The notes under the pieces: generated by a model
What the model saw: only the letters and a program-made list of their open reading frames with translations
Databases searched by the model: none
Told to the model about the DNA's origin: nothing
Origin: Candidatus Omnitrophica bacterium UBA6215
Lineage (GTDB): Bacteria; Omnitrophota; Gorgyraeia; Pluralincolimonadales; Pluralincolimonadaceae
NCBI GenBank assembly: GCA_002421665.1
Contig: DISH01000006.1
Coordinates: 84,879-148,878, forward strand
Length of the DNA: 64,000 bases
Reading direction: 5' to 3'
In this document: piece by piece, positions 1 to 64,000 of the stretch
Layout of the letters: every line of letters starts with the position of its first letter
Position numbering within the stretch: position 1 is the stretch's first letter
Made by a program: the position numbers and the translations under genes

Positions 1-292
1 CTTTTCTCCTCTCAGGGACAAGGGTGACTTGGCCAGGAACAAGGTCGAGCGCTACCGCTACTATCTCCGCGGCTATAGACATTTCCATGTTAAGGCGCGT
101 CTTTACCGTCTTCCTTAAAAGATAAAGATCCTTATCCTGCATATGCCGCCTGTCTTCCCTAAGGTGGGCCACGATAGAATCGCAACCTGCCGTTTCGCAA
201 ATACGGGCGGCCAGGACCGGGTCGGGCTCAAGCCCTCCCCTCGCCTGCCTTAAAGTAGCTATATGGTCTACATTTACGCCTAGATTGGGCAT
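1..292 (-). CDS. pdxJ: Pyridoxine 5'-phosphate synthase PdxJ, N-terminal part; the gene runs past the window start
   Basis: Hand translation of the minus strand from 292 downward gives [55 protein letters not shown]..., which matches the PdxJ N-terminus. The ORF is absent from the track because it is partial. Confidence 0.7.
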
Positions 293-301
293 CGATAAGG
301 G

Positions 302-460
302 TTATTTCTGCGGGAGCTCTGCGGGGGCTTCTTGATGGTACGCATCCGACTGTTTATAACGCGGTGATTTATCCAAGTCCTCGCGCGCATAAGCCCATAC
401 AATTATCGCCAGGACAAGTGCGATGATCTTAAGCCACAAATTCTTAGAGAGCCATCCCGT
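302..460 (-). CDS. 52-aa small membrane protein resembling only the N-terminal TM anchor of CdaR/YbbR; possibly a truncated cdaR
   Basis: Hand translation gives MTGWLSKNLWLKIIALVLAIIVWAYAREDLDKSPRYKQSDAYHQEAPAELPQK followed by a stop. It overlaps the cdaA stop, which is where cdaR normally sits. No YbbR domains follow, and pdxJ starts 10 nt downstream. Confidence 0.35.
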   Translation of the reverse strand, partial: TGWLSKNLWLKIIALVLAIIVWAYAREDLDKSPRYKQSDAYHQEAPAELPQK

Positions 461-462
461 CA

Positions 463-1308
463 TTATTTTTTCCTGTTAAAAAAGTGGTTGAAAGACAGCT
501 TGACATGCGGTTTCTTCTCTTTCTTCGGCCTGTAAAGAAGGGCGCGAAGGTGGTTGATAAGACGGTCCCTGTCGAGGTCACGGGTAAGCTTACCGGAATT
601 AGCTACGGATATTATACCGGTCTCTTCGGAAACAACGACGCACACCGCGTCCGTCTCCTCGGTAAGCCCTAACGCCGACCTGTGCCTGGTGCCAAGCATC
701 TTGCTTATGTCCGGATTCTGGGAAAGCGGGAATAAGCACCCCGCAGCAACTATTCTGTCCCCGTGTATCACGACCCCGCCGTCATGCAAAGGAGTATTGG
801 GCATGAATACGGTATTCAGCAACTCACTGGTTATTCCGCTGTCCAGGGAAACCCCGCTCTCTGTATAAGGCTCGAGGCTGACCTCCCTCTGGATCGCTAT
901 TATCGCGCCTATCTTCTTGCGGGCAAGTATCGAAACGGACTTAGCTATCTCCTCTATAGCCCTCTCCTCGGTCAGGATATTGCCAAAGACCTTCTCCCTG
1001 CCTATCCGGGCAAGACCGCTCCTCAGTTCAGGCTGAAAAACGATAAGGAATGCGATGACCGAAAGCGCGAAGAGTTTCGTGAATATCCAGTTGATGACGT
1101 CAAACTGCAGTTGCTGCGTGAGGAAGAATAATACGGTTATTATTATTATGCCGCGCAAAACCTGGACGGCGCGTGTGCCCTTTATGAAAGCCAGGAGCTT
1201 GTATATGACAAACCAGATTATGGCTATCTCGATAACGGGCTTCCACACCACGACGATAATCTGCATAGGTGTCCTGGCCTGGGAAAAATCGAAAAATTGG
1301 TCAACCAT
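463..1308 (-). CDS. cdaA: Diadenylate cyclase CdaA (c-di-AMP synthase) with N-terminal TM helices
   Basis: It has the DAC-domain motifs DGGVVIHGDRIVAAGCLFPLS and TRHRSALGLTEETDAVCVVVSEETG, and three predicted N-terminal TM segments. Confidence 0.9.
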   Translation of the reverse strand: MVDQFFDFSQARTPMQIIVVVWKPVIEIAIIWFVIYKLLAFIKGTRAVQVLRGIIIITVLFFLTQQLQFDVINWIFTKLFALSVIAFLIVFQPELRSGLARIGREKVFGNILTEERAIEEIAKSVSILARKKIGAIIAIQREVSLEPYTESGVSLDSGITSELLNTVFMPNTPLHDGGVVIHGDRIVAAGCLFPLSQNPDISKMLGTRHRSALGLTEETDAVCVVVSEETGIISVANSGKLTRDLDRDRLINHLRALLYRPKKEKKPHVKLSFNHFFNRKK

Positions 1309-2500
1309 TTATTATAGCTTCCGTTATCTGGACCGCCTGTTTCATTTGCCTTACATCATGGACCCTTACTATATCCGCGCCGTTCTGTATCGACAGGACT
1401 ACGGCCGCGGCTGTCCCGAACTGCCTGTTATCTTCGCCGGCACCTGCTACTTTCCCGATGAACGACTTGCGGGAAGGGCCCGACAGCACCGGGTAGCCCA
1501 AGGACTTGAATTCCCTCATGTTGTTTATTATCCTCAGGTTATGCTCCACGGTCTTTCCAAAGCCTATGCCGGGATCCAAGACAATACTTTCCCTTTTTAC
1601 GCCGGCGGCCTCGGCAGTATCCGCGCTCTCCCTTAGACAAGAGGATATCTCTCCTATAAGGTCTTTATATACCGGATCCCTCTGCTGCATCGTCCGGGGA
1701 GTTCCCTTCATATGCATAAGTACCACGGCTGCCTTATACCTGGCGGCGATCCCGGCGACCTTGCGGTCGTTCTTAAGCCCGGTCACGTCGTTGACGATAC
1801 AAGCGCCCGCATCAAGCGCCCTAAGGGCGACTTCCGACTTGCGGGTATCGACTGATATAGGAACTTTCAGGCGCCTTGCCAATCCTTTTATCACGGGGAT
1901 AACCCGCCTGCATTCTTCTTTTGCGGAGACCGGCTTTGCACCGGGCCGCGTAGATTCTCCTCCGATATCTATTATATCGGCACCCTGTTCTTCCATATTC
2001 AGGGCCTTCGCTACCGCATATTCCTTGTCAAAGTACATGCCGCCATCCGAAAAGGAATCGGGCGTTACGTTCAATACACCCATTATATGCACCCGCCGGT
2101 CCAGATTCAATTTATATTTCCCTGCGCACAGGGAAAAAACCCTCCTGCAGTGATCCGCTTCCAGTCCAGAGAGCATCTTGCCGAGCCTTGCTAAGCCCAG
2201 CGGCTGTTTATCAAGCTTGACGCACAACCGGTTTATCTGCGCAACGGTTCCGATTATCAGGCCCTGCGTCTGTTTCCTTCTCTTTACAAAAGCGTTCCAA
2301 GCAACTGCACAATCTCCGCCCGCCGAGAGCATCTCCTGCTTTATTATATTAAAGGCGTCCGAGCTCAATCCCGATACCTTGATAACACGGGACACCGATT
2401 TCGGGGCCATTATATCTATGCCGCCCTTATGTACATTAAGGGCACGCATTTCGCGTGCCGCTTCATCGGTATTCCTTATCGCAAGGACGCGCAATTCCAT
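1301..2500 (-). CDS. folP: Dihydropteroate synthase FolP with a ~125-aa N-terminal extension of unknown function
   Basis: The C-terminal ~270 aa carry the HIMGVLNVTPDSFSDGG pterin-binding signature and GGESTRPGA. The N-terminal 125 aa are not HPPK-like. Confidence 0.85.
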   Translation of the reverse strand: MELRVLAIRNTDEAAREMRALNVHKGGIDIMAPKSVSRVIKVSGLSSDAFNIIKQEMLSAGGDCAVAWNAFVKRRKQTQGLIIGTVAQINRLCVKLDKQPLGLARLGKMLSGLEADHCRRVFSLCAGKYKLNLDRRVHIMGVLNVTPDSFSDGGMYFDKEYAVAKALNMEEQGADIIDIGGESTRPGAKPVSAKEECRRVIPVIKGLARRLKVPISVDTRKSEVALRALDAGACIVNDVTGLKNDRKVAGIAARYKAAVVLMHMKGTPRTMQQRDPVYKDLIGEISSCLRESADTAEAAGVKRESIVLDPGIGFGKTVEHNLRIINNMREFKSLGYPVLSGPSRKSFIGKVAGAGEDNRQFGTAAAVVLSIQNGADIVRVHDVRQMKQAVQITEAIING

Positions 2501-2502
2501 AG

Positions 2503-4350
2503 TTACAACTCCAGGAGCTCTTTTATCTCCTTGACGTCAAGGACCTCTTTCTCTAAAAGTCTCTCTGCGAGGGCCTTTAATTTGTCCTTGTTATCCAAAA
2601 GCGTCTGCTTGGCCCTGTTATAACATTCGTCGACTATACGCTTCTCTTCCTGGTCTATAAGGAGAGCGGTCTGATCGCTGTAATTCTTTTCCTCGTAGAG
2701 GTCCCTCCCGAGAAATATCTGGTCCTGGTGCTTGCCGAACGCGAGATTGCCGAGTTTATCGCTCATGCCGAATTCGGTTACCATGCGGCGAGCCAATTCG
2801 GTTGCAACTTTAATGTCGTTGCGGGCTCCAGTTGTCACATCGGAAAATATTATCTCTTCTGAAGCCCTGCCGCCAAGGGCCATGGTTATCTCGGCCAAAA
2901 GCTCGTTCTTGGATTTATAGTATTTGTCCTCCGTAGGAGCCGTAAGCGTGTAGCCCCCCGCCATCCCCCTCGGCAATATAGTAACCTTGTGTAAGGGCTC
3001 CACTTTAGGTATAAGCAACGAAAGCAAGGCGTGGCCGGATTCATGGTAGGCCGTTATCTCCTTTTCATGAGCGCTGATCACGCGGCTCTTTCGCGCAGGG
3101 CCGGCGATCACCCTCTCTATCGATTCCCCGAGTTCTTCCATGGTAACGCCTTCCTTGTTCCTTCGGGAAGCCAACAGCGCTGCTTCATTGACCAGATTGG
3201 CAAGGTCAGCTCCGGAGAAACCCACTGTCCTCTGGGCAAGTACTTTGAGGTCTACCTCTGGCGCAAGCTTTATGCCTTTGGCGTGGACTTTCAATATTGC
3301 TTCCCTGCCGTTTATATCAGGCTCCGTAATATACACGACCCTGTCGAACCTTCCGGGACGTAAAAGCGCCCTGTCGAGAACATCGGGCCTGTTTGTAGCA
3401 GCTATGAGTATAATACCTTCCTGAGTGCCGAAACCATCCATCTCGACAAGGAGCGCATTCAATGTCTGCTCGCGCTCGTCATTACCTCCGCCGACACCTG
3501 CGAAACGCTGCCGGCCGACCGCATCTATCTCATCGACAAATATAATGCAGCCTTTCCCGCCTATCTTTGCGGCCCGCTTTGCCTCATCAAAAAGATCTCG
3601 CACCCTTGAAGCACCGACACCGACGAACATCTCGACGAAATCGGAACCACTTATGGAGAAGAACGGGACACCCGCTTCGCCCGCAACGGCCTTTGCAAGA
3701 AGCGTTTTGCCTGTCCCGGGCGGACCTATGAGCAGGACCCCTTTAGGTATCTTTCCTCCGAGACGCGTGAATTTTCGGGGATCTTTCAGGAACTCTATTA
3801 TCTCCTGCAGTTCTTCTTTTGCCTCATCCACGCCGGCGACATCATTGAAAGTGACTTTGACCTGCCCGCCCATGAACTGGCGCGCACGACTCTTGCCGAA
3901 CGAGAGTATCCTGCCCCCTCCCGACTGAGCACTCCTCGAAAGGACATACCAGAAGAACATCAGTACTATAAGCGGAAAGAGGATCGGCCAGAAAAAATTC
4001 GCGAAGAACGGGTTCGCTACATTAACCCTGAAATCCTTAATGTGGTCGCGCATGAGCTTGACAAGGTCCGGGTCGAACTCGGTGATGTATACCTTGTATA
4101 GCGAACCGTCCTTGAGCTTTCCCTGGACCACATAGTCCCTCTTTACTGCGGTATCTACGCCATTACCGGCAACAAGCCCGGTAAATTCCGAGAGGCTTAT
4201 CTCCCTGGGCTGCTGCAGGCTTAGGGATTCATTGTTAAAAACACCGGAAAAATACACCACTATCATCAGTATGACCAGCGATATCACTATACGCTGGAGC
4301 ATGACAGGTGATTGGTTGTTATTCTTTTTTCTTTTATGTCCGTTAGCCAT
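2503..4350 (-). CDS. ftsH: ATP-dependent zinc metalloprotease FtsH
   Basis: It has an N-terminal TM, the Walker A motif [23 protein letters not shown], the second region of homology, and the HESGHAL zinc site. Confidence 0.95.
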
Positions 4351-4407
4351 GTATTTTCCTTATGGGGATTTGATTATAACAGAAAGCCTCCGGCGAAGGC
4401 AAGCAAA

Positions 4408-5796
4408 TTAGGTTTTTTTAAAGGAGACCTTGAGTATCCTTTTTGTCCCGGGAAGTATCTTAACTTTGTCGGACAACCTCATGCCGCAGACCCATATTAT
4501 GTCTTTTCCGGATACCAGCAGCGGGACCGATGTGCGCTTCTGTCTGGGAACTTTTTGGTCAACAAAAAAATCCTGGAGCTTCTTTTCCTTTTCCATCCCA
4601 AGCGGCTTGAAGCGGTCGCCTCTCTCCCATGTCTTTATGTATAACGACCCTTCTATCCTGTCCAGATCGATGTATTCTACGCTGCAGGGTTTCCCGAACT
4701 CAACACTGGACTTAACCTGCTTTGCGTCAAAAGTCAGATTCAGCTCCGGTATGTCTACCGAACCCGGATAAGGGAACTGCCTCCACACCCTCGGGACCGC
4801 GGTCTTTTCCTTTATACGGGAAAAAGCAAGTATGTCCGCAGACCTGGAAACCCTTATTTTAGCCGGCAGGTCCAACGCTCCTTTGCCGGAAAGCATCAGG
4901 CCTTCTATATCCTCGATATGGGAATAATCTATACCCCTAAGATCCCCTTTTACTGCCTCTATCGCCTTCCGGATCACTCCGCGGCGTATACCCGGCTTCA
5001 GCGCTTTCAGCCGTTTGACATTCAACGATGCAGAGCCGCCTTTTATCTTCCCGCATCTCGAAAAAGACCTGTCTACCGCCTCCGCCACGATCTCATAATC
5101 ATAACTGAAATTCCAGGCACTCCTGGCAAGCGCATGCTTGATGTTAGGATTGTATCTCTCAAGCAACAGCATAAGCTCATGCCTGATCCTGTTCCTCAGG
5201 AATTTTTGCATAAGGTTCGTTGAATCCTGGCGGGCACTTATCTTCAGCCCGGACAGATAGGCCTCCACATCCCTCCTCCAGCACTCTATAAGAGGCCTGA
5301 TTATAAAAGCGCCGTTTATTGCTCTTTTTGGCGGTATTCCGCGAAGCCCTCCCAGCCCGGAACCCCGGATCATCCTCATAAGGACGGTCTCGGCCTGGTC
5401 ATCAAGAGTGTGACCCATCGCTATCTTCCTTGCGTCATGTTCCGCGGCAACCTTTATAAGGAACTCGTATCTCTTCCCGCGCGCCGCTTCTTCAAGCGAG
5501 AGTCCGGACCCCCCGGCATAAGCAGGGACATCGATCTTCTTGAATATAAGCGGCAATTTAAGCTTTTGGGAAAGGGCATATACGTATTCATAGTCCTTCT
5601 TCGTCTCTTCCGAAGAGCGGAACATATGGTCCATGTGGGCTATGTAGAGTTTGAGCCCGTAATCAAGCTTCAGGCCATTGAGGGCAAAAAGGAGAGCTGT
5701 AGAATCGGGACCTCCGGACACAGAGACGATAATTTTGTCGCCCTTGTCTATAAGGCCGAACTTGTCTATCGTACTCTTTACCTGGTCCGTGAACAT
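4408..5796 (-). CDS. tilS: tRNA(Ile)-lysidine synthetase TilS
   Basis: It has the PP-loop SVSGGPDSTALL and TilS-like architecture over 462 aa. Confidence 0.9.
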   Translation of the reverse strand: MFTDQVKSTIDKFGLIDKGDKIIVSVSGGPDSTALLFALNGLKLDYGLKLYIAHMDHMFRSSEETKKDYEYVYALSQKLKLPLIFKKIDVPAYAGGSGLSLEEAARGKRYEFLIKVAAEHDARKIAMGHTLDDQAETVLMRMIRGSGLGGLRGIPPKRAINGAFIIRPLIECWRRDVEAYLSGLKISARQDSTNLMQKFLRNRIRHELMLLLERYNPNIKHALARSAWNFSYDYEIVAEAVDRSFSRCGKIKGGSASLNVKRLKALKPGIRRGVIRKAIEAVKGDLRGIDYSHIEDIEGLMLSGKGALDLPAKIRVSRSADILAFSRIKEKTAVPRVWRQFPYPGSVDIPELNLTFDAKQVKSSVEFGKPCSVEYIDLDRIEGSLYIKTWERGDRFKPLGMEKEKKLQDFFVDQKVPRQKRTSVPLLVSGKDIIWVCGMRLSDKVKILPGTKRILKVSFKKT

Positions 5797-5800
5797 AGAA

Positions 5801-6394
5801 CTACTCGTACACTACTTCATCCAGATAAAAAGTGCATCCGCCCGGGTTGAGTTTGCTGTCAACGGTCCAACAGAAACCGCCTATGATGTTGGACAGATCC
5901 CTGCCGTTAAGGTCAATGGAATACTGCCTCCACACCGAGGAAAGCCTAAGATTGGGCAACTCCCTGGTAAAAGTATCGGTATAGTCGCCCTTTATGCCGC
6001 CTACTTTTATAGATATAACTTCCTTTCCGGTATCGCCCCTCATCCAGAAGGAAAGCCTCTTATGCCCGGTAAGGTCCATCCCTTTTTTTGCGCCCCAGTT
6101 GTTCTCGGGAAACAGCCAATAGACACCCGCCCATCCGTTGGAACCGCCCTTGGAACAATCGTAGGTCCATTTCATGCAGAACTTCTTTGATTTAGGGCTT
6201 ACGGTACAGTTGGGGTCGACCTTGATAGAGCCGGCATCTCCCATCCAACCGCACGGGGAGAAAGCACCCTTGCCTTCCTCATATACATAGACATTCCTGG
6301 CAGGCTTCAAACTGCTGGCAGACCTCTTCATTACCTGGGCATAACACGGCAGCACAAAAAGGAGAGATATCGCTAACGCGGCCAATCTTTTCAT
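5801..6394 (-). CDS. Secreted hypothetical protein with a signal peptide; beta-sandwich or CBM-like
   Basis: It starts with the signal peptide MKRLAALAISLLFVLPCYAQ and is rich in aromatic and Gly residues. GGAGGTGAAAG precedes the ATG as an RBS. Confidence 0.5.
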   Translation of the reverse strand: MKRLAALAISLLFVLPCYAQVMKRSASSLKPARNVYVYEEGKGAFSPCGWMGDAGSIKVDPNCTVSPKSKKFCMKWTYDCSKGGSNGWAGVYWLFPENNWGAKKGMDLTGHKRLSFWMRGDTGKEVISIKVGGIKGDYTDTFTRELPNLRLSSVWRQYSIDLNGRDLSNIIGGFCWTVDSKLNPGGCTFYLDEVVYE

Positions 6395-6415
6395 CTTTCA
6401 CCTCCGGTATGGATT

Positions 6416-6492
6416 TGGTGGCGGCGATCCGAATTGAACGGATGACATAGCGGGTATGAGCCGCTCGCTCTAACCATCTGAGCTACGCCGCC
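6416..6492 (-). tRNA. tRNA with CAU anticodon (elongator Met or lysidine-modified Ile2), encoded 3' CCA
   Basis: The minus-strand sequence GGCGGCGTAGCTCAGATGGTTAGAGCGAGCGGCTCATACCCGCTATGTCATCCGTTCAATTCGGATCGCCGCCACCA folds as a cloverleaf with a 7-bp acceptor stem, a GCTC/GAGC D-stem, an AGCGG/CCGCT anticodon stem and a GTTCAATTC T-loop. A paired G1:C72 excludes an initiator tRNA. Confidence 0.8.
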
Positions 6493-6557
6493 ATCATATT
6501 ATTTTGCGGGATAAGCTCGATTATATTATCACAAAAACCCGCATTTGGCAACAGGGT

Positions 6558-7583
6558 CTAACTTATCCATCCCCCGCCTGCCACATCCTGCCCACGGTAA
6601 AAAACAAAAGCCTGGCCCGGGGTTATTGCGTGCTGCGGGCTATCGAAGATGGCCTTTACCTTGCGGGGAGAAAGCGGGATTATCCTGCACGGGGATTTTT
6701 TGTGGTTATACCTTATCTTCGCCAAGGCCCTGAAAGGCTTGCCCGGGTTGTCGATTCCCATCCAGGAAACATCGGTGACGGTCAACTCCCTTGCCTTTAG
6801 ATCCTCCGCCGTGGCCAATACCACCTCGTTCTTAGCGGCATCAAGTTTCACGACATATAGGGGTTTTCCTGCCGCAATCCCCAATCCCTGCCTCTGCCCG
6901 ATAGTATAGAATGCCGTCCCTTTATGGCTTCCCAGACATTGCCCCGACAGGTCCTTTACCCTGCCCGGTTTTATTCCTTTGCACTCCCTCTTCAGGAACC
7001 GCCTGTAATCACCGCCCGCCAGGAAGCAGATATCCTGGCTTTCCCGCGTATGGCCTGGTAAGATCAACCCGGCTTTTGCAGCAACATCCCTGACTTCACC
7101 CTTCGTATATTTGCCTAATGGAAAAAGCAGGCGCGCTAACTGGCGCTGCCTGAGGGCAAAAAGGAAATACGACTGGTCCTTGAACTTATCGACCCCTTCC
7201 CTTATGCGGTAGCGGCCGTTAAGAGGCCGGTACAAGCGTACATAATGGCCCGTAGCCAGTAAACGGGCACCCAGGGACTTTGCCTTATCCAGCAGGATAC
7301 CGAACTTTATCCTGTTGTTGCACATAATGCAGGGGTTGGGTGTCCTGCCATGCAGGTATTCCGAGCAGAAATAACCGACTACGTCGCGCCTGAAAGCCTT
7401 CCGAAGGTCGACAACATGGTGGTCTATCCCAAGCGCCGAGGCGGTCTTGCGCGCATCCGCTGCGCATTGGGTATCCCAAAGCTTCATGGTGATCCCTGTT
7501 ACGTCATAACCTTCCCGTTTCAACAAAAAAGCGGCGACCGATGAATCCACGCCGCCGCTCATAGCGACAACAACCTTCTTCAT
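6558..7583 (-). CDS. mnmA: tRNA-specific 2-thiouridylase MnmA
   Basis: It has the N-terminal PP-loop MKKVVVAMSGGVDSSVAAFLL and the conserved CIMCNNRIKFG. Confidence 0.9.
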   Translation of the reverse strand: MKKVVVAMSGGVDSSVAAFLLKREGYDVTGITMKLWDTQCAADARKTASALGIDHHVVDLRKAFRRDVVGYFCSEYLHGRTPNPCIMCNNRIKFGILLDKAKSLGARLLATGHYVRLYRPLNGRYRIREGVDKFKDQSYFLFALRQRQLARLLFPLGKYTKGEVRDVAAKAGLILPGHTRESQDICFLAGGDYRRFLKRECKGIKPGRVKDLSGQCLGSHKGTAFYTIGQRQGLGIAAGKPLYVVKLDAAKNEVVLATAEDLKARELTVTDVSWMGIDNPGKPFRALAKIRYNHKKSPCRIIPLSPRKVKAIFDSPQHAITPGQAFVFYRGQDVAGGGWIS

Positions 7584-8659
7584 TTTTTCCGCGAACCTCT
7601 ATTGTTATATATGGAATAAACGGCGGCGAGCAGTATTATCAGCGTAAGACCCATCCCTGCAGGATTTAATTTCCGGGATCTTGCCGTAAGCGCTTGCTCA
7701 TTCAAAAGAAAATCATCGCAAGCGAATCTCCATTTAGCGGTCCCGCGATCGGTCTCTTGCGCATTTGTATATGTTATGCGCCCGGGCAGGGTGACGGATA
7801 TGTTAAAAGAATAATCCATAAAGACCGGCCAACCATACACCCCGAAAGAATCCTCGTAATTATCGGCGCTTAATGAACTGCCCAGGTCGGAAAGGGCTTC
7901 ATCTATCCTGCCGTGCACTTTAAGCAGCCTTTCCCTGGTCTTCTTCGGGTCCTGGCCCTTGTTGACAGAACAAATATAGGCAGCGACGGATAACGCAAAG
8001 CTGTCTTCTCCGTATCTTGCTTCGAACTCCTGCTTCTCGGCCTTGAAAAGAGGGTCTTCGCCTTCAAAAACCCTGCGGCCCTTTGACATAAACTCTCTCA
8101 GGAAAAAATCATAATATTGCCGATATATACCGTCCAAGAATGCCTTTATGCCGTCTCTTTGCACGAGGCCGGGAAATTCTTTCTCTATCTCCGAAACCGC
8201 TATATCCAAAGACCGGTCATACCACTGCGAGCAGAACTGTATGGCCTTCCTGCGATCCATACAGTCCCTGAACTTCTCTTCGTATTCATACACTGTGAAC
8301 AATATACCGTTATGTACCTTGAGAGAGAAACTGTTGGACGAAAGGTCCCCGGGATAGAAACCTTTCCTTACATAGTCCGGAGCAAGTTTGTTCATGTCCA
8401 TAAATGAACGTTTTACCTCATAGATATGGACGGGGGGATTGCCCTTCGCATATCTTTCGAGTTTCCACTCACCCGGCCCCGGCATGAGATAATTATTTAC
8501 AAGCTCGTCCTTCTCGCTCGCGCCGTCAGCCGAATAAGTCGTTATCCTGAACCCCGAGCCGTCATCGTTTATCCTTGTAACGGCGGTCATATTTATACGG
8601 CATCCGCAGAATACCAGAACAGGCAGGAAGACCAGCAGGCCATAAACAAAACGTTTCAT
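7580..8659 (-). CDS. Hypothetical lipoprotein with a C-terminal TM helix
   Basis: It has the lipobox-like N-terminus MKRFVYGLLVFLPVLVFCGC and a C-terminal hydrophobic segment GLTLIILLAAVYSIY. I recognised no family. Confidence 0.45.
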   Translation of the reverse strand: MKRFVYGLLVFLPVLVFCGCRINMTAVTRINDDGSGFRITTYSADGASEKDELVNNYLMPGPGEWKLERYAKGNPPVHIYEVKRSFMDMNKLAPDYVRKGFYPGDLSSNSFSLKVHNGILFTVYEYEEKFRDCMDRRKAIQFCSQWYDRSLDIAVSEIEKEFPGLVQRDGIKAFLDGIYRQYYDFFLREFMSKGRRVFEGEDPLFKAEKQEFEARYGEDSFALSVAAYICSVNKGQDPKKTRERLLKVHGRIDEALSDLGSSLSADNYEDSFGVYGWPVFMDYSFNISVTLPGRITYTNAQETDRGTAKWRFACDDFLLNEQALTARSRKLNPAGMGLTLIILLAAVYSIYNNRGSRKK

Positions 8660-10059
8660 GTAAGAGCCTTTAGGTATCTGTCTATCGCGGCAGCGGCCCT
8701 CTTGCCGGCACCCATAGCTGCTATTACGGTGCCTTCGCCCACGGTTATATCCCCTCCGGCAAATACTCCTTTCATAGACGTCATGTAATCCTTGTCTACA
8801 ACCACTTCCCCGTTTTTAGGGTCGGTATTTATGCCCTTGGTGGTCAAGGGTATAAGCGGATTAGGGCCTTGTCCTATCGCTATGATCACGGTATCTACCG
8901 GCATAGTGTATTCAGAACCCTTGACAGGAAGAGGGCGCCGGCGACCGCTGGAATCTGCTTCGCCTAATTCCATCTTCATACAGGTCATACTCCTGACCTC
9001 TCCCTTATCGCTGCCTTCTATGGAAAGGGGCGCCGTCAGGAAGCGGAATTCTATGCCCTCCTCGCCCGCGTGTTCGATCTCAGCCCGCCTGGCCGGGGCC
9101 TCGCGTGCGCTGCGCCGGTAGATTATCATGGCGTCTTTCGCACCGAGACGCTTGGCAACGCGGACGCAATCCATGGCGGTATTGCCCGCTCCGACTACCG
9201 CTACCCTCTCGCCGATCCTTACCGGTGTTTTGTAAACGGGGAACTCATAGGCATGCATAAGGTTGACCCTCGTCAGGAATTCATTCGCCGAGTATACGCC
9301 GTTGAGGTTCTCGCCTGGTATCCCGAGGAAATTGGGAAGCCCCGCTCCCGTTCCAATAAAAACTGCCCTGTAGCCGTCCTTAAAGAGGCCTTCGACGGTT
9401 ATCGTCCTGCCGATAAGTATATTGTACCTTATCTCAACACCGAGAGATTTCACATACTCTGTTTCCCTGTCGAGGATTGTCTTAGGGAGCCTGAATTCAG
9501 GTATGCCGTATCTCAATACGCCGCCGCTTGAAGTAAGCGATTCGAAAAGCGTGACCATATAACCGTATTTAGCCAGGTCGGCGGCCGCGGTCAACCCGGC
9601 AGGACCCGCACCGACTACCGCTACTTTCGCGCCGCGATCTTTCACGGCCGCGGCAACGTTAACGCGATCTCCCTGTCCGGGATGGTCCGCTTCCCAGTCC
9701 GCGACAAAACGCTCCAGGGCGCCAATCGCTATAGGCTCCTTCCTTGCGGCAAGCACACAATTAAACTCGCATTGGATCTCCTGCGGACACACTCTTCCGC
9801 ATATCGCCGGAAGGTTGTTCCTTTCCTTTATCTTCCTGGCTGCGCCGGCGAAATCCCTCTTGGCTATAAGCTCAATGAATCCGGGTATATCGATACCGAC
9901 AGGACAGCCGTTACAGCAGGGCTTCTTCTTACATGACATACAGCGTTTTGCCTCAAGGACCGCCTGCTCCGGCGTAAAACCCAAGGCTACTTCCTTGAAA
10001 TCCCGGCTCCTCCCGGAAGGTTCCCTGCACGGTTGTTTCTGGCGCGGGATATTTGCCAT
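8656..10059 (-). CDS. nfnB: NfnB-like subunit (GltD-like, 4Fe-4S clusters plus FAD/NADPH binding)
   Basis: Cys clusters CMSCKKKPCCNGCPV and CGRVCPQEIQCEFNC are followed by GltD-like Rossmann motifs VAVVGAGPAGL and VAVVGAGNTAMD. It is paired with a PyrK-like subunit. Confidence 0.8.
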   Translation of the reverse strand: MANIPRQKQPCREPSGRSRDFKEVALGFTPEQAVLEAKRCMSCKKKPCCNGCPVGIDIPGFIELIAKRDFAGAARKIKERNNLPAICGRVCPQEIQCEFNCVLAARKEPIAIGALERFVADWEADHPGQGDRVNVAAAVKDRGAKVAVVGAGPAGLTAAADLAKYGYMVTLFESLTSSGGVLRYGIPEFRLPKTILDRETEYVKSLGVEIRYNILIGRTITVEGLFKDGYRAVFIGTGAGLPNFLGIPGENLNGVYSANEFLTRVNLMHAYEFPVYKTPVRIGERVAVVGAGNTAMDCVRVAKRLGAKDAMIIYRRSAREAPARRAEIEHAGEEGIEFRFLTAPLSIEGSDKGEVRSMTCMKMELGEADSSGRRRPLPVKGSEYTMPVDTVIIAIGQGPNPLIPLTTKGINTDPKNGEVVVDKDYMTSMKGVFAGGDITVGEGTVIAAMGAGKRAAAAIDRYLKALT

Positions 10060-10061
10060 GG

Positions 10062-10874
10062 TTAAACGTCCATCGCTTTCTTCTCTTCCCCCAGGAATCT
10101 CTTGTTCCTGAGGAGTAATTCGTCGAAGTCCACCTGGTAGCCGTCGAATTCCGGGCCGTCAACGCAGGAAAAACGGGTCTTGCCCGCAACTGTGCAACGG
10201 CATGACCCGCACATCCCGGTCGCGTCAAGAAGGATCGCGTTAAGGCTTACCGTTATCGGTATCGCTTTTGGACGCGAGGTCTCCGTTACCGCGCGCATCA
10301 TAGGGAGCGGCCCGCAGCAGATTATCCTGTCTATCTTCTCGCCCCTCTTAAAAAGGTTCGCAAGTGCGTCTGTAACCAGGCCCTTATCGCCGTAACTTCC
10401 GTCATCCGTGGTAACGATAACTTCATCGGCAAGGCCCCTGAAGGTCTCCTCGAGTATAATCAGGTCCCTGTTACGCGCCCCTAATATCGTTATAACCCTG
10501 TTACCTGCCTCTTTCAAAGCACGCACTACGGTAAGGAGTTCGGCCGAACCTACTCCGCCGCCTATCATAACGACCGTGCCGAACTTCTTTATCTGACTCG
10601 GGTTCCCAAGCGGACCGAGTACATCCATTATGGAATCGCCGGGATTAAGCGAGCATAAGTCCTTGGTGGACCTCCCGGCTTCCTGGATTATCATGGTAAT
10701 GGTACCCTTATCCTTATCCATATCGCATATAGTAAGGGGTATCCTTTCCGAAAACTCGTCAAGCCTGACAACCACGAATTGCCCGGGTTTTGCCTCCCGT
10801 ACAACCATAGGAGCTTCAACCTTAAGCATGCTTATAGAACCGGCCAAGACCGTCTTTTCTATGACACTGTGCAT
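10062..10874 (-). CDS. nfnA: NfnA-like subunit (PyrK/SudB-like FAD and 2Fe-2S electron-transfer protein)
   Basis: It has the PyrK-like ferredoxin reductase fold and a C-terminal Cys cluster CGSCRCTVAGKTRFSCVDGPEF, and sits immediately upstream of the GltD-like subunit. Confidence 0.8.
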   Translation of the reverse strand: MHSVIEKTVLAGSISMLKVEAPMVVREAKPGQFVVVRLDEFSERIPLTICDMDKDKGTITMIIQEAGRSTKDLCSLNPGDSIMDVLGPLGNPSQIKKFGTVVMIGGGVGSAELLTVVRALKEAGNRVITILGARNRDLIILEETFRGLADEVIVTTDDGSYGDKGLVTDALANLFKRGEKIDRIICCGPLPMMRAVTETSRPKAIPITVSLNAILLDATGMCGSCRCTVAGKTRFSCVDGPEFDGYQVDFDELLLRNKRFLGEEKKAMDV

Positions 10875-10883
10875 CGATCCTGA

Positions 10884-11846
10884 TTACCTCCCGATCTGTT
10901 TACCGTAACCTGTCTCCAGGGCCTTAACGAGGTCCGTAAGGACGGAATTTACCGGGGTCGGAACACCTAGTGCCGCGCCTTCGGCGGCTATAGCCCCGTT
11001 TATATAATCTATCTCCGTCTTCTGGCCGTCGAGCACATCCTGGAGCATAGAACAGGCATTGTCCGAGCTCGAAGAACAGACTGATTCTATCTTCTTTACC
11101 GGGTCTGAATATACCAGACTTATCCGGCGGCGTTTAGCCACCTTGACCGCTTCCATTACGGCCTGTTTCATTACGTTCCTGGTCCATTCATATTTGAACA
11201 GGTCACCGTTCTTGAGGCGGGTCAGGGCACCCAGGGCGTTTATCCCGACGTTGATTATCAGCTTCGACCATATTACTTCTTTTATGTTGTCGGATATCTT
11301 GGTCTCGAATGAAGATTTCTTGAACAAGGCCGATATCTCTTCCAGCCTCCTGCGGGGAATATACCATTTCCTGACATCCTTACGGGCAGCAGGAGTATAC
11401 CATCTGCCTATTATTGTCTCCCCTTTCCCGGCATGCCTGACCTTTCCATCCCCGACATATGTCGAACCGTGCGAAGTGACCCCACCGACAACTTTCTCCG
11501 GCCCTACGATCTCGGCTATAACCTCTTCGTTCCCGAGACCGTTCTGGAGGGTCAGGACGAGGGTATTTTCGCCGATCGAAGCCTTAGCTTCCTTAACGGC
11601 TTCCTCGGTATCGTAGGATTTGACACAGACAATAACAAGATCACAGACCCCTATATCCTTTGCATCGCAGGTGGCCCTTACCTTAGCACTGAACTCCCCG
11701 ATCCCCTCGACCCTTATCCCGCTATTATTGATCTTCTTTGCGCGGTCCTGGACTTTGTCGAGCAGCCAAACATCTTCGCCCGATCTCGCCAAAGAAGCGG
11801 CTACCAGACAACCAAGGGCCCCCGGGCCGATGATCGCTATCTTCAT
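10884..11846 (-). CDS. panE: 2-dehydropantoate 2-reductase (ketopantoate reductase)
   Basis: The N-terminal Rossmann motif MKIAIIGPGALGCLVAASL is followed by an ApbA/PanE-like region. It is adjacent to panB. Confidence 0.85.
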   Translation of the reverse strand: MKIAIIGPGALGCLVAASLARSGEDVWLLDKVQDRAKKINNSGIRVEGIGEFSAKVRATCDAKDIGVCDLVIVCVKSYDTEEAVKEAKASIGENTLVLTLQNGLGNEEVIAEIVGPEKVVGGVTSHGSTYVGDGKVRHAGKGETIIGRWYTPAARKDVRKWYIPRRRLEEISALFKKSSFETKISDNIKEVIWSKLIINVGINALGALTRLKNGDLFKYEWTRNVMKQAVMEAVKVAKRRRISLVYSDPVKKIESVCSSSSDNACSMLQDVLDGQKTEIDYINGAIAAEGAALGVPTPVNSVLTDLVKALETGYGKQIGR

Positions 11847-12703
11847 CTGGTCCTCCTTACGGACTTGATCTTTTTCAGTTCTGATCCGTTCATTGTAAAA
11901 CTATGCTCCTGTGCCGGGAAGTTACCTGACTCCACATCATCCTTATACCTTTTGAAGGCATTAAGCATCTGCGGCCACAGGTCCGCGTATTTCTTCACGA
12001 ACTTCGGCGTAAATTTATCATACAACCCGATCATATCGTTGGTAACTATTACTTGCCCATTGCAATAAGGGCCTGCGCCAATACCTATGGTCGGTATGCC
12101 AATCTTTTCCGTTATAAGCTTCGCCAGCATATCCGGGACACATTCAAGGACAATGGCAAAGCACCCGGCCTTTTCGAGGGCTACAGCGGAATCAATAAGT
12201 TTTGCGGCGCCCCTGGCATCCTTACCCTGGACCCTGAACCCGCCAAGTTGGGCGGCTGTCTGGGGCGTAAGGCCTATATGCCCGAGAACGGGTATCCCGG
12301 CCTTGACCAGGGTTTTCACCGTGCCGGACATCTCCTCTCCGCCTTCGATCTTTACGGCTGTGCACCCGCCTTCTTTTATGAAACGGCCGGCATTCCGCAC
12401 AGTCTCCTTTTCGGCGATATTATAGGTCATGAAAGGCATATCACCTACAAGCAGGGCATATTTTACGCCGCGCCTGACAGCCTTGGCATGATGTATCATC
12501 TCATCCATGGTTACTGGTATCGTGGATTCGTAGCCGAGTACCGTCATGGCAAGCGAATCGCCGACAAGTACCATGTCCAAGCCCGCCTCGTCAATAAGGC
12601 GTCCGGAAGGATAATCATACGCGGTAAGCATGGTTATCTTCCTGCGATCATCCTTTTTCTTCTGAACATCAGGGATGGTCACCTTTCTGCGTTCGGCATT
12701 CAT
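11843..12703 (-). CDS. panB: 3-methyl-2-oxobutanoate hydroxymethyltransferase
   Basis: It has the KITMLTAYDYPSGRLIDEAGLDMVLVGDSLAM signature. Confidence 0.9.
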   Translation of the reverse strand: MNAERRKVTIPDVQKKKDDRRKITMLTAYDYPSGRLIDEAGLDMVLVGDSLAMTVLGYESTIPVTMDEMIHHAKAVRRGVKYALLVGDMPFMTYNIAEKETVRNAGRFIKEGGCTAVKIEGGEEMSGTVKTLVKAGIPVLGHIGLTPQTAAQLGGFRVQGKDARGAAKLIDSAVALEKAGCFAIVLECVPDMLAKLITEKIGIPTIGIGAGPYCNGQVIVTNDMIGLYDKFTPKFVKKYADLWPQMLNAFKRYKDDVESGNFPAQEHSFTMNGSELKKIKSVRRTR

Positions 12704-15129
12704 TGAGCGCTTCCTTTCATAAGGGACTTCACGATATTAACGGCTTCGATAGCGTCACGCGCATAAGCGGAGGCGCCTATCTGCCTGGCAAACGCCTCAT
12801 TAACCACCGCGCCGCCAACCATCGTCTTGAAATTTAATTCTCTCTTCTTCAATTCTTTAATGACGTGCTCCATCTGTATCATCGTGGTGGTCATCAGCGC
12901 GCTCAGTCCTATTATGTCGGCCTTGTTCTTTACCGCTTCCTTGATTATGATATCGGCGGACACGCTCCTGCCAAGATCGAATATCCTGTAACCGTGGTTC
13001 TCGAGCACCGATATGACGATATTCTTGCCTATATCGTGGATATCGCCTTCAACGGTCGCAAAAACGATCGTCCCCTTGTCCTCCTGTTCCCCCGGCCTGA
13101 TATCCCTCTTGAGGCGTCCGAATGCGCGCTGGACCGCCTCCGCCGAAAGTATCACCTGAGGGAGGAAGTACTCCCTCTTGCCGAATTTCTCCCCGACGGT
13201 CTCAAGGGCGGGGATCAATATACCGCCGTTTATCTCCAACGGCGGTATCCCCTGCGCCAGGGCTTCTTCGATATATCCTGCTATATTATCCTTATCTCCG
13301 TAGATCACAGCCTCGGTAAGGAGGGTCCTGACATCTTTCCCATCCCCCGGCTTAGACTTGCAGGACGAGGCAGGAATACGTATGACAGGATTCAACGCTT
13401 CCTTCAGGAATTGTTTTATCCGGGTATCCGTAGCGGCCCTCTTCTTCTTGCGTTTCGCGACCCAGAACATATTGTCGTCGCTCGGGTTGATTATCGCAAG
13501 GTCAAGGCCATAAGAAAGGGCCAATGAGAAGAAATCGGCGTTGATCTTCCTCCTGTTAGGAAGGCCAAATGATATGTTGCTGACACCAAGCGAGCACGAA
13601 AAACCGCTCTTCCTGAGGTCTCTTATAGCTTTCAAGGTCTCTCCCGCCTGCCCGGGTTCCGCCGATATCGCCAATGTAAGCGGGTCCACTATTATATCCT
13701 CTTTACGTATGCCAAGCGCCAGGGCCTTCTTTATTACCGTTGAAGCTATCTTTACGCGTGCCTTGGCGTTCTTCGGTATACCGCACTTATCAAGCGCCAG
13801 CACAAGTACTGCCGCGCCGTATTTCCTGGCCAGCGGGAGCATCGAGGCGATCTTCTCTTTCTCACCGTTAACTGAATTTATCAAGGGCTTGCCTGCTGTT
13901 TCCTTGAGGGCAGCCTCGACAGCGAACGGGCTCGTGCTGTCTATCGATATAGGCGCTTCGCTTACCGCCTGTACGGCTTCCACGGCAGACGCGATCGTAT
14001 CCTGCTCCCGGATGCCGGGAACCCCGACATTGATATCGAGTATATCTGCGCCTTTACGTGACTGTTCTATCGCTTCCCGTCTTATAATAACGTTTTTGCC
14101 CTGCTTTATCTCTTCCTGCAGGTCCTTCCTGCCCGTGGGATTTATCCTCTCGCCTATAATAACAGGCCTTGTTTTGGCATTAAGCTCGATCGTCTTCGTG
14201 CGCGAAGAGAGCCTGAAAGCCGGAATGTATTTCCGGTGTCGCGGCTTCTTTCCGCGTAAAATCCTGCTTACTTCCCTGATATGTTCGGGCGTAGTCCCGC
14301 AACATCCGCCTATCAGATTTACGCCGAGCGCAGCGAACCTGGCCGCATATCCCGCAAATGCCTTGGGAGTCTCGGGAAAATATGTCTTGCCTTCACGCAA
14401 TTCCGGCAAACCTGCATTCGGCTGGCAGGAGATGAACCTGTCAGTCAGAGGGGACATTTCTTTTATCACGTTCAACAATTCTTTCGGCCCGGTAGAACAG
14501 TTGGTGCCGATGATATCCGCACCAAGCGAATTCAGCAGAACGGCAAAAGCGGAAGGAGTAGTGCCGTAGGTACTGCGCTCGCCTCCTTCAAAAGTCATCT
14601 GGGCCTGGATAGGTAACCCGCCTATTTCCTTGGCAGCGATAACCGCCGCCTTAAGTTCCTTTATGTCGGCGAAGGTTTCGAGTATCACGAGATCGCAGCC
14701 GCCTTCCTTAAGTTGTCTTATCTGGTCTTCGAAGGCCTTGACCGCCTCATCGAACGAAAGGTCGCCGAGGGGGCTTATCTGCCTGTCGAGCGGCCCGACC
14801 GAACCGGCTACATATATCTTCCTCCCGCGGCATCCCGAAGCAGCGGACTTGGCTATCCGCGCCGCTTCATAATTGATCCTGTCGGCATCCTTCTCAAGGC
14901 CGTAAGAAGCGAGTTTCAACCTGCTAGCGCCGAACGAATTCGTTTCAATGACATCTGCGCCGGCATCTATATAGCTGCGGTGTATGCTGCCGATCACACC
15001 GGGATCGGAGATATTGAGTTCTTCCGGGCAAGCTCCCGCCTTAAGCGCTCCTGTCTCTTGCAGCACCGTCCCGAGAGCACCGTCGTATATCAGTATTTCA
15101 TTTTTTAGCCTTGCTAATACCTCTTTCAT
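12700..15129 (-). CDS. metH: Cobalamin-dependent methionine synthase core (Hcy-binding, pterin-binding and B12-binding domains), lacking the C-terminal reactivation domain
   Basis: It has the N-terminal S-methyltransferase domain LIYDGALGTVLQ, a pterin-binding domain and a B12 domain with the DxHxxG motif EGDIHDIGKNIV. At 809 aa it is too short to include the AdoMet activation domain. Confidence 0.85.
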   Translation of the reverse strand: MKEVLARLKNEILIYDGALGTVLQETGALKAGACPEELNISDPGVIGSIHRSYIDAGADVIETNSFGASRLKLASYGLEKDADRINYEAARIAKSAASGCRGRKIYVAGSVGPLDRQISPLGDLSFDEAVKAFEDQIRQLKEGGCDLVILETFADIKELKAAVIAAKEIGGLPIQAQMTFEGGERSTYGTTPSAFAVLLNSLGADIIGTNCSTGPKELLNVIKEMSPLTDRFISCQPNAGLPELREGKTYFPETPKAFAGYAARFAALGVNLIGGCCGTTPEHIREVSRILRGKKPRHRKYIPAFRLSSRTKTIELNAKTRPVIIGERINPTGRKDLQEEIKQGKNVIIRREAIEQSRKGADILDINVGVPGIREQDTIASAVEAVQAVSEAPISIDSTSPFAVEAALKETAGKPLINSVNGEKEKIASMLPLARKYGAAVLVLALDKCGIPKNAKARVKIASTVIKKALALGIRKEDIIVDPLTLAISAEPGQAGETLKAIRDLRKSGFSCSLGVSNISFGLPNRRKINADFFSLALSYGLDLAIINPSDDNMFWVAKRKKKRAATDTRIKQFLKEALNPVIRIPASSCKSKPGDGKDVRTLLTEAVIYGDKDNIAGYIEEALAQGIPPLEINGGILIPALETVGEKFGKREYFLPQVILSAEAVQRAFGRLKRDIRPGEQEDKGTIVFATVEGDIHDIGKNIVISVLENHGYRIFDLGRSVSADIIIKEAVKNKADIIGLSALMTTTMIQMEHVIKELKKRELNFKTMVGGAVVNEAFARQIGASAYARDAIEAVNIVKSLMKGSAQ

Positions 15130-15664
15130 ACACTTTCCTTATGGGTTTATGCCCGGCTTTGAGCAGCCCTATGCATGCCGTAACGGATTTTTCCGGCAGC
15201 ATTATGCAACTCTTTGTAGCGCGCACGCCTATCTTCTCCGCTTTTAAAACCTTTAATATCTTCGCCTGGTCAAAGATCGACCAGTCACCGTATCCCGGGC
15301 TGAAACGTGCGATGGTCGAAAAGCCCTCGGAACCGGCATTTTTGGTAACAGCCTTATCGATCGCGTCCGCCAAAGCTTCTGCCGCCTCGGAACCCACGGC
15401 ATCCAAGACTGTCGCCCGTGCTATTTCGCCGCCGCTTACATAAGAATTTATCTTTTCGGGGAGGTCCTTCCCTATCGTGCAGACGAATAACGCTGCCTTC
15501 ACCGACCCCCTGAGATGTTTCGCAAGGGAAGAACTCTTGACCTTAAGCCCGGAAGCGGAAAATCCGATCTTAGGTCCCCTGACGGTTATGTCGTATATAT
15601 TAAATACGGCCTTAGACTCGACCAGCGAAAGCCCTTCTTCCATCACCGAAGAGATGAATGACAT
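15098..15664 (-). CDS. Stand-alone MetH reactivation (AdoMet-binding activation) domain-like protein
   Basis: The 188-aa protein has an FSPGYGDW motif resembling the RxxxGY AdoMet-binding motif of the MetH activation domain, as in stand-alone Thermotoga-type proteins. It overlaps the metH start. Confidence 0.45.
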   Translation of the reverse strand: MSFISSVMEEGLSLVESKAVFNIYDITVRGPKIGFSASGLKVKSSSLAKHLRGSVKAALFVCTIGKDLPEKINSYVSGGEIARATVLDAVGSEAAEALADAIDKAVTKNAGSEGFSTIARFSPGYGDWSIFDQAKILKVLKAEKIGVRATKSCIMLPEKSVTACIGLLKAGHKPIRKVYERGISKAKK

Positions 15665-15773
15665 GACCCTCTTATCCGCCTTCGTCTTGTATTTCGCAAA
15701 CTTAAGGCGGGAAAGGACAAGCTCCGCGGGTATCTTTATAGGGATATTCTTAAGAAAGACTATCTCTCGCCTC

Positions 15774-16646
15774 CTAAAGGCCGGCCTTGTCCAGGATCCG
15801 GGGAACGAGCTTGTTCCAGCCCAGCGACATTATATGAACTCCATGGGCCAGGCCTTTCAAGTCTTTTATGGTGCGCGCTGCGATCTCGACGGCTTTATGT
15901 TGCCTGTCCGGCGCGTTCTCGATCTCTTCAATGAGTTTGTCGGGGATGAATATCCCGGCGACATTCTTGTTCATGAACCGGGCCATATCAGGGGATTTGA
16001 TGAGAATTATCCCGGCGATCACGCAGGTATCGAAACTTTTTACCTTATCCATGAACGCGGCAAAAGCGTCGACATCGTATACTCCCTGGGTCTGGAAGAA
16101 CGAGGCGCCGGCTTTTACCTTCTTCTCGAACTTTATCAGTTCCGGTTCAAGCGGATCGGCGCCGGGGTTAACGACAGCGCCTATGCAAAAACTCGGCACG
16201 CCTTTCAGTTCTTTGCCTGCCATATCCTTCCCGGTTTCAAGCCCTTTAAGCGTATTTATAAGTTGCACGGAATCCAGGTCGAATACAGGTTTTGCTGCAG
16301 GATGATCACCTCTCGACGGATGGTCGCCGGTAAGGACGAGTACATTCTCTATGCCGAGAGCCGCCGCAGATAGGGCATCGGACTGTAGCGCTATCCTGTT
16401 GCGGTCACGGCAGGTAAGCTGGTATATAGGCTCGACGCCTTCTTCCTTCAAAAGTCTGGAGACCGCAAGCGAACCCAGCCTCATTACCGCACTTTGTGAA
16501 TCCGTGACGTTGACGGCATCTACCCTGTCTTTAAGCATGAGGGCCTCTTCAAGGTTAGACTTTACGTCAATGCCTTTCGGCGGTCCGATCTCGGAGGTAA
16601 TTATGAACTTCCTGCTGCTTATCTTTTCTTTTAAGGTCATTATCAT
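15774..16646 (-). CDS. metF: Methylenetetrahydrofolate reductase
   Basis: It has the MetF fold signature across 290 aa and is adjacent to metV. Confidence 0.9.
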   Translation of the reverse strand: MIMTLKEKISSRKFIITSEIGPPKGIDVKSNLEEALMLKDRVDAVNVTDSQSAVMRLGSLAVSRLLKEEGVEPIYQLTCRDRNRIALQSDALSAAALGIENVLVLTGDHPSRGDHPAAKPVFDLDSVQLINTLKGLETGKDMAGKELKGVPSFCIGAVVNPGADPLEPELIKFEKKVKAGASFFQTQGVYDVDAFAAFMDKVKSFDTCVIAGIILIKSPDMARFMNKNVAGIFIPDKLIEEIENAPDRQHKAVEIAARTIKDLKGLAHGVHIMSLGWNKLVPRILDKAGL

Positions 16647-17302
16647 CTCTTCCTGACAGCGTCCACAATTATCCTGCGCGGCCTGATAGAACGTGAATGG
16701 TCCTTTGGCGGCATGATCTTCTTCATATTATCAAGCTTGCCCGCATCCTTGAGCCTGTTATATATCAACAACCACCCGCAGTCGATCTCGGGGTTTACTT
16801 CGCATTTGCCGTCCTTGGCGCCTCCGCATGGGCCGTTCTGGAGCCCCTTAGGGCATAACGCGTTCGGGCAATAACCTCCGGTCATAAAAAGGGTGCAGTC
16901 TCCGCATAATGCGCATACTTCATTGAACCTGCCCGCTCTCTCAGACTGACCCAGGAACAGGGTATCATTAGCCGGAACAACGTTCATGCCTGTCCCGGCA
17001 CAAACTGTATGCGCCCCGTCGCCGCAGCTCATGACAAGCACGGCCCCTGAACCCGATATTGCATCTTTGCCGTCGCGGAAACGTTTCTTTACCTCAAGCA
17101 GGTTGCACGGCGTATCCCAGACTTCGGCGGCGGTCACTTTCTTGCCTTTTCCCTCAAGGACCTGCCGCATGCTCTTTACCTCTTCTTCGCCTCCGGTCTT
17201 GCAAATGGTCGCGCATTGCGTGCATCCGACTATGAATACCTTTTCTATGCCATCGAGGCACTTGAGTATGTCATCTATTGGTTTCTGCCTGGTTATTATC
17301 AT
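16643..17302 (-). CDS. metV: MetV-like Cys-rich partner subunit of MetF (MTHFR C-terminal-like domain)
   Basis: It is Cys-rich and has the CPKGLQNGPCGG motif typical of the MTHFR_C / MetV family. It overlaps metF by 4 bp. Confidence 0.75.
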   Translation of the reverse strand: MIITRQKPIDDILKCLDGIEKVFIVGCTQCATICKTGGEEEVKSMRQVLEGKGKKVTAAEVWDTPCNLLEVKKRFRDGKDAISGSGAVLVMSCGDGAHTVCAGTGMNVVPANDTLFLGQSERAGRFNEVCALCGDCTLFMTGGYCPNALCPKGLQNGPCGGAKDGKCEVNPEIDCGWLLIYNRLKDAGKLDNMKKIMPPKDHSRSIRPRRIIVDAVRKR

Positions 17303-18114
17303 TTCTTCATCTGTTCCTTGAAAAGGGCTATGCAGTTGCGCATAGACATCATGACCGTAAGCGGCCCTACGCCTCCGGGTACGGGCGTAATGAAACCGGC
17401 GCGCTTTGCAGCCGAAGCGAATTCAACGTCGCCTTTGACCTTTCCTGCCACCTTTGTAATGCCTACGTCTACAACGATCGCCCCGTGCTTGATCCAACCG
17501 CCCCTTATGAGACCGGGCTTACCGACTGCAACAACAAGTACCTCGGCACGGCCGATGTGTTCTTTTAACTTCCCGCGGCCTGCAGTCCCGATATGGCAGA
17601 CCGTCACCGTCGCCAGCTTGTCCAGGAGGAACATGGCTATGGGTTTGCCGACAAGTTCGCCGTGACCGACAACAACCGCCTCCCTGCCGAAGAGGCTTAT
17701 CCCGGTCGAGTTTATTATCTCCATAACCGCCGACGCCGTGGGGTTGACCCTTTCAACGTTTTTGGCGGGATCTATATAGTATATGACCTGCTTGAGATTT
17801 ATCGTTTTGGGCACCGGCAGACCGAGCATAACAGCCGTAGTATCCTTATCCCTGTTTAGCTTCTTTATTACCCTGATAAGCTCATCCTGGGAAACGGAAT
17901 TGCAAAGATTGATCTTCCTGTACTTGATACCCAGCTCTCCCGCAAGCTTTTCCTGCGAATTAAGGTATATAGTCGCCGGCTTATGCCCGCCGATCTGGAT
18001 CACTGACAGCATCGGCGTCTTCCCGTATTTTTTCTTGATTGCACAGACTTCCCGTTTTATCTGCGCCTTCATCTTCACCGCCAACCGCTTTCCGTCAAGT
18101 ATCTTCGCGACCAT
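17299..18114 (-). CDS. folD: Bifunctional methylene-THF dehydrogenase / methenyl-THF cyclohydrolase
   Basis: It has the FolD signature across 271 aa (MVAKILDGKRLA... GRSxxVG-like regions). Confidence 0.9.
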   Translation of the reverse strand: MVAKILDGKRLAVKMKAQIKREVCAIKKKYGKTPMLSVIQIGGHKPATIYLNSQEKLAGELGIKYRKINLCNSVSQDELIRVIKKLNRDKDTTAVMLGLPVPKTINLKQVIYYIDPAKNVERVNPTASAVMEIINSTGISLFGREAVVVGHGELVGKPIAMFLLDKLATVTVCHIGTAGRGKLKEHIGRAEVLVVAVGKPGLIRGGWIKHGAIVVDVGITKVAGKVKGDVEFASAAKRAGFITPVPGGVGPLTVMMSMRNCIALFKEQMKK

Positions 18115-18594
18115 CTATCTGCCCGTCCATTTCTTATTGAGCCTGGCAAGATTCTCCGCTGCACCGGCCGAAGCCTTCAGAAACAACTCTGCCGCGCGAA
18201 GGTCCCCGGCAAGATTCCTGTTGCCTATCTTCCTGAGCCTCGGGCAATACTTAAGCGCCTCCTTCGAAAGAGCCGCGATCTCCTCAACGCACAACGTCGC
18301 TTTCTTCATAGAAGAAGCCGACCTTGTCCTCGAATATTGTTCGTATGACCTGGCATCCTTTTCTATGTACGCGGCAAGCTTCGTTTCCAGGCGCTGCGCT
18401 TTTAAAAAAATGGCCTTGGCATCCTTTTCATACATCCTGTATTTTTTCCTGCCTATAGTGAAGTTCGCGACTTTCATGATCAATGCCGCACCGATAGCCC
18501 CGGTCAACGCGGCCGAAGCTCCGCCTCCCGGCACCGGTTTCCTGTCTCCCAATGCCGCAGCAAAAATATCTATCCTGCTTTTGGAGGATATCAT
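18115..18594 (-). CDS. fchA: Methenyl-THF cyclohydrolase / cyclodeaminase-domain protein (FchA-like)
   Basis: It has PVPGGGASAALTGAIGAAL, typical of the FTCD cyclodeaminase domain. It sits between fhs and folD. Confidence 0.7.
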   Translation of the reverse strand: MISSKSRIDIFAAALGDRKPVPGGGASAALTGAIGAALIMKVANFTIGRKKYRMYEKDAKAIFLKAQRLETKLAAYIEKDARSYEQYSRTRSASSMKKATLCVEEIAALSKEALKYCPRLRKIGNRNLAGDLRAAELFLKASAGAAENLARLNKKWTGR

Positions 18595-20273
18595 CAGAAT
18601 AACCCCGATATGTTACCGTCGTCGTCAATATCCACCCTCTCGGCAAGGGGGACCTTCGGCATCCCGGGCATAAGGTTCATCTCGCCTGTAAGCGCGACAA
18701 GGAAACCCGCACCGGCCGAGACCTTGACTTCTTTTACCTTGAGACGCCACCCTGACGGGGCACCTTTCTGCTTGGGATCATCCGTAAAAGAAAGATGCGT
18801 CTTTGCCATATTGACCGGCAACTCGTCATAACCGTTCTCCGTAAGGAACGTGATATCATCTTCCGAAGAACCGACATATACAACACCTTCTGCACCATAG
18901 ACCTCTAAGGCTATCTTTTCTATCTTTTCCTTTATCGAAAGACTGAGTTCATAAAGCGGTTTAAACTTCGAAGGATGCTCCTGCATCGTAGATATGACGG
19001 CCTGGGCAAGTTTTTCCCCTCCTTCTCCGCCTTTTGCCACGACCTCGGTTATTTCTGCAAGCACCCCCTTGCTCCTGCATGATTCTTTTATCCTGTTGAG
19101 CTCATTATCGGTATCGGCCGGGAACCTGTTGATAGCTACGACCGGCCATATCCCGAATCTCTTGACATTCTCTAAATGCCTTTCCAGGTTGCAAAGGCCA
19201 TTGTTAAGAGAAACGAGGTCTTCCTTATCGAGCTCGCCGTCGGCCATTCCTCCGTGCGATTTAAGCGCCCTGGCGCTGACCACTACTACGGCACAATCCG
19301 GTTTGAACTTCCCCTGCCTGGTAACTACGTCGCAGAATTTCTCGAAACCCAGGTCCGTGCCGAACCCGGTCTCGATCACCGCGTAATCGGCGAGTTTAAG
19401 CGCCATCTGGGTAGCAAGCACGCTGTTCGTCCCGTGGGCTATGTTGCCAAAAGGCCCCATATGTATGAAAGCAGGCTGGCTTTCCAGGGTCTGGGCTATA
19501 TTCGGTTTTATTGCGTCTTTCAATATCGCAGCCATCGCACCAACAACTTTAAGTTCGGATGCCGTTACGGGCTTGCCTTTGCTGGTAAACCCTACTATCA
19601 TCCTGCCGAGCCTCTCTTTAAGGTCTTTGTAACCCGTGGTCAAGGCAAGGCAAGCCATGACTTCGGAGGCGGCGGTGATATCGAAACCGTCGCGCCGTTT
19701 TACGGCACCTTCGGCTGCGCCTACCTGTATCTCGCGCAGGCTCTTGTCGCAAAGATCTATCGCCCTTCGCCATAATATCTTCTTCGGGTCAAACTTGAGT
19801 TCGTTGCCCCTTGAGATATGGTTATCGATCGCGGCACTTAAAAGATTATGCGCAGAGGTAACGGCATGGATATCCCCTGTAAAATGGAGGTTTATATCTT
19901 CCATCGGTAAGACTTGGGCATACCCGCCTCCGCAACCTCCTCCTTTCAGGCCCAAAGCCGGCCCCAGGGAGGGTTCTCTCAAACAAAGTATTACGCGCTT
20001 CTTCAGGCGGCCCAACGCCTGGGTAAGGCCTATGGATACGCAGGTTTTGCCTTCGCCGTGCCTCGTCGGGGTTATGGCAGTGACAAGGACAAGTTTGCCG
20101 TCTGGACGGGCCTTAAGCCTCTGCAATACGCCGAGAACGACCTTGGCCTTGTAATTACCGTAAAGCTCGAGCTCATCTGCGTTTAAACCGGCTTTTGTCG
20201 CAACACCCACTATTTGCTTGGGATGCGTCAGCCTGGCTATTTCTGATGTAGAATGCGGTTTTTTAGCGAACAT
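18594..20273 (-). CDS. fhs: Formate--tetrahydrofolate ligase
   Basis: It shows strong FTHFS similarity over 559 aa (e.g. TPTRHGEGKT). Confidence 0.9.
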   Translation of the reverse strand: MFAKKPHSTSEIARLTHPKQIVGVATKAGLNADELELYGNYKAKVVLGVLQRLKARPDGKLVLVTAITPTRHGEGKTCVSIGLTQALGRLKKRVILCLREPSLGPALGLKGGGCGGGYAQVLPMEDINLHFTGDIHAVTSAHNLLSAAIDNHISRGNELKFDPKKILWRRAIDLCDKSLREIQVGAAEGAVKRRDGFDITAASEVMACLALTTGYKDLKERLGRMIVGFTSKGKPVTASELKVVGAMAAILKDAIKPNIAQTLESQPAFIHMGPFGNIAHGTNSVLATQMALKLADYAVIETGFGTDLGFEKFCDVVTRQGKFKPDCAVVVVSARALKSHGGMADGELDKEDLVSLNNGLCNLERHLENVKRFGIWPVVAINRFPADTDNELNRIKESCRSKGVLAEITEVVAKGGEGGEKLAQAVISTMQEHPSKFKPLYELSLSIKEKIEKIALEVYGAEGVVYVGSSEDDITFLTENGYDELPVNMAKTHLSFTDDPKQKGAPSGWRLKVKEVKVSAGAGFLVALTGEMNLMPGMPKVPLAERVDIDDDGNISGLF

Positions 20274-20284
20274 AGTAATTCTTT

Positions 20285-20313
20285 ATTATAGGTAAATATG
20301 CGTGATTTTGCAA
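20285..20313 (-). promoter_or_regulatory. Sigma70-like promoter TTGCAA-N17-TATAAT upstream of fhs, giving a leaderless or very short leader
   Basis: On the minus strand the sequence reads TTGCAAaatcacgcatatttaccTATAAT and ends 11 nt before the fhs ATG. No Shine-Dalgarno sequence lies between them. Confidence 0.35.
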
Positions 20314-20339
20314 TCCCAAAAAACTACAGGGAGATTATC

Positions 20340-22367
20340 TTAGTTTATCAGGAAAGTCGTCAGGTTGGAAAACTTGGCCTTGACCCAGATAACGGCGTCT
20401 TCGCGCTCGATGTCATAACGGTAATCGCTGCCTTCTTTAAGCGCCCTTCCGTTCATCTTGACGTTTACCGGATACTTGCCCCAATTCTTGATGATAAAAA
20501 CTGGGTTGAGTACCGTAGAGGATACGATCTTAGGATACATGCTGAACTGGCAACCGTGCCTGAGCCTGTCCGTCTCAAAGACAAGGGCCCTTTGGTAATA
20601 GTCGTTCCCGATGAATTTCGCGTCATCGCTTATCATCGTAATATCACCGGGGTAAAGCCACGAGGAAGTCTTGTCGCGGAGTTCCTGGTCATCCCAGGGC
20701 TTGCTTACACCTACGAGCATCGCCCAAGTCGTAGGGCCTGATACCTTTGGATGCCCGGCTACCGGAAGTAGAGATACATGGCCCGGTTCGCGTATATACC
20801 TGCCGTTTGTCTTGGAAGGCTCTTCGTACGGCATCTTATTGATCGGCCAATGCGAGAAAACAAAGAAATCGCCTTCATATTCATATCCACCCCTCAACTC
20901 TAAAGCCCAATTCTCCCCGTAATGGCCCCACCACTTGCTGAACGGCGCAGGAAAGGTCTTTGGGCAGGCCTCCTCTCCCTGCGCAAAAACTTCAAAAACC
21001 GCGGGCCTGTTCTTGAGATTTATGCGACAAACGGCCTCAGGCCAGTTCTTCGAGCTCTCGTCGAGTTTCGAAGGTCCGGTATTCTTGTTAAGATACCAGG
21101 CATATTCTATCTTGTCCCCTGCAAGGTTGAACAGGGTAACCGCCCTTTGTTCGATAATCTCTGAAGGTTTCACGCCGCCGCGCTTTACCACGGCAAGTTC
21201 GGAGACCTCATTCCAGTCTATTTCGTATCTCGTGGTCAGCACGGGGGTATATGTGACTTTCCTCACTCCCGTGCCGTCCGGGTAGAACGTGAACCACTCA
21301 TCGGCATACGGCCTCTCGACCGGGTCCAGGCCCCACCATTTATATTCGGGATCGGCGAGCACATATCTCCAGTGGACGACAACCCGGGCCTTGTTCGAGA
21401 CCTCTACCTCCGCCTTGGACCATCGCAACAGGCGGTCTCCCATCGGCTCACAGCAGCCTTCCGTGCCGCCGTTCCATATCTCGACGAACTCATAGTACGC
21501 GGCGCATTTGTCGTCTATATGCCACCAAGGTATATACTCCGCTTGGGACCAGAAAACGAACTTTGCCTTGTCATAATAGGGGAACTCCCTGTCAAAGGTC
21601 ACGACTATCGCATCGCCGGAGAAACCCGAAAATGTATAATCCCTCCTGACCGCCTTGAAACCGGTCTCCTTGTCCGACATATCGTCTGCGGGCGTCAAGA
21701 CTGCCATAGGCTTCATGAAAACGGCCCCGGATGGTGCGCTCCCGTCGCTCTTGACGTAAGGGTAAAAATAAAAGCCCCTCTTGTCCGTGTCGGGCAGGGT
21801 AGAGAATTCTATCCATCCCTCTGCCTGTTTCCCGTCAACCTTCCTGGAACAACGGTAATAGAAATGCAGGCAGGATGCTTTTTCGTCTTTTATTATGCGC
21901 AGGGCCGTTGTATCATAACCGAAAGACTCGTTATTAAGAAGAAATTCAAACCTCGGGTTCCACTGGGAATTCTGGGAAATGAAATCTTGCCCGTCCTTTA
22001 TGGCGAATACCCTTACCGTAACATTGCCTTCTTTGTCGGGTTTCCTTTCGATGCCGAAAAAATTGCTCGGGTCGGGCTTTCCCCCGTTATCCTTGAAAAG
22101 GATAATGCCGCACGGCCCCGCTTGGGGCTTGATCCCGGACTGCACTTCAAAATTTCCTCCGAATTTGCTGGGATTATATATTCCAAATAACCCTACCCGG
22201 TCCAATGACAATCGGACGCCCTCTTCGCTCTCGGATACCAAGCCTCCTTCGGTCGCGGGACCGAAATAATACGGTTCCCATTTCTTCTGCGCGTCATCCG
22301 CCGAGGCCCACCACGGCCGTAACAGGATCGAACAAAATATGAATAAGGCAGCTGTTCTCTTCAGCAT
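20340..22367 (-). CDS. Large secreted hypothetical protein (~675 aa); possible carbohydrate-active enzyme
   Basis: The track ORF extends to 22559. The signal peptide MLKRTAALFIFCSILLRPWWASA begins at the internal Met at 22367, and the upstream part overlaps rlmN. I recognised no family. Confidence 0.5.
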   Translation of the reverse strand: MLKRTAALFIFCSILLRPWWASADDAQKKWEPYYFGPATEGGLVSESEEGVRLSLDRVGLFGIYNPSKFGGNFEVQSGIKPQAGPCGIILFKDNGGKPDPSNFFGIERKPDKEGNVTVRVFAIKDGQDFISQNSQWNPRFEFLLNNESFGYDTTALRIIKDEKASCLHFYYRCSRKVDGKQAEGWIEFSTLPDTDKRGFYFYPYVKSDGSAPSGAVFMKPMAVLTPADDMSDKETGFKAVRRDYTFSGFSGDAIVVTFDREFPYYDKAKFVFWSQAEYIPWWHIDDKCAAYYEFVEIWNGGTEGCCEPMGDRLLRWSKAEVEVSNKARVVVHWRYVLADPEYKWWGLDPVERPYADEWFTFYPDGTGVRKVTYTPVLTTRYEIDWNEVSELAVVKRGGVKPSEIIEQRAVTLFNLAGDKIEYAWYLNKNTGPSKLDESSKNWPEAVCRINLKNRPAVFEVFAQGEEACPKTFPAPFSKWWGHYGENWALELRGGYEYEGDFFVFSHWPINKMPYEEPSKTNGRYIREPGHVSLLPVAGHPKVSGPTTWAMLVGVSKPWDDQELRDKTSSWLYPGDITMISDDAKFIGNDYYQRALVFETDRLRHGCQFSMYPKIVSSTVLNPVFIIKNWGKYPVNVKMNGRALKEGSDYRYDIEREDAVIWVKAKFSNLTTFLIN

Positions 22368-23485
22368 CCGGCTTCCTCTTGTCCACGCAGGCGTAATTGT
22401 CCGCATGCCGCATCGATATCCGCGCCGCGCTGCAAACGTACGGTGGAACTTATCTTTTCCTTCTCCAAGACTTCCCTGAACCGGCTCACTTCTTTCGCGG
22501 AAGGCGCAGAAAACCTGAAGTCGGAGACCGCATTGAAAGGTATAAGGTTTACCTTGCAATTAAGGCCCCTTAGGAGACCGGCCAGGTTATGGGCATCGGC
22601 CTGGGAAGAATTAATGTCCCTGATCAGGATGTACTCAAAAGTTATTATCCTGCCTTTTTGGCTGGTATATTCCCGGCAAATTTCCATAAGCTCGCTCAAC
22701 GGGTACTTCCTGTTTATGGGCATCAGCCTGGAACGCTTGGTATCTTCGGCCGCATGCAATGAGATCGACAACTCAAACTGCCGCTCCTCCTGCATGTACC
22801 TCTTTATGCCCGGTATATAACCTGCCGTGGATACGGTTATCTTCCTGGCACCTATACCCATACCGTGGGGCGAATTCATCGTGCCGATAGCCTTCATGAC
22901 GTTATCATAATTGGAAAGGGGTTCGCCCGTTCCCATCATCACTACGTTCGTTATCCGTTTGTCTCCGATATCACTCTGTATTGCAAGCGCCTGACTGAGT
23001 ATCTCCCCGCAACCAAGGTCCCTTTTGAGCCCTGAAAGGCCGCTAGCACAGAAATAACATCCGAACGCACAACCAACCTGAGATGACAGGCAAACGGTAT
23101 GTCTTCCCGGACCGCCTGAAGGACCTTTGGACGGGATATAAACGGATTCTACGGTTTCGCCGTCCGCCATCCGGAAGAGATATTTGCGGGTACCATCCGA
23201 CCTGGAAATCTGCTTTTTCGCAGTAGTAATGCCCGACATCTCAAACTTGTTTGAAAGATAATCCCTGACCTTGGAAGGCAGGTCCGTCATCTGCCCGAAA
23301 GAGGACGCTCTCTTGCCGTATATCCATTCAAAGACCTGCTCGGCCCTGTAAGCGGGTTCATTGAGGCTCTTGAACTTAGCGTAAAGTTCGACTAACGAAA
23401 GGTCTTTTATATCCCTCTTGTCTTCGGGCATCCTACTCCACCCTGAACGACCTGTTCGCGACTGCCACATTCCCGTAACCGTCAT
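22361..23485 (-). CDS. rlmN: 23S rRNA / tRNA adenine C2-methyltransferase, radical SAM
   Basis: It has the radical SAM motif CLSSQVGCAFGCYFCASG and an RlmN-like C-terminus. Confidence 0.9.
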   Translation of the reverse strand: MTVTGMWQSRTGRSGWSRMPEDKRDIKDLSLVELYAKFKSLNEPAYRAEQVFEWIYGKRASSFGQMTDLPSKVRDYLSNKFEMSGITTAKKQISRSDGTRKYLFRMADGETVESVYIPSKGPSGGPGRHTVCLSSQVGCAFGCYFCASGLSGLKRDLGCGEILSQALAIQSDIGDKRITNVVMMGTGEPLSNYDNVMKAIGTMNSPHGMGIGARKITVSTAGYIPGIKRYMQEERQFELSISLHAAEDTKRSRLMPINRKYPLSELMEICREYTSQKGRIITFEYILIRDINSSQADAHNLAGLLRGLNCKVNLIPFNAVSDFRFSAPSAKEVSRFREVLEKEKISSTVRLQRGADIDAACGQLRLRGQEEAGC

Positions 23486-24725
23486 TTACTATCAGGTAAA
23501 TCCTGTAGATACCTTTCTTGGGCGGCGCGACCATTTTAAATCTGGTGCCTTCACATTTTATCTCGGTATCGACCTCTTTATTCACGTAATATTTCAACAC
23601 GCCTTCCTCGGCTGTCGATACGACAAACTGGAAATCCAGCGGATTGCTGTCCTTATCGGAGGCTTCCGCGGTAATATCCACAACCTCACCCGGAGCTATC
23701 CCCTTGGCCTTGGCAAGCTTAAAGGCCGTTATCCTTGGGGGCAGGTTGGAAGGTCTGCTTCCCGTATACTTCTTGTAGACCTCCCAGAATGCCTGGCGCT
23801 TGAATAATTTGTAATTGATATTCCACCAGGTAAGCGATTCCTGAGTGGTCTCCCCAAGATGAAAAACGAAGCCCCCGACATTATAACCCTTGAAATCCAT
23901 TATCTGGCCCGTCATGTCCCTGTATATAGCCGCCTTGGCCTGGTCCGGTTCATCCTGAGATGCCCCGTTGGCGTCCTTCCTTACGTCCCACGGCCCGTGG
24001 GGGCCGTATTCCGTGACACAGTAAGGGATATTCAGGCCGGACTTATCCCATTTAGTATGCGACATCCTTATGCTCCCGTAGATGTTCATGCCGAATATAT
24101 CGAGGCTGGGGACATAATCATGTACATATCGCAAAGCGGTAGTATCGGCGGAAGTATAAATGACGGGGTGGTCCGGATCAAGGCCGTGGACGAACTTAAC
24201 CATCTCTTCCAGGAACTTCGCCAGTTCGACCCTCTCGTTCTCATCCTTTGTAAAAAAGAACGCCTCGTTTCCTATGTTCCACATGAGCAAGGCCGGGTGC
24301 TTCTTGAATTTATTTATGTAATCCTCTATCTCCTGCTTTTTCTTCGCCTTGTATTCGCTGTCGCCGATATATGTATGTCCTGATGTGCCGCCGGCAAAAT
24401 TCAGCCAGATACCGGCATCTACCATCAGGCCGTATTTCCATGCGGTATCGAAATACTCCCGGGTACCCTGATCCGTGCCCCATGTCCTTACGGCGTTAGC
24501 GCCAAGCTCCTGGGCAAGCCTCAAATAGTCCTCGCCGCCTTTACCCGTCATCTCGCCGATGCCAACACCTTTTATGTAGAAAGGTTTGCCGTTCACATCA
24601 AGGGTCCAACTGCCCTTTTCACCGGTAACCTTCACTACGCTGCCCTGCTCATCTTGTGCGAACACGTTAGCGTTTACAAAGAGACAGGCAGCCATCAGGA
24701 CAAATGCAGCGTATCGTTTATGCAT
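23433..24725 (-). CDS. Secreted clan GH-A glycoside hydrolase (GH2/GH5-like TIM barrel) with a C-terminal Ig-like domain
   Basis: The signal peptide MHKRYAAFVLMAACLFVNANVFA sits at an internal Met. The barrel has the acid/base motif MWNIGNE and a nucleophile-like VTEYG. Confidence 0.6.
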   Translation of the reverse strand: MHKRYAAFVLMAACLFVNANVFAQDEQGSVVKVTGEKGSWTLDVNGKPFYIKGVGIGEMTGKGGEDYLRLAQELGANAVRTWGTDQGTREYFDTAWKYGLMVDAGIWLNFAGGTSGHTYIGDSEYKAKKKQEIEDYINKFKKHPALLMWNIGNEAFFFTKDENERVELAKFLEEMVKFVHGLDPDHPVIYTSADTTALRYVHDYVPSLDIFGMNIYGSIRMSHTKWDKSGLNIPYCVTEYGPHGPWDVRKDANGASQDEPDQAKAAIYRDMTGQIMDFKGYNVGGFVFHLGETTQESLTWWNINYKLFKRQAFWEVYKKYTGSRPSNLPPRITAFKLAKAKGIAPGEVVDITAEASDKDSNPLDFQFVVSTAEEGVLKYYVNKEVDTEIKCEGTRFKMVAPPKKGIYRIYLIVNDGYGNVAVANRSFRVE

Positions 24726-25300
24726 TGTATTATCGCCTTTCCTTTTATGAAAGAGACCTTGTTTATCCCGCAATTATCGATCCTGACCGTCTTGAAGAAG
24801 TTGTCGAAATCGGTCTTCATCACCATGGAGAAAAAAGCCGCTATAACCCCCCAATGTGTCACTACGCAAACATCCGAATCGGGATTTTCTTTGGCTATGG
24901 CCCTGAAAATTTTCTTTATCCTCGAATTAAAACGAGGGACCCCCTCCCATCCAGGGATCCTGGCCTTTGACGGGGCTTTCTTCCAGGCAGCGTATGTTTT
25001 TGGGAATAGGCGTTTTACCTCCTCGATCGTCTTTCCCTGCCAGGCCCCAAGTATCATCTCCTCCAGGCGTGGTTCCGGCACCAATCGCGCGCCGGACGCT
25101 TCTGCTATCATCTGTGCGGTCTGCGCAGCACGTTTCAAGTCGCTGGAGTAGACAACTTTTATGCCCTCGCCCTTAAGGCGCCTTGCCGCGGCATGCGCCT
25201 GCTGCCTCCCTTTAGCGCTTAAGCCCGGGTCTTGCCTGCCTTGCACCCTTTGTTCCCTGTTCCAAACGGATTCCCCGTGCCTTATTATGAAGATATTCAT
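24695..25300 (-). CDS. Histidine phosphatase family protein (phosphoglycerate mutase-like)
   Basis: It has the N-terminal RHG motif [14 protein letters not shown]. Confidence 0.75.
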   Translation of the reverse strand: MNIFIIRHGESVWNREQRVQGRQDPGLSAKGRQQAHAAARRLKGEGIKVVYSSDLKRAAQTAQMIAEASGARLVPEPRLEEMILGAWQGKTIEEVKRLFPKTYAAWKKAPSKARIPGWEGVPRFNSRIKKIFRAIAKENPDSDVCVVTHWGVIAAFFSMVMKTDFDNFFKTVRIDNCGINKVSFIKGKAIIQCINDTLHLS

Positions 25301-25881
25301 TTATATAGGGTAAAAGTCCTCCTGTGTATGGGAGAAGGCCCTAACCGGGCCAAGGCCTTGAAATGGGCATTCGTACCGTATCCCTTATGCTGCTTGAAGC
25401 CGTATTCCGGATACATCAGGTCATAATATGACATTATAAAATCTCTTGTTACTTTAGCCACTATGGACGCGCAGGCGATAGATAATGAGCGGGATTCGCC
25501 GTTTATCAGGGGAGTCTTCGGGTATGGCATCTGGGGTGTGACGTTTCCGTCAATAAGAAGGTGATCGGGTGTTTCCTCAAGGCTGTAAACGGCCACCTCC
25601 ATCGCTTTCAGGGTGGCCTTCAATATATTTATGCCGTCTATCTCCTTTTCGCCTACAACCCCTATCCCGACACACGCTTTATCCATTATCTCAAAATATG
25701 CCTTTTCGCGGGATATCCTGGTAAGGACCTTGGAGTCGGCGATCCTGTTGCTGAACTTGAATTCCTTCAGTATGACAGCGGCAGCGACAACCGGCCCGGC
25801 CAACGGACCGCGGCCGGCTTCATCTACGCCCGCTATTCTCTGTTTTCCCTGCCTTATGAACTTCTTTTCATGATACAGCAT
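25297..25881 (-). CDS. rnhB: Ribonuclease HII
   Basis: It has the [19 protein letters not shown] motif. Confidence 0.9.
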
Positions 25882-26206
25882 CAGCCTTCTTGCCGACTTT
25901 GCTGCGCATGTAATAGAGCTTTGCCCTCTTCGGCTTAGAGGACTTTACTACCGATACCTTATCGATCGAAGGGGAATGGAGAGGAAAAGTCCTTTCTATG
26001 CCTTCGCCGTAAGAGATACGTCTTACCGTGAAAGTCGAGGCGAGACCGGATCCTCTCTTCTTTATTACCACTCCCTCGAACATCTGGATACGGAACTTAT
26101 CCTCTTCTTTAATTTTTACAGCAACCTTTACGGTATCCCCTACGCTGAAAACGGGGGCTTCTTTCTTTTCATATCCCTTCTCTGCCAGCGCAACCTTGCT
26201 CATCAT
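25868..26206 (-). CDS. rplS: 50S ribosomal protein L19
   Basis: It shows L19 similarity over 112 aa and follows trmD. Confidence 0.9.
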
Positions 26207-26892
26207 CTCTTCTCCTTATTGATCTTTTTATACATATCGGGACGCATTTTCTTCGTCCTCTTCAATGCCATCTCTCTTCTCCACGCATCTATCTTATTAT
26301 GGTCTCCCGACAACAACACGCGGGGGGCCTTCAAACCCCTGAAATCGGCCGGTCTCGTATACTGGGGATATTCCAATAACCCCGCCGAGAACGACTCGAA
26401 CTCAAGCGATTCCTCGTCTCCGACAACGCCGGGTATAAGCCTGACAACGCAATCTACCAGGGCCATAGCGGGTATTTCACCGCCTGTAAGTATAAAATCA
26501 CCCAAGGATATCTCATCGGTGACGCATTTCTGCCTGAACCGCTCGTCCACTCCTTCATAATGGCCGCAGACGATTATGATATGCGCGGCTCCGGCAAATT
26601 TTTTTGCAGCAGCCTGATCAAGTCTCTTGCCCTGTGGCGTCATCAGTACCACCTTCGAAGCCCTGCCTTTGAGCTCAGAAACTGCGTCAAAAAGCGGCTG
26701 GGGTTTTATGACCATACCGGGACCGCCGCCGAACGGCTTATCATCCACCTTGCGATGTCTGTCTTCCGTCCAGTCACGCAGGTTATGGACCCGTATATCC
26801 GCTTTCCCCTTCTTCTTAGCGCGCTTGATGATCGATTCCCCAAGGACACCGTCAAACATTGCGGGGAAGAGGGTAAGTATATCTACCCGCAT
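26203..26892 (-). CDS. trmD: tRNA (guanine37-N1)-methyltransferase
   Basis: It has the TrmD SPOUT fold ([13 protein letters not shown]...). Confidence 0.9.
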
Positions 26893-26894
26893 TA

Positions 26895-27137
26895 TTAAAT
26901 TATGCCGGATTTCCTGAAAATATTAGCCACGGCCACAGAAGGCTTTGCCCCGACCTTAAGCCAATGAAGTATCCTCTCCTTCTTCAGGTTGCCGAAGGCG
27001 GGTTTCTTAGTCGGGTCGTAATAACCGAGCTCTTCAAGGGCTTTCATGTCACGGCCCTTGTGTTCGTCTATCACGATTATCCTCTGGTGAGGCGTCTTCT
27101 TCGTACCAAGTCTCTTCAACCTTATTACCGCTGCCAT
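26895..27137 (-). CDS. rpsP: 30S ribosomal protein S16
   Basis: It has MAAVIRLKRLGTKKTPHQRIIV. Confidence 0.9.
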   Translation of the reverse strand: MAAVIRLKRLGTKKTPHQRIIVIDEHKGRDMKALEELGYYDPTKKPAFGNLKKERILHWLKVGAKPSVAVANIFRKSGII

Positions 27138-27141
27138 TAAA

Positions 27142-28407
27142 CTACTCCTCCTTTTCTCTTCTTATGTTTGCTCCCATCTGCGACAGTTTCATTTCTATCC
27201 TATCATATCCCCTGTCTAAATGGTAGACCCTTGAAACGTCGGTCTTGCCCCTTGCGGCCATACCCGCCAACACCAGGGCGGCTGACGCGCGCAGGTCCGA
27301 CGCCATCACCGGGGCTCCGCTCAACTGCTTTATGCCCTTGACTATGGCGGAATCGCCTTCCAGTTTTACCTGCGCTCCCATCCTGGCAAGTTCGCTGACG
27401 TGCATGAACCTGTCAGGGTATATCTTCTCCGTAATCACGCTGATACCATCGATAACGGATACAAGCGCCATCATCTGTGCCTGAAGGTCCGTCGGGAACC
27501 CGGGATACGGCAAGGTAGTTATATCGACCGGCTTAAGGTGCCTGCATGTACGCACCCTTATGTCCTTTCCGTGGCGGGTGACGGTCACGCCGGCATCCTG
27601 TAATTTATCGACAAGGGCCCCCAGATGGTCATACCTTGCCCCTTTTACCGTTATATCACCTTTAGTGATCGCAGCCGCTATCATGAACGTTCCCGCCTCG
27701 ATCCTGTCGGGTATCACCTCATGTTCGGCCCCGCCAAGCTTCTTGACCCCGTTTATCTCTATCAAAGGAGTGCCCGCGCCTTTTATCTTCGCGCCCATAT
27801 CAATAAGGAAATCCGCCAAGTCCACGACCTCGGGTTCGCAGGCCGCGTTCTCGATAACGGTCCTGCCCTTTGCAAGGGCAGCCGCCATCATGACATTGTC
27901 GGTGGCGAGCACCGATGACCCGAAAGAACCTCCCAGATATACGTGCGCGCCTTTCAGCTGTTTCGTCTCGGCAATGACATAACCGTGCTCTATCTTGATC
28001 TCGGCGCCAAGCGCTTTTATGCCCTTCAGGTGAAGGTCTACCGGCCTGTTGCCAATGGCACAACCTCCCGGGTACGACACCTGCGCCCGCTTGTGCTTGG
28101 CCAATATCGGGCCCAGCACACAGAATGACGCGCGCATCTCCTTTACATATTTATAAGGCGCTATATGGTTCCTGTATCCCTTTGGTTCTATCACCATACG
28201 GCCGCCGTCGAACTGGACCTTAACCCCCAGATTGCGCAGTATCTTTACCATGGTATTTACATCGCGCAACGCGGGGACTTTTTTTATTATGCACTTCTCG
28301 TCGGTAAGAAGTGTCGCGGCCATTATAGGCAGCGCCGAGTTCTTGGCTCCGCTGACCTCGACTGTCCCTTTTAGCCTTGTAGGCCCTTCAATAACTATTT
28401 TATCCAT
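27142..28407 (-). CDS. murA: UDP-N-acetylglucosamine 1-carboxyvinyltransferase
   Basis: It shows MurA similarity over 421 aa and has the active-site Cys region. Confidence 0.9.
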   Translation of the reverse strand: MDKIVIEGPTRLKGTVEVSGAKNSALPIMAATLLTDEKCIIKKVPALRDVNTMVKILRNLGVKVQFDGGRMVIEPKGYRNHIAPYKYVKEMRASFCVLGPILAKHKRAQVSYPGGCAIGNRPVDLHLKGIKALGAEIKIEHGYVIAETKQLKGAHVYLGGSFGSSVLATDNVMMAAALAKGRTVIENAACEPEVVDLADFLIDMGAKIKGAGTPLIEINGVKKLGGAEHEVIPDRIEAGTFMIAAAITKGDITVKGARYDHLGALVDKLQDAGVTVTRHGKDIRVRTCRHLKPVDITTLPYPGFPTDLQAQMMALVSVIDGISVITEKIYPDRFMHVSELARMGAQVKLEGDSAIVKGIKQLSGAPVMASDLRASAALVLAGMAARGKTDVSRVYHLDRGYDRIEMKLSQMGANIRREKEE

Positions 28408-28414
28408 TCAGGTA

Positions 28415-29200
28415 TCAGCGCCTCTTAGCGATCATGATCCTGTCTATACCGTTATAATCCTTGATAACCTCGGGCCGGTGATAATCCCCGCAAAGTTCCA
28501 TTATTTTCCTGACATCCCCGGTTTGTCCAAAGCCTATCTCAAGCACAAGAAAACCCCCGCCCTTAAGCCTGCCGGAGGCCTCCGGTATTATCCTGCGGTA
28601 ATAATCAAGGCCTTTAGGCCCGCCGTCAAGCGCTATCCTGGGTTCGCTCTTGACCTCGGGCGGAAGAGAATCATAATCTTCGCTCGGGATATACGGCGGA
28701 TTCGATATTATAATATCGAATTTCGCATTCTCCGGGATCCTGCTGAAAAGGTCCGAAACCACAAAATCGATGCCTTCGGTTATGCCGTTCGCCGCAGAAT
28801 TACCGCGGGCCACTTCAAGGGCTTCTTCGGAGACATCGGAAGCTACTATTTTACAGGACGGGTCCATTTTTGTCAAACTTACCGCGATGGCCCCGGAACC
28901 CGTCCCCAGGTCAAGGATCACCGGCCGTTCCATACCCTCCCTCTCGATAAGGGTCAATACGCGCTCGACGAGCATCTCGGTCTCGGGCCTGGGTATAAGG
29001 ACCGAGCTGTTAACGTCGAATTCAAAACCCATGAACTCCGTGACACCGGTAATATATTGGACGGGAACGCCGCGCGCATAAGAATCGAGCGCCTCATGAA
29101 AGGCCTCGATCTTCTCCTCGTCGGCCTCATAATCCCCCATATACAGTTGGGTGCGATCGCAGTTAAAAACCCAACATGCCAGTTGTTCCAGTGAATCCAT
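28415..29200 (-). CDS. prmC: Release factor glutamine methyltransferase
   Basis: It has the NPPY motif IISNPPYIP and the SAM-binding LDLGTGSGAIA, and lies downstream of prfA. Confidence 0.85.
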   Translation of the reverse strand: MDSLEQLACWVFNCDRTQLYMGDYEADEEKIEAFHEALDSYARGVPVQYITGVTEFMGFEFDVNSSVLIPRPETEMLVERVLTLIEREGMERPVILDLGTGSGAIAVSLTKMDPSCKIVASDVSEEALEVARGNSAANGITEGIDFVVSDLFSRIPENAKFDIIISNPPYIPSEDYDSLPPEVKSEPRIALDGGPKGLDYYRRIIPEASGRLKGGGFLVLEIGFGQTGDVRKIMELCGDYHRPEVIKDYNGIDRIMIAKRR

Positions 29201-29202
29201 AT

Positions 29203-30273
29203 TTATTTTGCCTCTTTCAACTTAAGGTCCTTTTCCTGCTTTAGGAGCTCCATGATTATCCCCTCGAGGTCACCCTCAAGCACGTTCTCAAGGTTATGCA
29301 CGGTAAGGCCTATCCTGTGGTCGGTAATACGCCTGTCCGGATAATTGTAGGTACGGATCTTCTCGCTCCTCTCGCCCGTTCCTATTTGTGTCTTACGCTC
29401 CCTGGCTATCTTATCGTGCTGTTCGGTCACGGCCTTATCGAGAAGCCTGGCGCGCAAGACCTTCATAGCCTTGTTCTTATTCTTCAGTTGGGACCTTTCG
29501 TCCTGACACTGCACCACTATGCCGGAAGGTATATGTGTGATCCTCACCGCGGAATCGGCGGTATTGACCGACTGCCCGCCTGCGCCGGAGGACCTGAAGA
29601 CATCTACCCTTAGGTCCTTCGGGTCTATCTTTATATCGACATCTTCCGCTTCCGGAAGCACTGCAACAGACACCGTAGAGGTATGTATCCTGCCGGAAGC
29701 TTCGGTAACCGGGACCCTTTGTACCCTGTGTACGCCGGATTCGAACTTCATCTTCCGGTACACGCCGTTGCCGTTCACGCCGAATACGATCTCTTTGAAG
29801 CCGCCGGCTTCCGAAACACTGGAGCTGAGCGTTTCGACAGACCACCCCTTGCCCACCGCATACTTTGAATACATCCTGAAAAGGTCCGCGGCAAAAAGCG
29901 ATGCCTCCTGCCCACCTGTTCCCGCCCTTATCTCAACGATTATATTCTTGTCCGCATCGGGGTCATCTTCGAGAAGAAGGTCCTCGATCTCCTTTTCCAA
30001 TGCAGGCAGGCGTTTCTTCAGGTCCAGGAGTTCGTCCTTTGCGAGTTCCGCGAGACCGGCATCCTCGGATTTCTTCCCGAGCATCTCCTCGAGCCCCGCT
30101 ATCTCCGCGCTGACTTTCTTATATTCCCTGTACCTTCCGACTATTGCCCTCAGGGAAGCAAGTTCCTTCGTGTAACGCTGATAGGCGGACGAATCCGCTA
30201 TCACCTTAGGGTCGGTGATCAGTTTTTCCAATTCGTCATAGCGCTTGAGCCTGGTCTCCAAAGCCTCGAACAT
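29203..30273 (-). CDS. prfA: Peptide chain release factor 1
   Basis: It has the GGQ motif SGAGGQSVN and a PxT-type decoding region. Confidence 0.95.
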   Translation of the reverse strand: MFEALETRLKRYDELEKLITDPKVIADSSAYQRYTKELASLRAIVGRYREYKKVSAEIAGLEEMLGKKSEDAGLAELAKDELLDLKKRLPALEKEIEDLLLEDDPDADKNIIVEIRAGTGGQEASLFAADLFRMYSKYAVGKGWSVETLSSSVSEAGGFKEIVFGVNGNGVYRKMKFESGVHRVQRVPVTEASGRIHTSTVSVAVLPEAEDVDIKIDPKDLRVDVFRSSGAGGQSVNTADSAVRITHIPSGIVVQCQDERSQLKNKNKAMKVLRARLLDKAVTEQHDKIARERKTQIGTGERSEKIRTYNYPDRRITDHRIGLTVHNLENVLEGDLEGIIMELLKQEKDLKLKEAK

Positions 30274-30288
30274 ATCGCGACCCGGAGT

Positions 30289-30486
30289 TTACCTCTTGTA
30301 TTTCTTTTTAAACTTCTCGACCCTGCCGGCGGTATCGATCAGCTTGGTTGTGCCGGTAAAGAACGGATGGCACTTCGAGCAGATCTCAACCTTGATGTTA
30401 GGTTTTACCGAGCGGGTATGTATAACTTCCCCGCAAGCACAGGTTATGGTCGTAGGTTCGTATTTTGGATGGATCTTGTCTTTCAT
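30289..30486 (-). CDS. rpmE: 50S ribosomal protein L31
   Basis: It has [21 protein letters not shown]... with the CxxC zinc ribbon. Confidence 0.9.
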
Positions 30487-30505
30487 TTCATCTTTCTCCT
30501 TTTTA

Positions 30506-31864
30506 TTATTTCTGCTGCATGTTCATAATGAACTCTGCGTTCGTCTTGGTCTTGCTCAGCCTGTCGACAAGCAATTCCATGGCCTCGTCGGAGTTCATCT
30601 CGTTAAGCACTTTCCTGAGTATCCATATACGCTTGATGTCCTCATCCTTCAAGAGCAGGTCCTCTTTCCTGGTATTCGACCGTTTAATGTCGATGGCAGG
30701 ATATATCCTCTTCTGGAACATGTTCCTGTCAAGCTGGAGTTCCATATTGCCGGTTCCCTTGAACTCCTCAAAGATGACCTCATCCATACGGCTGCCGGTA
30801 TCTACAAGGGCCGTAGCTATGATTGTCAGTGAACCGCCTTCCTCCACCGCCCTGGCGGCCCCGAAGAACCTCTTCGGCTTATGCAGGGCGCTGGAATCGA
30901 CACCGCCCGAAAGGATCTTTCCGCTGTGCGGGGCTACCGTATTGTAGGCGCGCGCCAAGCGGGTGATCGAGTCGAGAAGTACAACGACATCCTTCTTGTT
31001 TTCAACGAGCCTTTTAGCCTTCTCGAGCACTATTTCGGCAACCTGGATGTGCCTCTCGGCAGGTTCGTCGAAAGTGGAACTTACGACCTCTCCTTTGACC
31101 GAACGCTGCATATCGGTAACTTCTTCCGGGCGCTCATCTATAAGAAGGACTATCAGGACCACATCCGGGTAGTTCTTCATTATCGAATTGGCTATCTTCT
31201 GCAAAAGTATCGTCTTGCCGCTGTAAGGCTGGGCAACTATAAGGCCCCTTTGCCCCTTACCGATGGGCGTCAGAAGGTCCATTATCCTCATTGATACTTC
31301 ACCCGGTTCGGTCTCAAGGACATAACGTTCGTTCGCATATAACGGGGTAAGGTTATCGAACAGGGTACGTTCCTTCATTGATTCAGGGTGCTCCATGTTG
31401 ACCACCTCAACCTTAAGAAGGGCAAAATAACGTTCCCCTTCCTTGGGAGGGCGTATCTGCCCGCTCACGGTATCCCCTGTCCTCAAGTCGAACCTCCTGA
31501 TCTGGCTGGGCGAGACATATATGTCGTCCGGCGAAGGCAGGTAGTTATAATTCGACGAACGCAGGAACCCGAAGCCGTCAGGCAATATTTCAAGCACGCC
31601 CTCGCCGAACATAAAACCTTCTTTCTCGGCCTGGGCCTGGAGTATCTTGAAAATAAGGTCCTGCTTCTTGAGCCCGCTTATCGAATTGATATTGAGGTCC
31701 TTGGCGGCCTTGGTAAGCTCCTGTATCGTCATTTTCTTCAATTTGGCGATATTGAGCACAGGGCCCGGAGATTCCTTAGGCTCTGCGGCCTCCTTGATCT
31801 CCTTGGTATCCTTGTTTTCCTTGCTTGTTTGTTTTCCATTCGTTTCTTCACTGCTACTTTTCAT
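30506..31864 (-). CDS. rho: Transcription termination factor Rho with a short charged N-terminal extension
   Basis: It has Rho RNA-binding and ATPase domains with a Walker A region. The N-terminus has a ~40 aa Lys/Glu-rich insertion. Confidence 0.9.
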
Positions 31865-32372
31865 TCCATTCCTCCTCTTCCATAAAAACCTTGAATATTC
31901 CCCCCTCTTTTTGCGCCAAAGCCAACGCTTCTACTGCGCATCCCAGTAACTCATCCCCGGAGAAAGCGAATGAAAAATAGTTCGCGATCCCCACGGAAAC
32001 CGAGATCTTGAGTTTCTCTGAAGCGAATTCACGCGACTTTACCGCCTGCAGGATCCTGGCGCTGCGCTCCTTTGCCTCCTTTAATGTCACATCCCTTAGA
32101 AGGACCAGGAACTCATCGCCTCCAAATCTCGCAAGCAAGTCCTTTCCGCCGAGACCGCCCTTCAATAACCCGGCCAGGGACCCCAGGACTTCATTACCGG
32201 TGTTCCTTCCGTACCAGCGGTTGACGCGTTCGAGATTATCTATGTCAACAAGAAGCAATGCGACACTAGGGAGCACTCTCTTATCTTTAGAGCCGGATAT
32301 CTCGTTGTCCAGGACACCTATGATATCCTCTATTTTATTAGGGCAACCTATGCTCCCACCAGCTTCTTCCAT
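31854..32372 (-). CDS. Stand-alone GGDEF domain protein (putative diguanylate cyclase) with no sensor domain
   Basis: It has the RFGGDEF active-site motif. At 172 aa it is a GGDEF domain only. Its end overlaps the rho start by 11 nt. Confidence 0.8.
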
Positions 32373-32947
32373 ATCTGTCTGACCTGTTTCTCCGTGGCTA
32401 TAGGAGAGCCTCCGTTATCCACCACATAATCGGCAACTGCCACTTTCTCCTTAAGCGGCATCTGCGCGGATATCCTTTTAAGCGCTTCGCAACGGCTTAT
32501 ACCGAGCTTGCTGCACGCCCTTTCTATCTGGACGCGCCTCGGGGCTGCAACTACCACCAGTTTATCTATATATCGCCTACCGCCGGACTCCAGAAGCAGC
32601 GGCACATCAAGTACTATGATAGCGGACTTATCGGCCCTGCGTATACCGGCTGCGGCCGCGCGCATATGCCTGTATATCTCGGGATGCAATATAGCGCAAA
32701 GCCTGTCCAATTCCTTAGTATCGGAAAAGACAACCTTTCCAAGGGCTTTCCTGTCTATATACCCGTCGTGCCTCAAGACCTTATTGCCAAAAACCGAGAC
32801 TACTTTCTTCCAAGCAGGCTTTCCGGGTTCCATGATACGGTGGGATATTTCATCCGCATCTATGACAGCCGCGCCCATCCTCCTGAACATCGCGGAGACG
32901 GTGCTCTTGCCCGTACCGATACTTCCGGTAACTCCTATAACAGGCAT
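32348..32947 (-). CDS. coaE: Dephospho-CoA kinase
   Basis: It has the P-loop VIGVTGSIGTGKST. I placed the start at the internal Met (MPVIGVTG) abutting the glgA stop; the track ORF has a 32-aa non-homologous extension. Confidence 0.85.
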   Translation of the reverse strand: MPVIGVTGSIGTGKSTVSAMFRRMGAAVIDADEISHRIMEPGKPAWKKVVSVFGNKVLRHDGYIDRKALGKVVFSDTKELDRLCAILHPEIYRHMRAAAAGIRRADKSAIIVLDVPLLLESGGRRYIDKLVVVAAPRRVQIERACSKLGISRCEALKRISAQMPLKEKVAVADYVVDNGGSPIATEKQVRQIWKKLVGA

Positions 32948-32949
32948 CT

Positions 32950-34347
32950 TCAAACCAGTTTCTTGTATAATTCCAGGTATTTCTTCGCCGAACGCTGCCA
33001 CGAAAAATCGCACGCCATGGCGTTCGACACCAACTTCGTCCACAACCTCTTCTGCTTATAGACCATCAGGGCGCGCCTTACGGCGTCAAAAAGTTCCCAG
33101 GTATCATATCGACCGAAAAGGAATCCGTTGCCCTCGCCGGTCTTTATGTCAAACTCTGATATCGTATCGGCCAGCCCTCCGGTATTGCGGGCTATTGGTA
33201 TAGTCCCGTACCTGAGCGATATCATCTGCCCAAGTCCGCAGGGCTCATATCTTGACGGCATAAGGAACATGTCAGAGCCGGCATAAATCTTCTTTGCCAA
33301 AACTTCGTCAAACCTTAGGTTTATCGATGCTTTGCGGGGCATCCTCCTGCTAATCTCCCCGAACAGCCGGTGGTATTTCTCCTCGCCGGTCCCCAGGAGC
33401 ACGAATTGGACATCCATATCATCCAAGAGCCGGCTGATCATCCCGGATATGAGGTCCAATCCCTTTTGGTCCGCTAATCTGGATATCACCCCTATAAGGG
33501 GTATACCGGCCTTTACATCAAGCCCGCATTCTTTTTGGAGTAAGGCCTTGTCCATTGCCTTGCCCCCGGGCCTTGAGGCTGAAAAATGATATTTCAGTTC
33601 GGTATCTTTTGACGGGTTCCATTCGCCGTAATCGATCCCATTGAGTATCCCAAAAAGGCGGTCCCTTCTTTCCCTGAGCAACGGATCGAGCCCGCAGCCG
33701 AACTCTCCGGTCTGGATCTCCTCGGCATACGCAGGTGATACGGTATTAATGAAATCCGAAAAGACCAAACCTCCTTTCAGGAGATTCACCATATCGTAGA
33801 ACTCCAGCCTGTGCATGGTAAAATATTCCCATCCCAGTTTTATCCTCGGAAAATCGAGTTTGGGGAAAATACCCTGGTAACCAAGGTTATGGACCGTTAT
33901 CAGCGTCTTTATCCCTTTGTAAAACTTATACTTAGGCCAAAATATCTCTTTAAGATATAATGGAACAAGGGCCGTCTGCCAATCATTGCAATGTATGATA
34001 TCGGGTTTGAATTTCTTTTTTCTTATGATCTCGAGGACCTGTTTTGAAAAGAACACGAACCTGTCGAGGTTATCTCCGTAATCTTCGCCGTTCTCGGCAT
34101 ACAGGCCGTCCCGCATGAAATAACCGTCATTCTCGATGAAATATACCGGTACCTTGCCGCCCAGGGAAGCCTCATTGCCTTTGACTTTCACGCATTTGTA
34201 TTTCGGGGTCACCACCCTTATGTCGACCCCGGATTTATTGAGCGCAACGGGCAGGCTCCCGGCAACATCGGCCAGTCCGCCAGTCTTGGAATAAGGCTCT
34301 ACTTCGCTTGAGGCAAACAGCACTTTCAGTTTACTGCGCACAGCCAT
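32950..34347 (-). CDS. glgA: Glycogen synthase (ADP-glucose type)
   Basis: It has the KTGGLADV motif and a GT5 architecture. Confidence 0.9.
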   Translation of the reverse strand: MAVRSKLKVLFASSEVEPYSKTGGLADVAGSLPVALNKSGVDIRVVTPKYKCVKVKGNEASLGGKVPVYFIENDGYFMRDGLYAENGEDYGDNLDRFVFFSKQVLEIIRKKKFKPDIIHCNDWQTALVPLYLKEIFWPKYKFYKGIKTLITVHNLGYQGIFPKLDFPRIKLGWEYFTMHRLEFYDMVNLLKGGLVFSDFINTVSPAYAEEIQTGEFGCGLDPLLRERRDRLFGILNGIDYGEWNPSKDTELKYHFSASRPGGKAMDKALLQKECGLDVKAGIPLIGVISRLADQKGLDLISGMISRLLDDMDVQFVLLGTGEEKYHRLFGEISRRMPRKASINLRFDEVLAKKIYAGSDMFLMPSRYEPCGLGQMISLRYGTIPIARNTGGLADTISEFDIKTGEGNGFLFGRYDTWELFDAVRRALMVYKQKRLWTKLVSNAMACDFSWQRSAKKYLELYKKLV

Positions 34348-34348
34348 A

Positions 34349-37015
34349 TCAGGCGGCCTCCAGCCAGTTCTTTCCCGCTTTTATCTGGACCTTTACAGGA
34401 ACTTTGAGCTTAACCACTTCTTCCATCCTTGTCTTTACAAGACCTTTCATGGTTTCCAGTTCTTCTTCGGGTACCTCAAAAACAAGCTCATCGTGCACCT
34501 GCAGGATCATCTTGGACCTCAATTTCTTCTCGTCAATCAAGCGATGGATATTGATCATCGCGATCTTTATCAGATCCGCAGCTGAACCCTGTATAGGGGC
34601 GTTTATCGCAGCCCTTTCGGCAAACTGCCTGACGGAATTGTTAGTACTGTTGATCTCCGGCAGGTACCTGCGCCTGTTCAGTATCGTAGTTACGTAACCG
34701 TCCCGCCTGGCTTCCTCCACGAGACCCTCGAGGAATACCTTAACCTTGACGTATTTATCAAAATATGCGTCTATAAACTCCCTGGCCTTTGATATCTCTA
34801 TGCCGAGTTCCTTTGAAAGACCGAAAGGGCTCATACCGTATACTATCCCGAAGTTGACCGTCTTGGCTATAGAGCGCATCTCGCTGGTAACATCTTTTTC
34901 CCCGACCCCGAATATAAGTGAAGCGGTATGGGCATGTATGTCGCGGTCATTCTCGAAAGCCTTCAGAAGCTCACCATCCGAAGAAAAATGTGCGAGTATC
35001 CTCAGCTCTATCTGCGAATAATCCGCGGCCAGTATCGACCACCCCTTGTTCCCGGATACAAAAGCCTTGCGTATCTTCCTGCCCATCTCTGTCTTTACCG
35101 GGATATTCTGAAAATTTGGGTCCGAGGAACTAAGCCTGCCGGTAGCGGTTACCGTCTGGTTAAATGAAGTATGCACCCGCCCGGTCTTGCCGTTCACCAG
35201 TTCCGGCAATGCATCGACATAAGTAGATTTGAGCTTCTGGATCTCCCTGTATTTCAACAATAACACGGGTAAAGGGTGGACCGCCGACAAGGTATCCAGG
35301 ACGTCAACATCCGTTGAATGGCCCGTCTTTGTCTTCTTTACCGTCGGGAGCCCGAGTTTAACAAAGAGCACTTCGGAAAGCTGCTTAGGAGAATTGATAT
35401 TGAACTCCGTCCCTGCAGTTTCGTATATTTCCGTCGTCAATTTGTCAAGATGCTTCTCCATATCATCCGACATTTTGCCCAAGTAACCGGTATCGATAGC
35501 CACACCGGTAAACTCCATGTCCTCCAGGCAATCAACCAGCGGCATCTCGACCTCATGAAAAAGTTTTCCCATATCCTTTTCTTCAATCTGGGCATCCAGC
35601 ACTTTTTTGAGCCTGAAGGTCGCGTCGGAATCCTGGCAACAATAGTCTTTTACGCGGGCAACATCGACCTCCTTCATAGTTATCTTCTTCTTGCCCTCGC
35701 CTATAAGCTCGGTTATAGGGGTCTTCTTCAACCCCAGGTATTCCAACGATATATCCTCAAGGTTATGGTTGAATTTTGAAGGGTTTAGGATATACGAGGC
35801 TACCATAGTATCAAAGATCCGTCCTTTTATCTTTACTCCGTTTACTTCCAAAAGCAGCTTCTCATATTTTATGTTCTGGCCTATCTTCGTTATGGCCTTG
35901 TCCTCCAATACCTTTTTAAGCCGGCCGAAAACTTCCTGCTTAGGTAATCCTCCCTCCACGTCGCCAATAGGAACGTAAAAGGCGAGGCCCTCCTTCCAGC
36001 AAAAAGATACGCCCACGGGCTCGCAGGACATGGGATCCGGACCGGTCGTCTCGAAATCCAGAGCAAACTCATTTTGCGCCGACAAATCCTTTACCAGGCT
36101 CTCAAAACCGTCCCTGCCAGATACAAGCCTGTAATCACCGGATATCTTCTTGCCCGGCGAAGAGAGATCCTTCAGCAGTCTCTTGAATTCAAGTTCGTTG
36201 AATAGCTCATACAATCTTTGCCCGTCCGGCGCTTCCAGGCGGAGGGATTCAAGGTCGATCTCTATAGGCACATTGCCGTCGACTGTAGCCAGTTCCTTGC
36301 TCATGATCGCCTGTTCTCTGCCTTCCGATATTTTTTTACGCAGGCCCTCGGACTTTATGGAATTAACGCCATCCAAGACCTTTTCGAGGCTGCCAAAATC
36401 CTCCATGAGTTTCCTTGCAGTCACTTCCCCGACTCCGGTTATACCGGGAATATTGTCGGAAGCATCTCCCATAAGCGCTATGAGATCCGTTATCTTCCCC
36501 GGGAGGACTCCGTATCGCTCTTTTACCGCTTCGGCATCATATATGAGCCCTTCTTTGTGGACATTGTATACGCTGGTATGCGGCCCGACAAGCTGAAGCA
36601 TGTCCTTATCCCCCGTCACTATATAGACCTCGAAACCTTCCCTGGAAGCCCTGCCGGCGACGGTCGCCAGGATATCATCCGCCTCGTAACCCTGCATTTC
36701 AAAGATCGGTATATTATACGCCCTTACCACTTCTTTTATTATGGGCATCTGGTCTACAAGTTCTTCCGGCATCGGTTTCCGGTGTATCTTGTATTTCTCG
36801 AACTTCTTATGCCTGAAAGTCGGCCCTTTCAAGTCGAAAGCTATCGCCATATATCCGGGCTTCTCTTCCTTGACGATCTTGTTGATCATCGTGATAAACC
36901 CGTATATCGCATTCGTAGGCTGGCCTTTCGAGTTTGTCAGGGCGCGTATGGCATAAAATGCCCTGTAACAGAACGAATTGCCATCTACGAGAAACAACCT
37001 TCTTTTATCGGACAT
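34349..37015 (-). CDS. polA: DNA polymerase I
   Basis: It has 5'-3' exonuclease, 3'-5' exonuclease and Pol A palm/fingers motifs across 888 aa. Confidence 0.95.
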   Translation of the reverse strand: MSDKRRLFLVDGNSFCYRAFYAIRALTNSKGQPTNAIYGFITMINKIVKEEKPGYMAIAFDLKGPTFRHKKFEKYKIHRKPMPEELVDQMPIIKEVVRAYNIPIFEMQGYEADDILATVAGRASREGFEVYIVTGDKDMLQLVGPHTSVYNVHKEGLIYDAEAVKERYGVLPGKITDLIALMGDASDNIPGITGVGEVTARKLMEDFGSLEKVLDGVNSIKSEGLRKKISEGREQAIMSKELATVDGNVPIEIDLESLRLEAPDGQRLYELFNELEFKRLLKDLSSPGKKISGDYRLVSGRDGFESLVKDLSAQNEFALDFETTGPDPMSCEPVGVSFCWKEGLAFYVPIGDVEGGLPKQEVFGRLKKVLEDKAITKIGQNIKYEKLLLEVNGVKIKGRIFDTMVASYILNPSKFNHNLEDISLEYLGLKKTPITELIGEGKKKITMKEVDVARVKDYCCQDSDATFRLKKVLDAQIEEKDMGKLFHEVEMPLVDCLEDMEFTGVAIDTGYLGKMSDDMEKHLDKLTTEIYETAGTEFNINSPKQLSEVLFVKLGLPTVKKTKTGHSTDVDVLDTLSAVHPLPVLLLKYREIQKLKSTYVDALPELVNGKTGRVHTSFNQTVTATGRLSSSDPNFQNIPVKTEMGRKIRKAFVSGNKGWSILAADYSQIELRILAHFSSDGELLKAFENDRDIHAHTASLIFGVGEKDVTSEMRSIAKTVNFGIVYGMSPFGLSKELGIEISKAREFIDAYFDKYVKVKVFLEGLVEEARRDGYVTTILNRRRYLPEINSTNNSVRQFAERAAINAPIQGSAADLIKIAMINIHRLIDEKKLRSKMILQVHDELVFEVPEEELETMKGLVKTRMEEVVKLKVPVKVQIKAGKNWLEAA

Positions 37016-37113
37016 TGCTCAATATAGATATTCTTCTTATTATTGGGTACTTTTCCGGTGTAGGTGATATGCGGGAATACAATAAGGCGTGAACCCCAAA
37101 AATACTGGTTTGT

Positions 37114-37437
37114 CTATTCTTTGAGCTTTACAGCCGTTCCATAAGCATATACATAACCGCTGTAATTGAAGTAATTGATACCTATTACATAATCGGCTCC
37201 AAGGTCCCTCGCAGTATCCTTTAACTTGTCGTTAAGGCCGTCGAGATTCACCTCTCCTCCGCGAGCCGAGATTATCCCTATTACTTTATATGATTCCTTC
37301 AGGTCCCCAGTGGTAAGGACTATCTCTTTCTGTTTGCCGCTGGAACCCTTATTCTTGGGCATCACCTGGGCATCAATAGTCGAAACCAATACCAGCGCAG
37401 CCAGAACGGTCGCAACTATAAATATATTACGTTTCAT
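37114..37437 (-). CDS. Small secreted YbjQ/DUF74-like protein, last gene of the pilus-like cluster
   Basis: A signal peptide is followed by LGADYVIGINY...YAYGTAVKL, which resembles the YbjQ family core. It overlaps the secretin stop by 4 bp. Confidence 0.4.
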   Translation of the reverse strand: MKRNIFIVATVLAALVLVSTIDAQVMPKNKGSSGKQKEIVLTTGDLKESYKVIGIISARGGEVNLDGLNDKLKDTARDLGADYVIGINYFNYSGYVYAYGTAVKLKE

Positions 37438-38558
37438 AGTACCGGTTCTCCTCTGGAATCAAGTACCGTAGCCGTGAGGAATATCAAAAGGTTCTTCTTC
37501 GCACTGGTACTGTGATGGGTCTTGAAAAGGTCCCCTACCAGCGGGATATCTCCCAGTACGGGCACCTTTCTCTTCGTGACATCCTCAGTCTCCCTGATAA
37601 GGCCGCCGATAACGACGGTCTCTCCGCTCTTAAGTACGACAGATGTCTGTGTGGTCCTGGTATCTATTACTGGATAGCCCAGCCCGTCGGGGAACTCAGC
37701 CGCGGCAGAGATGGGCACCTGGTCGACCAGAACGCTCACTTCCGGATGTATATCCATGGTGATTATCTTGTTGTCGCCTGAAACGGTAGGAGTTACCTCA
37801 AGCATGATCCCTGTAACCTTTTCGGCAACCTTATATACCTCGACCATGATAGGCCTGCCGGTAGTACCAATATTCGTCCTCGTGAAATCGGAAGCATAGG
37901 GTACTATATTGGCAAGCTGTATGTTGGCCATCTGCCCGGAAAGCGTAGTTACCGTAGGCGACGAGAGCAGGTTTAACTTGCCTTGCTCCTCGAGGGCCTT
38001 TATATGCATTCGTATCTGGTTACCTGCGGCCGTGAAAGTACCGAGTTGTAAATCCAAACCGCCAGCTTCGTTCGTAAGCCCAAATACACCTGCGAGGTCG
38101 TTATTGGCATCGCTTCTGTCCAACATTGAATTAGAAAACATACTCACGCCGGTATTGCTAAAACGGTTATTCTTCTCCGCGGAGCGGTTGGGTCTGTACC
38201 ATTCCCATTCCACTCCAAGTTCCTCGATGTCGGTAACATCTATCTCCACGAACCTGGCCTGGATCTTCACCTGGCTGGGGCCGGTGTCCCAAAGCTCAAT
38301 AAGGTCCCTGGCCAATGTCTGGTTGGTCGGGGTATCAGTTATTGTCAAAACACCGGTGATATCATCCATGACTATCTTCCTTTCCGGATTCTCCGGCAGG
38401 GCCTGCTGAAGATAGTCTTGAATATTGTCGGCCTCTCCGCCTGACGAACTTTCTCCTGCCCCCTCGCTTTCCGCCTGGGCAAACACGTTCGATGAAACAA
38501 AGAAGGCGAAGGCTGTTAAAATCGTTGCAAATATCAAAACCCGTCCGGTCATCTTCAT
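37434..38558 (-). CDS. Short secretin (N-domain plus secretin domain), paralog 2
   Basis: It has a signal peptide, an N3-like domain IQARFVEIDV, and the secretin C-domain motif KVPVLGDIPLVGDLFKT...KKNLLIFLTATV. Confidence 0.7.
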   Translation of the reverse strand: MKMTGRVLIFATILTAFAFFVSSNVFAQAESEGAGESSSGGEADNIQDYLQQALPENPERKIVMDDITGVLTITDTPTNQTLARDLIELWDTGPSQVKIQARFVEIDVTDIEELGVEWEWYRPNRSAEKNNRFSNTGVSMFSNSMLDRSDANNDLAGVFGLTNEAGGLDLQLGTFTAAGNQIRMHIKALEEQGKLNLLSSPTVTTLSGQMANIQLANIVPYASDFTRTNIGTTGRPIMVEVYKVAEKVTGIMLEVTPTVSGDNKIITMDIHPEVSVLVDQVPISAAAEFPDGLGYPVIDTRTTQTSVVLKSGETVVIGGLIRETEDVTKRKVPVLGDIPLVGDLFKTHHSTSAKKNLLIFLTATVLDSRGEPVL

Positions 38559-39649
38559 CTTACTGCCTCCCCTCTGGCATTGATGATGCTCGCCGTGATG
38601 AAAATAAGGAGGTTCTTCTTGCGCTGGTTCTTATAATCATATTGGAACGCCTTGCCCAGGACAGGAATATCTCCCAGTACGGGTACCTTCATCTTAGTTA
38701 TAGTCTCTTCGTCCTTTATCATGCCGCCTAACACTATCGTTTGTCCGCTGTCAACAACAACACTCGTCTGGGCGGTCCTTACATCCACAACCGGCCAACC
38801 TAACGAATCAGGGATCAGCGGCACGGCATCTGTCGCGGTGACGTTTCCAAGCTGCCCGGTCTCACCGCTCGTGGTCAACGTGGATATGCTTACCTGGTCC
38901 TTAAGGATACTTACCTCGGGATGCAGGTCTAGGGTTATGGTATTGGAGCCTTCGGTCACATAGGGAGTAGCCTCAAGGAATATCCCTATGGGTTTCTCGG
39001 CCAATGTAAGTTTATAGCTCCATATAGGATCTTCTGCCGTACCTATATTCTCAAGGGTAAAATCCGACACATAGGGCTGTGTCCTTACAACCTGGATATT
39101 GGCCATCTGTCCCGCGATCGTGGTGATCTTGGGTGAAGACAAAAGGTTGGCTTTGCCCTGTTCGGCCAACGCTCTAAGATTGGCAACAAAATAATCGCCG
39201 CCCTCCAGGATCTTAAAGAGCAGCAACTGGCTGGCATAACCACCGGAAAGCGGGAACGTACCTCCCGTAGCGGTATCCCAGACAACCTGTCCCGGTCCTA
39301 CCCTACTACCCCTGAGACCCTTATTGCTGGGGTGGCCTTCGTGCATCTCATAATATTCTACGCCAAGTTCCCAGAGATCGGTGACATCGACTTCGACAAA
39401 CCTTGTCTCTATCATGACCTGTTTAGGCCCGACCTCGTACTGCTTAATAAGGTCCTTTATGAGAGATTGGTTCGTCTTCGTGTCGGTCACTGTAAGGAGC
39501 TTCGTGGCCTGGTTGTATGTTATTTTCCTGCCGTCCTGCGGCGGCAGGCTGTTCTGGAGATACTCAGCAATGGTAAGATCTTCCGAAAACGCGATAAAGG
39601 GAAGCCCCAAGAGGGAAACGACCGCTAGAATAAGGAGATTTTTTCTCAT
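38555..39649 (-). CDS. Short secretin (N-domain plus secretin domain), paralog 1
   Basis: It has a signal peptide, the N-domain LLTVTDTKTNQSLIKDLIKQYEVGPKQVMIETRFVEV, and the secretin motif KVPVLGDIPVLGKAFQY...KKNLLIFITASI. Confidence 0.7.
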   Translation of the reverse strand: MRKNLLILAVVSLLGLPFIAFSEDLTIAEYLQNSLPPQDGRKITYNQATKLLTVTDTKTNQSLIKDLIKQYEVGPKQVMIETRFVEVDVTDLWELGVEYYEMHEGHPSNKGLRGSRVGPGQVVWDTATGGTFPLSGGYASQLLLFKILEGGDYFVANLRALAEQGKANLLSSPKITTIAGQMANIQVVRTQPYVSDFTLENIGTAEDPIWSYKLTLAEKPIGIFLEATPYVTEGSNTITLDLHPEVSILKDQVSISTLTTSGETGQLGNVTATDAVPLIPDSLGWPVVDVRTAQTSVVVDSGQTIVLGGMIKDEETITKMKVPVLGDIPVLGKAFQYDYKNQRKKNLLIFITASIINARGEAVR

Positions 39650-39651
39650 GT

Positions 39652-40767
39652 CTATTCCTGTTTGGTCTCGAATTCCTTCAGTTTAACTTCCCTGGTCTTG
39701 CGTTCCGGATATTTGAGCTTGTAGGTCCTGGTTACCAAGTCTTCTCTCTGTATTACGGATTTGCTTGATACGTAGACATAATTCGGTTCTACTTTATATG
39801 CTAATTGCGTTGTCTTGAAAGCTATGTCCAATACATCAAGAAGGGGCATGGGAGTAGCCGTGCTCAAGGAAATCTTTATGGGGCTGTCTTTCGTAAGGTT
39901 TGCAAGCTCCCTTTCGTCGACAACAATTGTAACGCCCGTCATCTCCATCAACTGTCGGATCAAGTCCTGTATATCCGCATCGGTTACTGAAATCGCCGGA
40001 ACCATTACGCTGCGCATCTTGTCGACCAGGGCCTTTTTCGCTTCCTGTTCAGCTCTTTCGGCCTCAGATATAACTTCTTCTATCTGAACCTCTTCTTTAG
40101 CCGGAGGCGTAGGAGGCAACCAGCTCCTGTCTACGTCCCGCAGCGAAGCCTGTTCCGCGGTTTCCTTTTCCTCGCTTATGACCTGTCTATCTTTTATTAT
40201 ATCCTTGCGCTCCGCAAGCGTAGATTTTTCCCTGAGATAATAGTTTTCGGCTTTCTGGGCCTTCTCAAGCCAAAGGCGGGCTTCCGAATCATTCGGATTT
40301 GCCGCAAGAGCAGTCTCAAAATCGCTTACTGCCGCGGAATACTGTTTATTGACATAATTAGCCTTACCTCTCTTTACCATGGAACCCGTTACCGTTCCAG
40401 GTACGTCCTTAACTATCCCTTCCTTGCATAACTCAACGTAATGGGCCGCAGACTTGTTCCTGGGATCCATCTGTACGATCTTCTCGAACATCTGCTGGGC
40501 AGTCTCGTAATTTTTGGCTTCGTATTCTTTTTTAGCTTGGTTGAAGAGGTCTGAAATAACGGTTTTCCGTTCGCTCTTCTTTTGCTTTGCGAGGTCCTGG
40601 GCTATTATCTTGGCCTCGACGGAATCATCGGAATACGCTGAAGTACTTGCTGCGCGGGCTTCGCTTCCAGAGAAATAAAACAATGAGATAATAAAGAACA
40701 AATTAAAAGTCAGGCAAATACAAAAAAACGGCAGTACCGTTCTTTTAACCCCATTGGTAATATCCAT
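39652..40767 (-). CDS. Membrane-anchored TPR protein with a C-terminal STN / secretin-N0-like domain (pilotin or MshN/PilF-like)
   Basis: It has an N-terminal TM, TPR-like repeats (AKKEYEAKNYETAQQMFEKIVQMDPRN...) and a C-terminus ISLSTATPMPLLDVLDIAFKTTQLAYKVEPNYVYVS resembling STN/N0 domains. Confidence 0.45.
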   Translation of the reverse strand: MDITNGVKRTVLPFFCICLTFNLFFIISLFYFSGSEARAASTSAYSDDSVEAKIIAQDLAKQKKSERKTVISDLFNQAKKEYEAKNYETAQQMFEKIVQMDPRNKSAAHYVELCKEGIVKDVPGTVTGSMVKRGKANYVNKQYSAAVSDFETALAANPNDSEARLWLEKAQKAENYYLREKSTLAERKDIIKDRQVISEEKETAEQASLRDVDRSWLPPTPPAKEEVQIEEVISEAERAEQEAKKALVDKMRSVMVPAISVTDADIQDLIRQLMEMTGVTIVVDERELANLTKDSPIKISLSTATPMPLLDVLDIAFKTTQLAYKVEPNYVYVSSKSVIQREDLVTRTYKLKYPERKTREVKLKEFETKQE

Positions 40768-40772
40768 TTATA

Positions 40773-41450
40773 TCATCTCCCCTTGTTAATAACCCACTCT
40801 TGATTTTGGCCGTATAATACCACACTACCCGGCTTTATGTCAAGAACTTTATAACCGTTGTACTCCTCGCCCTTCTTGACTTCGAATGTCTTGTCGTTCA
40901 TTGAGTCATATAATTTAGCTATAAGCTCTTTACTTTTAACGGGTTTCTTGTACTCAAGGATGAGCTGGCCGTCTCTGTTTTCTGCCTTGATCAGTTTGGA
41001 GTTTATTTCCAAAATTTTGTAATCCTTAAACTTTTCCCCCTTCTTAGCAAAATATGTCTTACCCGACCAGTTGATCTGCCCTATCATGGTCCCATCCTGC
41101 TTCTGGATGAAGCCGTTATACATAAAAGGCAGATTGTTCGCTCCTATGGAAACGACCTTAAGCTTTTCCGGGCTGAACTGCTCGGGGGGCGCTTCCGGTT
41201 TGATAAAAATATTCCTGTCGAACAAAGGCTTATATCTCGATATCGCGAACGGTGAATTAATACCGTCGATAAGCGCGGCATATTTGTCGGTTGTATCCGC
41301 GACTTCACTGTCCTGGGCTTTCTGCGTTCCGGCCTTCTCCTCTATTAAAACATCTGATCCTTCAGGCGCAAAGAGGGATGATCCCCTCCAAAGAAAGACG
41401 AGCCATATCGCAAACAGGATCATAGTTGCTATTTTATAAACGTCCTTCAT
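40773..41450 (-). CDS. Bitopic membrane protein, putative PilP/GspC-like assembly component
   Basis: It has an N-terminal TM and a beta-rich periplasmic region. The call is based on its position between the PilO-like gene and the secretins, with no strong motif. Confidence 0.3.
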   Translation of the reverse strand: MKDVYKIATMILFAIWLVFLWRGSSLFAPEGSDVLIEEKAGTQKAQDSEVADTTDKYAALIDGINSPFAISRYKPLFDRNIFIKPEAPPEQFSPEKLKVVSIGANNLPFMYNGFIQKQDGTMIGQINWSGKTYFAKKGEKFKDYKILEINSKLIKAENRDGQLILEYKKPVKSKELIAKLYDSMNDKTFEVKKGEEYNGYKVLDIKPGSVVLYGQNQEWVINKGR

Positions 41451-42211
41451 TTCTTCTCCTGTTGCTGTACGGCAGCCACTATTATCATTTCAACCTTAAG
41501 CGCGCCCTTTTCGCCCATATCTTCATTTACTGTCTTTGCTTTTATCATCTCTATTCTGAACGGTATCCCCGCAGAATACAATTTATACATAAAATTCACG
41601 AGGTTATCGCTCTTGCATTCGAATGAAATCCTGACCGGGAAATTCCTGAACAGAGGGTCTTTCTCGCCTTCAAGAACGACCACTTTGGATTCCAGGAACT
41701 CTACGGATGAGACTTCGGGTATCTTGGACTGCAGCATAAGGTCGATGATCTCGGCGATTATATCCAGCTGCTTGACCCTTACCGGAAGGTCCGCCGGTGC
41801 GGGGATATCATGCTCATACCGCTCAAACCCCAGCCAGAACGGGAATTGGAAATCAATAGGAGCGCCTTTATCCTTTATATTCTTTTGGACCCTGTAAAGC
41901 TCTTCCTTGAATTTCAAGGCATCGCCGACATCCTTTGGCATCTGCGCAACAGGTTTGGAGAAGAGCCCCTTGCTCATGCGCTCGTTCACGCTGTTAAGGG
42001 AACCCATCTGCCTTTCCAGTCTAAGCCTTTCCCTGTTGAGGTTGCCGAGCCCTTCGCTCCTGAAGTTATCCAGTTCTCCGGTCTTGCCTTCTATGGACCT
42101 CTTCAAGGAAATCCTGTCCAGCCCAACTAAAACGGCTATGCCTAGGGAAATCAAGAAAAGCACTCCCAGTGCAATTTTTGTCATTATATGGGACTTTATC
42201 CCGTTAGCCAT
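41447..42211 (-). CDS. PilO/GspM-like bitopic membrane protein
   Basis: It has an N-terminal TM, then a coiled coil, then an alpha/beta domain. It sits immediately downstream of the PilM-PilN fusion. Confidence 0.4.
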   Translation of the reverse strand: MANGIKSHIMTKIALGVLFLISLGIAVLVGLDRISLKRSIEGKTGELDNFRSEGLGNLNRERLRLERQMGSLNSVNERMSKGLFSKPVAQMPKDVGDALKFKEELYRVQKNIKDKGAPIDFQFPFWLGFERYEHDIPAPADLPVRVKQLDIIAEIIDLMLQSKIPEVSSVEFLESKVVVLEGEKDPLFRNFPVRISFECKSDNLVNFMYKLYSAGIPFRIEMIKAKTVNEDMGEKGALKVEMIIVAAVQQQEKK

Positions 42212-42213
42212 TC

Positions 42214-43851
42214 TTATTTTTTGTCCTTATCAGAATCCAGCGGTTCCGATAGCATCCCGCGCGCTTTAAGCTTGAACTTTATGGAAAAATCCCTTATCTG
42301 CCCCATGCCCTCTTCGTCGTCTTTCGGGAGACTCGCGTAAATTATATCTACACTTTCAAAGAAAGGGGATTCCGCCAGTTTGTTCTTGAAATCCGTGATA
42401 GCGGTCAGGTTCTCGGAGGTCCTGCCTTCTATAGTTACCCAATCTTTCTCCATACCAAACGAAGTAAGCCATGTCTCTTTCGGAAGGAGTTTTTCGACCT
42501 CAAGGAAAGACTCCAGCAAAAGCGATCTTCTGGCTGCTATATTCTCAAGCGGTTTTATGCTTAACTCGCCTTTCTTTATGCTATCCTTAAGGGATGCGAT
42601 CTTGGTCTTGACTCCCTCATACTGAGATAACATTTCATCCAGGAAGGATATCTGTTTTCTTAAGGCTCCCGACTGGAACCATATGTTCATTGCTATGGTG
42701 AAGGGAATGAGGGCGAGCATGATCCCAGCCGATATTATCCATATTCTCTCTTTCTTGAAGTCCCTCTCCTCTTTCCTCTCTATCGGCAGCAGGTCTATAT
42801 TTGTCGGGCATCTCTGAAGCACCCGCAGACCAAGGCCGATAGCCGCTCCGAACCTTGACTGGAAATCTATATCCACCCTGAGGTTGGAAGGACACTTTAT
42901 CTTCTGGCCGAGGTTAGCGCGCCTGATCTGCATGCCCAGGCTCTTCGACAGGAAATCCTCAATACCTTTTAGCTTAGAACCGCCTCCGGATAGTATCACT
43001 TCGCCGAAAACCGTATTCTTACCGTGTTTCGTTTTGTAAAATTCAAGCGACTGTACTATAGAGGAGACCATATCGGAAACGACGGAGTTGAGGATACCGG
43101 AGAGATCTTTTCCGGTTGAACTTACATTGGAGGGCATCAGACCGTCCGATGGGACAACCATGCCTTCTTTCCTTTTAAGTTCCTCCGCCTTGTCAAAAGG
43201 CATGTTAAGTTTGGTGGCGATAGCATGTGTCATCTCGTCACCGGCTATAAGCACGGAACGAACCCAAAACCCTTTGTCCTCAACGACTATAAGGTTTGTG
43301 GCCTTAGCGCCGATATCTATTATTATACCCTTGGATATGGGTTCATTGAACGTTATCGCGTTAAGCAGGGAGAGCGGGCTTACATCAACGGAATCTATAG
43401 CAAGGCCTGTCCTGGAAAAATTCGCGAGGGTAGATTCAACCAGTTCTTTTTTTGCGGCAACGAACAGGACATCCTCTTCCGGCCCTGAACTGCTGCGGAA
43501 TATCTGGTGGTCCCAGGTGATCTTATCGAGAGGGAACGGGACCTGTTGCTGGGCCTCGTATTTTATTATTTTGCCTATTTTGCCTTTTTGTATTTTGGGG
43601 AGCTTCAGGAACCTTATGAAGACGGACTGCCCGGAGAGGGATATGGCGGTATTCCCGCCGCGTATCTTTTCTGTTTTCAGGAGACCTTCCAGACCTTCCC
43701 TTATAAGGGCTTCCCTTTTGTCCTGGTCGGAATGCTGGGTAAGGTCAAAAAACTTCGCCCGAAGGAGTTGAAAACCTTCAGCTGTCTTTTCAAGCTCTAT
43801 AAGCTTGACTGAGCCTGCGCCTATATCGATACCGAGAGCACGTTTTCCCAT
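42214..43851 (-). CDS. PilM-PilN fusion protein (actin-like ATPase domain fused to a PilN/GspL-like TM segment)
   Basis: It has the N-terminal PilM-like motif LGIDIGAGSVKLIEL. The central region has the PilN/GspL hallmark NIDLLP followed by a TM helix and a coiled coil. Confidence 0.7.
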   Translation of the reverse strand: MGKRALGIDIGAGSVKLIELEKTAEGFQLLRAKFFDLTQHSDQDKREALIREGLEGLLKTEKIRGGNTAISLSGQSVFIRFLKLPKIQKGKIGKIIKYEAQQQVPFPLDKITWDHQIFRSSSGPEEDVLFVAAKKELVESTLANFSRTGLAIDSVDVSPLSLLNAITFNEPISKGIIIDIGAKATNLIVVEDKGFWVRSVLIAGDEMTHAIATKLNMPFDKAEELKRKEGMVVPSDGLMPSNVSSTGKDLSGILNSVVSDMVSSIVQSLEFYKTKHGKNTVFGEVILSGGGSKLKGIEDFLSKSLGMQIRRANLGQKIKCPSNLRVDIDFQSRFGAAIGLGLRVLQRCPTNIDLLPIERKEERDFKKERIWIISAGIMLALIPFTIAMNIWFQSGALRKQISFLDEMLSQYEGVKTKIASLKDSIKKGELSIKPLENIAARRSLLLESFLEVEKLLPKETWLTSFGMEKDWVTIEGRTSENLTAITDFKNKLAESPFFESVDIIYASLPKDDEEGMGQIRDFSIKFKLKARGMLSEPLDSDKDKK

Positions 43852-43894
43852 ATGGCTTGCGTATTATTCTATAAAATTAATCCCGGGTTGTCAA

Positions 43895-45088
43895 TTATTT
43901 TCGCGCGCGCTCTAATCTTTGGCACTCTACCATATTTTCGAAGGAATCTTGTTTGATCTGCCCGTCCTTTGAAAAATCATTGGCGATCGAAAAACAAAAA
44001 TAGGCCGTCTTTGCCTTTTCGCCTTTCTCCGGCTGTTTAAGCCTCCCTGCCTTCTTCAGGAGGTCTTCTCCCTGTTTGAAGTACCGGCCGCTCAAGTCGC
44101 TTATATATGACTGGTCCTGCATCCTTAACATATAACCTGTTATGAGAGCATGGCGGGCATCGCTGGAAGGTTCGGGTCTTGTATCAAAAAACCTCTTAAT
44201 GGCGTCCCGGGCTTTCGAATCCGCCATCTTCCTGACCTGCCCTCCGGATGAAGCAGCAACAATATCGTAACATGCGACCGCAGCGATGTAATAGCCGCTC
44301 TTCCTGTCCTTGTCAACTTCTTCGGCGCGCTCTTCGTAATCTATCCCCCTGTTGATGCACTTAATAAAATATGCCTGCTTGCATTCATCCGTATCCATGT
44401 GGGAAAGGACCGATTGCATCTCCTCGGCGGCAAAAACTATTTCAGGCGGCTCCTGTAAATTGTCAAGGATCTTCGATGCCCTGAAATTCCCCCAGATCTT
44501 AGTTATCAGGCCCCTGGACCTTCCCGCATAAGATGAATCCGGGTAAAGGGAGATCACCGACTTCGCCAACTGTTCGGCCTTATAATATTCGCCCCATTTA
44601 TATTCTGTCTCCGCTACGGCAAATAGTTTTTCGGCCTCTTTTTCCTGCACAACCGCGAGGTCCTTACCCGCTTTCTCTGCAAGTTTGGGATCCAATTCCT
44701 TCGCTATCCTGTAATGCCTGTCTGCCATTTCGAAGAGACCGTTCTCCGGGGTCGCATTGTCATAACACCATTTTGCAAGCTGGAGTTGCGCGGACGCGTC
44801 ATCCGGTTTTATACCATTGACCTTCAAAAAATATATATCCTGTTTTGTATAAAGGTCTTCTTCCCGTATGTCCGATCTTACGACGTTCTTTATCCACGCT
44901 TTCGGGAAAGTGCTTGTCCCCCCGGCCTTGAGCTTTACGGTAACATGGGTATCGCTCTCGTTCACTATCTTGCCGTCCATCTTCCCTCCTCCATCCTTCA
45001 GTTCGATAACATCGGCGGACCCGGCAGGACAAGACAATACCAGGGAAGCTGCCAGCAGGACAAGAACCGGAAAACCGCGACTCGACAT
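43895..45088 (-). CDS. Secreted hypothetical protein with TPR-like helical repeats
   Basis: It has the signal peptide MSSRGFPVLVLLAASLVLSCPAGSA. I recognised no family. Confidence 0.4.
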   Translation of the reverse strand: MSSRGFPVLVLLAASLVLSCPAGSADVIELKDGGGKMDGKIVNESDTHVTVKLKAGGTSTFPKAWIKNVVRSDIREEDLYTKQDIYFLKVNGIKPDDASAQLQLAKWCYDNATPENGLFEMADRHYRIAKELDPKLAEKAGKDLAVVQEKEAEKLFAVAETEYKWGEYYKAEQLAKSVISLYPDSSYAGRSRGLITKIWGNFRASKILDNLQEPPEIVFAAEEMQSVLSHMDTDECKQAYFIKCINRGIDYEERAEEVDKDRKSGYYIAAVACYDIVAASSGGQVRKMADSKARDAIKRFFDTRPEPSSDARHALITGYMLRMQDQSYISDLSGRYFKQGEDLLKKAGRLKQPEKGEKAKTAYFCFSIANDFSKDGQIKQDSFENMVECQRLERARK

Positions 45089-45096
45089 CTCTCCTC

Positions 45097-47610
45097 CTAT
45101 TTACAATATACCACCTTAGCGGGCGGTAAATAAGTCATCGTAACATCTTCCAGGACGGGGGTCTCCGCGTAGCCGGCATCGGAACTTGATAACGTCGCTA
45201 TAAAAGCTGCGCCGGAAGACACGCCTCCTATCGGACCATCCTTTGAAACGCCGATGGTGCCTATACCCCTGTCAACCTGCATCGACACCCGTTCTGAAAC
45301 TTCGCTGGCCGTAGAGGGCAGAGTCAGTGTCCATGAGATAGTGCCCCACCTGACATTTTCGGAGGTTATCATGTTCGGACAGCGATAAGAACCCGAGGAC
45401 GGTATTATCCTTAGTTCATCCCATTTAGGCGAAGCATTGTTGCCATAAAGCGCAGGATACCATTGCGTAAGCTGCCAGTTGTTCAAGTCATTGTTGTTGA
45501 TCGTCCAAAAACCGTAACGGTCGCGCTTGAGCTCGTTAGAGGCGTCATTATGGAACGGGATCATTACATAGTTCGTTGTCGCCGGGCTGAAACCGACGCT
45601 TCCGAGAAACCATCCGTTGTTGAAATTATAATACCTGTGCCAACCCTGGCCTACGGCAAGGTAGACGCGGTAATTCGGGCTCTGGGTTGCGCTTACCACC
45701 AGTTTAAGCGTCTCCTTCACGGGGCAGACACCGTGGAATTGTTCGAATCCCTGGTCCCCGGATGAGACGGTATAGTCGAAATAGTGGTTGACCTGCGGAT
45801 CGGACAGGCCGTAAAGGTAACCTATATTATATGTGCGTTCGTTCCTAAGCGACGGGGAGTTATTCCACATATGAAGCAATATCTTGCTGTCCGCAAAATC
45901 CTTTCCTTCGCGGGAAGACGCCGGTTCGTTCGTCGCAGAGTCACGCTCGACCGTCCAGCCGGGCCGGGTTATATCCCTTCTCGGGGAATATTCAAAACCC
46001 CAGTTCTGTGTCCAGAGTTTTCCCTTGACCTGGTTCGCCCATGTAAAATCAACATGTCCGGTATCTTCCCAGCCGTCGCCGCCCGGGGAAGGCCTCAGCG
46101 ACACCCTGAAAGAAAAAGCATTGCCGAATGTCCATCTGCTGTTATCCGACAATGCAAACTTAGGCCATCCTTCCCCCCACATCTCACAGTCCCCGTCGGA
46201 ATCGCTGTCAGATATATAAAGCGTGGCGTTCTGTTGCTGCCAATTCGACCAGCTGTACCCGGTCTTGTTCGTATTATCGTTGTCCTCGTCAAAGTTGTCC
46301 CAGAACCCAAGCTTGAGCGAATTGGGAACGGTTGTGTAATCAGAAGCGTAGATAAGGCCCTGGTCATCCGTAGATACCACCGGACAGGAATTCAGCCAGG
46401 TTACCCTTGAAAAAACCGGCTGGTCCAGGACGCCGTTGCCGTTCTTGTCCTCGCCCGGATCCAGCAGGCCGTTATAGTTCGCGTCCTCTCCGCGGAACTG
46501 TTCCTTCGTCGTGTAACTGACCACTTCAAATATCTTTACGACCGCCAGGGTCTCTTGCGCTGAACCAGTCCTGTCAACAGGGTCTGAAAGATCGCCGTCA
46601 GAATTCGTATCTATACCGACAGTCCCGGTAGAACATATTTCAAAGTAGCCCCCGGGATTGAAACAGAAATCCGTGGTATACAAAGAAGGCTTCACCCTGT
46701 TGGGATTGGCATTGGCTTTTATATTTATCCTGTCGATGGAACTAAGGGACGGGGTTATGGAAACATTATCTATAAAATCGTCGAATCCCCCTGATGCAGC
46801 CGTCCCGTTCCAGCTCCTGAAAGGCACAGAGGAACGTTGTGTCACGATCGCAGCGGCAAGAGCCGATGCCTGCGCATCCGTTACTATTCCCATCAGGACT
46901 GCCCGGAGAACCTCCTGGCCGGCGGTATTAATATTGACGGGGGCTTTCCTCTGGTAACTTCCGGGGCCTGTCATCCCCGGAGAAGTGCTGTCCTCGCTGT
47001 TCTCATCTATGTACCCGTAGACACAGATATAATCCCTGACCACGGCATACTTTGAGGCATCCCATCCGGAAGATGTCATTACCTCTTCCTTGGTAGCGAA
47101 CGGCCTGTTGGTATTATCGGCTATGGCCTCTCCATCTGCCCGGGCCAGGCCCAGTACGACCGCAAGATTGCCAAGAATGGTCCTTAAATTTGGGTTCGTA
47201 TCGTTTACATTGACCTGCGAAGCAGTATCCGTCACCTTCAATGAATATACGGCTATGCTGTTCCTCCCGATATCACCTAAAGAACCGCTGGTACCGTTGC
47301 CCGCTATCCCGTCACGAAGGTCGAACGACGGGTTGGAAGCGCTTGTGTAATTCCAGTCGCAGGAAGCCGACGGAAGCCCGATAAAATCGCTCGCGGAGAG
47401 TTCCCTTAAATACACCACTGCCAGGCTGATCCCGGCGTCCGAGGCCTGTTTGGCTTTCATATTCTCTATGTGGTTGGACGATGCTTTGAGATCAAAAGTC
47501 ATATTAAAAGCAAAAGAGGTGGCTATCAGCGCGACGAGAGCAAGCACTCCCACCGTCACGATAAGAGCTACGCCTTTATTGTCTCTTCTTCTGATAAGGT
47601 CTTTGGTCAT
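45097..47610 (-). CDS. Giant GspK-like minor pseudopilin (837 aa), paralog 2
   Basis: It has a prepilin-like N-terminus RRRDNKG|VALIVTVGVLALVALIATSF without Glu+5, which is GspK-like. It also has the helix-hairpin-helix motif PVNINTAGQEVLRAVL and a C-terminal motif TPVLEDVTMTY shared with the 951-aa paralog. Confidence 0.6.
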   Translation of the reverse strand: MTKDLIRRRDNKGVALIVTVGVLALVALIATSFAFNMTFDLKASSNHIENMKAKQASDAGISLAVVYLRELSASDFIGLPSASCDWNYTSASNPSFDLRDGIAGNGTSGSLGDIGRNSIAVYSLKVTDTASQVNVNDTNPNLRTILGNLAVVLGLARADGEAIADNTNRPFATKEEVMTSSGWDASKYAVVRDYICVYGYIDENSEDSTSPGMTGPGSYQRKAPVNINTAGQEVLRAVLMGIVTDAQASALAAAIVTQRSSVPFRSWNGTAASGGFDDFIDNVSITPSLSSIDRINIKANANPNRVKPSLYTTDFCFNPGGYFEICSTGTVGIDTNSDGDLSDPVDRTGSAQETLAVVKIFEVVSYTTKEQFRGEDANYNGLLDPGEDKNGNGVLDQPVFSRVTWLNSCPVVSTDDQGLIYASDYTTVPNSLKLGFWDNFDEDNDNTNKTGYSWSNWQQQNATLYISDSDSDGDCEMWGEGWPKFALSDNSRWTFGNAFSFRVSLRPSPGGDGWEDTGHVDFTWANQVKGKLWTQNWGFEYSPRRDITRPGWTVERDSATNEPASSREGKDFADSKILLHMWNNSPSLRNERTYNIGYLYGLSDPQVNHYFDYTVSSGDQGFEQFHGVCPVKETLKLVVSATQSPNYRVYLAVGQGWHRYYNFNNGWFLGSVGFSPATTNYVMIPFHNDASNELKRDRYGFWTINNNDLNNWQLTQWYPALYGNNASPKWDELRIIPSSGSYRCPNMITSENVRWGTISWTLTLPSTASEVSERVSMQVDRGIGTIGVSKDGPIGGVSSGAAFIATLSSSDAGYAETPVLEDVTMTYLPPAKVVYCK

Positions 47611-47701
47611 TGCCGCAAAAAATATACCTTATAAAAAATGTTAATTCAAGAGTAAAAAATACCCACGAGGGCATAACAGCATAAAAACATTACGTCGCAG
47701 C

Positions 47702-48601
47702 TTATTTCCTTCTGCCCGCCGCAAAGGCACCGATATCGCCGCGGGAACCGTCGGGGTCGTTATATTGCTTGTCCGGGTCCCCTGAATCTATACATGGAGA
47801 GCCTGCTTTAAGGCTATAATCATCCTTGGACGGGTTCATGAATTTTGGATCCGAAATCAGGTCATGCTCTCCCTTTTTGCAATCGATAAAATCCTTAACA
47901 TCCCAAAATATGTTATACTCCAGCTTAAGATAGACATCTTCACGGGGTTTCTGCCAGTATTTAGCCGCGTCTTTCTCGGATACGTCATTTGGGTTCGCCA
48001 TAATGGGGGGTTTTGTCACGAATATACCTACCCTGTTATTATAGAAGATACTATTCCTTATAGTAAGGTCTATGGGACCCTGCCAAAGCTGCAGCCCGTA
48101 TCCGCCGTTGATGATATCGCAGTTCGAGATGACCGCATTCTCCACCGAGCTTATTTTCAGGCACGTGGATAGGTTCTTCCCCCTCAATATGCAGTTCTTC
48201 ATCTTCAGGCCGTTCATGCCATTGACGGACAGCGGAAATCCGTCAACTTCTATCGTCAGGGCCTCCAGAGTAAGGTTGTTTATACTGCCGTTAACGGAAA
48301 CTATTGACAGGCCTTCCCGGCCCAATTTAATTGTCGTCCTGTCGGCTCCGTGTCCAGCCAAACGGGTATTACCCTTGAAGATCGTGGAGCCGTCCGCAGA
48401 GAAATCCCCCTCGCCCAGAAATATCGTATCGCCCGGCAGCGACTTTTCGCAGGCTTCTTTTATCGTCTTGCAGTCACCCGGAACGCGTATTGTATATTTA
48501 TCTGCGATCGCCGCAATAGAAACCGCATTGACCGCTAAAAAACCCGTCAGGACAGCGGACAACAAACGCATTTTACCCATATCGATAATCTTCCGGTTCA
48601 T
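47702..48601 (-). CDS. Secreted right-handed beta-helix repeat protein (pectin-lyase fold-like)
   Basis: It has a signal peptide, and repeated motifs NCILRGKN...ISNCDIINGGYGLQL...IRNSIFYNNRVGIFV typical of parallel beta-helix repeats. The start may be an internal Met. Confidence 0.5.
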   Translation of the reverse strand: MNRKIIDMGKMRLLSAVLTGFLAVNAVSIAAIADKYTIRVPGDCKTIKEACEKSLPGDTIFLGEGDFSADGSTIFKGNTRLAGHGADRTTIKLGREGLSIVSVNGSINNLTLEALTIEVDGFPLSVNGMNGLKMKNCILRGKNLSTCLKISSVENAVISNCDIINGGYGLQLWQGPIDLTIRNSIFYNNRVGIFVTKPPIMANPNDVSEKDAAKYWQKPREDVYLKLEYNIFWDVKDFIDCKKGEHDLISDPKFMNPSKDDYSLKAGSPCIDSGDPDKQYNDPDGSRGDIGAFAAGRRK

Positions 48602-51453
48602 CGTTGATAGAATACCGTTGTAAAAGGTTTATGGTAGATAACCGTGACATCCGTAAGTACCGGGGTCACGCTGCTCGCCGAATAATCATTTGGATCAAGC
48701 GCGCTCGTTGCCAACAGGGCCTTATACTGGAACTTCCTCCCGGAGATAGCCGAGACCGAGTCTCCGCTTGCATAAGTGGAGACGAAGCTGTCCGAGGACG
48801 ATGCCCTCGCATACATGGTTATCGATGTGCTGGTCGGTATTATAGCATTCCATGTTATGGTATCCCATGATATCCCTGTGTTATCTGTCGGTAATTTCGT
48901 GATCAAAGGAGCCGATACGATATACCCCTTCGGGTATATGATCCTGACGTCATCGAACTGGTTGACGCATTCTGAGTCGGAACCCCACCAATCGGCATTC
49001 CTCTCTGCCAACTCTTCTATGAAAGCATTATTCGCGTGAGTGCTCCAGAACTGGGTAAAATCGGCATAATAAAGGTTATTGCCCCTTAATTTTACCACTC
49101 CTTCTTTTGAAGCACTGCCGGCTACGCGCAGAGCACCCTGCACGAAACCGGAGCCCGCCGAAGTGGTATAAGTATAATAGGGCCTGTAAGACGTCCCTAC
49201 CCCCACGGCTGCCAATATATAATACCGGGAATCATCCGGCCATATCGCATATGTCGCATTCCCTACGATTTTACCGGGCAAATTAGTCTCGTTCATATCC
49301 ACCGAATAAAGATCGTTATCGCCATCCTTCACAAGGGTATAATAGCCCCCGGTGGCTTTGGTCCCCTCGTAAGGCTCCTCCTTAAGAAAGAGATAGCCTG
49401 TTAACCATGAAGGACTGTAAGCGGGGGTGGGCTGTCCCGGGTTCGTCAGGCGCTTGCTCGGGGGTTTATGCCATACCCAGCTACCGGTCTGCTGCTGGCC
49501 GTCATCATAGACATAACATCTGGCAAATATATCATATCCCAACTCGGCGCTTGGGGCGTAATAATTGCCGTTGACTTCTGCGCTCCTCTCTTCGGGATAA
49601 CGCTGGACTGTGGTTCCTTCCACGATATCGGTATAATAACCTTTCATATCAAGCCTCAAGCTGTACGTTCCGTCAAAACCCTGCCTTAGGGAGGTATCGC
49701 CGAAACTCAGGTCCCATCTCGAATCAGTTCCCCAGATCACATCGGTAGGGATGTCGAAAGTCTTGCCATCCGGAAAAGTATAACTTACGGCAGGCGTGAC
49801 TCCCGTGATCTTGGCCAGATATCCGCCTCTCCATGTTACGACACTGTAGGCTACATCGTCATCAAAATCATCCCAATAACCGAGTTTGACAGAATCATAA
49901 CATTTCGTATAACCGGAGGTCTCCCATGCCATGCAGGAACCGTTCCACGAGTCGGCGCTTATAGGGCAGGAGTCCAGCCAGGTTACGTTCCTGACCTCGC
50001 CATCGCTCAGATCTCCGTAATCCGAGAACCAAGCTGCATAAAACTCGGCCCTGGTAGTCTGCGTCATGGTATTAAAAACTTCCACGACGGATACCATCTG
50101 CCTCTCGGCAAGCGTGGAGCCATCCGCCCTCTTCGCTTTACCCGTAGCCACTATTTTGATTATCCCCCCGGAATTGTAATCCGCGCCAAGGGTCGATGCG
50201 GGAACGCGGTCTGATGTGGTCCATTTATCAAGTATCCTGCCGTAATACGAAGTAGGCAGGTAAGCAAAATAATCGGCTGGGACATAATCTTCCGCGCCAA
50301 GGGCATTCCATTTCAGTTCCAAGGTATTCTGGTTCTCATAATTGTAGAAATCGAACCTTATCGGATGCCACCCTCCGCGGGTAAACTTCACGGAACCGCT
50401 GGTAAGCGCTCCGGAACTCCAGGTGCCCATAGACCTCTCCGTCCAATCCGCTATAAGCTGCCTCCCGTCTATAAAAAGCCTGCATCCCTGTTCGCTGCGC
50501 ATCCTGAACGTTATGTCCTGGTTTATCTTGTTATCGGGGATATAGATGAAACCCGTAAATACCATGCCATAGCGTTCCATCCCGTATTTATTTTGCCAGT
50601 CGGTTATGACATATCCCCCGGAAAATTCCGCGTCATGCGCTTCTGCCCACCCCGAATTATCTCCGTCTGTCCCCGGGAAAGTCCCTGAAGGCGGGTATGG
50701 GCTCGAAGCAGCAGCCTTCGCCTCTTTCATAGCACCCAGATCTATGACCTTTCCTGAATAATAATCGAGGGAAAGTATGGTGTCCCTGCTCCAGGTCTCC
50801 CTGCTGTTAGTATAACCTTTGCATATCAGGCCGCCTTGTATTAACGGCGCATATATCGTAATGAGGCCTTTTATGCTATTGTATTTCCCGTCATCCTTGA
50901 GGACCAGACGAACCTCTTCTATAGTGGCAAAGGGCGCATTCTTGGCGTTTGTCTCGTCGCCGGCTGCCGAGACACGACCCGTAGAGGTCAGCAGCTGCGT
51001 CGTTGCGCTGGAGTCCTGGTCGACATAATCGATTATCTTCGCAATATCGTCATAGCTCAGGCCTGCGGCAGCAAGCGTTTCGATCCACGGGTAATCGGTC
51101 TCGTCGATATTGTTGATATTGATCACTTGGTCCTGTCTTTCGACATAAACCTGGCAGCTCCCTCCCGGAAGGTCTACCTCGGTACCGGGAGAAGAATAAT
51201 TTGCCGCTATATCAGCCATTAGCGCGCTGTAACCGTTACTTGCCGCCCAGCTGCGTATTTCCGCAACAGCGCGGTCGATGCCTGCCCGAGCCATCTCCTC
51301 AGCCTGGGTCTGGTTGACGAAATTCTGGACTGCCTTATACTCCATCTGCATGTTTATGGCGAAACTCGTGGCTATCATAGCCACGAGCGCAAGTATGCCT
51401 ACGGCTATTATAAGGGCAACGCCTTTCTTTTGTTTTAAGACCGCCTTATCCAC
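48598..51453 (-). CDS. Giant GspK-like minor pseudopilin (951 aa) carrying a PA14 domain, paralog 1
   Basis: It has the N-terminus KQKKG|VALIIAVGILALVAMIATSF without Glu+5, a GspK-like motif VININNIDETD...NAPFATIEEV, and a PA14-like segment GFIYIPDNKINQDITFRMRSEQGCRLFIDGRQLIADW...WHPIRFDFYNYENQNTLELKW. Confidence 0.6.
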   Translation of the reverse strand: MDKAVLKQKKGVALIIAVGILALVAMIATSFAINMQMEYKAVQNFVNQTQAEEMARAGIDRAVAEIRSWAASNGYSALMADIAANYSSPGTEVDLPGGSCQVYVERQDQVININNIDETDYPWIETLAAAGLSYDDIAKIIDYVDQDSSATTQLLTSTGRVSAAGDETNAKNAPFATIEEVRLVLKDDGKYNSIKGLITIYAPLIQGGLICKGYTNSRETWSRDTILSLDYYSGKVIDLGAMKEAKAAASSPYPPSGTFPGTDGDNSGWAEAHDAEFSGGYVITDWQNKYGMERYGMVFTGFIYIPDNKINQDITFRMRSEQGCRLFIDGRQLIADWTERSMGTWSSGALTSGSVKFTRGGWHPIRFDFYNYENQNTLELKWNALGAEDYVPADYFAYLPTSYYGRILDKWTTSDRVPASTLGADYNSGGIIKIVATGKAKRADGSTLAERQMVSVVEVFNTMTQTTRAEFYAAWFSDYGDLSDGEVRNVTWLDSCPISADSWNGSCMAWETSGYTKCYDSVKLGYWDDFDDDVAYSVVTWRGGYLAKITGVTPAVSYTFPDGKTFDIPTDVIWGTDSRWDLSFGDTSLRQGFDGTYSLRLDMKGYYTDIVEGTTVQRYPEERSAEVNGNYYAPSAELGYDIFARCYVYDDGQQQTGSWVWHKPPSKRLTNPGQPTPAYSPSWLTGYLFLKEEPYEGTKATGGYYTLVKDGDNDLYSVDMNETNLPGKIVGNATYAIWPDDSRYYILAAVGVGTSYRPYYTYTTSAGSGFVQGALRVAGSASKEGVVKLRGNNLYYADFTQFWSTHANNAFIEELAERNADWWGSDSECVNQFDDVRIIYPKGYIVSAPLITKLPTDNTGISWDTITWNAIIPTSTSITMYARASSSDSFVSTYASGDSVSAISGRKFQYKALLATSALDPNDYSASSVTPVLTDVTVIYHKPFTTVFYQR

Positions 51454-51462
51454 TCTATACCT

Positions 51463-52212
51463 CTACTGTACGCGTATGAAATCCGTAAAAGTCCTCTTCT
51501 GGCTCCCGTCGCGGCTTTGTATCGTTATTGAAACCGCTACCGCGTTGGGCAAACCATCCGGGACCTTCGCGTTGTTCCCGTCGTCATAATTCTGGCTGGG
51601 GCTTCCATCAAGGAGGTCCAGTCCGGAATTCCACTCGCTCGCCGTCGTTGCCGGAAGCCCCCCGACGGCGGACTTATAATAATATGTGAACTGCAAGTCC
51701 GTAACATTGCGCGCTATGATATCATCGGAAAAAGTCCCTGAACTGTTGTTTGAAAAATCGTATACCACCGGGACCGTGCTGCCATTAAAATATTCGAAAT
51801 GCCTCATTAGGCAGTTATCGTCACGAAGCCAGTAACCTATTTCGCACAGGTCCTGCATACCGGGGTTATCTTCAACCGGCGCCACAAGGAACAACTCATC
51901 GGCGACAGAACCGGATTTAATTATATAGGTGCCGCCCTTGTCGTTGCCCTGGAACTTTGTCCAATAGCCGGTATTATCCGATTTCTGGTAGAGTACGGCA
52001 GAGGGTATCTCCTTGCGCATAAGTTCCAGCGCGAACCTGGCATTCTGGTATATATCCAGCAATGTCTCGGATTTACGCCATGAATCGAGGGCCCCCCTGA
52101 AGACCGTGAACAGCGATAGAACAACTATAGAGAAGATAACAGAAACTACCAGTATCTCCACAAGGGTGAGTCCTGCCCTGCAGGCCTTTAAATTCTTACC
52201 TGTCCGCGACAT
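51463..52212 (-). CDS. Type IV prepilin-like minor pseudopilin (GspJ/PilW-like)
   Basis: It has a class III signal MSRTGKNLKACRAG|LTLVEILVVSVIF with Glu+5. Confidence 0.6.
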   Translation of the reverse strand: MSRTGKNLKACRAGLTLVEILVVSVIFSIVVLSLFTVFRGALDSWRKSETLLDIYQNARFALELMRKEIPSAVLYQKSDNTGYWTKFQGNDKGGTYIIKSGSVADELFLVAPVEDNPGMQDLCEIGYWLRDDNCLMRHFEYFNGSTVPVVYDFSNNSSGTFSDDIIARNVTDLQFTYYYKSAVGGLPATTASEWNSGLDLLDGSPSQNYDDGNNAKVPDGLPNAVAVSITIQSRDGSQKRTFTDFIRVQ

Positions 52213-52549
52213 TTATGGTAAAACCTCTCTGAAAACTCTTATTGCCCTGCCCCCAGCCGACAGTGCAGATCACCTGCCTTAAATTATCCACGGAGGTAGT
52301 CGAGACCGTCTGGGTCCAGGTATATGCGGGATCTGTGAACGTGCCTGAGGTAGTGCCGAGACTGGGAAAACCGTTGTTCCTTATCCGTTCAAAATGCTCG
52401 TGGGCGAATATCGTGGCCTGGGTGGCGCTTACCGACCTTCGGGCGGAATCGAAACCTATCGGGAAAAGGGACAGTATCCCCACCAGCCCTATCGCGAGGA
52501 TAGAAAGAGAGATGATTATTTCGATGAGGGTAAATCCGCTCCTCTTCAC
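52196..52549 (-). CDS. Type IV prepilin-like minor pseudopilin (GspI-like)
   Basis: It has MKRSG|FTLIEIIISLSILAIGL with Glu+5, and at 117 aa has a GspI-like size. Confidence 0.65.
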   Translation of the reverse strand: MKRSGFTLIEIIISLSILAIGLVGILSLFPIGFDSARRSVSATQATIFAHEHFERIRNNGFPSLGTTSGTFTDPAYTWTQTVSTTSVDNLRQVICTVGWGQGNKSFQRGFTINVADR

Positions 52550-52577
52550 GCTGCGCCCTCGCTTTTACCGGCCCGGC

Positions 52578-53075
52578 TTATCTGGTCCAGTTCGTTACGT
52601 TGTCCGTGCCTCCGACCACCCTGTCCGGACCATACGAAATAATATCGACGTAATAACCGCCGTGCCCTGAAGTATCGGGATTAGTATAAGTCAATGCCGT
52701 GCCCCAGGCATCGATTATCGTGCTGCCTCCGGTAAGGTCATTGTCCTTGAATGTCATATAAGGTCCCGACCAGTTGGTAGTAGGAAGCGTGTAAGTACCG
52801 GTACCTATAACATAGTTACCGGTATTGTTCACAAGGCAGTTATACAAGTTAGTATTGCCGCTTCGCGGATAACCGCCAAGATCAGCCTGGAACATCCCAA
52901 TACCGGTCTCTATCGCGGCTATCATCGCCTTTGTGCGGGCTATCATCGCCTTCTGCCTTGCGGTCTGGGCGGCCGCCGCCACCAATCCCGCCAACAGCAA
53001 TATTATAGTCATGACGACCACAAGTTCTATTATGGTGAAACCTTTCTTCCTGTTCGTCCTAACCATATTAACCAC
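52578..53075 (-). CDS. Major pseudopilin / type IV pilin (GspG-like)
   Basis: It has MVNMVRTNRKKG|FTIIELVVVMTIILLLAGLVAAAA with Glu+5, and a GspG-like length and periplasmic domain. Confidence 0.75.
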   Translation of the reverse strand: MVNMVRTNRKKGFTIIELVVVMTIILLLAGLVAAAAQTARQKAMIARTKAMIAAIETGIGMFQADLGGYPRSGNTNLYNCLVNNTGNYVIGTGTYTLPTTNWSGPYMTFKDNDLTGGSTIIDAWGTALTYTNPDTSGHGGYYVDIISYGPDRVVGGTDNVTNWTR

Positions 53076-54333
53076 CTCCTAAAGCTGTTACGAGCTGGAA
53101 GAGCGGCAAGAACATGGCTATTACTATGAACCCGACTATCATACCCAGCCCGATGATCAAAAACGGCTCTAGCAACGACATCAAACCCGTTACAGTGACA
53201 TCGACCTCTTCATCATATACATCTGCGACCTTCAACAACATCTGGTCCAAGGCACCTGTCTCCTCCCCTACGGAGATCATGTTAACGGCCATCGCCGGGA
53301 AGAGCCCTGCCTTAAGCAGGGGTTTGGCTATCGTCTCCCCTTCCCTTACCGCATCGTGTACCACCACTATGGAACGGGCCATCGCCTCATTGCCGGTAGT
53401 GTCCTTCGAGACCATAAGGGATTGCAATATAGGCACACCGCTTGACAACAGCGTTCCGAGCGTCCTGGAGAAACGGGCGATGGCAATCTTCCTTAACAAC
53501 TGGCCCATTACCGGTATCTCCAACTTACCCTTATCAATCAGAAGTTTTGTCACAGGCAAACTGTATAGGACATTCCATAGGACGATGAGTAATACTACTA
53601 AGCCTATGCCGATATACCATCTGCTCCTCGCAAAATCGCTGACCACAAGGAGGACTTTGGTCATTACCGGAAGTTCTACGTTCATTTCTTTGAATATCTG
53701 CAAAAATTTGGGGACGATAAACGTTATAAGAAAACCCAGTACCGATAGAGCCATGGTAAGAACGAGGGCGGGATAGACCATGGCCGATTTTATCCTTCCC
53801 TCCAATCTTTGGGATTTTTCGGCAAACTCCGCAAGACGGGTAAGTACCACTTCGAGCACACCGCCGGCTTCACCCGCCTTTACCGTATTTACATACAGGG
53901 GCGGGAACGCCTTGGGGAATTTTGAAAGCGCTTCGGAAAAAGAGCTGCCGCCTTCAACCTGCTCGGCAAGCCCGCGGATAGTAGTCTTCAATATCCCCGA
54001 CTTCTCTTGCCTTTCAAGGACATACAAGGCGCGGACAAGGGGCAGACCGGAACCTATAAGGGTAGCCAGCTGCCTGGTAAACACGGTTATCTGCTTGGCG
54101 CTGACACCTCCGAAAGACAGGCTTAAAGCTGATTTCGCCGGCTTGGGGCCGCCGGGTATCTCCCTGTTCCTTAAGGGAGATCCGTCATTTTTATCCTTCT
54201 CTTCATTGATACTTATGGGATAAAGGCCCTTCTGGCGCATCTGCTCCATGGCATCCTGATTGCCGGAAGCCTCGAGCCTGCCTTTACTCTCCTTGCCGTC
54301 CTTGTCTATAGCGACGTAATTGAAGATGGCCAT
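53068..54333 (-). CDS. Inner-membrane platform protein GspF/PilC family
   Basis: It has two T2SF repeats and three TM helices. A strong RBS GGGGGAG precedes the ATG. Confidence 0.85.
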   Translation of the reverse strand: MAIFNYVAIDKDGKESKGRLEASGNQDAMEQMRQKGLYPISINEEKDKNDGSPLRNREIPGGPKPAKSALSLSFGGVSAKQITVFTRQLATLIGSGLPLVRALYVLERQEKSGILKTTIRGLAEQVEGGSSFSEALSKFPKAFPPLYVNTVKAGEAGGVLEVVLTRLAEFAEKSQRLEGRIKSAMVYPALVLTMALSVLGFLITFIVPKFLQIFKEMNVELPVMTKVLLVVSDFARSRWYIGIGLVVLLIVLWNVLYSLPVTKLLIDKGKLEIPVMGQLLRKIAIARFSRTLGTLLSSGVPILQSLMVSKDTTGNEAMARSIVVVHDAVREGETIAKPLLKAGLFPAMAVNMISVGEETGALDQMLLKVADVYDEEVDVTVTGLMSLLEPFLIIGLGMIVGFIVIAMFLPLFQLVTALGGG

Positions 54334-54361
54334 TAATTTTATCTCCCCCTTCTATATTATA

Positions 54362-54390
54362 AATATACCTTATACAAAGGTCTTTGTCAA
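54362..54390 (-). promoter_or_regulatory. Possible internal sigma70-like promoter TTGACA-N17-TATATT upstream of the GspF gene
   Basis: On the minus strand the sequence reads TTGACAaagacctttgtataaggTATATT and lies in the 69-nt gap between the ATPase and platform genes. Confidence 0.25.
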
Positions 54391-54402
54391 AGGCTCAAAA
54401 AA

Positions 54403-56154
54403 CTACATTACGGAAGATTGAGCCTCCTTTAGCACCTCTTCTGCGGTTGTGACCCCGGCGTTTATCTTTTCCAGGCCGTCGTCCAGGAGCGTCTTCATGC
54501 CGTTCTCAATAGCAGCTTTCTTTATAAGGGCTGTATGCGCCTTTTCTATCACAAGCTGCCTTATCTTCTCGTTCAATACAAGGAGTTCGTATATACCCGT
54601 CCTGCCTTTGTAACCCGAATTGTTGCATTTCACGCAACCTGTGCCCCTGTAAAATTTCCTGTTTTTCGCTTCTTCGGGCGCCAGCCCCAGGTCGGATATC
54701 AGTTCGGGTTCCGGGATATACTCTTCCTTGCAGTTCTGGCATATCTTGCGCACAAGCCTCTGGGCGAGCACCGCTTCAAGCGTGGAAGTCACGAGAAATG
54801 GCTCGACGCCCATATCGATCAACCTCGTGATGGTTCCTGCTGCGTCGTTGGTATGCAACGTAGAGAAGACCAAATGTCCGGTAAGGGAAGCCTGTATCGC
54901 TATCTGTGCGGTCTCGGCATCCCTTATCTCGCCTACCATTATTATATCGGGATCCTGCCTTAATATATGGCGAAGGGACGTGGCGAATGTAAGGCCTATC
55001 TTAGCATTTATCGGGACCTGTATTACACCCTTAAGGTCGTACTCAACAGGATCCTCGGTCGTGATAACTTTATATTCTATTTTGTTTATCTCCCTCATGC
55101 ATCCATATAATGTAGTGGTCTTGCCGCAACCGGTCGGCCCGGTAGTAAGGAATATGCCGTTGGGTTTGACTATTATGCTCCTTATCCTCTTCTTGGTTTC
55201 ATCGAGCATCCCGACCTCGTCTATGGAAAGGCTTACCGTCGTCCTGTCGAGGACCCTCATGACGATGCTCTCACCGAATATCGTAGGCAAAGTAGATATA
55301 CGCAGGTCCACGCTCTTGCCTTCTATCGTGACCATGATGCGCCCGTCCTGCGGAAGGCGGCGCTCGGCTATATCAAGGTTCGCCATGACCTTTATCCTGG
55401 ATGACAGGCCGAGGCTAAGGTTCTTCGGAGGCCTGGCTACCTCGTAAAGGACGCCGTCCACCCTGTACCTTATCCTGTAATCTTGTTCGAAAGGCTCGAA
55501 ATGTATGTCGGATGCCTTCTCCCTGACCCCCTGGAGAAGTATCATATTAAGGAGCTTGATTACGGGGGCGCGTGAAGCAAGCTCCTGGAGTGTAGCTATG
55601 TCATTTATCTCTTCTCCCTCAGGGACAAGCTCCATCTTCTCGCCAAAGACGCCGAGGACGTCCTGTATCGTCTCGCCCTCGGAACCGTAATACCTCTGTA
55701 TCTGCTCCTTTATCTCCTCGTCGCTGGCAACCACACCCTTTATGTTCATCCCGAGGGTAAACCTCAGGTCGTCAAAAGCGGCTACATTTAGCGGGTCCGC
55801 TATGGCTATCGAAAGCTGGTTGCCTTCAACAGAAACCGGGAGGATGGTATATATCTTCGCAACGGAAGCCGGGACCTTGTCAATGACCTCCTTAGGGATC
55901 TTCATGTCCTTGAGCCTGACCACAGAGAACCCGGACCGCGCCCCCAGCAGCTGCAGGATATCGTCTTCCTTGACGATACCCATATCGACGAATATCCTTC
56001 CTAGAAGCTTGCCGGTAAGCTTCTGCTCTTCCAGAGCCTGCTCGAGCTGGCGTTCGTTTATCATCCCCTTCTCAAGGAGAAGCTGGCCTATCCGCTTGTA
56101 TTTTTCCTGTTTAGGTTGCTCTTTTTCGGCAGCCATACCTATATTACTCCTCAT
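54403..56154 (-). CDS. GspE/PilB-family secretion ATPase 2 with an N-terminal MshEN-type domain
   Basis: It has the Walker A motif TGPTGCGKTTTLY and a tetracysteine CQNC...CVKC. Its N-terminal RIGQLLLEKGMINERQLEQALEEQ matches the 24-residue MshEN c-di-GMP-binding consensus. Confidence 0.9.
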   Translation of the reverse strand: MRSNIGMAAEKEQPKQEKYKRIGQLLLEKGMINERQLEQALEEQKLTGKLLGRIFVDMGIVKEDDILQLLGARSGFSVVRLKDMKIPKEVIDKVPASVAKIYTILPVSVEGNQLSIAIADPLNVAAFDDLRFTLGMNIKGVVASDEEIKEQIQRYYGSEGETIQDVLGVFGEKMELVPEGEEINDIATLQELASRAPVIKLLNMILLQGVREKASDIHFEPFEQDYRIRYRVDGVLYEVARPPKNLSLGLSSRIKVMANLDIAERRLPQDGRIMVTIEGKSVDLRISTLPTIFGESIVMRVLDRTTVSLSIDEVGMLDETKKRIRSIIVKPNGIFLTTGPTGCGKTTTLYGCMREINKIEYKVITTEDPVEYDLKGVIQVPINAKIGLTFATSLRHILRQDPDIIMVGEIRDAETAQIAIQASLTGHLVFSTLHTNDAAGTITRLIDMGVEPFLVTSTLEAVLAQRLVRKICQNCKEEYIPEPELISDLGLAPEEAKNRKFYRGTGCVKCNNSGYKGRTGIYELLVLNEKIRQLVIEKAHTALIKKAAIENGMKTLLDDGLEKINAGVTTAEEVLKEAQSSVM

Positions 56155-57856
56155 AGCCGTGCGTGATGCGCACGACCTCAGAAATCGTCGTTATGCCTTC
56201 CCTTACCTTATTAAGGCCGTCTTCCCTCAGGAGCTTCATGCCGCTGCGGCGAGCGGCTTCCCTTATCTCCTGCGAAGAAAGCCTTTTTACTATCATCTCG
56301 CGTATCTCGTCATTATTGACCAGCAGCTCAAATATTCCGATCCTTCCTTTGTATCCGGTATAATTACACATTTTGCATCCTTTACCCCTGAACAGCTGCA
56401 TTTCTTCGACGGCCTTCGGGTCGCCGGACTTCTGTCCCAGGAGATACAATTCTTCGTAGGAAGGTTTATAGGGCTCCTTGCAGTTCTGGCATATCTTGCG
56501 CACAAGCCTCTGGGCCATGACCGCCTGGACCGTAGAGCTGACGAGATATGACTTTACACCCATATCTATGAGCCGGGTAAATGCGCCGGCGGCATCGTTG
56601 GTATGCAGAGTACTGAAAAGAAGATGCCCCGTAAGGGCAGCCTGTATGGCTATAGACGCGGTCTCAAAATCACGGATCTCGCCGACCATTATTACATCGG
56701 GCGCCTGCCTGAGCATGGTCCTTAATCCCGAGGCGAAGGTGAGTCCTATCGAGGGCCGTACATGGACCTGATTTATGCCCGAGATCTGGTACTCGACCGG
56801 GTCTTCTACCGTTATAAGTTTTTTATTGGGTTTATTTATATAGCTAAGGGCCGCATAAAGCGTCGTTGTCTTTCCGCTTCCGGTAGGGCCCGTAATAAGC
56901 AACATGCCGTACGGCAGGTGTATCAGTTTCTCGAAAGTCTCTGCATCCTCATGGAGGAACCCGAGCTCGGCAAGGCCAAGCATAAAACTGGACTTATCGA
57001 GGATCCTCATGACCACGCTCTCCCCGTATATAGCCGGAAGCGTGGAGACGCGCAGGTCAAGGTCCTTGCCCATGCCTTGTATCCTTATCCTGCCGTCCTG
57101 CGGCAGGCGCTTCTCGGCTATATTCATGCCCGCCATGATCTTAAGACGGCTCAATATGGAAGGTTGCAGCTGTTTCGGGGGGCCGGGAACTTCGTGCAAT
57201 ACGCCGTCTATCCTGTACCTCACGCGGAACTTGTCTTCAAGCGGCTCAACATGTATATCGGAAGCGCGGTTCTTTACGGCTTCGGATATTATCTGGGTAA
57301 CAAGCTTTATTATGGGCGCTTCATCCTTTTCTTCTTCTTTCACGACTTCAGCCGCGACGCCTTTAAAAGATACCGTCGCGTTGTCGTCCTGTTTCTGCGC
57401 AACGGCATCCAGTATGTTCTTGCTTCCTCCGTAATGTTTCTCAAGCGCTATGTTTATGTTCGATTCGGAGCTAAAAACAAAATCGATCTTCGAGCCTATA
57501 AACGTTTCAAGGTTGTCCTGGGCCAGAAGGTTAATGGGATCATCCGTTGCAATGGTCAGGATATCATTCTCGAATTTGATGGGAACCAACTTGTGGCGGT
57601 ATGCTAATGCCGGTTTTACCTTGGAAAGGATATCGAAGGGGATTTCCATATCGAATATAGGGGCGCGGACAAGGGAAAACTCCTGGATTATAAGATCTCT
57701 GAGCTGTTCGGTCTGGAGGAACCCTATGCCGTTGAGGATATCGGAAAGACGGTTTCCGGAATCAAGCTGCGATTTCAGGACACTCTTTAATTGGGATTCG
57801 TCAAGTATCCCTATCGACTTGAGGTATTCGCCTATAAGCCTGCTTCTATTGATCAA
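56144..57856 (-). CDS. GspE/PilB-family secretion ATPase 1 with an N-terminal MshEN-like domain
   Basis: It has the Walker A motif TGPTGSGKTTTLY and a tetracysteine CQNC...CKMC. It starts at a TTG preceded by the RBS AAGGGGGAGAG. Its N-terminal RLIGEYLKSIGILDESQLKSVLKSQ resembles the MshEN motif with one inserted residue. Confidence 0.9.
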   Translation of the reverse strand: MINRSRLIGEYLKSIGILDESQLKSVLKSQLDSGNRLSDILNGIGFLQTEQLRDLIIQEFSLVRAPIFDMEIPFDILSKVKPALAYRHKLVPIKFENDILTIATDDPINLLAQDNLETFIGSKIDFVFSSESNINIALEKHYGGSKNILDAVAQKQDDNATVSFKGVAAEVVKEEEKDEAPIIKLVTQIISEAVKNRASDIHVEPLEDKFRVRYRIDGVLHEVPGPPKQLQPSILSRLKIMAGMNIAEKRLPQDGRIRIQGMGKDLDLRVSTLPAIYGESVVMRILDKSSFMLGLAELGFLHEDAETFEKLIHLPYGMLLITGPTGSGKTTTLYAALSYINKPNKKLITVEDPVEYQISGINQVHVRPSIGLTFASGLRTMLRQAPDVIMVGEIRDFETASIAIQAALTGHLLFSTLHTNDAAGAFTRLIDMGVKSYLVSSTVQAVMAQRLVRKICQNCKEPYKPSYEELYLLGQKSGDPKAVEEMQLFRGKGCKMCNYTGYKGRIGIFELLVNNDEIREMIVKRLSSQEIREAARRSGMKLLREDGLNKVREGITTISEVVRITHGYEE

Positions 57857-57887
57857 AGCCCGACTCTCTCCCCCTTATATTTCACGA

Positions 57888-57905
57888 GCGCCGCGGACGC
57901 GGCGC
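57888..57905. promoter_or_regulatory. Perfect GC-rich inverted repeat GCGCCGCG-GA-CGCGGCGC in the leader of the pilus ATPase operon (candidate operator)
   Basis: It is an 8-bp perfect palindrome with a 2-nt spacer, about 30 nt upstream of the ATPase-1 RBS and just downstream of the HTH-TM gene. No U-tract follows it. Confidence 0.3.
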
Positions 57906-57995
57906 AATCACCATGCTCCGGAGAAACAGTTTTCACCTTGTCCTCAAACAACCCAAGCTTTACCCTTATATTACCACATTTTGTATTTACTTCAA

Positions 57996-58391
57996 CTATT
58001 TCCTGGTAATAATGAACACCGTCAAAAGCACTATCAGGATAAAGACGAGGATATAGAAATCGTTCAGATAAACAAAATCCCTGACTTTATCGAAAAGCGA
58101 ATACCTTTGCCTGCTTTCGGGCTCACTCGTCGGGGAGAGATGGTAGATGGGGACGGACTGGTGTTTTAGCACCTTAAGGCGGCTCTTAAGGGCCGCGACC
58201 TGCCCCTTCCTGAGCCTTACGAACTCCCCTCCTATCCTGTAGGCCGGGATCTTGCCTTCGGCCACAAAAGACTTTACATCTTCCTCGTCCAACTCGAGTA
58301 TGCTTGCAGCTTCCTCGATGGTTATAAGCCTTTCGCGGTCGCTTTTCCCGTCCGGAGCTCTATTTAATTCTCTCCGAGCTGATCCATTCAT
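57996..58391 (-). CDS. Membrane-anchored HTH (excisionase/MerR-type HTH_17-like) DNA-binding protein
   Basis: It has LITIEEAASILELDEEDVKSFVAEGKIPAYRIGGEFVRL (helix-turn-helix) and a C-terminal TM helix FYILVFILIVLLTVFII. Confidence 0.5.
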   Translation of the reverse strand: MNGSARRELNRAPDGKSDRERLITIEEAASILELDEEDVKSFVAEGKIPAYRIGGEFVRLRKGQVAALKSRLKVLKHQSVPIYHLSPTSEPESRQRYSLFDKVRDFVYLNDFYILVFILIVLLTVFIITRK

Positions 58392-58899
58392 CTATTTTCG
58401 CTTTGTCAAAATGAAGTTTATCGCCTTCCCTGATAGACGGAAGTTTTCCGTTAGACGCCCAATCCGACACGACGGAGACATCCACTTCCAGATACCTGGC
58501 GACCTCATCCGTATCCATCAACTGCGCTCCGGATTGGGAAACGCTCTTTATCCCGGAAGTCATCTGGCAGTTCCCGTTCAAGACGGAACCCTTGCCCACC
58601 TCAAGGAGGGGAGTGCGTATATTGCCGTCCACCCTGGCTGGTGAAATAAGCTTCAGGGATTTCTTCGCGATCACTTCGCCCGTTACCCGGCCGGCTATCG
58701 TGATCTCGTCACCGGTTATATTGGCATTGACGAAAGCCTTCTCTCCTATGGTCAAAGTCCCCTTCGTGTCCAGGGTACCTTCGAACCTGCCGTTTATCTG
58801 CAGGTTCACGGGGTCTTTGAACGACATGGTGCCTTGCATGCTGGCGTCTACGTCCAATACCTTCTCTTCCACCTTCTTGTTCTTGCCTATCATCGCCAA
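58360..58899 (-). CDS. Bactofilin fused to a C-terminal HTH_17-like DNA-binding domain
   Basis: It has the bactofilin beta-helical repeats ...DGNIRTPLLEVGKGSVLNGNCQMT (cf. BacM ...GNIHTPRLTIEEGAVFNGNIRM). The C-terminus reads DTDEVARYLEVDVSVVSDWASNGKLPSIREGDKLHF. Confidence 0.65.
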   Translation of the reverse strand: MAMIGKNKKVEEKVLDVDASMQGTMSFKDPVNLQINGRFEGTLDTKGTLTIGEKAFVNANITGDEITIAGRVTGEVIAKKSLKLISPARVDGNIRTPLLEVGKGSVLNGNCQMTSGIKSVSQSGAQLMDTDEVARYLEVDVSVVSDWASNGKLPSIREGDKLHFDKAKIDEWISSERIK

Positions 58900-58929
58900 G
58901 CACCCCCCTTTCCGTTATCGGATATCTTT

Positions 58930-59610
58930 TTAGATATCCGACATTACCTTCCAGTCCGCCCTTGCCACGCCCTTGAGTTGGCGTATCTTGGAGATTATCT
59001 CATTATCATATTCGTTGCTTAAAAGCTTGAGGTTTATCCTTAGGACCATCCCCTCGCAACCCTGTATCCTTTTGGCGTCAAAATCCTTTATCTCAATATC
59101 ATATTCCGAAAGTACGTCGCGTATCTCCTCTAACCTGACAACCCCGCCCGGGACCTCTATCTCGAGCGATTTATACCAATCCTTGCGTATCATTATCTTT
59201 TCCACCCTGTTGAGGAAAAAGAGAGTGGCAAGCACTATGGCTGTAGCGGCGGCCGCAGGAGCAAAAACCCCGGCGCCGACTGCAAGGCCTATACCTGCCA
59301 CGGTCCAAAGGCTTGCGGCGGTCGTAAGCCCTCTTACCGATGCCTTGAACCTGATTATGGTACCGGCACCCAGAAAACCTATGCCGCTTACTACCTGCGC
59401 GGCTATCCGGCCAGGATCGGGGGTAGAAAGCCCCCTGTATATATCGAATATATGCATGGATGTCAGCATTATAAGGGTAGAACCCACGCCTACGAGTATA
59501 TGGGTCCTGAAACCCGCAAGCCTCCCGTGTATCTCGCGCTCATATCCCACCAACCCGCTCAGAAAAGCGGCAAGACATAACCGTATGATCATCTCGTAAT
59601 CGGAAAGCAT
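58930..59610 (-). CDS. mgtC: MgtC/SapB family membrane protein
   Basis: It has the MgtC N-terminal TM domain IIRLCLAAFLSGLVGYEREIHGRLAGFRTHILV and a C-terminal ACT-like domain. Confidence 0.8.
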   Translation of the reverse strand: MLSDYEMIIRLCLAAFLSGLVGYEREIHGRLAGFRTHILVGVGSTLIMLTSMHIFDIYRGLSTPDPGRIAAQVVSGIGFLGAGTIIRFKASVRGLTTAASLWTVAGIGLAVGAGVFAPAAAATAIVLATLFFLNRVEKIMIRKDWYKSLEIEVPGGVVRLEEIRDVLSEYDIEIKDFDAKRIQGCEGMVLRINLKLLSNEYDNEIISKIRQLKGVARADWKVMSDI

Positions 59611-59630
59611 AGCCTCTTCTCCTGTCCTGT

Positions 59631-60626
59631 TCAGACGGCCAGGTCCGGACGGACCTTTAGGTCCATAACGGACTTTATCCTCTTCATGTATAACATGTAT
59701 CCGGCCGCCGCGATCATCGCGCCGTTGTCCAGTGAAAGCTTCATCTCCGGGAACACAACGTCTATACCGCTCTCTTCACCTGCCTCGGAAAGCCTTGAGC
59801 GCAAAAGCCTGTTGGCGCTGACCCCCCCGCCCGCTATAAGCACATCCGCCTTTTCCTTCAGGCAGGCATATACAGCCCTCTCAACCACATACTCAACGGC
59901 TATCCTCTGGAAACTTGCGGCGATATCCGATATCTCTTTGACCCCGGGCTTGCGGCCTTTCGTATGATATAATACCGCCGTTTTTAGCCCGCTGAAACTG
60001 AAATCGTATGAATCTTCTCCGAGAAACGGGACCTTAAACTTAACCGAACGGGGATCCCCGTTCACGGCAGCCTTCTCTATTGCGGGACCTCCCGGATACC
60101 CTAAACCCAGGACTTTTGCAACTTTGTCGAAAGCTTCCCCGATGGCGTCATCCCTTGTCTGCCCCAAAAGCTTGAAGCTCCCCACGCCCCCGCACAAGAC
60201 CAATCCGGTATGGCCTCCGGATATAACAAGCCCCATAAAAGGGAACTTTATGTCAGGGCGGCTTACGAGCCCGGAATACAAATGGGCCCACAGGTGGTTG
60301 ACCCCTATTACCGGGACGTTAAGGGAATGGCCGAGCGCCTTGGCAAAAGAAACACCTACAAGCAAGGCTCCTACCAGGCCGGGACCCTTTGTAACCGCTA
60401 TCATATCTACATCGCGAGGGCGGATACCGGCGGTATCGAGCGCGTCCCTTACAACATAATCTATCACTTCCACGTGGTAACGGGTAGCTATCTCAGGGAC
60501 CACTCCGCCATATTTCTTATGGAACTCCAGGGACGAGGCAACTGTATTGGATAATATCCGCCTTCCGTCCTTTACTACACTGGCACCGGTCTCGTCACAC
60601 GATGTCTCGATACCTAATACAAGCAT
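59631..60626 (-). CDS. tsaD: tRNA N6-adenosine threonylcarbamoyltransferase
   Basis: It has MLVLGIETSCDETGASVV and the Kae1/TsaD metal-binding HxxH region. Confidence 0.9.
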   Translation of the reverse strand: MLVLGIETSCDETGASVVKDGRRILSNTVASSLEFHKKYGGVVPEIATRYHVEVIDYVVRDALDTAGIRPRDVDMIAVTKGPGLVGALLVGVSFAKALGHSLNVPVIGVNHLWAHLYSGLVSRPDIKFPFMGLVISGGHTGLVLCGGVGSFKLLGQTRDDAIGEAFDKVAKVLGLGYPGGPAIEKAAVNGDPRSVKFKVPFLGEDSYDFSFSGLKTAVLYHTKGRKPGVKEISDIAASFQRIAVEYVVERAVYACLKEKADVLIAGGGVSANRLLRSRLSEAGEESGIDVVFPEMKLSLDNGAMIAAAGYMLYMKRIKSVMDLKVRPDLAV

Positions 60627-60629
60627 GGA

Positions 60630-61763
60630 TTATTCCGCCAACTCCGAAACGGGCACGGCCTCCACGCCTCTTGCCTTGAGGGTAGGCATCAATTGCCCGA
60701 GCACGGTAATGGTATTGGGCCTGTCATGGCCTATAGCCACAGCGCTGCCGTTCCTAATGGCTGCGCTGACGGCTTTCTCGAACTGGGCCCTTATATAATT
60801 CTCATTACTTTCATTATCAAGGAATATCGACCTCTTCGCGAACCTTACGCCTATCTTTTTGGCAATGTATTCCCCGGTAGAATCATTGGTTACAAGACTG
60901 TCCAGAAAGAACATGTCCCTCTTCTTCAGCTCTTCCAGGAAGACGCCCATAAGCCGCGGGTCTTCCGTGGCCTTGGAGCCCTCGTGGTTGTTAGCTCCGA
61001 CGGCATACGGGACACTGGCCAAAGCTTTATTGAAAGTCGCCCTTATCTGATCGTCACTCATGGTAGTAAGCAGCGTAAGGGTCTCAAGCCTCATCTTGGC
61101 TTTCGGTTCCATGGGCATATGCACGATGATCTCGAACCCTTTCTCCTTGGCCTTCCGCGCAATCTCGGCCGAATAAGGAAGGGAAGGCAATATCGAAAGG
61201 GTAACGGGTTCATTTATCTTCATCAGACCCTGCAGGTTCCTTGCACTGTAGCCCCAGTCATCCAGGACTATGGCAAGTTTAGGGAACTTCTCTTTCGGCG
61301 GAACCGCCGGCAAGACCGGGGCAACAGGAAGAGCGGCTTGGGCGGCAAGCTTGTGTATAAGGGTCAGGCGCAGCACGGGGATATCCGAATTACGTTCGGT
61401 GATTATATATGAGACTTCCTCCCTCGCCTGTTCTTTGCCTTTTACGGAAACTTCCCTTATTCCCCTGACCTCGCCTCTTATATCGAAACCATTCTTTCTC
61501 AGCGATTTCTCGAGAGAACGGCGGAAGTCGGCAAACTTGAAATCATCTTTTACCCAATAACGCCTCTCCGTATATACATGCCTGAACTTTCCGACCATGT
61601 CCCTGGAAGAGACCTTGGAGGACGCAAGTTCCTTCCCGACCACCTTATACAGCGGACGGGATTCCAAAAACCCGGATATAACACCGTAAATATACATGGC
61701 GGTTATTACGGTTGCAACAACTACCACTATATGGGACGATCTTATTTTTTTTATTTTTTTCAT
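60630..61763 (-). CDS. Divergent polysaccharide deacetylase (YibQ-like) with an N-terminal TM
   Basis: It has PKLAIVLDDWGYSARNLQGLMKINEPVTLSILP...IVHMPMEP, typical of the YibQ / Polysacc_deac_2 family. Confidence 0.7.
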   Translation of the reverse strand: MKKIKKIRSSHIVVVVATVITAMYIYGVISGFLESRPLYKVVGKELASSKVSSRDMVGKFRHVYTERRYWVKDDFKFADFRRSLEKSLRKNGFDIRGEVRGIREVSVKGKEQAREEVSYIITERNSDIPVLRLTLIHKLAAQAALPVAPVLPAVPPKEKFPKLAIVLDDWGYSARNLQGLMKINEPVTLSILPSLPYSAEIARKAKEKGFEIIVHMPMEPKAKMRLETLTLLTTMSDDQIRATFNKALASVPYAVGANNHEGSKATEDPRLMGVFLEELKKRDMFFLDSLVTNDSTGEYIAKKIGVRFAKRSIFLDNESNENYIRAQFEKAVSAAIRNGSAVAIGHDRPNTITVLGQLMPTLKARGVEAVPVSELAE

Positions 61764-63055
61764 TTTTTCGCAGCAAAGGTTTTATATATCTTCATGGTCT
61801 TTATTGCATCAATGGCGCCTTGCAGCTGGTTGTCATAATCGGCTTTCTTGGATGTCGGCGCGCCTTTCTCCTGCTCCAGTTTATCGAATACCTCATCGGG
61901 ATTTTTCTTGCCTTCAGCCTCCTGCTTATTAAGCTGTTCACGCTCTATAACAAGATCCGGGATTATGCCCTGCCCGTGTATGGAACGCCCGTTGGGGGTA
62001 TAATATTTGCTGGTGGTCAACCTTACGGCAGAACCGTCGGACAAGGGTATTACCGTCTGCACCGATCCCTTGCCGAAGCTTTTTACACCTACTATTATGG
62101 CCCTCTTCAAGTCCTGCATGGCCCCGGCCACTATTTCCGAAGCTGAAGCCGAACCCTGGTCTACTATGACAACCATAGGCATGTCCGTCCTTGGGTGCTT
62201 GTCTTTAGCCCTGAACTCCATGGCCTGTTTGCCGTCCCTTCCTTTAGTATATACTATAAGCTCGCCGGCGGGCAGGAATTTGCCTGCGACATCGGCAGCC
62301 ACATTAAGGAGCCCGCCAGGGTCATTCCTGAGGTCAAGGATAAGACTGTCTATACCCTGCTTTTCGAGGTCCGCAAGCGCCTCCTCAAGATCCTTGGCCG
62401 AACGTTCTTGAAAAACGCTAAGTTTTATGTAGCCGATCTTGTCTTCAAGCACCTTCGCTTCTTTTATGGACTTTACCTTTATGGTATCCCGCGTTATACT
62501 GAAATCGAGTATTTTGCCTTCGCCTTCTCTCAGGACCGTTATAGTAACGGAAGTCCCCGGCTTACCGCGTAATTTCTTTACCGCTTCAAGCAACGTTATA
62601 CCCCTGGTTATCTCGTTGTTTATCTTGACTATCCTGTCCTGGGACTTGACCCCTGCCTTGAATGCCGGGGTGTCCTCTATAGGAGCTATGACAGTAAGCA
62701 GGTCGTCCTTTATGGCTATCTCGATACCAATGCCCCCGAACTCACCCTCGGTCTCGACTTTCATCTCCGCATAGGTCTCGGGATCCATGAATTCACTGTA
62801 CTTATCAAGGGACTGTATCATACCCTTGAGGGCGCCATATATAAGGTCTTTAGATTTGACATTGTCTACATATTCGGAACGCACCAGGGTCAGGACATCC
62901 GAAAACAGCTCAAGCTGCTTATATATATCCTCTGGCTTATCCTGTGCCTTACCCTGGGTCTCTTCCTTAGCCTTCTCCGCCGTAGCAGAATAAACAAAAC
63001 CCGGGACGACAATAGCCGCAGCCAGCACCAGCAATAAAAATCTCTTCTTGAACAT
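61760..63055 (-). CDS. ctp: Carboxyl-terminal processing protease (S41) with a PDZ domain
   Basis: It has a signal peptide, a PDZ region, and an S41 catalytic region GSASASEIVAGAMQD...K. Confidence 0.85.
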   Translation of the reverse strand: MFKKRFLLLVLAAAIVVPGFVYSATAEKAKEETQGKAQDKPEDIYKQLELFSDVLTLVRSEYVDNVKSKDLIYGALKGMIQSLDKYSEFMDPETYAEMKVETEGEFGGIGIEIAIKDDLLTVIAPIEDTPAFKAGVKSQDRIVKINNEITRGITLLEAVKKLRGKPGTSVTITVLREGEGKILDFSITRDTIKVKSIKEAKVLEDKIGYIKLSVFQERSAKDLEEALADLEKQGIDSLILDLRNDPGGLLNVAADVAGKFLPAGELIVYTKGRDGKQAMEFRAKDKHPRTDMPMVVIVDQGSASASEIVAGAMQDLKRAIIVGVKSFGKGSVQTVIPLSDGSAVRLTTSKYYTPNGRSIHGQGIIPDLVIEREQLNKQEAEGKKNPDEVFDKLEQEKGAPTSKKADYDNQLQGAIDAIKTMKIYKTFAAKK

Positions 63056-63072
63056 CTCTTCTCCTTCCCCGT

Positions 63073-64000
63073 TTATTTTTTGCCTGCAAGCCTTTTTCTC
63101 AAAACTTCATTGACCATGGCCGGGTTTGCCTTGCCTCTGGTCTTCTTCATGACCTGCCCGACCAGGAACATCAGCGCGCTATCCTTGCCCTTCATAAAAT
63201 CCTCTACCGTCTTGGAGTTCTCTGCTATGGCCTCATCGGCGAACTTCTCGAGTTCCGAGACATCGGAGATCTGGGACAGCCCTTTTTCCGATATTATCAC
63301 GGAAGCTTCTTTCCCTGTATCGCACATCTCCGGGATTATCTCCTTCGCCATCTTTCCGCTTATCTTCCCGGAGTCTATCTCTTTAAGCAGCCCGGCCAGC
63401 GAAGCAGGTTTCATCTTAATAGCGGTTATGGACATCGCCCTGGAATTCAAATACGCCGATATATCCCCCATCATCCAGTTGGAGACCGTCTTCGGCTTAT
63501 CATAATTTTTCAGGCATTCTTCAAAATAATCGGCGTTCTCCTTCTCCTGCGTCAACACCTCGGCGTCATAATCGGGAAGACCGAGCAAATTCATGAACCT
63601 TTCCTTCCTTGCCTTGGGCAATTCTGGAAGCGAGGCCTTCTGGGCTTTTGCAACATTGCCGTCCAGAGCAAAAGGCACAAGGTCCGGTTCGGGAAAATAC
63701 CTGTAATCATGAGCCTCTTCCTTAGAGCGCATTGAAATGGTGATGTTCTTTTCGGGGTCCCAAAGCCTGGTCTCCTGGACTATCCTTTCTCCGGAATCAA
63801 GCAACCCCGACTGCCTGCCTATCTCAAATTCAAGCGCTGCCTTAACGCCCTTGAAAGAGTTCATGTTCTTGACCTCGGCCTTCGTACCCAGGCCCTTATC
63901 CCCCTTAGGCCTTAAAGATATATTGGCGTCGCAGCGTAAGCTGCCTTTTTCCATGTCGCAATCAGATACATCCAGATATTTTAACAGCAGTTTGAGGTTA
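63073..64000 (-). CDS. gatB: Asp/Glu-tRNA amidotransferase subunit B, C-terminal portion; the gene runs past the window end
   Basis: It has ...GSLRCDANISLRP...YRYFPEPDLVP and a C-terminal GatB/YqeY domain. The reading frame stays open beyond the listed Met to position 64000. Confidence 0.85.
   Translation of the reverse strand, partial: NLKLLLKYLDVSDCDMEKGSLRCDANISLRPKGDKGLGTKAEVKNMNSFKGVKAALEFEIGRQSGLLDSGERIVQETRLWDPEKNITISMRSKEEAHDYRYFPEPDLVPFALDGNVAKAQKASLPELPKARKERFMNLLGLPDYDAEVLTQEKENADYFEECLKNYDKPKTVSNWMMGDISAYLNSRAMSITAIKMKPASLAGLLKEIDSGKISGKMAKEIIPEMCDTGKEASVIISEKGLSQISDVSELEKFADEAIAENSKTVEDFMKGKDSALMFLVGQVMKKTRGKANPAMVNEVLRKRLAGKK

Follow-up and report, generated by a model that had tools for sequence, protein, structure and literature searches.

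The window, i.e., the whole stretch of 64,000 nucleotides analyzed here, carries the type IVa-like pilus operon that is conserved in Candidatus Omnitrophota, and a giant protein encoded in this operon, denoted K2 below, is a GspK-class modular tip pilin that recurs in this phylum along with a dedicated secreted partner (Table 1). The family assignment is sound. From sequence comparison, structural modeling and genomic context combined, we propose that K2 is probably a modular tip adhesin, one of several interchangeable heads of the pilus, rather than half of an obligate heterodimer with K1, the second giant protein of the same operon.

Table 1. Features of K2, K1 and the surrounding pilus operon, in coordinates of the window.
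Feature	Position	Strand	Evidence
K2, 837-aa giant GspK/PilX-class minor pilin	45097..47610	-	ORF, ATG start
K2 residues 1-372: class III signal peptide (G13/V14, Val at +5), alpha1 helix, GspK-fold pilin domain with inserted alpha-domain	46495..47610	-	
K2 residues 131-190: first HhH of the alpha-domain	47041..47220	-	family profile vs ComEA 8dfk_A, E 8.9e-7
K2 residues 223-267: second HhH (PVNINTAGQEVLRAVL...), Pfam T2SSK signature	46810..46944	-	Pfam T2SSK E 9.8e-5
K2 residues 373-397: two DxNxNGxxD loops (DANYNGLLD, DKNGNGVLD), putative Ca2+ sites	46420..46494	-	sequence reading
K2 part between the DxNxNGxxD loops and the C-terminal module	45403..46323	-	
K2 residues 737-837: C-terminal beta-sandwich module (WGTISWT...TPVLEDVTMTY) and K-family-specific tail LPPAKVVYCK	45100..45402	-	
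K1, 951-aa paralog with the same head and C-terminal module, PA14 instead of the second HhH	48598..51453	-	BLASTP, hhalign, NCBIfam T2SS_GspK E 2.3e-13
K1 residues 315-389: PA14 domain	50287..50511	-	Pfam PA14 E 1.4e-6, 28.6 bits (cutoff 24)
299-aa Sec-exported right-handed beta-helix protein, K1 partner gene, 4-bp overlap with the K1 stop	47702..48601	-	Pfam Beta_helix E 1.4e-7; signal peptide read from sequence
397-aa Sec-exported K2 partner: small N-terminal beta domain (DVIELKDG...) and helical/TPR-like region; start 8 bp past the K2 stop	43895..45088	-	
GspJ/PilW-like minor pilin, 249 aa, Glu5	51463..52212	-	N_methyl E 1.9e-5; weak GspJ / Verru_Chthon C matches; conserved position
GspI/PilV-like minor pilin, 117 aa, Glu5	52196..52549	-	N_methyl E 2.5e-7; PilV/XpsI/GspI matches
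GspG-type major pilin, 165 aa	52578..53075	-	Pfam T2SSG E 3.3e-10, N_methyl
Platform protein GspF/PilC	53068-54333	-	Pfam T2SSF E 1.5e-59
Two MshEN-domain GspE/PilB-type assembly ATPases	54403-56154, 56144-57856	-	T2SSE E ~1e-142 each, MshEN
PilM-PilN fusion	42214-43851	-	Pfam PilM_2, PilN
Amuc_1100-like PilO	41447-42211	-	NCBIfam Amuc_1100, weak
225-aa protein and TPR/Amuc_1098-like 371-aa protein	within 37434..43851	-	NCBIfam Amuc_1098, weak (371-aa)
Two short secretin-domain proteins	38555-39649, 37434-38558	-	Pfam Secretin

The reading frame of K2 and the nature of its head were correctly recognized in the preliminary description, which had reported an 837-aa ORF with a prepilin-type N-terminus lacking Glu at +5; a protein identical to K2 (P0001) is already present in public collections. 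The N-terminus, RRRDNKG/VALIVTVGVLALVALIATSFAF (the slash marks the predicted cleavage site), has Gly at -1 and Val at +5 and, with the hydrophobic alpha1N segment that follows the site (NKG/VALIVTVGVLALVALIATSF), conforms to a class III signal peptide. The predicted mature protein starts with VALIVTVG, and K1, after KKG, with VALIIAVG, the residue at +5 being Val in K2 and Ile in K1. Gly occupies -1 in 131 of the 136 ungapped members of the K superfamily, and position +5 is I, L, M, V or F, but never Glu, among the 151 aligned members; the GspG-, GspI- and GspJ-like pilins of the locus all have Glu5 (G/FTIIE, G/FTLIE and G/LTLVE, respectively). The lack of Glu5 is typical of the GspK/PilX class, with which K2 also shares the pilin fold with an inserted HhH-containing alpha-domain and the location of the gene downstream of I- and J-type minor pilins (in the order G, I, J, K1, beta-helix, K2). 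In addition, K2 has the architecture of a modular pilin, i.e., a non-pilin domain is fused to the C-terminus of the pilin module.

The HhH motif (PVNINTAGQEVLRAVL, residues 223-238), which had been listed as an additional feature of the protein, is indeed present, but it lies inside the Pfam T2SSK match (residues 225-267) and thus is an ordinary signature of the GspK alpha-domain: T2SSK is matched by 25 of the 30 members of the K2 family, and HHH_3 by 13. The T2SSK score of K2 itself (E 9.8e-5, 23.1 bits) is slightly below the 24.2-bit cutoff, and the score against the NCBIfam equivalog model for T2SS GspK (NF037980) is 51.1 bits, below the 130-bit cutoff; K2 is therefore a homolog of GspK but not an equivalog. 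Homologs of K2 are named GspK by NCBI, and one source labels one of them “DNA uptake protein ComE-like”.

It appears highly improbable that K2 serves as a tip-located DNA receptor of a competence-type pilus, binding DNA via ComEA-like HhH motifs. Although the profile of the K2 family matches the ComEA HhH (E 8.9e-7), the HHH_3 matches extend to almost half of the family, and a ComE-like name has been given to a homolog, the tandem HhH arrangement is normal for the GspK alpha-domain as defined by Pfam T2SSK and, to our knowledge, has no known DNA-related role. Moreover, the Gly-hydrophobic-Gly hairpins of the K2 motifs are degenerate (LGLA and MGIV), PA14 takes the place of the second HhH in K1, and DNA binding would leave the large, conserved, C-terminal lectin-like part of the protein unexplained.

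Sequence comparison indicates that K1 and K2 are paralogs over their whole length. Similarity between the two proteins had been anticipated for the head and the C-terminus; pairwise alignment reveals it at both ends but extends it further, with three colinear BLASTP HSPs that cover the head (K2 1-199 and K1 1-202, E 9e-18), the junction (K2 304-443 and K1 415-533, E 2e-12) and the C-terminus (K2 647-837 and K1 744-950, E 8e-6). The profiles of the two families, based on 30 K2-type and 25 K1-type sequences, align along the full length (hhalign E 3.9e-69, 713 columns). The K1-family profile also matches a PA14 structure (6qdi_A, E 1.6e-21).

The C-terminal ~460 residues of K2 appear to comprise a Ca-loop-like junction, a variable concanavalin A-like lectin domain and a conserved terminal beta-sandwich. 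In the AlphaFold2 model, which was built with 30 homologs, the mean pLDDT is 82.9 and the pTM is 0.80; none of the Pfam and NCBIfam models matches residues 370-836. The canonical last strands of GspK apparently are present in cis, at residues ~318-362. The two DxNxNGxxD loops, which might bind Ca2+ judging by their sequence, are retained in the K2-family consensus and missing from K1. The resemblance of K2 to GH16 enzymes is limited to the fold of the ConA-like superfamily: GH16-type activity is ruled out by the lack of an ExDxxE or ExDxE catalytic motif anywhere in K2, and the region is accordingly taken to resemble a lectin rather than an enzyme. Glycan binding does not necessarily follow from such a fold, so that K2 is best viewed as a candidate glycan binder by virtue of its predicted fold.

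A common C-terminal module of K1 and K2 had also been proposed. The module is real but not specific to these two proteins, being a widespread beta-sandwich of ~95 aa that forms tandem repeats in Planctomycetota/PVC proteins. A search of 1.84 billion representative proteins with the module profile yielded 1,653 matches at E<=1e-3, many of these in proteins of 1,200-6,000 aa with 2-10 tandem copies (of those checked, two are named as proteins of Pirellulales and Gemmataceae), and there is no Pfam model for the module in these repeat proteins either. We therefore regard it as a domain that is widespread among PVC surface proteins, not as a device specific to pilins. The elements specific to the K family are the WDxxRII strand that comes before the module and closes the lectin-like domain, and a tail of ~10 residues, LPxxx(I/V)LYxR, with an invariant Tyr (Y834 in K2). 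The module profile is matched at positions 2-113 by K-type proteins but only at 12-104 by the repeat proteins, and the ending ...QYKaxLxT...ETPVLEDvTiTYLPxxxiLYxR is near-universal in the superfamily, including distant relatives from Planctomycetota.

In the full-length model of K2, residues 831-835 adopt a strand conformation that is not seen when the module is modeled on its own, which suggests that the tail probably pairs outside the module; mean-field DCA for tail contacts (151 superfamily sequences, Neff ~120) produced only gap artefacts and no usable signal. We also considered the possibility that the C-terminal ~22 residues constitute an element of their own, separate from the beta-sandwich, as suggested by divergent K-like proteins of one locus (L006) that in BLAST share only the head and the tail with the rest of the family. 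This idea was ruled out given that the module of the L006 proteins is split by an inserted domain of ~175 aa (HMM profile positions 12-89 and 89-113), which implies that the last strand is part of the module.

All genes of the operon are on the minus strand, in the order: two ATPases, GspF/PilC, GspG, GspI, GspJ, K1, beta-helix protein, K2, 397-aa protein, PilM-PilN fusion, PilO, two additional proteins and two secretins; the genes that flank the operon are housekeeping genes. Of the type IVa pilus components, the PilB-type ATPase, PilC platform, PilMNO and secretin are present, and PilT is absent within the operon, although a PilT-like ATPase is encoded inside the orthologous operon of L003, L019, L023 and L030. 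The combination of GspC, GspL and GspM with GspD that defines a T2SS was not found: the platform consists of a PilM-PilN fusion and a PilO-like protein, with two short secretins, and the sole GspC match, that of the 225-aa protein to NF041515 (E 0.057, 13 bits vs. 150), is far below the threshold. Type-4a pili reportedly are common across the classes of Omnitrophota and have been proposed to mediate host attachment, and clusters of this type are classed as T4aP (PMC10066038).

Because the major pilin scores as T2SSG and the operon lacks a PilT-like ATPase, a secretion-type pseudopilus retains a small probability. Under this scenario, K2 would cap a periplasmic pseudopilus, and its lectin-like domains, instead of functioning in adhesion, would recognize the secretin or a cargo, such as the neighboring beta-helix protein. 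The best family matches of the pilins to T2SS GspK, GspG and GspI, the naming of the homologs by NCBI and the juxtaposition of the K genes with genes for secreted proteins, namely the beta-helix and 397-aa proteins, are all compatible with such a function. Nevertheless, we consider it improbable, given the PilM-PilN/PilO platform in place of GspL/M/C, the PilT-like ATPases in the operons of other lineages, the sub-threshold score of the only GspC candidate and the published T4aP classification of these clusters. Furthermore, variable, duplicated lectin and PA14 heads fit adhesin diversification better than they fit the tip of a piston.

Within the operon, a 9-bp spacer lies between the J and K1 genes, the end of K1 shares 4 bp with the beta-helix gene, the gap between the beta-helix gene and K2 is 91 bp, and that between K2 and the gene of the 397-aa protein is 8 bp. 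This spacing fits two sub-modules, one with K1 and the other with K2; a promoter and terminator scan of the 91-bp gap detected weak terminator-like and promoter-like sites, not above chance. The association with the respective partners extends beyond the window. The beta-helix gene is conserved behind PA14-type K genes, and the family of the 397-aa protein is characterized by a Sec signal, a beta domain of ~55 aa (DIIxLKxG...) and a helical/TPR-like body.

We retrieved 38 related loci, which were annotated using HMMs and jackhmmer seeded with the window proteins, and counted the K genes in the 12 loci, window included, in which the region between I-J and PilMN is present in full. Almost all K2 homologs and related loci come from Candidatus Omnitrophota MAGs, and the operon is conserved across K2 identity levels from 92% to about 30%. 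A single K gene is present in L010, L016, L023, L025 and L030, two are found in the window, L002, L003, L009 and L013, and three (K1, K2 and a third K) in L001 and L007, whereas the I-J pair is single in every complete locus, whatever the number of K genes. Thus, the presence of two giants in one locus, which the preliminary description had deemed unusual, is not so within this phylum. Both K1 and K2 are present in 7 of the 12 complete loci. A K2-type gene directly follows J in L003, L010, L016 and L023. Where a locus has just one K, this K is of the K2 type, so that K2 seems to be the core cap and K1, with its PA14 domain, an addition.

A partner gene, for a 397-aa family protein in some cases and a beta-helix protein in others, is located within 250 bp downstream of 36 of the 43 K genes for which enough downstream sequence is available; in L033, the partner is a fusion of both types. 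Pairs consisting of a K gene and a partner gene also occur alone, far from the pilus machinery (L004, L017, L024, L026 and L029). The 351,934-bp contig that encodes P0001, presumably the one from which the window derives, contains, in addition, a second cassette, H-I-J-K(PA14), and two more K-like genes with their partners (L006).

These observations bear on the weakest part of the first reading, namely, that K1 and K2 reside in the same tip complex on GspI-GspJ as a heterodimer, with two large surface domains side by side. Both giants indeed are GspK-class, tip-type pilins with a shared head. Their genes belong to one operon, and all two-K loci listed above retain the pair, with a third K added in L001 and L007; such co-occurrence could equally reflect cooperation in one tip. 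Two bulky modular pilins, PilB and PilC of Streptococcus sanguinis, have been modeled in one tip (PMC9934059), and the conserved junction and C-terminal elements common to K1 and K2 could interact. An obligate K1-K2 cap is nevertheless unlikely. A single I-J pair is accompanied by 1 to 3 K genes, some loci make do with only one, K genes and their partners also form orphan pairs, and in the window, the two sub-modules are set apart by the 91-bp gap with its weak signals (not above chance). Moreover, the absence of Glu5, seen in K1 and K2 alike, is the classical mark of a single top subunit (PMC13533445). We therefore favor interchangeable heads, given that the I-J pair is constant but the units of K and partner vary in number (1-3 in a pilus locus, with others located elsewhere in the genome), and that orphan cassettes exist.

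The Glu5-less K subunit is known to cap the I-J(-H) initiation complex at the tip of type IV filaments (PMC13533445). By analogy, we hypothesize that residues 1-~370 of K2, with the leader cleaved after Gly13, are a complete cap subunit of the GspK/PilX type that, in accord with the fold and the I-J-K gene order, would be placed on top of the GspI-GspJ pair and initiate the filament. The ~460 C-terminal residues, fused in cis, would then be displayed at the pilus apex as an adhesin, the lectin-like predicted fold suggesting that they most likely bind glycans. No PilY1/PilC-like gene was detected among the operon ORFs that were scanned, and we therefore propose that K2 carries the adhesin itself, so that it would do in cis what PilY1/PilC does in trans in classical T4aP. 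K1 would be a paralogous head with a PA14 domain, and each K gene would travel with a Sec-exported partner (the 397-aa family for K2 and the beta-helix protein for K1) that might act as a chaperone or as a co-adhesin. If one K caps each pilus, the cell would possess a repertoire of binding specificities.

An even broader scenario, which we put forward tentatively as it is rather doubtful in its entirety, is that, in the giant K proteins, a PilK/GspK cap and a PilY1-like adhesin are naturally fused in cis, and the tail zips back. The tail, with its invariant Tyr834, would zip onto the cap or the junction once the whole head is exported and folded, in a licensing step resembling that of CpaL. 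The swappable cassettes of K and partner on one I-J adaptor would decide which hosts or prey are grasped by the ultra-small and probably host-dependent Omnitrophota.

Omnitrophota, a group of abundant and uncultured bacteria with ultra-small cells, are believed to live on other cells, with type IVa-like pili as the proposed organelle of attachment. In the literature searched, we found no description of the tip determinants of these pili, and no paper on giant GspK-like pilins in Omnitrophota/PVC or on the Verru_Chthon cassette (see below). The K family provides concrete candidates: GspK-class caps with built-in lectin or PA14 heads, in 1-3 cassettes per pilus locus and in orphan copies. If borne out, they would exemplify, in a diderm, an I-J-K initiation complex with the adhesin carried in cis by K, and the licensing of a large head for assembly and the swapping of tips as a basis of host range would become testable questions. 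The significance would be greater still should the ideas on cis-licensing and host range prove correct.

Compared to GspK/XcpX of T2SS and PilX/PilK of T4aP, the K proteins are 2.5-3 times larger, K2 having ~460 extra C-terminal residues in lectin-like beta-sandwich domains. They also differ from GspK/XcpX in that K2 is far under the NCBIfam equivalog cutoff and in belonging to a PilMNO-type rather than a GspCLM machine, with 1-3 paralogous copies. In classical T4aP, the separate adhesin PilY1/PilC is mounted on the K cap via a C-terminal beta-strand, whereas in T2SS, GspK supplies the strand itself (PMC13533445). PilY1/PilC, MshQ and CpaL/TadG resemble the K proteins as large adhesins displayed on the I-J-K initiation complex (PMC13533445). 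CpaL, in particular, has a similar layout: it starts with a pilin-like domain, continues with a large central region and ends in a conserved stretch at the extreme C-terminus (PMC13533445). PilY1 and MshQ, in contrast to K2, are separate non-pilin proteins that donate the C-terminal strand to PilK in trans, and K2 does not have the PilY1/PilC organization, i.e., that of a non-pilin protein with a strand-donating, C-terminal beta-propeller.

A precedent for this domain architecture comes from S. sanguinis, in which PilC (ConA-like lectin) and PilB (vWA) likewise combine a pilin module and an adhesive module in cis (PMC9934059, PMC8179133), with a predicted location at the tip and two modular pilins in one locus. 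However, the pilin moieties of these proteins are short and not of the GspK type, the organism is a monoderm, and there is no terminal beta-sandwich, tail or dedicated partner gene. Within the PVC superphylum, the Verru_Chthon cassette protein A (TIGR02600), encoded with B and C, also is a giant with a similar N-terminal head that adjoins small prepilin-type proteins. There are weak matches of K1 and K2 to A, of I to B and of J to C, but K2 is not a member of TIGR02600, scoring 26.1 bits against a 332-bit cutoff over the N-terminal 61 residues only. Finally, the “Tips” of the Kil (Tad) pilus of Myxococcus xanthus, like the proposed K heads, are several alternative tip modules with variable domains, in an organism that shares a predatory or host-dependent lifestyle of the kind predicted here (PMC12075869). 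The Kil pilus, however, is a Tad (T4c) system in which whole sets of minor pilins are duplicated, whereas in the T4a-like system of Omnitrophota, only K and its partner are multiplied on a shared I-J pair.

Pfam has no model for the ~95-aa C-terminal beta-sandwich shared by both giant GspK-class minor pilins, K2 (837 aa) and its PA14-containing paralogue K1. This module is found in 1,653 representative proteins. Frequently, it occurs in 2–10 tandem copies, in host proteins that reach ~6,000 aa, and its neighbors in the matching proteins include Big_5, cadherin-like and ConA/GH16-like segments (e.g., P0100 from Pirellulales, 2645 aa, and P0101 from Gemmataceae, 2708 aa, both of the set P0100–P0227).

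Two distant K-like giants from Planctomycetota (1135 and 1175 aa) combine a PilX_N head with the same C-terminal motif as K1 and K2; genes for an ECF sigma factor and a HEAT-repeat protein precede each of them, and neither lies near pilus machinery. In a MAG titled Actinomycetota, two K-like genes are apparently broken in two, with separate ORFs for head and tail (496+497 aa in one gene, 243+595 aa in the other), which may reflect frameshifts, pseudogenes or assembly errors. A giant GspK built in another way is represented by P0065 and P0066 from Omnitrophica (1042–1052 aa), where the head is similar, the HhH domain is preceded by an insertion that comprises a lamin-tail (LTD) domain and further sequence, and the C-terminal end is of the canonical GspK type, without the beta-sandwich module.

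A second minor-pilin cassette (L006) resides on the 351,934-bp contig that also encodes P0001, a protein identical to K2. This cassette, which contains no machinery genes, encodes GspH-like, I-like and J-like minor pilins, a 949-aa PA14-type K, proteins of 338 and 403 aa, a K of 1041 aa, a protein of 355 aa and a K of 1027 aa; in the latter two Ks, the C-terminal module is split by an inserted domain of ~175 aa.

Features of the window and of the related loci
Feature	Locus	Position	Strand
739-aa ORF	window	20340-22559	-
GH2-like gene	window	23433-24773	
Small stand-alone GGDEF protein	window	31854-32372	-
Outer-membrane component	window	37434-40767	-
K2 residues 373-397, DxNxNGxxD loops	window	46420-46494	-
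Two pilus ATPases	window	54403-57856	-
Bactofilin-HTH_17 fusion (179 aa) and 131-aa protein	window	57996-58899	-
Two K-like giants	L005, JBHPJM010000007.1	8312-13408; 18069-23286	
Second minor-pilin cassette	L006, ena:ERZ27315056 k141_1183271	139667-162516	
Divided K-like genes	L021	3515-9088	
PilT-sized ATPase	L003	2129-3196	
PilT-sized ATPase	L019	2152-3303	
PilT-sized ATPase	L023	3516-4595	
PilT-sized ATPase	L030	2827-3996	
Single ~706-711-aa protein	L016	8493-10613	
Single ~706-711-aa protein	L018	6410-8545	
Single ~706-711-aa protein	L023	15948-18071	

The outer-membrane component in the window is divided among three proteins, one of them TPR/Amuc_1098-like (371 aa) and the other two short, with secretin domains (364 and 374 aa). 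One protein of ~706–711 aa matches the 371-aa protein and the secretins alike in three other lineages (L016, L018 and L023).

Both pilus ATPases contain the MshEN domain, which in MshE binds c-di-GMP. Together with the GGDEF gene located ~5 kb downstream of the pilus operon, this domain content hints that c-di-GMP might govern pilus assembly. In four of the related loci, a PilT-sized T2SSE-family ATPase (355–389 aa) is encoded between two long ATPase genes; this gene is missing in the window's operon and its closest relatives. Directly upstream of the window's ATPase genes are those for the bactofilin fusion and the 131-aa protein; the latter contains a region resembling HTH and, at its C-terminus, a transmembrane helix. 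Elsewhere in the window, the 739-aa ORF, adjoined by the GH2-like gene, has no match in Pfam; its probable start is an internal Met, with the signal peptide MLKRTAALFIFCSILLRPWWASA.

K2 itself contains two consecutive loops, DANYNGLLD and DKNGNGVLD, that are conserved among K2-family proteins; K1 has neither. These putative Ca2+ loops resemble EF-hand or thrombospondin-type Ca2+ sites.

Follow-up and report, generated by a model that had tools for sequence, protein, structure and literature searches.

Among the closest described systems to the protein reported here, K-PA14, are GspK and XcpX, minor pseudopilin K of type II secretion (T2SS; PDB 3CI0, 5VTM), with which it shares a prepilin-like G|VAL N-terminus lacking Glu+5, the motifs fNlN, DY.D.D and P(F/Y)a(t/s)veEl, an alpha-domain of helix-hairpin-helix type set into the pilin sheet, and a gene position after gspI and gspJ. 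K-PA14 is however three times larger, with a PA14 domain in place of the second helix-hairpin-helix and then ~550 more residues, and its machine has PilMN rather than GspL/M/C. CpaL of the Caulobacter Tad pilus and ComZ of the Thermus competence pilus (PMC13533445, PMC8179133) likewise combine a K-type module with a bulky non-pilin insertion, a conserved extreme C-terminus proposed to rejoin the pilin sheet, a predicted tip site and an initiation role. The insertions differ, being PA14 plus a ConA-like domain in K-PA14, a beta-solenoid in ComZ and another middle region of ~470 residues in CpaL; the likeness is one of architecture, and for K-PA14 we infer the cis strand addition.

Pilins that carry a module to the tip are known from Streptococcus sanguinis, where PilC has a ConA-like lectin module, a fold also found in K-PA14, and PilB a vWA module. 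An InterPro survey of modular pilins lists pilin plus PA14 (IPR012902-IPR011658), so that PA14 is a known pilin-borne module. Those modular pilins have the IPR012902 N-methyl motif and bear their modules C-terminally on a small pilin, whereas the carrier in K-PA14 is of GspK type, with PA14 inside the alpha-domain region and a putative binding role. The PilC/PilY1 tip adhesins of type IVa pili (T4aP) are ~100 kDa, like K-PA14, and are tip-associated, expected partners of I-J-K and a source of adhesion, as is predicted of K-PA14, but PilY1 is a non-pilin with a C-terminal beta-propeller, while K-PA14 would unite adhesin and K pilin in one polypeptide; Pfam and NCBIfam searches found no PilY1-type match here.

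From characterised PA14 lectins (the RsgI3/RsgI4 sensors, MpIBP PA14, yeast Flo5 and Epa1), K-PA14 differs in having Glu-Gln for Asp-cis-Asp, in a conserved acidic insertion of ~45 residues unique to its family, and in its context, which is a pilin and not an adhesin stalk or anti-sigma factor. Parts of the machine resemble the Akkermansia Amuc_1098-1102 cluster (PilM-like, Amuc_1101 family, E 1e-82; Amuc_1100-like; Amuc_1098-like), and the N-termini of K, I and J resemble proteins A, B and C of the Verru_Chthon cassette of PVC bacteria (TIGR02596-02600), although all these matches fall far under curated cutoffs and that to protein A covers the first 66 residues only.

The K-PA14 gene and its GspK-like module

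The window, the whole 64-kb stretch of DNA analysed, encodes K-PA14 with the following segments.

48598..51453, minus strand: K-PA14, putative GspK/PilK-family modular minor pilin, 951 aa (ORF list and translation; 30 full-length relatives; AF2)
51358..51453, minus strand: prepilin-type (class III-like) signal, residues 1-32 (sequence, family alignment, hhalign)
50839..51453, minus strand: GspK-like module, residues 1-205
50254..50838, minus strand: PA14 domain, residues 206-400
49849..50253, minus strand: conserved beta-rich core, residues 401-535 (BLASTP against K2, invariant columns, alignment block)
48904..49848, minus strand: most variable, beta-rich region, residues 536-850
48601..48903, minus strand: C-terminal beta domain, residues 851-951 (alignment; conserved also in K2)

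The 951-aa frame that a preliminary description had placed at 48598-51453, its strand unstated, is present in the ORF list and translation; it starts with GTG, has GAGG 8 nt upstream, and closes with a stop codon at 48598-48600 (951 codons). Thirty full-length relatives (31-97% identity; PA14 in 30/30) were found, all of them in Omnitrophota. The AF2 model has pLDDT 79.4 and pTM 0.77.

A pseudopilin N-terminus lacking Glu+5, as first described, is borne out. The basic leader VDKAVLKQKKG ends in Gly and is followed by VALIIAVGILALVAMIATSFA, ~21 hydrophobic residues with Ile at +5; cleavage is predicted after Gly11. In the family alignment no member with an intact N-terminus has Glu+5, and in the hhalign alignment the G|VAL start is identical to that of E. 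coli K-12 GspK. In the module, the pilin alpha1 helix (8-72) is followed by two beta-strands (92-106) and then by a helix-hairpin-helix alpha-domain (~111-200), which contains the motifs VININNIDETD (111-121), IAKIIDYVDQDS and NAPFATIEEV (172-181). The two of these motifs quoted originally are conserved in the alignment, N112, N114, T119 and E180 being invariant or nearly so.

Profile evidence agrees with the GspK assignment. NCBIfam NF037980 (T2SS_GspK) matches residues 10-199 on profile positions 2-205 of 307 with E 2.3e-13, at 50 bits against an equivalog cutoff of 130 and over two thirds of the profile, and it also matches 25/30 relatives; hhalign against E. coli K-12 GspK gives E 8e-5. 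When the predicted model of residues 1-245 (a sub-model of moderate confidence, pLDDT 68) was compared with 48,164 solved chains, XcpX and GspK were the top two. The Pfam T2SSK models gave no match to K-PA14, and the Pfam N_methyl motif was not detected in it. The position of the gene directly after GspI-like and GspJ-like genes is further support. Sequence, profile and predicted fold support K-PA14 as a GspK-like pseudopilin with an embedded PA14, far above the ~330 aa of GspK; judged from sequence, neither the GspK resemblance nor the presence of PA14 is due to chance.

Operon, neighbours and assembly machine

K-PA14 lies among genes for pilins, an assembly machine and further exported proteins.

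54403-56154 and 56144-57856, minus strand: two tandem PilB/GspE-type ATPases (Pfam, NCBIfam)
53068-54333, minus strand: platform protein GspF/PilC (Pfam, NCBIfam)
52578..53075, minus strand: GspG-like major (pseudo)pilin, 165 aa, G|FTIIE (Pfam T2SSG 40.4 bits, N_methyl; TIGR01710 E 1e-15)
52196..52549, minus strand: GspI/PilV-like minor pilin, 117 aa, G|FTLIE (N_methyl; PilV, XpsI and GspI NCBIfam; synteny)
51463..52212, minus strand: GspJ/PilW-like minor pilin, 249 aa, G|LTLVE, Glu+5 (Pfam N_methyl; synteny)
47702..48601, minus strand: secreted right-handed beta-helix protein, 299 aa, Sec signal peptide (Pfam Beta_helix 31.7 bits)
45097..47610, minus strand: K2, PA14-less paralog of K-PA14, 837 aa (BLASTP; Pfam T2SSK and PilX_N; NCBIfam GspK E 1.4e-13)
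43895..45088, minus strand: lipoprotein, 397 aa, lipobox LVLSC (N-terminus, synteny, weak NCBIfam matches only)
42214-43851, minus strand: PilM-PilN fusion (Pfam, NCBIfam, synteny)
41447-42211, minus strand: Amuc_1100-like/PilO-position protein (Pfam, NCBIfam, synteny)
40773-41450, minus strand: 225-aa protein (synteny)
39652-40767, minus strand: TPR+N0 protein (Pfam, NCBIfam, synteny)
38555-39649 and 37434-38558, minus strand: two short secretins (Pfam, NCBIfam, synteny)

The alignment and outer-membrane gene block spans 37434..43851 (minus strand). The order E1-E2-F-G-I-J-K-betaHelix-[K2-Lipo]-PilMN-...-secretins recurs in >12 genomes. In more distant Omnitrophota (L027/L028/L037) a PA14-less K directly follows J; extra I-J-K cassettes stand apart from machine genes (L018-L024), and there are several alternative K paralogs per genome. 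The GspJ/PilW-like gene lies 10 nt upstream of K-PA14, and its product has weak gspJ, HpsC and Verru_Chthon C matches and an ortholog with a precomputed T2SSJ match. On the other side the start of the beta-helix gene overlaps the K-PA14 stop by 4 nt. In 13 related operons this gene comes next after K-PA14, and it is missing where the PA14-less K occurs alone; its product weakly matches PDB sequences of beta-helix proteins, of epimerases and of a capsule depolymerase. K2, which the first account had overlooked, lies two genes downstream of K-PA14 and has in common with it the N-terminal GspK module, the core and the C-terminus, while its T2SSK helix-hairpin-helix segment (225-267) occupies the slot of PA14. 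Representatives of the K2 type pass the Pfam T2SSK cutoffs. The lipoprotein is always paired with K2, and relatives carry the pair in duplicate.

Scored as T4aP or as T2SS, the machine does equally well. PilB and GspE scores (NCBIfam) are about equal for both ATPases, the second of which also scores 63.7 bits for an MshE-type c-di-GMP motif (cutoff 38), and the major subunit and several other parts resemble T2SS as much as T4aP. Since the scanned ORFs of the window also yielded neither a PilT nor a prepilin peptidase, a short periplasmic pseudopilus has to be weighed: K-PA14 would cap a T2SS endopilus confined to the periplasm, its modules recognising cargo, peptidoglycan or the secretin vestibule. 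The GspG/T2SSG match of the major subunit, the GspE cutoff passed by the ATPases, a GspF near its cutoff, and an alpha-domain typical of T2SS all fit, and the translationally coupled beta-helix protein, with its signal peptide, could be the cargo. Yet a PilM-PilN fusion and a PilO-position protein stand in place of GspL/GspM/GspC, with the Akkermansia Amuc_1098/1100/1101 pilus families as the closest curated models for these parts, and such Omnitrophota clusters have been classified as T4aP (PMC10066038). A tip of ~100 kDa, two lectin-type modules, alternative K paralogs and rapid divergence also fit an exposed adhesin better. We regard the endopilus as unlikely though not negligible. K-PA14 diverges faster than the machine, as expected for an exposed, ligand-facing part; in L008, for example, identity is 38% for K-PA14 and 40% for the beta-helix protein against 83-87% for GspE, 76% for GspF and 72% for PilMN.

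PA14 domain and C-terminal half

The embedded PA14 holds up under profile searches, Pfam PF07691 giving 28.6 bits (cutoff 24; E 1.4e-6) and matching 30/30 relatives, and the family profile matching the solved RsgI3 PA14 with E 4.6e-23. Its start changes: the domain begins near residue 206 and not at 280, with a first strand opening at the invariant G207-G208-L209...Y214 (GGL..Y, canonical for PA14), and contains the conserved acidic insertion (~246-290; PGtDGDxxGWaEAHDAEFsGGY). The preliminary description also did not note that PA14 replaces the second helix-hairpin-helix subdomain of GspK. It placed PA14 within some 600 extra residues and missed the ConA-like beta-sandwich that follows, the second lectin-like domain of K-PA14; the ~550 residues beyond PA14 are not featureless.

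Most of that part is common to K2 (BLAST segments 415-533 and 744-950). The core (401-535) has a long hairpin (428-466) and the motifs VTWLDSCP and KLGYWDDFDDD, is common to the PA14-less paralog (K-PA14 415-533 against K2 304-443, E 2e-12), and is possibly the remainder of the pilin-domain sheet. A concanavalin-A-like jelly-roll probably lies in residues 536-850, the region being closed by a LamG-like strand motif, FDDVRIIY (833-840). In the last domain the terminal strand, TPVLtDVTviY..p....fYqr, is strongly conserved in K-PA14 relatives and is a candidate for the cis-donated C-terminal beta-strand of PilK-family pilins. It fits the model in which PilK homologs complete their sheet by adding the C-terminal strand in cis, adhesin-bearing members having a large insertion between the two (PMC13533445).

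In characterised PA14 lectins the Ca2+ that binds the sugar is held by an Asp-cis-Asp pair, and a PA14 module without this pair, taken alone, neither held calcium nor bound pectin (PMC6852018). In K-PA14 this position is E321-Q322, and only 11/30 relatives have Asp-Asp, so classical lectin activity is not to be assumed. Nor is PA14 the fastest-evolving region of the protein, which, like the altered pair, speaks against an adhesive tip. K-PA14 might then be a tip pilin whose PA14 is a degenerate spacer or scaffold, with binding or enzymatic action in the ConA-like region, the beta-helix protein or both; residues 536-850 are indeed the most variable, and ConA-like folds are common among lectins and glucanases. 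We consider this improbable, given that PA14 is retained in every relative, has a conserved acidic loop and many invariant positions, and keeps Y370-N371 of the triad. Some PA14 domains reportedly have ligands other than the classical sugars, that of B4GALNT3 being said to take sulfated glycans.

A probable adhesive pilus tip

There is little probability that K-PA14 is no filament subunit but a surface or periplasmic protein whose uncleaved N-terminal helix is a GspK-derived anchor for a lectin-like ectodomain, as Verru_Chthon cassette protein A may be, for although the match to TIGR02600 (Verru_Chthon_A) over its first 66 positions is shared by 21/30 relatives, N_methyl is not detected, and I-J-K cassettes occur away from machine genes, the gene is tightly linked in its operon in fixed order after G, I and J beside the assembly machine, Gly at -1 and the G|VAL start are identical to GspK, the GspK fold extends beyond the helix in the predicted model, and canonical GspK likewise lacks a strong N_methyl signature and Glu+5.

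We favour, with moderate confidence, K-PA14 as the apical ('K') minor pilin, a tip subunit that would prime assembly of the filament and carry modules for ligand binding; its pilus-capping GspK/PilK type, with PA14 and a lectin-like domain built in, probably makes it an adhesive pilus tip. Prepilin peptidase would cleave K-PA14, which would then join an I-like/J-like dimer as the initiation complex and so prime polymerisation of the GspG-like major pilin; lacking Glu+5, K-PA14 would stay at the extreme end of the filament. The pilin sheet is probably completed by the last strand of K-PA14 itself, as in GspK, CpaL and ComZ-type PilK homologs, PA14 and the jelly-roll being displayed at the tip as a large insertion that may bind a ligand, most likely a glycan, borne by a partner cell or a surface. 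The beta-helix protein, co-translated with K-PA14, is a probable accessory or cargo of this tip, and the K2-lipoprotein pair or pairs are probable alternative tips. The original suggestion of an adhesive or substrate-capturing fibre with PA14 at its tip, in place of a secretion piston, is plausible.

Experiments have established that modular pilins bearing lectin modules, S. sanguinis PilC for example, act as tip adhesins (PMC9934059), and pilin plus PA14 architectures were already catalogued in a 2021 database survey (PMC8179133). The modular-pilin design is known, and the K-PA14 system is not new in kind. In Omnitrophota, the phylum of the uncultured bacterium that encodes K-PA14, T4aP clusters are reported and have been tied to host attachment (PMC10066038), and ligand binding by the K-PA14 tip would make attachment by the pilus specific in these ultra-small bacteria, which are putatively host-dependent.

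The K-PA14 gene and its pilin carrier

K-PA14 is encoded by a single ORF of 951 codons that fills positions 48598-51453 of the minus strand, with a GTG start preceded by GAGG and a stop codon sharing 4 nt with the start of the next gene. A plus-strand reading of the interval was ruled out, its translation being full of stops. The gene belongs to a minus-strand pilus operon, whose members and upstream neighbors are listed here.

Pilus operon of the window and the genes directly upstream, in order along the minus strand
57996-58899, minus strand: bactofilin-HTH_17 fusion (179 aa) and small HTH_17 protein (131 aa), directly upstream of the operon
54403-57856, minus strand: two tandem PilB/GspE-type ATPases
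next, minus strand: GspF/PilC protein, then GspG-like, GspI-like and GspJ-like pilins (G-like, I-like, J-like)
48598-51453, minus strand: K-PA14, 951 aa
47702-48601, minus strand: beta-helix protein, 299 aa; Sec signal peptide; right-handed, pectate-lyase-like domain; start shares 4 nt with the K-PA14 stop
45097-47610, minus strand: K2, 837 aa, a PA14-less paralog of K-PA14
43895-45088, minus strand: lipoprotein, 397 aa, lipobox LVLSC, encoded directly after K2
41447-43851, minus strand: PilM-PilN fusion and Amuc_1100-like protein
next, minus strand: a 225-aa protein
37434-40767, minus strand: TPR + secretin-N0 protein (371 aa) and two short secretins (364 and 374 aa), followed by polA

The N-terminus reads VDKAVLKQKKG-VALIIAVGILALVAMIATSFA, a short basic leader ending in Gly followed by a hydrophobic stretch of about 20 residues, and the alignment of K-PA14 relatives (30 full-length family members) keeps a prepilin-type N-terminus wherever that end is intact. 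The AF2 model places a predicted alpha1 helix at residues 8-72. The preliminary description had called the protein a GspK-like pseudopilin lacking Glu+5. Position +5 is indeed Ile in K-PA14, and the relatives have Ile, Met or Leu there but in no case Glu, unlike the I-like, J-like and G-like neighbors, which have Glu+5. The two motifs that it quoted lie at residues 111-121 and 172-181, in columns invariant or nearly so in the 30-sequence family alignment.

The resemblance to GspK is upheld by a sequence model, a profile comparison and the gene neighbors. The NCBIfam T2SS_GspK model NF037980 aligns residues 10-199 to its positions 2-205 of 307 (E 2.3e-13) and is also matched by 25 of the 30 relatives. 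Since the K-PA14 score (50.4 bits) is well under the equivalog cutoff of 130, and since Pfam T2SSK and T2SSK_1st find no match in K-PA14 (T2SSK_1st is matched by one relative of 30), we consider the protein a homolog of the GspK family and not a canonical GspK. A profile of residues 1-245 aligns with E. coli K-12 GspK through the leader, the helix and the fNlN and DY.D.D motifs (hhalign E 8e-5, probability 61%), and the structural model predicts the GspK fold, a pilin helix and sheet with an inserted helix-hairpin-helix alpha-domain. With G-like, I-like and J-like pilin genes directly upstream, K-PA14 occupies position K in the series G-I-J-K. Searching PDB sequences with K-PA14 alone gave zero matches; the family profile recovered PA14, and GspK weakly (E 0.45). 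By homology, fold and gene position the carrier module is a member of the GspK/PilK family, without being an equivalog of T2SS GspK.

Two other identities were rejected. Verru_Chthon cassette protein A (TIGR02600) is matched at positions 1-66 of 1296 only, with 21.4 bits against a cutoff of 332, and K-PA14 has no C-terminal PilY1 beta-propeller, as a PilC/PilY1 tip adhesin would.

The PA14 domain

The embedded PA14 domain proposed from the sequence was recovered by Pfam, PF07691 matching residues 315-389 with 28.6 bits (gathering cutoff 24, E 1.4e-6). All 30 relatives match PF07691 (best E 6.8e-13), and the family profile aligns with the structurally solved PA14 tandem of RsgI3, a clostridial sensor (E 4.6e-23). 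The model predicts the PA14 beta-barrel fold. The domain is larger than first described, beginning not at residue 280 but at about residue 206, because the invariant G207-G208-L209...Y214 (consensus GGLIGKYY) is the canonical first strand of PA14, and because residues 200-245, at pLDDT 77-84 in the full model, score 30-48 once the remainder of the protein is left out of the modelling.

Inside the domain lies an acidic insertion, PGtDGDxxGWaEAHDAEFsGGY (residues ~258-281, window 50611-50682, minus strand), which is nearly invariant across the family and modelled at very low confidence (pLDDT <50). A metal or a partner may bind there.

In the RsgI, Flo, Epa and MpPA14 lectins an Asp-cis-Asp pair binds a sugar-coordinating calcium (PMC6852018). 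The 'TDDG' of RsgI3 aligns to S320-E321-Q322-G323 of K-PA14, so that the triad of Asp-cis-Asp and Asn/Gln is incomplete; Tyr370-Asn371 are kept. With Glu321-Gln322 in place of the Asp pair, and DD present in 11 of the 30 relatives, classical PA14 lectin chemistry is not supported for K-PA14.

The C-terminal half and the paralog K2

K-PA14 comprises a GspK module, PA14 and a putative fold of the concanavalin A-like (ConA-like) lectin/glucanase type, a two-sheet jelly roll of about 200 residues. BLASTP aligns it with K2 over residues 1-202 (32% identity, E 7e-18), 415-533 (E 2e-12) and 744-950 (E 8e-6). K2 has no PA14; the corresponding gap holds a segment (225-267) matching Pfam T2SSK, and the PilX_N and GspK models match K2 as well. 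Representatives of the PA14-less paralog type pass the Pfam T2SSK cutoffs. The T2SSK segment in the gap indicates that PA14 stands where a GspK-type alpha-domain has its second helix-hairpin-helix subdomain. A secretin identity for the 837-aa ORF was rejected, as it is this PA14-less GspK paralog and the true secretins lie further downstream.

The last ~20 residues of K-PA14 (TPVLtDVTviY...fYqr) rank with the most conserved of the family, and K2 conserves them too; the most variable part is residues 536-850. Pfam found nothing for the C-terminal half in the 30 relatives, the paralog representatives and P0154, a protein having K-PA14 residues 799-900 in common, and the location of the ConA-like domain within K-PA14 is one that we infer.

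By tblastn against related loci in other genomes (L001, L002 and so on), the K2-lipoprotein pair occurs zero to two times per operon, being doubled in L001, L004 and L006 and missing from L007, L010, L011 and L014. This variable copy number suggests interchangeable tip modules.

Operon and assembly machine

In the window the genes run G, I, J, K on the minus strand, with 10-nt and overlapping junctions; L001-L016 keep this order, and tblastn of the operon proteins found an identical operon order in more than a dozen genomes. In more distant Omnitrophota a PA14-less K comes directly after J. In 13 related operons the gene after K-PA14 is the beta-helix gene, which is missing where the operon has a PA14-less K only. 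Its product matches PDB sequences weakly (E 0.02-0.2) and might serve the tip as an accessory, as cargo or as a partner that cleaves glycans.

The machine is ambiguous in type: T4aP and T2SS models give its ATPases, platform and secretins roughly equal scores. The structure that K-PA14 joins might, less probably, be a non-exposed pseudopilus of the T2SS type. The operon has a PilM-PilN fusion, T4aP-like or similar to the Akkermansia Amuc_1101 family, and no GspL/M. The ORFs scanned in the window yielded neither PilT nor a prepilin peptidase. The PilM-PilN fusion matches the Amuc_1101 family model at E 1e-82, under cutoff, and the gene next to it weakly matches the Amuc_1100 family (E 2.7e-6); these matches link the Omnitrophota machine to the PVC-type pilus cluster.

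Several features of the machine were noted in passing. The tandem ATPases are 46% identical to each other and both have MshEN N-domains; against the curated model for an MshE-type c-di-GMP-binding motif, the downstream copy scores 63.7 bits, above the cutoff of 38, and the upstream copy 27.3 bits, below it. The outer-membrane part is divided among three genes, in contrast to the usual single PilQ/GspD; its two short secretins are about 45% identical, and the three-gene arrangement is conserved across relatives. The bactofilin-HTH_17 fusion and the small HTH_17 protein keep their upstream position in L001, L002, L004, L006 and L008, and may therefore regulate or organize the pilus operon.

Elsewhere in the window, two minus-strand ORFs, 20340-22559 (739 aa, TTG start) and 7580-8659 (359 aa), have no Pfam match at E 1e-5. 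They lie among housekeeping genes and these genes of the methyl branch of the Wood-Ljungdahl pathway:
18594-20273: FTHFS
17299-18114: FolD
15774-17302: MTHFR
12700-15129: MetH-like

Distribution and divergence

Full-length K-PA14 relatives fall into about 17 clusters at 50% identity and 30 at 90%. The only sources in which they were found are MAGs with the label Candidatus Omnitrophota/Omnitrophica and differently labelled bins with the same locus; beyond Omnitrophota-type loci, matches cover the PA14 segment alone. NCBI names relatives 'PA14 domain-containing protein' and some more distant PA14-less ones 'type II secretion system protein GspK'.

Several 'binchicken' TPA MAGs named 'uncultured Planctomycetia' or 'Actinomycetota' carry the locus or related K-family genes (L002, L006, L018, L023, L025, L028, L029, L035, L038, L041). 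L002 is up to 90% (K-PA14) and 98% (ATPase) identical to Omnitrophota-labelled bins, with identical synteny. The Planctomycetia and Actinomycetota labels look wrong.

Relative to the machine, divergence is much faster in K-PA14 and the beta-helix protein, whose identities in L008, for example, are 38% and 40%, compared with 72-87% for the ATPases, platform and PilMN.

The genomes of L002-L008 also have second loci (L018-L024 and L031), with an extra I-like gene, J-like gene and K-PA14 and one or two K2-like genes. These K-PA14 copies are 32-37% identical to that of the window and have no assembly-machine genes nearby. In layout, the second-locus I-J-K cassettes resemble the Verru_Chthon cassettes of PVC bacteria.

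Proposed function

K-type minor pilins, which lack Glu+5, cap the I-J-K initiation complex, and GspK itself contributes, in cis, the final strand of its pilin sheet (PMC13533445). The adhesin-bearing K homologs (CpaL, and those of Thermus and Vibrio competence pili) have a large insertion between the sheet and the C-terminal strand (PMC13533445). Modular pilins display lectin or vWA modules at the tip (PMC9934059, PMC8179133), and S. sanguinis PilC, with its ConA-like module, binds glycans (PMC9934059).

K-PA14 probably works like a modular tip pilin. After putative leader cleavage, it would nucleate the filament with the I-like/J-like pair and remain at the tip; its conserved C-terminal strand would fold back onto the pilin sheet, and PA14 and the jelly roll would be displayed at the tip for putative ligand binding. 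We favor attachment to partner cells as the most likely function, with moderate confidence, because a host-dependent lifestyle and T4aP clusters have been reported for Omnitrophota (PMC10066038).

A bolder proposal, which we think unlikely, is that K-PA14 and the translationally coupled beta-helix protein form a phage-tailspike-like tip device, with swappable tips, for host attachment and envelope breach. If this were true, PA14 and the jelly roll would dock on host-cell surface polysaccharide, which the pectate-lyase-fold partner would cut or remodel. Ultra-small Omnitrophota could then attach to hosts and breach the host envelope, and the tandem K2-lipoprotein pairs and extra I-J-K cassettes would be interchangeable tips setting host range.

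Relation to known systems and significance

Modular type IV pilins combine an N-terminal pilin module with a module not specific to pilus biology (Raynaud et al. 2021), and K-PA14 has this composition. The modular-pilin survey used the IPR012902/N_methyl motif, which Pfam does not detect in K-PA14. Pilin+PA14 is already among the frequent modular-pilin architectures in InterPro (PMC8179133). In the literature that we searched, no paper connects Omnitrophota with minor pilins, GspK or PA14 domains. Three features appear to be undescribed in it: a carrier of GspK type with PA14 in place of half of its alpha-domain and a putative ConA-like module after PA14; the fixed place of K-PA14 in an operon recovered only from Omnitrophota genomes; and the pairing with a beta-helix protein.

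The general picture is unchanged, since modular pilins, including pilin+PA14, were already known. Pilus biology gains an instance of a functional module that stands in for part of the GspK alpha-domain and is not appended, and another natural example for the model of a C-terminal strand that returns past a large insertion.

Omnitrophota are uncultured and mostly ultra-small, and the case for the parasitic or predatory lifestyle proposed for them consists of genomic indications, among them type IVa pilus clusters (PMC10066038). No ligand of their pili is named in the literature that we searched. The K-PA14 family is the obvious candidate for their specificity-determining pilus tip. Its members are predicted apical minor pilins that carry two lectin-type modules; the family has one conserved operon position, was recovered full-length in Omnitrophota alone, diverges faster than its machine and is present in several paralogous versions per genome. 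With these traits, the attachment hypothesis becomes testable.

What the first reader, a model, noticed from the sequence alone, without database searches (positions are those of the whole stretch)
54403..57856. Tandem GspE/PilB ATPases, both with MshEN-type c-di-GMP-binding motifs
Both 570-583-aa ATPases keep Walker A, the tetracysteine zinc site and an N-terminal T2SSE_N domain. ATPase 2 carries RIGQLLLEKGMINERQLEQALEEQ, a 24/24 positional match to the published MshEN consensus RLGxxL(V/I)xxG(I/F)(L/V)xxxxLxxxLxxQ. ATPase 1 has a near match (RLIGEYLKSIGILDESQLKSVLKSQ). Two extension-type ATPases rather than a PilB/PilT pair is unusual. A stand-alone GGDEF protein is encoded elsewhere in the window, so c-di-GMP control of this machine is plausible.
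Basis: partly seen in the sequence, partly recalled or inferred. Interest (0 to 1): 0.55.

Follow-up and report, generated by a model that had tools for sequence, protein, structure and literature searches.

The report
Paired pilus-assembly motors, one c-di-GMP-ready
Two neighbouring genes in an uncultured Omnitrophota bacterium encode sister motors that build a type IV pilus; only the second keeps an intact binding site for the signal molecule c-di-GMP, and the pair is a phylum-wide arrangement that normally has a retraction motor gene between the two, which this lineage has lost.

Summary
The two ORFs exist where stated, on the minus strand. Both are full-length PilB/GspE-type assembly ATPases, 46% identical. 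Both have an MshEN/GSPII N-domain, all catalytic motifs and the Cys4 site. ATPase 2 more likely starts at its second ATG (577 aa, not 583).

The window is from Candidatus Omnitrophota. The pair heads that phylum's type IVa-pilus-like cluster. In more distant relatives the order is pilB1-pilT-pilB2-pilC. In this lineage pilT is gone and the two genes lie 7 nt apart.

The claim that both carry c-di-GMP motifs is only half right.
- ATPase 2 fits all 22 specified positions of the relaxed 53-residue MshEN site, with L also allowed at position 1. It passes NCBIfam's c-di-GMP_motif cutoff. Its model superposes on c-di-GMP-bound MshE. Its orthologues keep the key glycines (94-95%).
- ATPase 1's quoted peptide is one residue out of register. 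It fails 4 of 22 positions and the NCBIfam cutoff. Its orthologues keep those glycines in only 19-29% of cases.

Neither protein is PilT-like, and they are old paralogues, not recent ones.

Best reading: two assembly motors share one platform, and only PilB2 is gated by c-di-GMP. This is an independent variant of the Acinetobacter PilB/TfpB two-motor idea. Interest is moderate.

The parts
56144..57856 (-). ATPase 1 (PilB1-type assembly ATPase, 570 aa, TTG start). It has an MshEN-fold N-domain, the ATPase core and a Cys4 site.
   Evidence: Pfam T2SSE 1.3e-143 and MshEN 2.2e-14. NCBIfam PilB 634 bits and GspE 633 bits. A 100% identical database protein, P0001, is 570 aa.
57680..57838 (-). Degenerate 53-residue MshEN site of ATPase 1 (residues 7-59): LIGEYLKSIGILDESQLKSVLKSQ-LDSGN-RLSDILNGIGFLQTEQLRDLIIQE.
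   Evidence: HMMER alignment to 5HTL MshE. 18 of 22 relaxed positions are met. NF053729 scores 27.3 bits against a cutoff of 38.
54403..56136 (-). ATPase 2 (PilB2-type assembly ATPase, 577 aa from the second ATG; the ORF's first ATG is at 56154).
   Evidence: Pfam T2SSE 4.3e-142 and MshEN 6e-21. NCBIfam GspE 654.6 bits and PilB 644.5 bits. P0121 is 100% identical and 577 aa. JGI gene call. Junction sequence.
55936..56094 (-). Intact 53-residue MshEN c-di-GMP site of ATPase 2: RIGQLLLEKGMINERQLEQALEEQ-KLTGK-LLGRIFVDMGIVKEDDILQLLGAR.
   Evidence: NF053729 scores 63.7 bits against a cutoff of 38. 22 of 22 relaxed positions are met. It aligns to PilF GSPII-B 'KLGELLL...DLLGRILV'. The AF2 model matches 5HTL with TM 0.88 and rmsd 1.8 A.
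53068..54333 (-). Single platform protein PilC/GspF (421 aa).
   Evidence: Pfam T2SSF 1.5e-59, two stretches. TIGR02120 scores 411.9 bits.
51463..53075 (-). Three prepilin-type genes: a GspG-like major (pseudo)pilin of 165 aa and two N_methyl proteins of 117 and 249 aa.
   Evidence: Pfam T2SSG and N_methyl.
43895..51453 (-). Four genes: a giant GspK-like minor pilin with a PA14 domain (951 aa), a beta-helix protein (299 aa), a second GspK-like protein (837 aa) and an unknown 397-aa protein.
   Evidence: Pfam PA14, Beta_helix and T2SSK. NCBIfam T2SS_GspK N-terminal hits.
40773..43851 (-). Alignment-complex genes: a PilM-PilN fusion (545 aa, related to the Amuc_1101 family), an Amuc_1100-like protein (254 aa) and an unknown 225-aa protein.
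   Evidence: Pfam PilM_2 and PilN. NCBIfam Amuc_1101_fam 1e-82, pilM 152 bits against a cutoff of 133, and a weak Amuc_1100_fam hit.
37434..40767 (-). Outer-membrane module: a TPR plus N0/STN protein (371 aa) and two tandem half-size secretins (364 and 374 aa, 46% identical to each other).
   Evidence: Pfam Secretin 4e-38 and 2e-43. Pairwise comparison.
31854..32372 (-). Stand-alone GGDEF diguanylate cyclase (172 aa) between coaE and rho.
   Evidence: Pfam GGDEF 3e-23. DID and GGDEF motifs are present.
57853..58005 (-). Remnant of the 3' end of larC directly upstream of ATPase 1. It is the scar of a larB-larC deletion, and its TGA stop overlaps the TTG start of ATPase 1.
   Evidence: The translation ...EVNTKCGNIRVKLG...VSPE..DCA...GERVGL* matches the C-terminus of the 407-aa LarC-like ORF upstream of pilB1 in L003.
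57996..58899 (-). A bactofilin-HTH_17 fusion (179 aa) and an HTH_17 protein (131 aa). They are conserved just upstream of the pilus cluster across Omnitrophota. Their link to the machine is unproven.
   Evidence: Pfam. Synteny in L001-L012, L037, L081 and L082.

Best explanation
These are the two paralogous assembly (extension) motors, PilB1 and PilB2, of the type IVa-pilus-like machine of an Omnitrophota bacterium.

Shown:
- Both are complete PilB/GspE-type ATPases with every catalytic motif and the Zn-Cys4 site conserved.
- They are co-transcribed head to tail upstream of a single PilC/GspF platform gene, pilins, a PilM-PilN fusion and secretins.
- The pair is conserved across the phylum. 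It usually occurs as pilB1-pilT-pilB2-pilC, and pilT has been deleted from between them in this lineage.
- PilB2 keeps the 53-residue MshEN c-di-GMP site. The PilB1 site is degenerate here and in most orthologues.

Inferred:
- Both hexameric motors dock on the same platform and drive filament assembly.
- PilB2 is the c-di-GMP-gated motor, as in V. cholerae MshE and Thermus PilF GSPII-B. PilB1 works independently of c-di-GMP, and its N-domain is kept as a docking or regulatory module, as in XpsE and PilF GSPII-A.
- The c-di-GMP level, from enzymes such as the GGDEF protein in the window, therefore sets how much of pilus assembly is driven by PilB2. This is analogous to the division of labour between PilB and TfpB in Acinetobacter baylyi.
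For: Identity as assembly ATPases: Pfam and NCBIfam. The two are 46% identical over their full length.

Catalytic motifs: Walker A, Asp box, Walker B Glu, His box, Arg fingers and all 4 Cys are conserved in about 100% of 118 PilB1-group and 120 PilB2-group proteins.

Taxon: Omnitrophota.

Conserved pairing:
- L001-L007, L009, L012 and L032 have the two genes adjacent.
- L010, L011, L013, L014, L049, L081, L082, L085 and L086 have pilT between them.

c-di-GMP site (PilB2 against PilB1):

| Measure | PilB2 | PilB1 |
|---|---|---|
| NF053729 score of the window protein (cutoff 38 bits) | 63.7 | 27.3 |
| N-domains of relatives passing at about that level | 32/34 | 7/37 |
| Relatives meeting at least 21 of 22 relaxed positions | 101/121 | 7/119 |
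| Gly at position 3 of motif I / motif II | 94% / 95% | 19% / 29% |

The backbone amide of that Gly hydrogen-bonds the guanine, and XpsE lost binding with G11V and G40L among other changes (PMC5013675).

The PilB2 motif II starts with Leu ('LLGRIFV'), like PilF GSPII-B ('LLGRILV'). GSPII-B binds with a KD of 6 nM, and the consensus was extended to (R/K/L)LG (PMC11731258).

AF2 N-domain models: PilB2 is closest to c-di-GMP-bound MshE 5HTL (TM 0.88, rmsd 1.8 A). PilB1 is closest to the non-binding PilF GSPII-A 9G1W and fits 5HTL poorly (TM 0.55, rmsd 7.2 A).

Precedent for two extension motors on one machine: PMC8213720 and PMC11656802.
Against: - No binding was measured. The motif alone is not sufficient: a consensus-restored PilF GSPII-A still did not bind (PMC12002112).
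- The window's PilB2 has Arg rather than Gln at the last position of motif II. That is one of the deviations listed for the non-binder GSPII-A, although the relaxed pattern allows it.
- The window's own PilB1 still has Gly in motif I (LIG), so weak binding is not excluded.
- In some relatives (L085, L086) PilB1 keeps a canonical site. The 'one gated, one not' split is therefore lineage-specific, not a defining property of the pair.
- That both motors act on the same platform is inferred only from there being one pilC gene.
- c-di-GMP barely changes MshE or PilB2 (C. perfringens) ATPase activity in vitro, so the gating mechanism is unclear even in the model systems.
Confidence: 0.55

Rival explanations
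1. Both ATPases are c-di-GMP receptors. PilB1 binds through a shifted Arg and a tolerated Ser at the motif II glycine position, so the whole machine is doubly gated by c-di-GMP.
For: - PilB1 has the MshEN fold.
- Its motif I fits the extended (R/K/L)LG consensus except at position 7.
- NF053729 still detects homology (E 2.4e-6).
- In relatives L085 and L086 both paralogues carry canonical motifs, so double binding was probably the ancestral state.
Against: - The score is below the curated cutoff (27.3 against 38 bits).
- Motif II fails at G3S, h7N and Q24E.
- Close relatives at 83% identity have Ala at the motif I Gly, and most orthologues have E, K, A or I there. The site is therefore not under selection in this clade.
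- The model resembles the non-binder GSPII-A.
Confidence: 0.17
2. The two ATPases power two different filaments or sub-machines, for example a secretion-type pseudopilus and an adhesive pilus. Each would pair with one of the duplicated secretins and one of the GspK-like tip proteins, and they would share only the platform gene.
For: - The cluster contains other paralogue pairs: two secretins 46% identical to each other and two giant GspK-like proteins.
- Extension ATPases are usually machine-specific (PMC11656802).
Against: - There is only one PilC/GspF and one PilM-PilN in the cluster.
- The 951-aa GspK-like gene and the beta-helix gene are missing in L009 and not evident in L081/L082, all of which still have both ATPases. 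The duplications are therefore not coupled.
- Whether relatives also have two secretins was not examined.
Confidence: 0.15
3. After the loss of pilT, one PilB paralogue (most likely PilB1) acts as the antagonist or retraction motor, or the two form hetero-hexamers that can switch direction.
For: - pilT is absent from the locus and from the 64-kb window.
- No PilT cluster shares a contig with the window clade among the top 120 PilT hits.
- Bifunctional motors exist in other type IV filament systems. Caulobacter CpaF is an example (from my own knowledge, not checked here).
Against: - Both proteins keep the N1 domain and Cys4 site typical of assembly ATPases and group with PilB/GspE, far from PilT.
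- In relatives both coexist with PilT, so the pair did not evolve to replace it.
- pilT may simply lie elsewhere in the genome.
Confidence: 0.07

Closest known systems
Vibrio cholerae MshE and its MshEN domain (PDB 5HTL; Wang et al. 2016, PMC5013675)
   Same: - The architecture is an N-terminal MshEN domain followed by a T2SSE ATPase with a Cys4 site.
- ATPase 2 has two 24-residue motifs with a 5-residue spacer.
- Its AF2 model superposes on c-di-GMP-bound MshEN (TM 0.88, rmsd 1.8 A, 31% identity).
   Different: - ATPase 2 has I for L at position 2, Leu rather than Arg at the start of motif II, and Arg rather than Gln at its end.
- The gene cluster is not an MSH cluster (PilM-PilN fusion, GspK-like giants, split secretins).
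- ATPase 1 lacks R9 in register and has G40S and Q61E.
Thermus thermophilus PilF GSPII-B (binder, KD 6 nM) and GSPII-A (non-binder) (PMC11731258, PMC12002112)
   Same: - The ATPase 2 motif II 'LLGRIFV' mirrors GSPII-B 'LLGRILV', which has no Arg at position 1.
- ATPase 1 resembles GSPII-A: the fold is kept, motif II is degenerate with the Gly replaced, and 9G1W is its best structural match.
   Different: In PilF the binding and non-binding domains are fused in one polypeptide. Here they sit on two separate paralogous motors.
Acinetobacter baylyi PilB + TfpB, two extension motors on one T4P machine (Ellison et al. 2021, PMC8213720)
   Same: Two phylogenetically distinct PilB-like assembly ATPases occur in one organism with a single pilus machine. 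This suggests a division of labour in extension.
   Different: - Neither protein is a TfpB orthologue (NF053534 scores 485 and 463 bits against a cutoff of 850).
- Here the two are adjacent, or flank pilT, in one operon.
- The differential c-di-GMP site is specific to this case.
- Function is untested.
Omnitrophota type-4a pilus clusters (Seymour et al. 2023, PMC10066038)
   Same: This is the same phylum and the same kind of cluster. That paper reports T4aP clusters as near-universal in the phylum and proposes a role in attachment to host cells.
   Different: In the passages I read, the paper scores presence or absence only. It does not describe the two PilB paralogues, the pilB1-pilT-pilB2 order or the MshEN sites.
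Xanthomonas XpsE/GspE N-domain (PDB 2D27/2D28)
   Same: It is a GSPII/MshEN-fold N-domain that has lost c-di-GMP binding through changes including G11V and G40L. It serves as a docking domain instead, which is a model for ATPase 1.
   Different: XpsE belongs to a classical T2SS without PilT. Both ATPases here score at the PilB/GspE borderline and sit in a PilM/PilN-type cluster.

Membership tests
PilB/GspE-type assembly ATPase (Pfam T2SSE, PF00437, with N1 domain) | Walker A, Asp box, Walker B with catalytic Glu, His box and Arg fingers. | tested here: met
   All are present in both proteins. They are about 100% conserved in 118 and 120 relatives. Pfam E-values are 1e-143 and 4e-142.
PilB/GspE-type assembly ATPase (Pfam T2SSE, PF00437, with N1 domain) | An N-terminal GSPII/MshEN (N1) domain and the tetracysteine Zn site. 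These distinguish assembly ATPases from retraction ATPases. | tested here: met
   Pfam MshEN in both. CQNC...CKMC in ATPase 1 and CQNC...CVKC in ATPase 2. AF2 models have pLDDT 84.5 and 87.1, and their top PDB hits are MshEN/GSPII domains.
MshEN c-di-GMP receptor domain | Two 24-residue motifs (R/K/L)hGxxhhxxGhhxxxxhxxxhxxQ joined by a 5-residue spacer. | tested here: met
   ATPase 2: 22 of 22 relaxed positions are met. The only strict deviations are I2, M11, L1' and R24'.
MshEN c-di-GMP receptor domain | The same two-motif site, tested in ATPase 1. | tested here: not met
   ATPase 1: 18 of 22 positions are met. Failures are K at I-7, S at II-3, N at II-7 and E at II-24, and the Arg is displaced by one residue. 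Orthologues keep the position-3 glycines in only 19% and 29% of cases.
MshEN c-di-GMP receptor domain | Score above the curated cutoff of NCBIfam NF053729 'c-di-GMP_motif' (38 bits). | tested here: met
   ATPase 2 scores 63.7 bits, and 32 of 34 relatives pass at about that level. ATPase 1 scores 27.3 bits, which is not met, and only 7 of 37 relatives pass.
MshEN c-di-GMP receptor domain | Measured high-affinity, specific c-di-GMP binding. | not testable with these tools
   This needs ITC, DRaCALA or nanoDSF on purified N-domains. The motif alone is not sufficient (PMC12002112).
PilT/PilU retraction ATPase | About 350 aa, no N1 domain, and a score above the TIGR01420 cutoff (319 bits). | tested here: not met
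   The scores are 189 and 167 bits. The proteins are 570 and 577 aa with an N1 domain. They lie far from the PilT genes of related loci in the tree.
TfpB (second extension motor of Acinetobacter) | Score above the NF053534 cutoff (850 bits). | tested here: not met
   The scores are 485.5 and 463 bits.
Type II secretion GspE versus type IVa PilB | An equivalog HMM score above cutoff, together with the system context. | tested here: inconclusive
   - GspE TIGR02533 scores 633.5 and 654.6 bits against a cutoff of 630.25, which is marginally above.
- PilB TIGR02538 scores 634.4 and 644.5 bits against a cutoff of 675.65, which is below.
- The context favours T4aP: PilM/PilN, pilT inside the cluster in relatives, and T4aP assignments for the phylum by TXSScan (PMC10066038).

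The most novel reading that the evidence does not exclude
Omnitrophota and some neighbouring lineages (UBP18-type MAGs, a Tepidisphaerales MAG) run a three-motor type IV pilus with the order PilB1-PilT-PilB2. Two dedicated assembly motors would have been kept for a very long time. c-di-GMP would choose between them, or between homo- and hetero-hexamers. In lineages such as this one, which have lost pilT from the locus and degraded the PilB1 site, PilB1 would have taken on a new role: initiator, antagonist, or c-di-GMP-independent constitutive motor for host attachment by these ultra-small, possibly predatory cells.
Probability: 0.15. Interest if true: 0.65.

Novelty: new variant of a known kind. 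Interest (0 to 1): 0.4.

Why it matters
How type IV pilus extension is regulated, and why some bacteria keep more than one PilB, are open questions. The 2024 review PMC11656802 has a section devoted to the second one.

A phylum-wide, operon-encoded pair of assembly motors is a natural experiment on two-motor extension and on the evolution of MshEN receptors:
- One paralogue keeps an MshEN c-di-GMP site. The other has lost it in most lineages but not all.
- The purified N-domains and ATPases can be tested in vitro even though the organisms are uncultured.
- Omnitrophota are thought to use these pili to attach to hosts.

The components are all of known kinds and nothing here is mechanistically unprecedented, so the value is moderate.

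Tried and rejected
- Exact-sequence look-up of the 583-aa ORF found nothing. The recorded gene starts at the second ATG. The 570-aa ATPase 1 was found, and it placed the window on JGI contig Draft_10000041.
- I tested whether the two are recent or sister paralogues. An NJ tree puts the two groups next to each other, but bootstrap support is weak: PilB1 group 22/100, PilB2 group 73/100, sisterhood 10/100. I claim only 'old, distinct paralogue groups, not PilT'.
- I looked for pilT elsewhere in the genome by matching contig lengths of PilT homologues. None matched the contigs of the window clade. Only the top 120 hits are listed and only contig lengths are compared, so this is inconclusive.
- I looked for a c-di-GMP riboswitch or any other Rfam family in the window and found none.
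- Promoter and terminator scans around the ATPases were at chance level.
- PilT-like identity was rejected for either copy.
- TfpB orthology was rejected.
- The idea that the ATPase duplication is coupled to the duplicated GspK-like genes is not supported. L009 lacks one of them but keeps both ATPases, and the second GspK-like gene is not evident in the L081/L082 loci either.
- The subdomain orientation in the AF2 models is used only as soft support.

Full report
**What is there**

Every sizeable gene in the 64-kb window is on the minus strand. At the given coordinates there are two consecutive ORFs: 56144-57856 (570 aa, TTG start) and 54403-56154 (583 aa).

Both match Pfam T2SSE end to end (E 1e-143 and 4e-142). 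Both also match Pfam MshEN, the renamed T2SSE_N, in the second half of the N-domain. NCBIfam places both at the PilB/GspE borderline. GspE TIGR02533 scores 633.5 and 654.6 bits against a cutoff of 630.25. PilB TIGR02538 scores 634.4 and 644.5 bits against a cutoff of 675.65. Both are far below the PilT (319) and TfpB (850) cutoffs.

The two proteins are 46% identical over their whole length. Walker A, Asp box, Walker B, His box, Arg fingers and two CxxC pairs are present in both.

ATPase 2 probably starts at the second ATG (56136). That start lies 7 nt after the ATPase 1 stop and behind a GAGGAG. The identical database protein is 577 aa, the JGI gene call starts there, and the orthologues begin MAxEK.

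**Surroundings**

Downstream, in transcription order, the cluster contains:
- a single PilC/GspF;
- a GspG-like pilin and two more prepilins;
- a 951-aa GspK-like protein with a PA14 domain, a beta-helix protein and an 837-aa GspK-like protein;
- a PilM-PilN fusion related to the Amuc_1101 family, and an Amuc_1100-like protein;
- a TPR plus N0 protein and two half-size secretins that are 46% identical to each other.

polA follows.

Upstream are an HTH_17 protein, a bactofilin-HTH fusion and housekeeping genes. The rest of the window is housekeeping. It includes a 172-aa GGDEF protein with intact DID and GGDEF motifs between coaE and rho, and a CdaA c-di-AMP synthase. There is no EAL, HD-GYP or PilZ domain and no Rfam family.

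**Origin and conservation**

The closest proteins are from Candidatus Omnitrophota MAGs. The window matches a 206-kb JGI metagenome contig.

In ten genome loci from related MAGs, an ATPase 1 orthologue is followed directly by an ATPase 2 orthologue and then pilC (L001-L007, L009, L012, and L032 with a broken pilB1). The upstream synteny is the same.

In more distant relatives at 50-60% identity, a 354-418-aa PilT gene lies between the two. These are L010, L011, L013, L014, L081, L082, L085, L086 and a Tepidisphaerales MAG, L049. The order there is pilB1-pilT-pilB2-pilC. At least 25 PilT clusters share a contig length with PilB1 or PilB2 clusters of those relatives. None shares one with the contigs of the window's own clade.

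So the pair is the phylum's norm. What is special here is that pilT has been lost from between the two genes. There is no PilT-like ORF in the window. Whether one exists elsewhere in the genome is unknown.

In a tree of the ATPase core, the PilB1-type and PilB2-type proteins form two separate groups, both far from PilT. Bootstrap support is modest, and the sister relationship of the two groups is unresolved. They are old paralogues, not recent ones.

**The c-di-GMP site**

Wang et al. (PMC5013675) define two 24-residue motifs joined by a 5-residue spacer. They also give a relaxed pattern, [RKPN]hGxxhhxx[GAS]hhxxxxhxxxhxx[QNKRYWST]. The backbone amides of the position-3 Gly and the next residue bind the guanine. 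The closing Gln binds ribose and phosphate. Neissner et al. extended position 1 to R/K/L. PilF GSPII-B has K and L there and binds with a KD of 6 nM (PMC11731258).

*ATPase 2.* The site is RIGQLLLEKGMINERQLEQALEEQ-KLTGK-LLGRIFVDMGIVKEDDILQLLGAR.
- It satisfies all 22 specified positions of the relaxed pattern once L is allowed at position 1, following Neissner et al..
- It aligns with GSPII-B 'KLGELLL...DLLGRILV'.
- It scores 63.7 bits on NCBIfam's c-di-GMP_motif model, whose cutoff is 38.
- Its only notable deviation is Arg for Gln at the end of motif II.

*ATPase 1.* The site aligns to MshE with L at the R9 position, because the Arg is one residue early. It has K at position 7 of motif I. 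In motif II it has S for the Gly, N at position 7 and E for the closing Gln. That gives 18 of 22 positions and 27.3 bits, below the cutoff.

**Is the difference conserved?**

I compared 119 PilB1-group and 121 PilB2-group database proteins.

| Measure | PilB2 group | PilB1 group |
|---|---|---|
| At least 21 of 22 relaxed positions met | 101/121 | 7/119 |
| Gly at position 3 of motif I | 94% | 19% |
| Gly at position 3 of motif II | 95% | 29% |

Relatives that are 83% identical to the window's ATPase 1 already have Ala at the motif I glycine. At an E-value equivalent to NCBIfam's cutoff, 32 of 34 PilB2 N-domains pass but only 7 of 37 PilB1 N-domains do. The PilB1 N-domain also evolves faster: mean column identity is 48% against 58%.

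The PilB1 proteins that do pass, such as those in L085 and L086, also sit in pilB1-pilT-pilB2 operons. Both motors probably had the site originally, and PilB1 lost it in several lineages, including this one.

All catalytic residues are about 100% conserved in both groups, so neither is a pseudo-enzyme. PilB2 has a paralogue-specific Cys in Walker A (GPTGCGKT, 108/120). PilB1 has Ser there (117/118).

**Structure**

AF2 models of both N-domains are confident (pLDDT 84.5 and 87.1). Both show the four-helix subdomain followed by an alpha/beta subdomain.
- The ATPase 2 model is closest to c-di-GMP-bound MshE (5HTL_B, TM 0.88, rmsd 1.8 A).
- The ATPase 1 model is closest to the non-binding PilF GSPII-A (9G1W). 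It fits 5HTL only at TM 0.55 and rmsd 7.2 A, meaning the subdomains are the same but oriented differently.

This is soft evidence, but it points the same way as the sequence data.

**Interpretation**

The two genes encode two active assembly motors for one type IVa-pilus-like machine. PilB2 is very probably a c-di-GMP receptor of the MshE or PilF-GSPII-B kind. I put that at about 0.7.

PilB1 most likely no longer binds c-di-GMP. Its N-domain would be kept for docking or another input, as in XpsE or PilF GSPII-A.

The closest functional precedent is A. baylyi. There PilB and TfpB both extend the same pilus with distinct roles (PMC8213720; review PMC11656802). The Omnitrophota pair is not orthologous to TfpB.

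Seymour et al. (PMC10066038) reported T4aP clusters as near-universal in Omnitrophota and proposed host attachment as their role. In the passages I read, they did not describe the two motors or their MshEN sites.

**Caveats**
- Nothing was measured.
- A consensus motif does not guarantee binding. The consensus-restored GSPII-A stays inactive.
- c-di-GMP hardly alters ATPase rates in MshE or in C. perfringens PilB2.
- The GGDEF gene is 22 kb away and is not specifically linked to the cluster.
- That the two motors share one platform is inferred only from gene content.

**Verdict**

The arrangement is a conserved variant of known parts, a dual-PilB type IV pilus with one MshEN-competent motor, in an uncultured phylum. 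It is of moderate interest.

Noticed in passing
window 56137-56143 (junction between the ATPases); compare L081 8931-9998, L082 8931-9998, L085 9717-10793, L086 9793-10863: More distant relatives have a 355-358-aa pilT gene between pilB1 and pilB2. Here the two genes are only 7 nt apart, so pilT has been cleanly deleted. No PilT-like ORF exists anywhere in the 64-kb window.
   Followed up: partly
window 57853-58005 (- strand): The spacer upstream of ATPase 1 still encodes the last ~50 codons of a LarC-like gene (nickel-pincer cofactor). Related genomes (L003) have full larB-larC there, with the larC stop overlapping the pilB1 TTG start. This is the scar of a larB-larC deletion. Other relatives carry PHO4/PhoU at the same spot (L081, L082).
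   Followed up: yes
window 37434-40767 (- strand): The outer-membrane channel appears split and duplicated. Two tandem half-size secretins (364 and 374 aa, 46% identical to each other, each with one Secretin_N and one Secretin domain) follow a separate TPR protein with weak N0/STN hits. This could be a hetero-oligomeric secretin. Conservation in relatives was not checked.
   Followed up: partly
window 45097-51453 (- strand): There are two giant GspK-like minor pilins (951 aa with a PA14 domain, and 837 aa) with a 299-aa beta-helix protein between them. The 951-aa gene and the beta-helix gene are absent in L009 and not evident in L081/L082, so they look like a recent insertion, possibly an adhesin tip module.
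   Followed up: partly
window 57996-58899 (- strand): A bactofilin-HTH_17 fusion and a second HTH_17 protein sit immediately upstream of the pilus cluster in every Omnitrophota locus examined (L001-L012, L037, L081, L082). In Myxococcus, bactofilin helps place PilB and PilT at the poles (from my own knowledge, not checked here). A functional link here is untested.
   Followed up: partly
window 55111-55140 versus 56861-56890: There is a paralogue-specific Walker A residue. It reads GPTGCGKT in PilB2 (Cys in 108 of 120 relatives) and GPTGSGKT in PilB1 (Ser in 117 of 118).
   Followed up: partly
window 41447-43851 (- strand): The PilM-PilN fusion hits NCBIfam's Amuc_1101 family (E 1e-82, below cutoff), and the next gene hits Amuc_1100 weakly. 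This ties the cluster to the Akkermansia Amuc_1098-1102 pilus-like locus of the PVC group.
   Followed up: partly
window 54362-54390 (- strand): A near-consensus sigma-70-like promoter (TTGACA-17-TATATT, 11 of 12) lies in the 69-nt gap between ATPase 2 and pilC. The overall number of promoter-like sites in the region is at chance level.
   Followed up: no
window 463-1308 (- strand): A CdaA-type diadenylate cyclase (DAC plus the CdaA_N domain) is present. The organism therefore encodes both c-di-AMP and c-di-GMP synthases within this window.
   Followed up: no
window 1-64000: Every sizeable gene lies on the minus strand, and GC skew is negative throughout. That is an unusually long co-oriented stretch. 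Rfam found no RNA family at gathering threshold.
   Followed up: no
window 20340-22559 (- strand): A 739-aa ORF (TTG start) has no Pfam hit. It overlaps the start of the RlmN-like gene (22361-23485) by about 200 nt, so its start is probably miscalled. Its function is unknown.
   Followed up: no
window 12700-20273 (- strand): This is a block of one-carbon and methyl-branch genes: formate-THF ligase, an FTCD_C protein, FolD, MTHFR with its C-terminal partner, and MetH with a split activation domain. It is consistent with the acetogenic or folate metabolism described for Omnitrophota.
   Followed up: no
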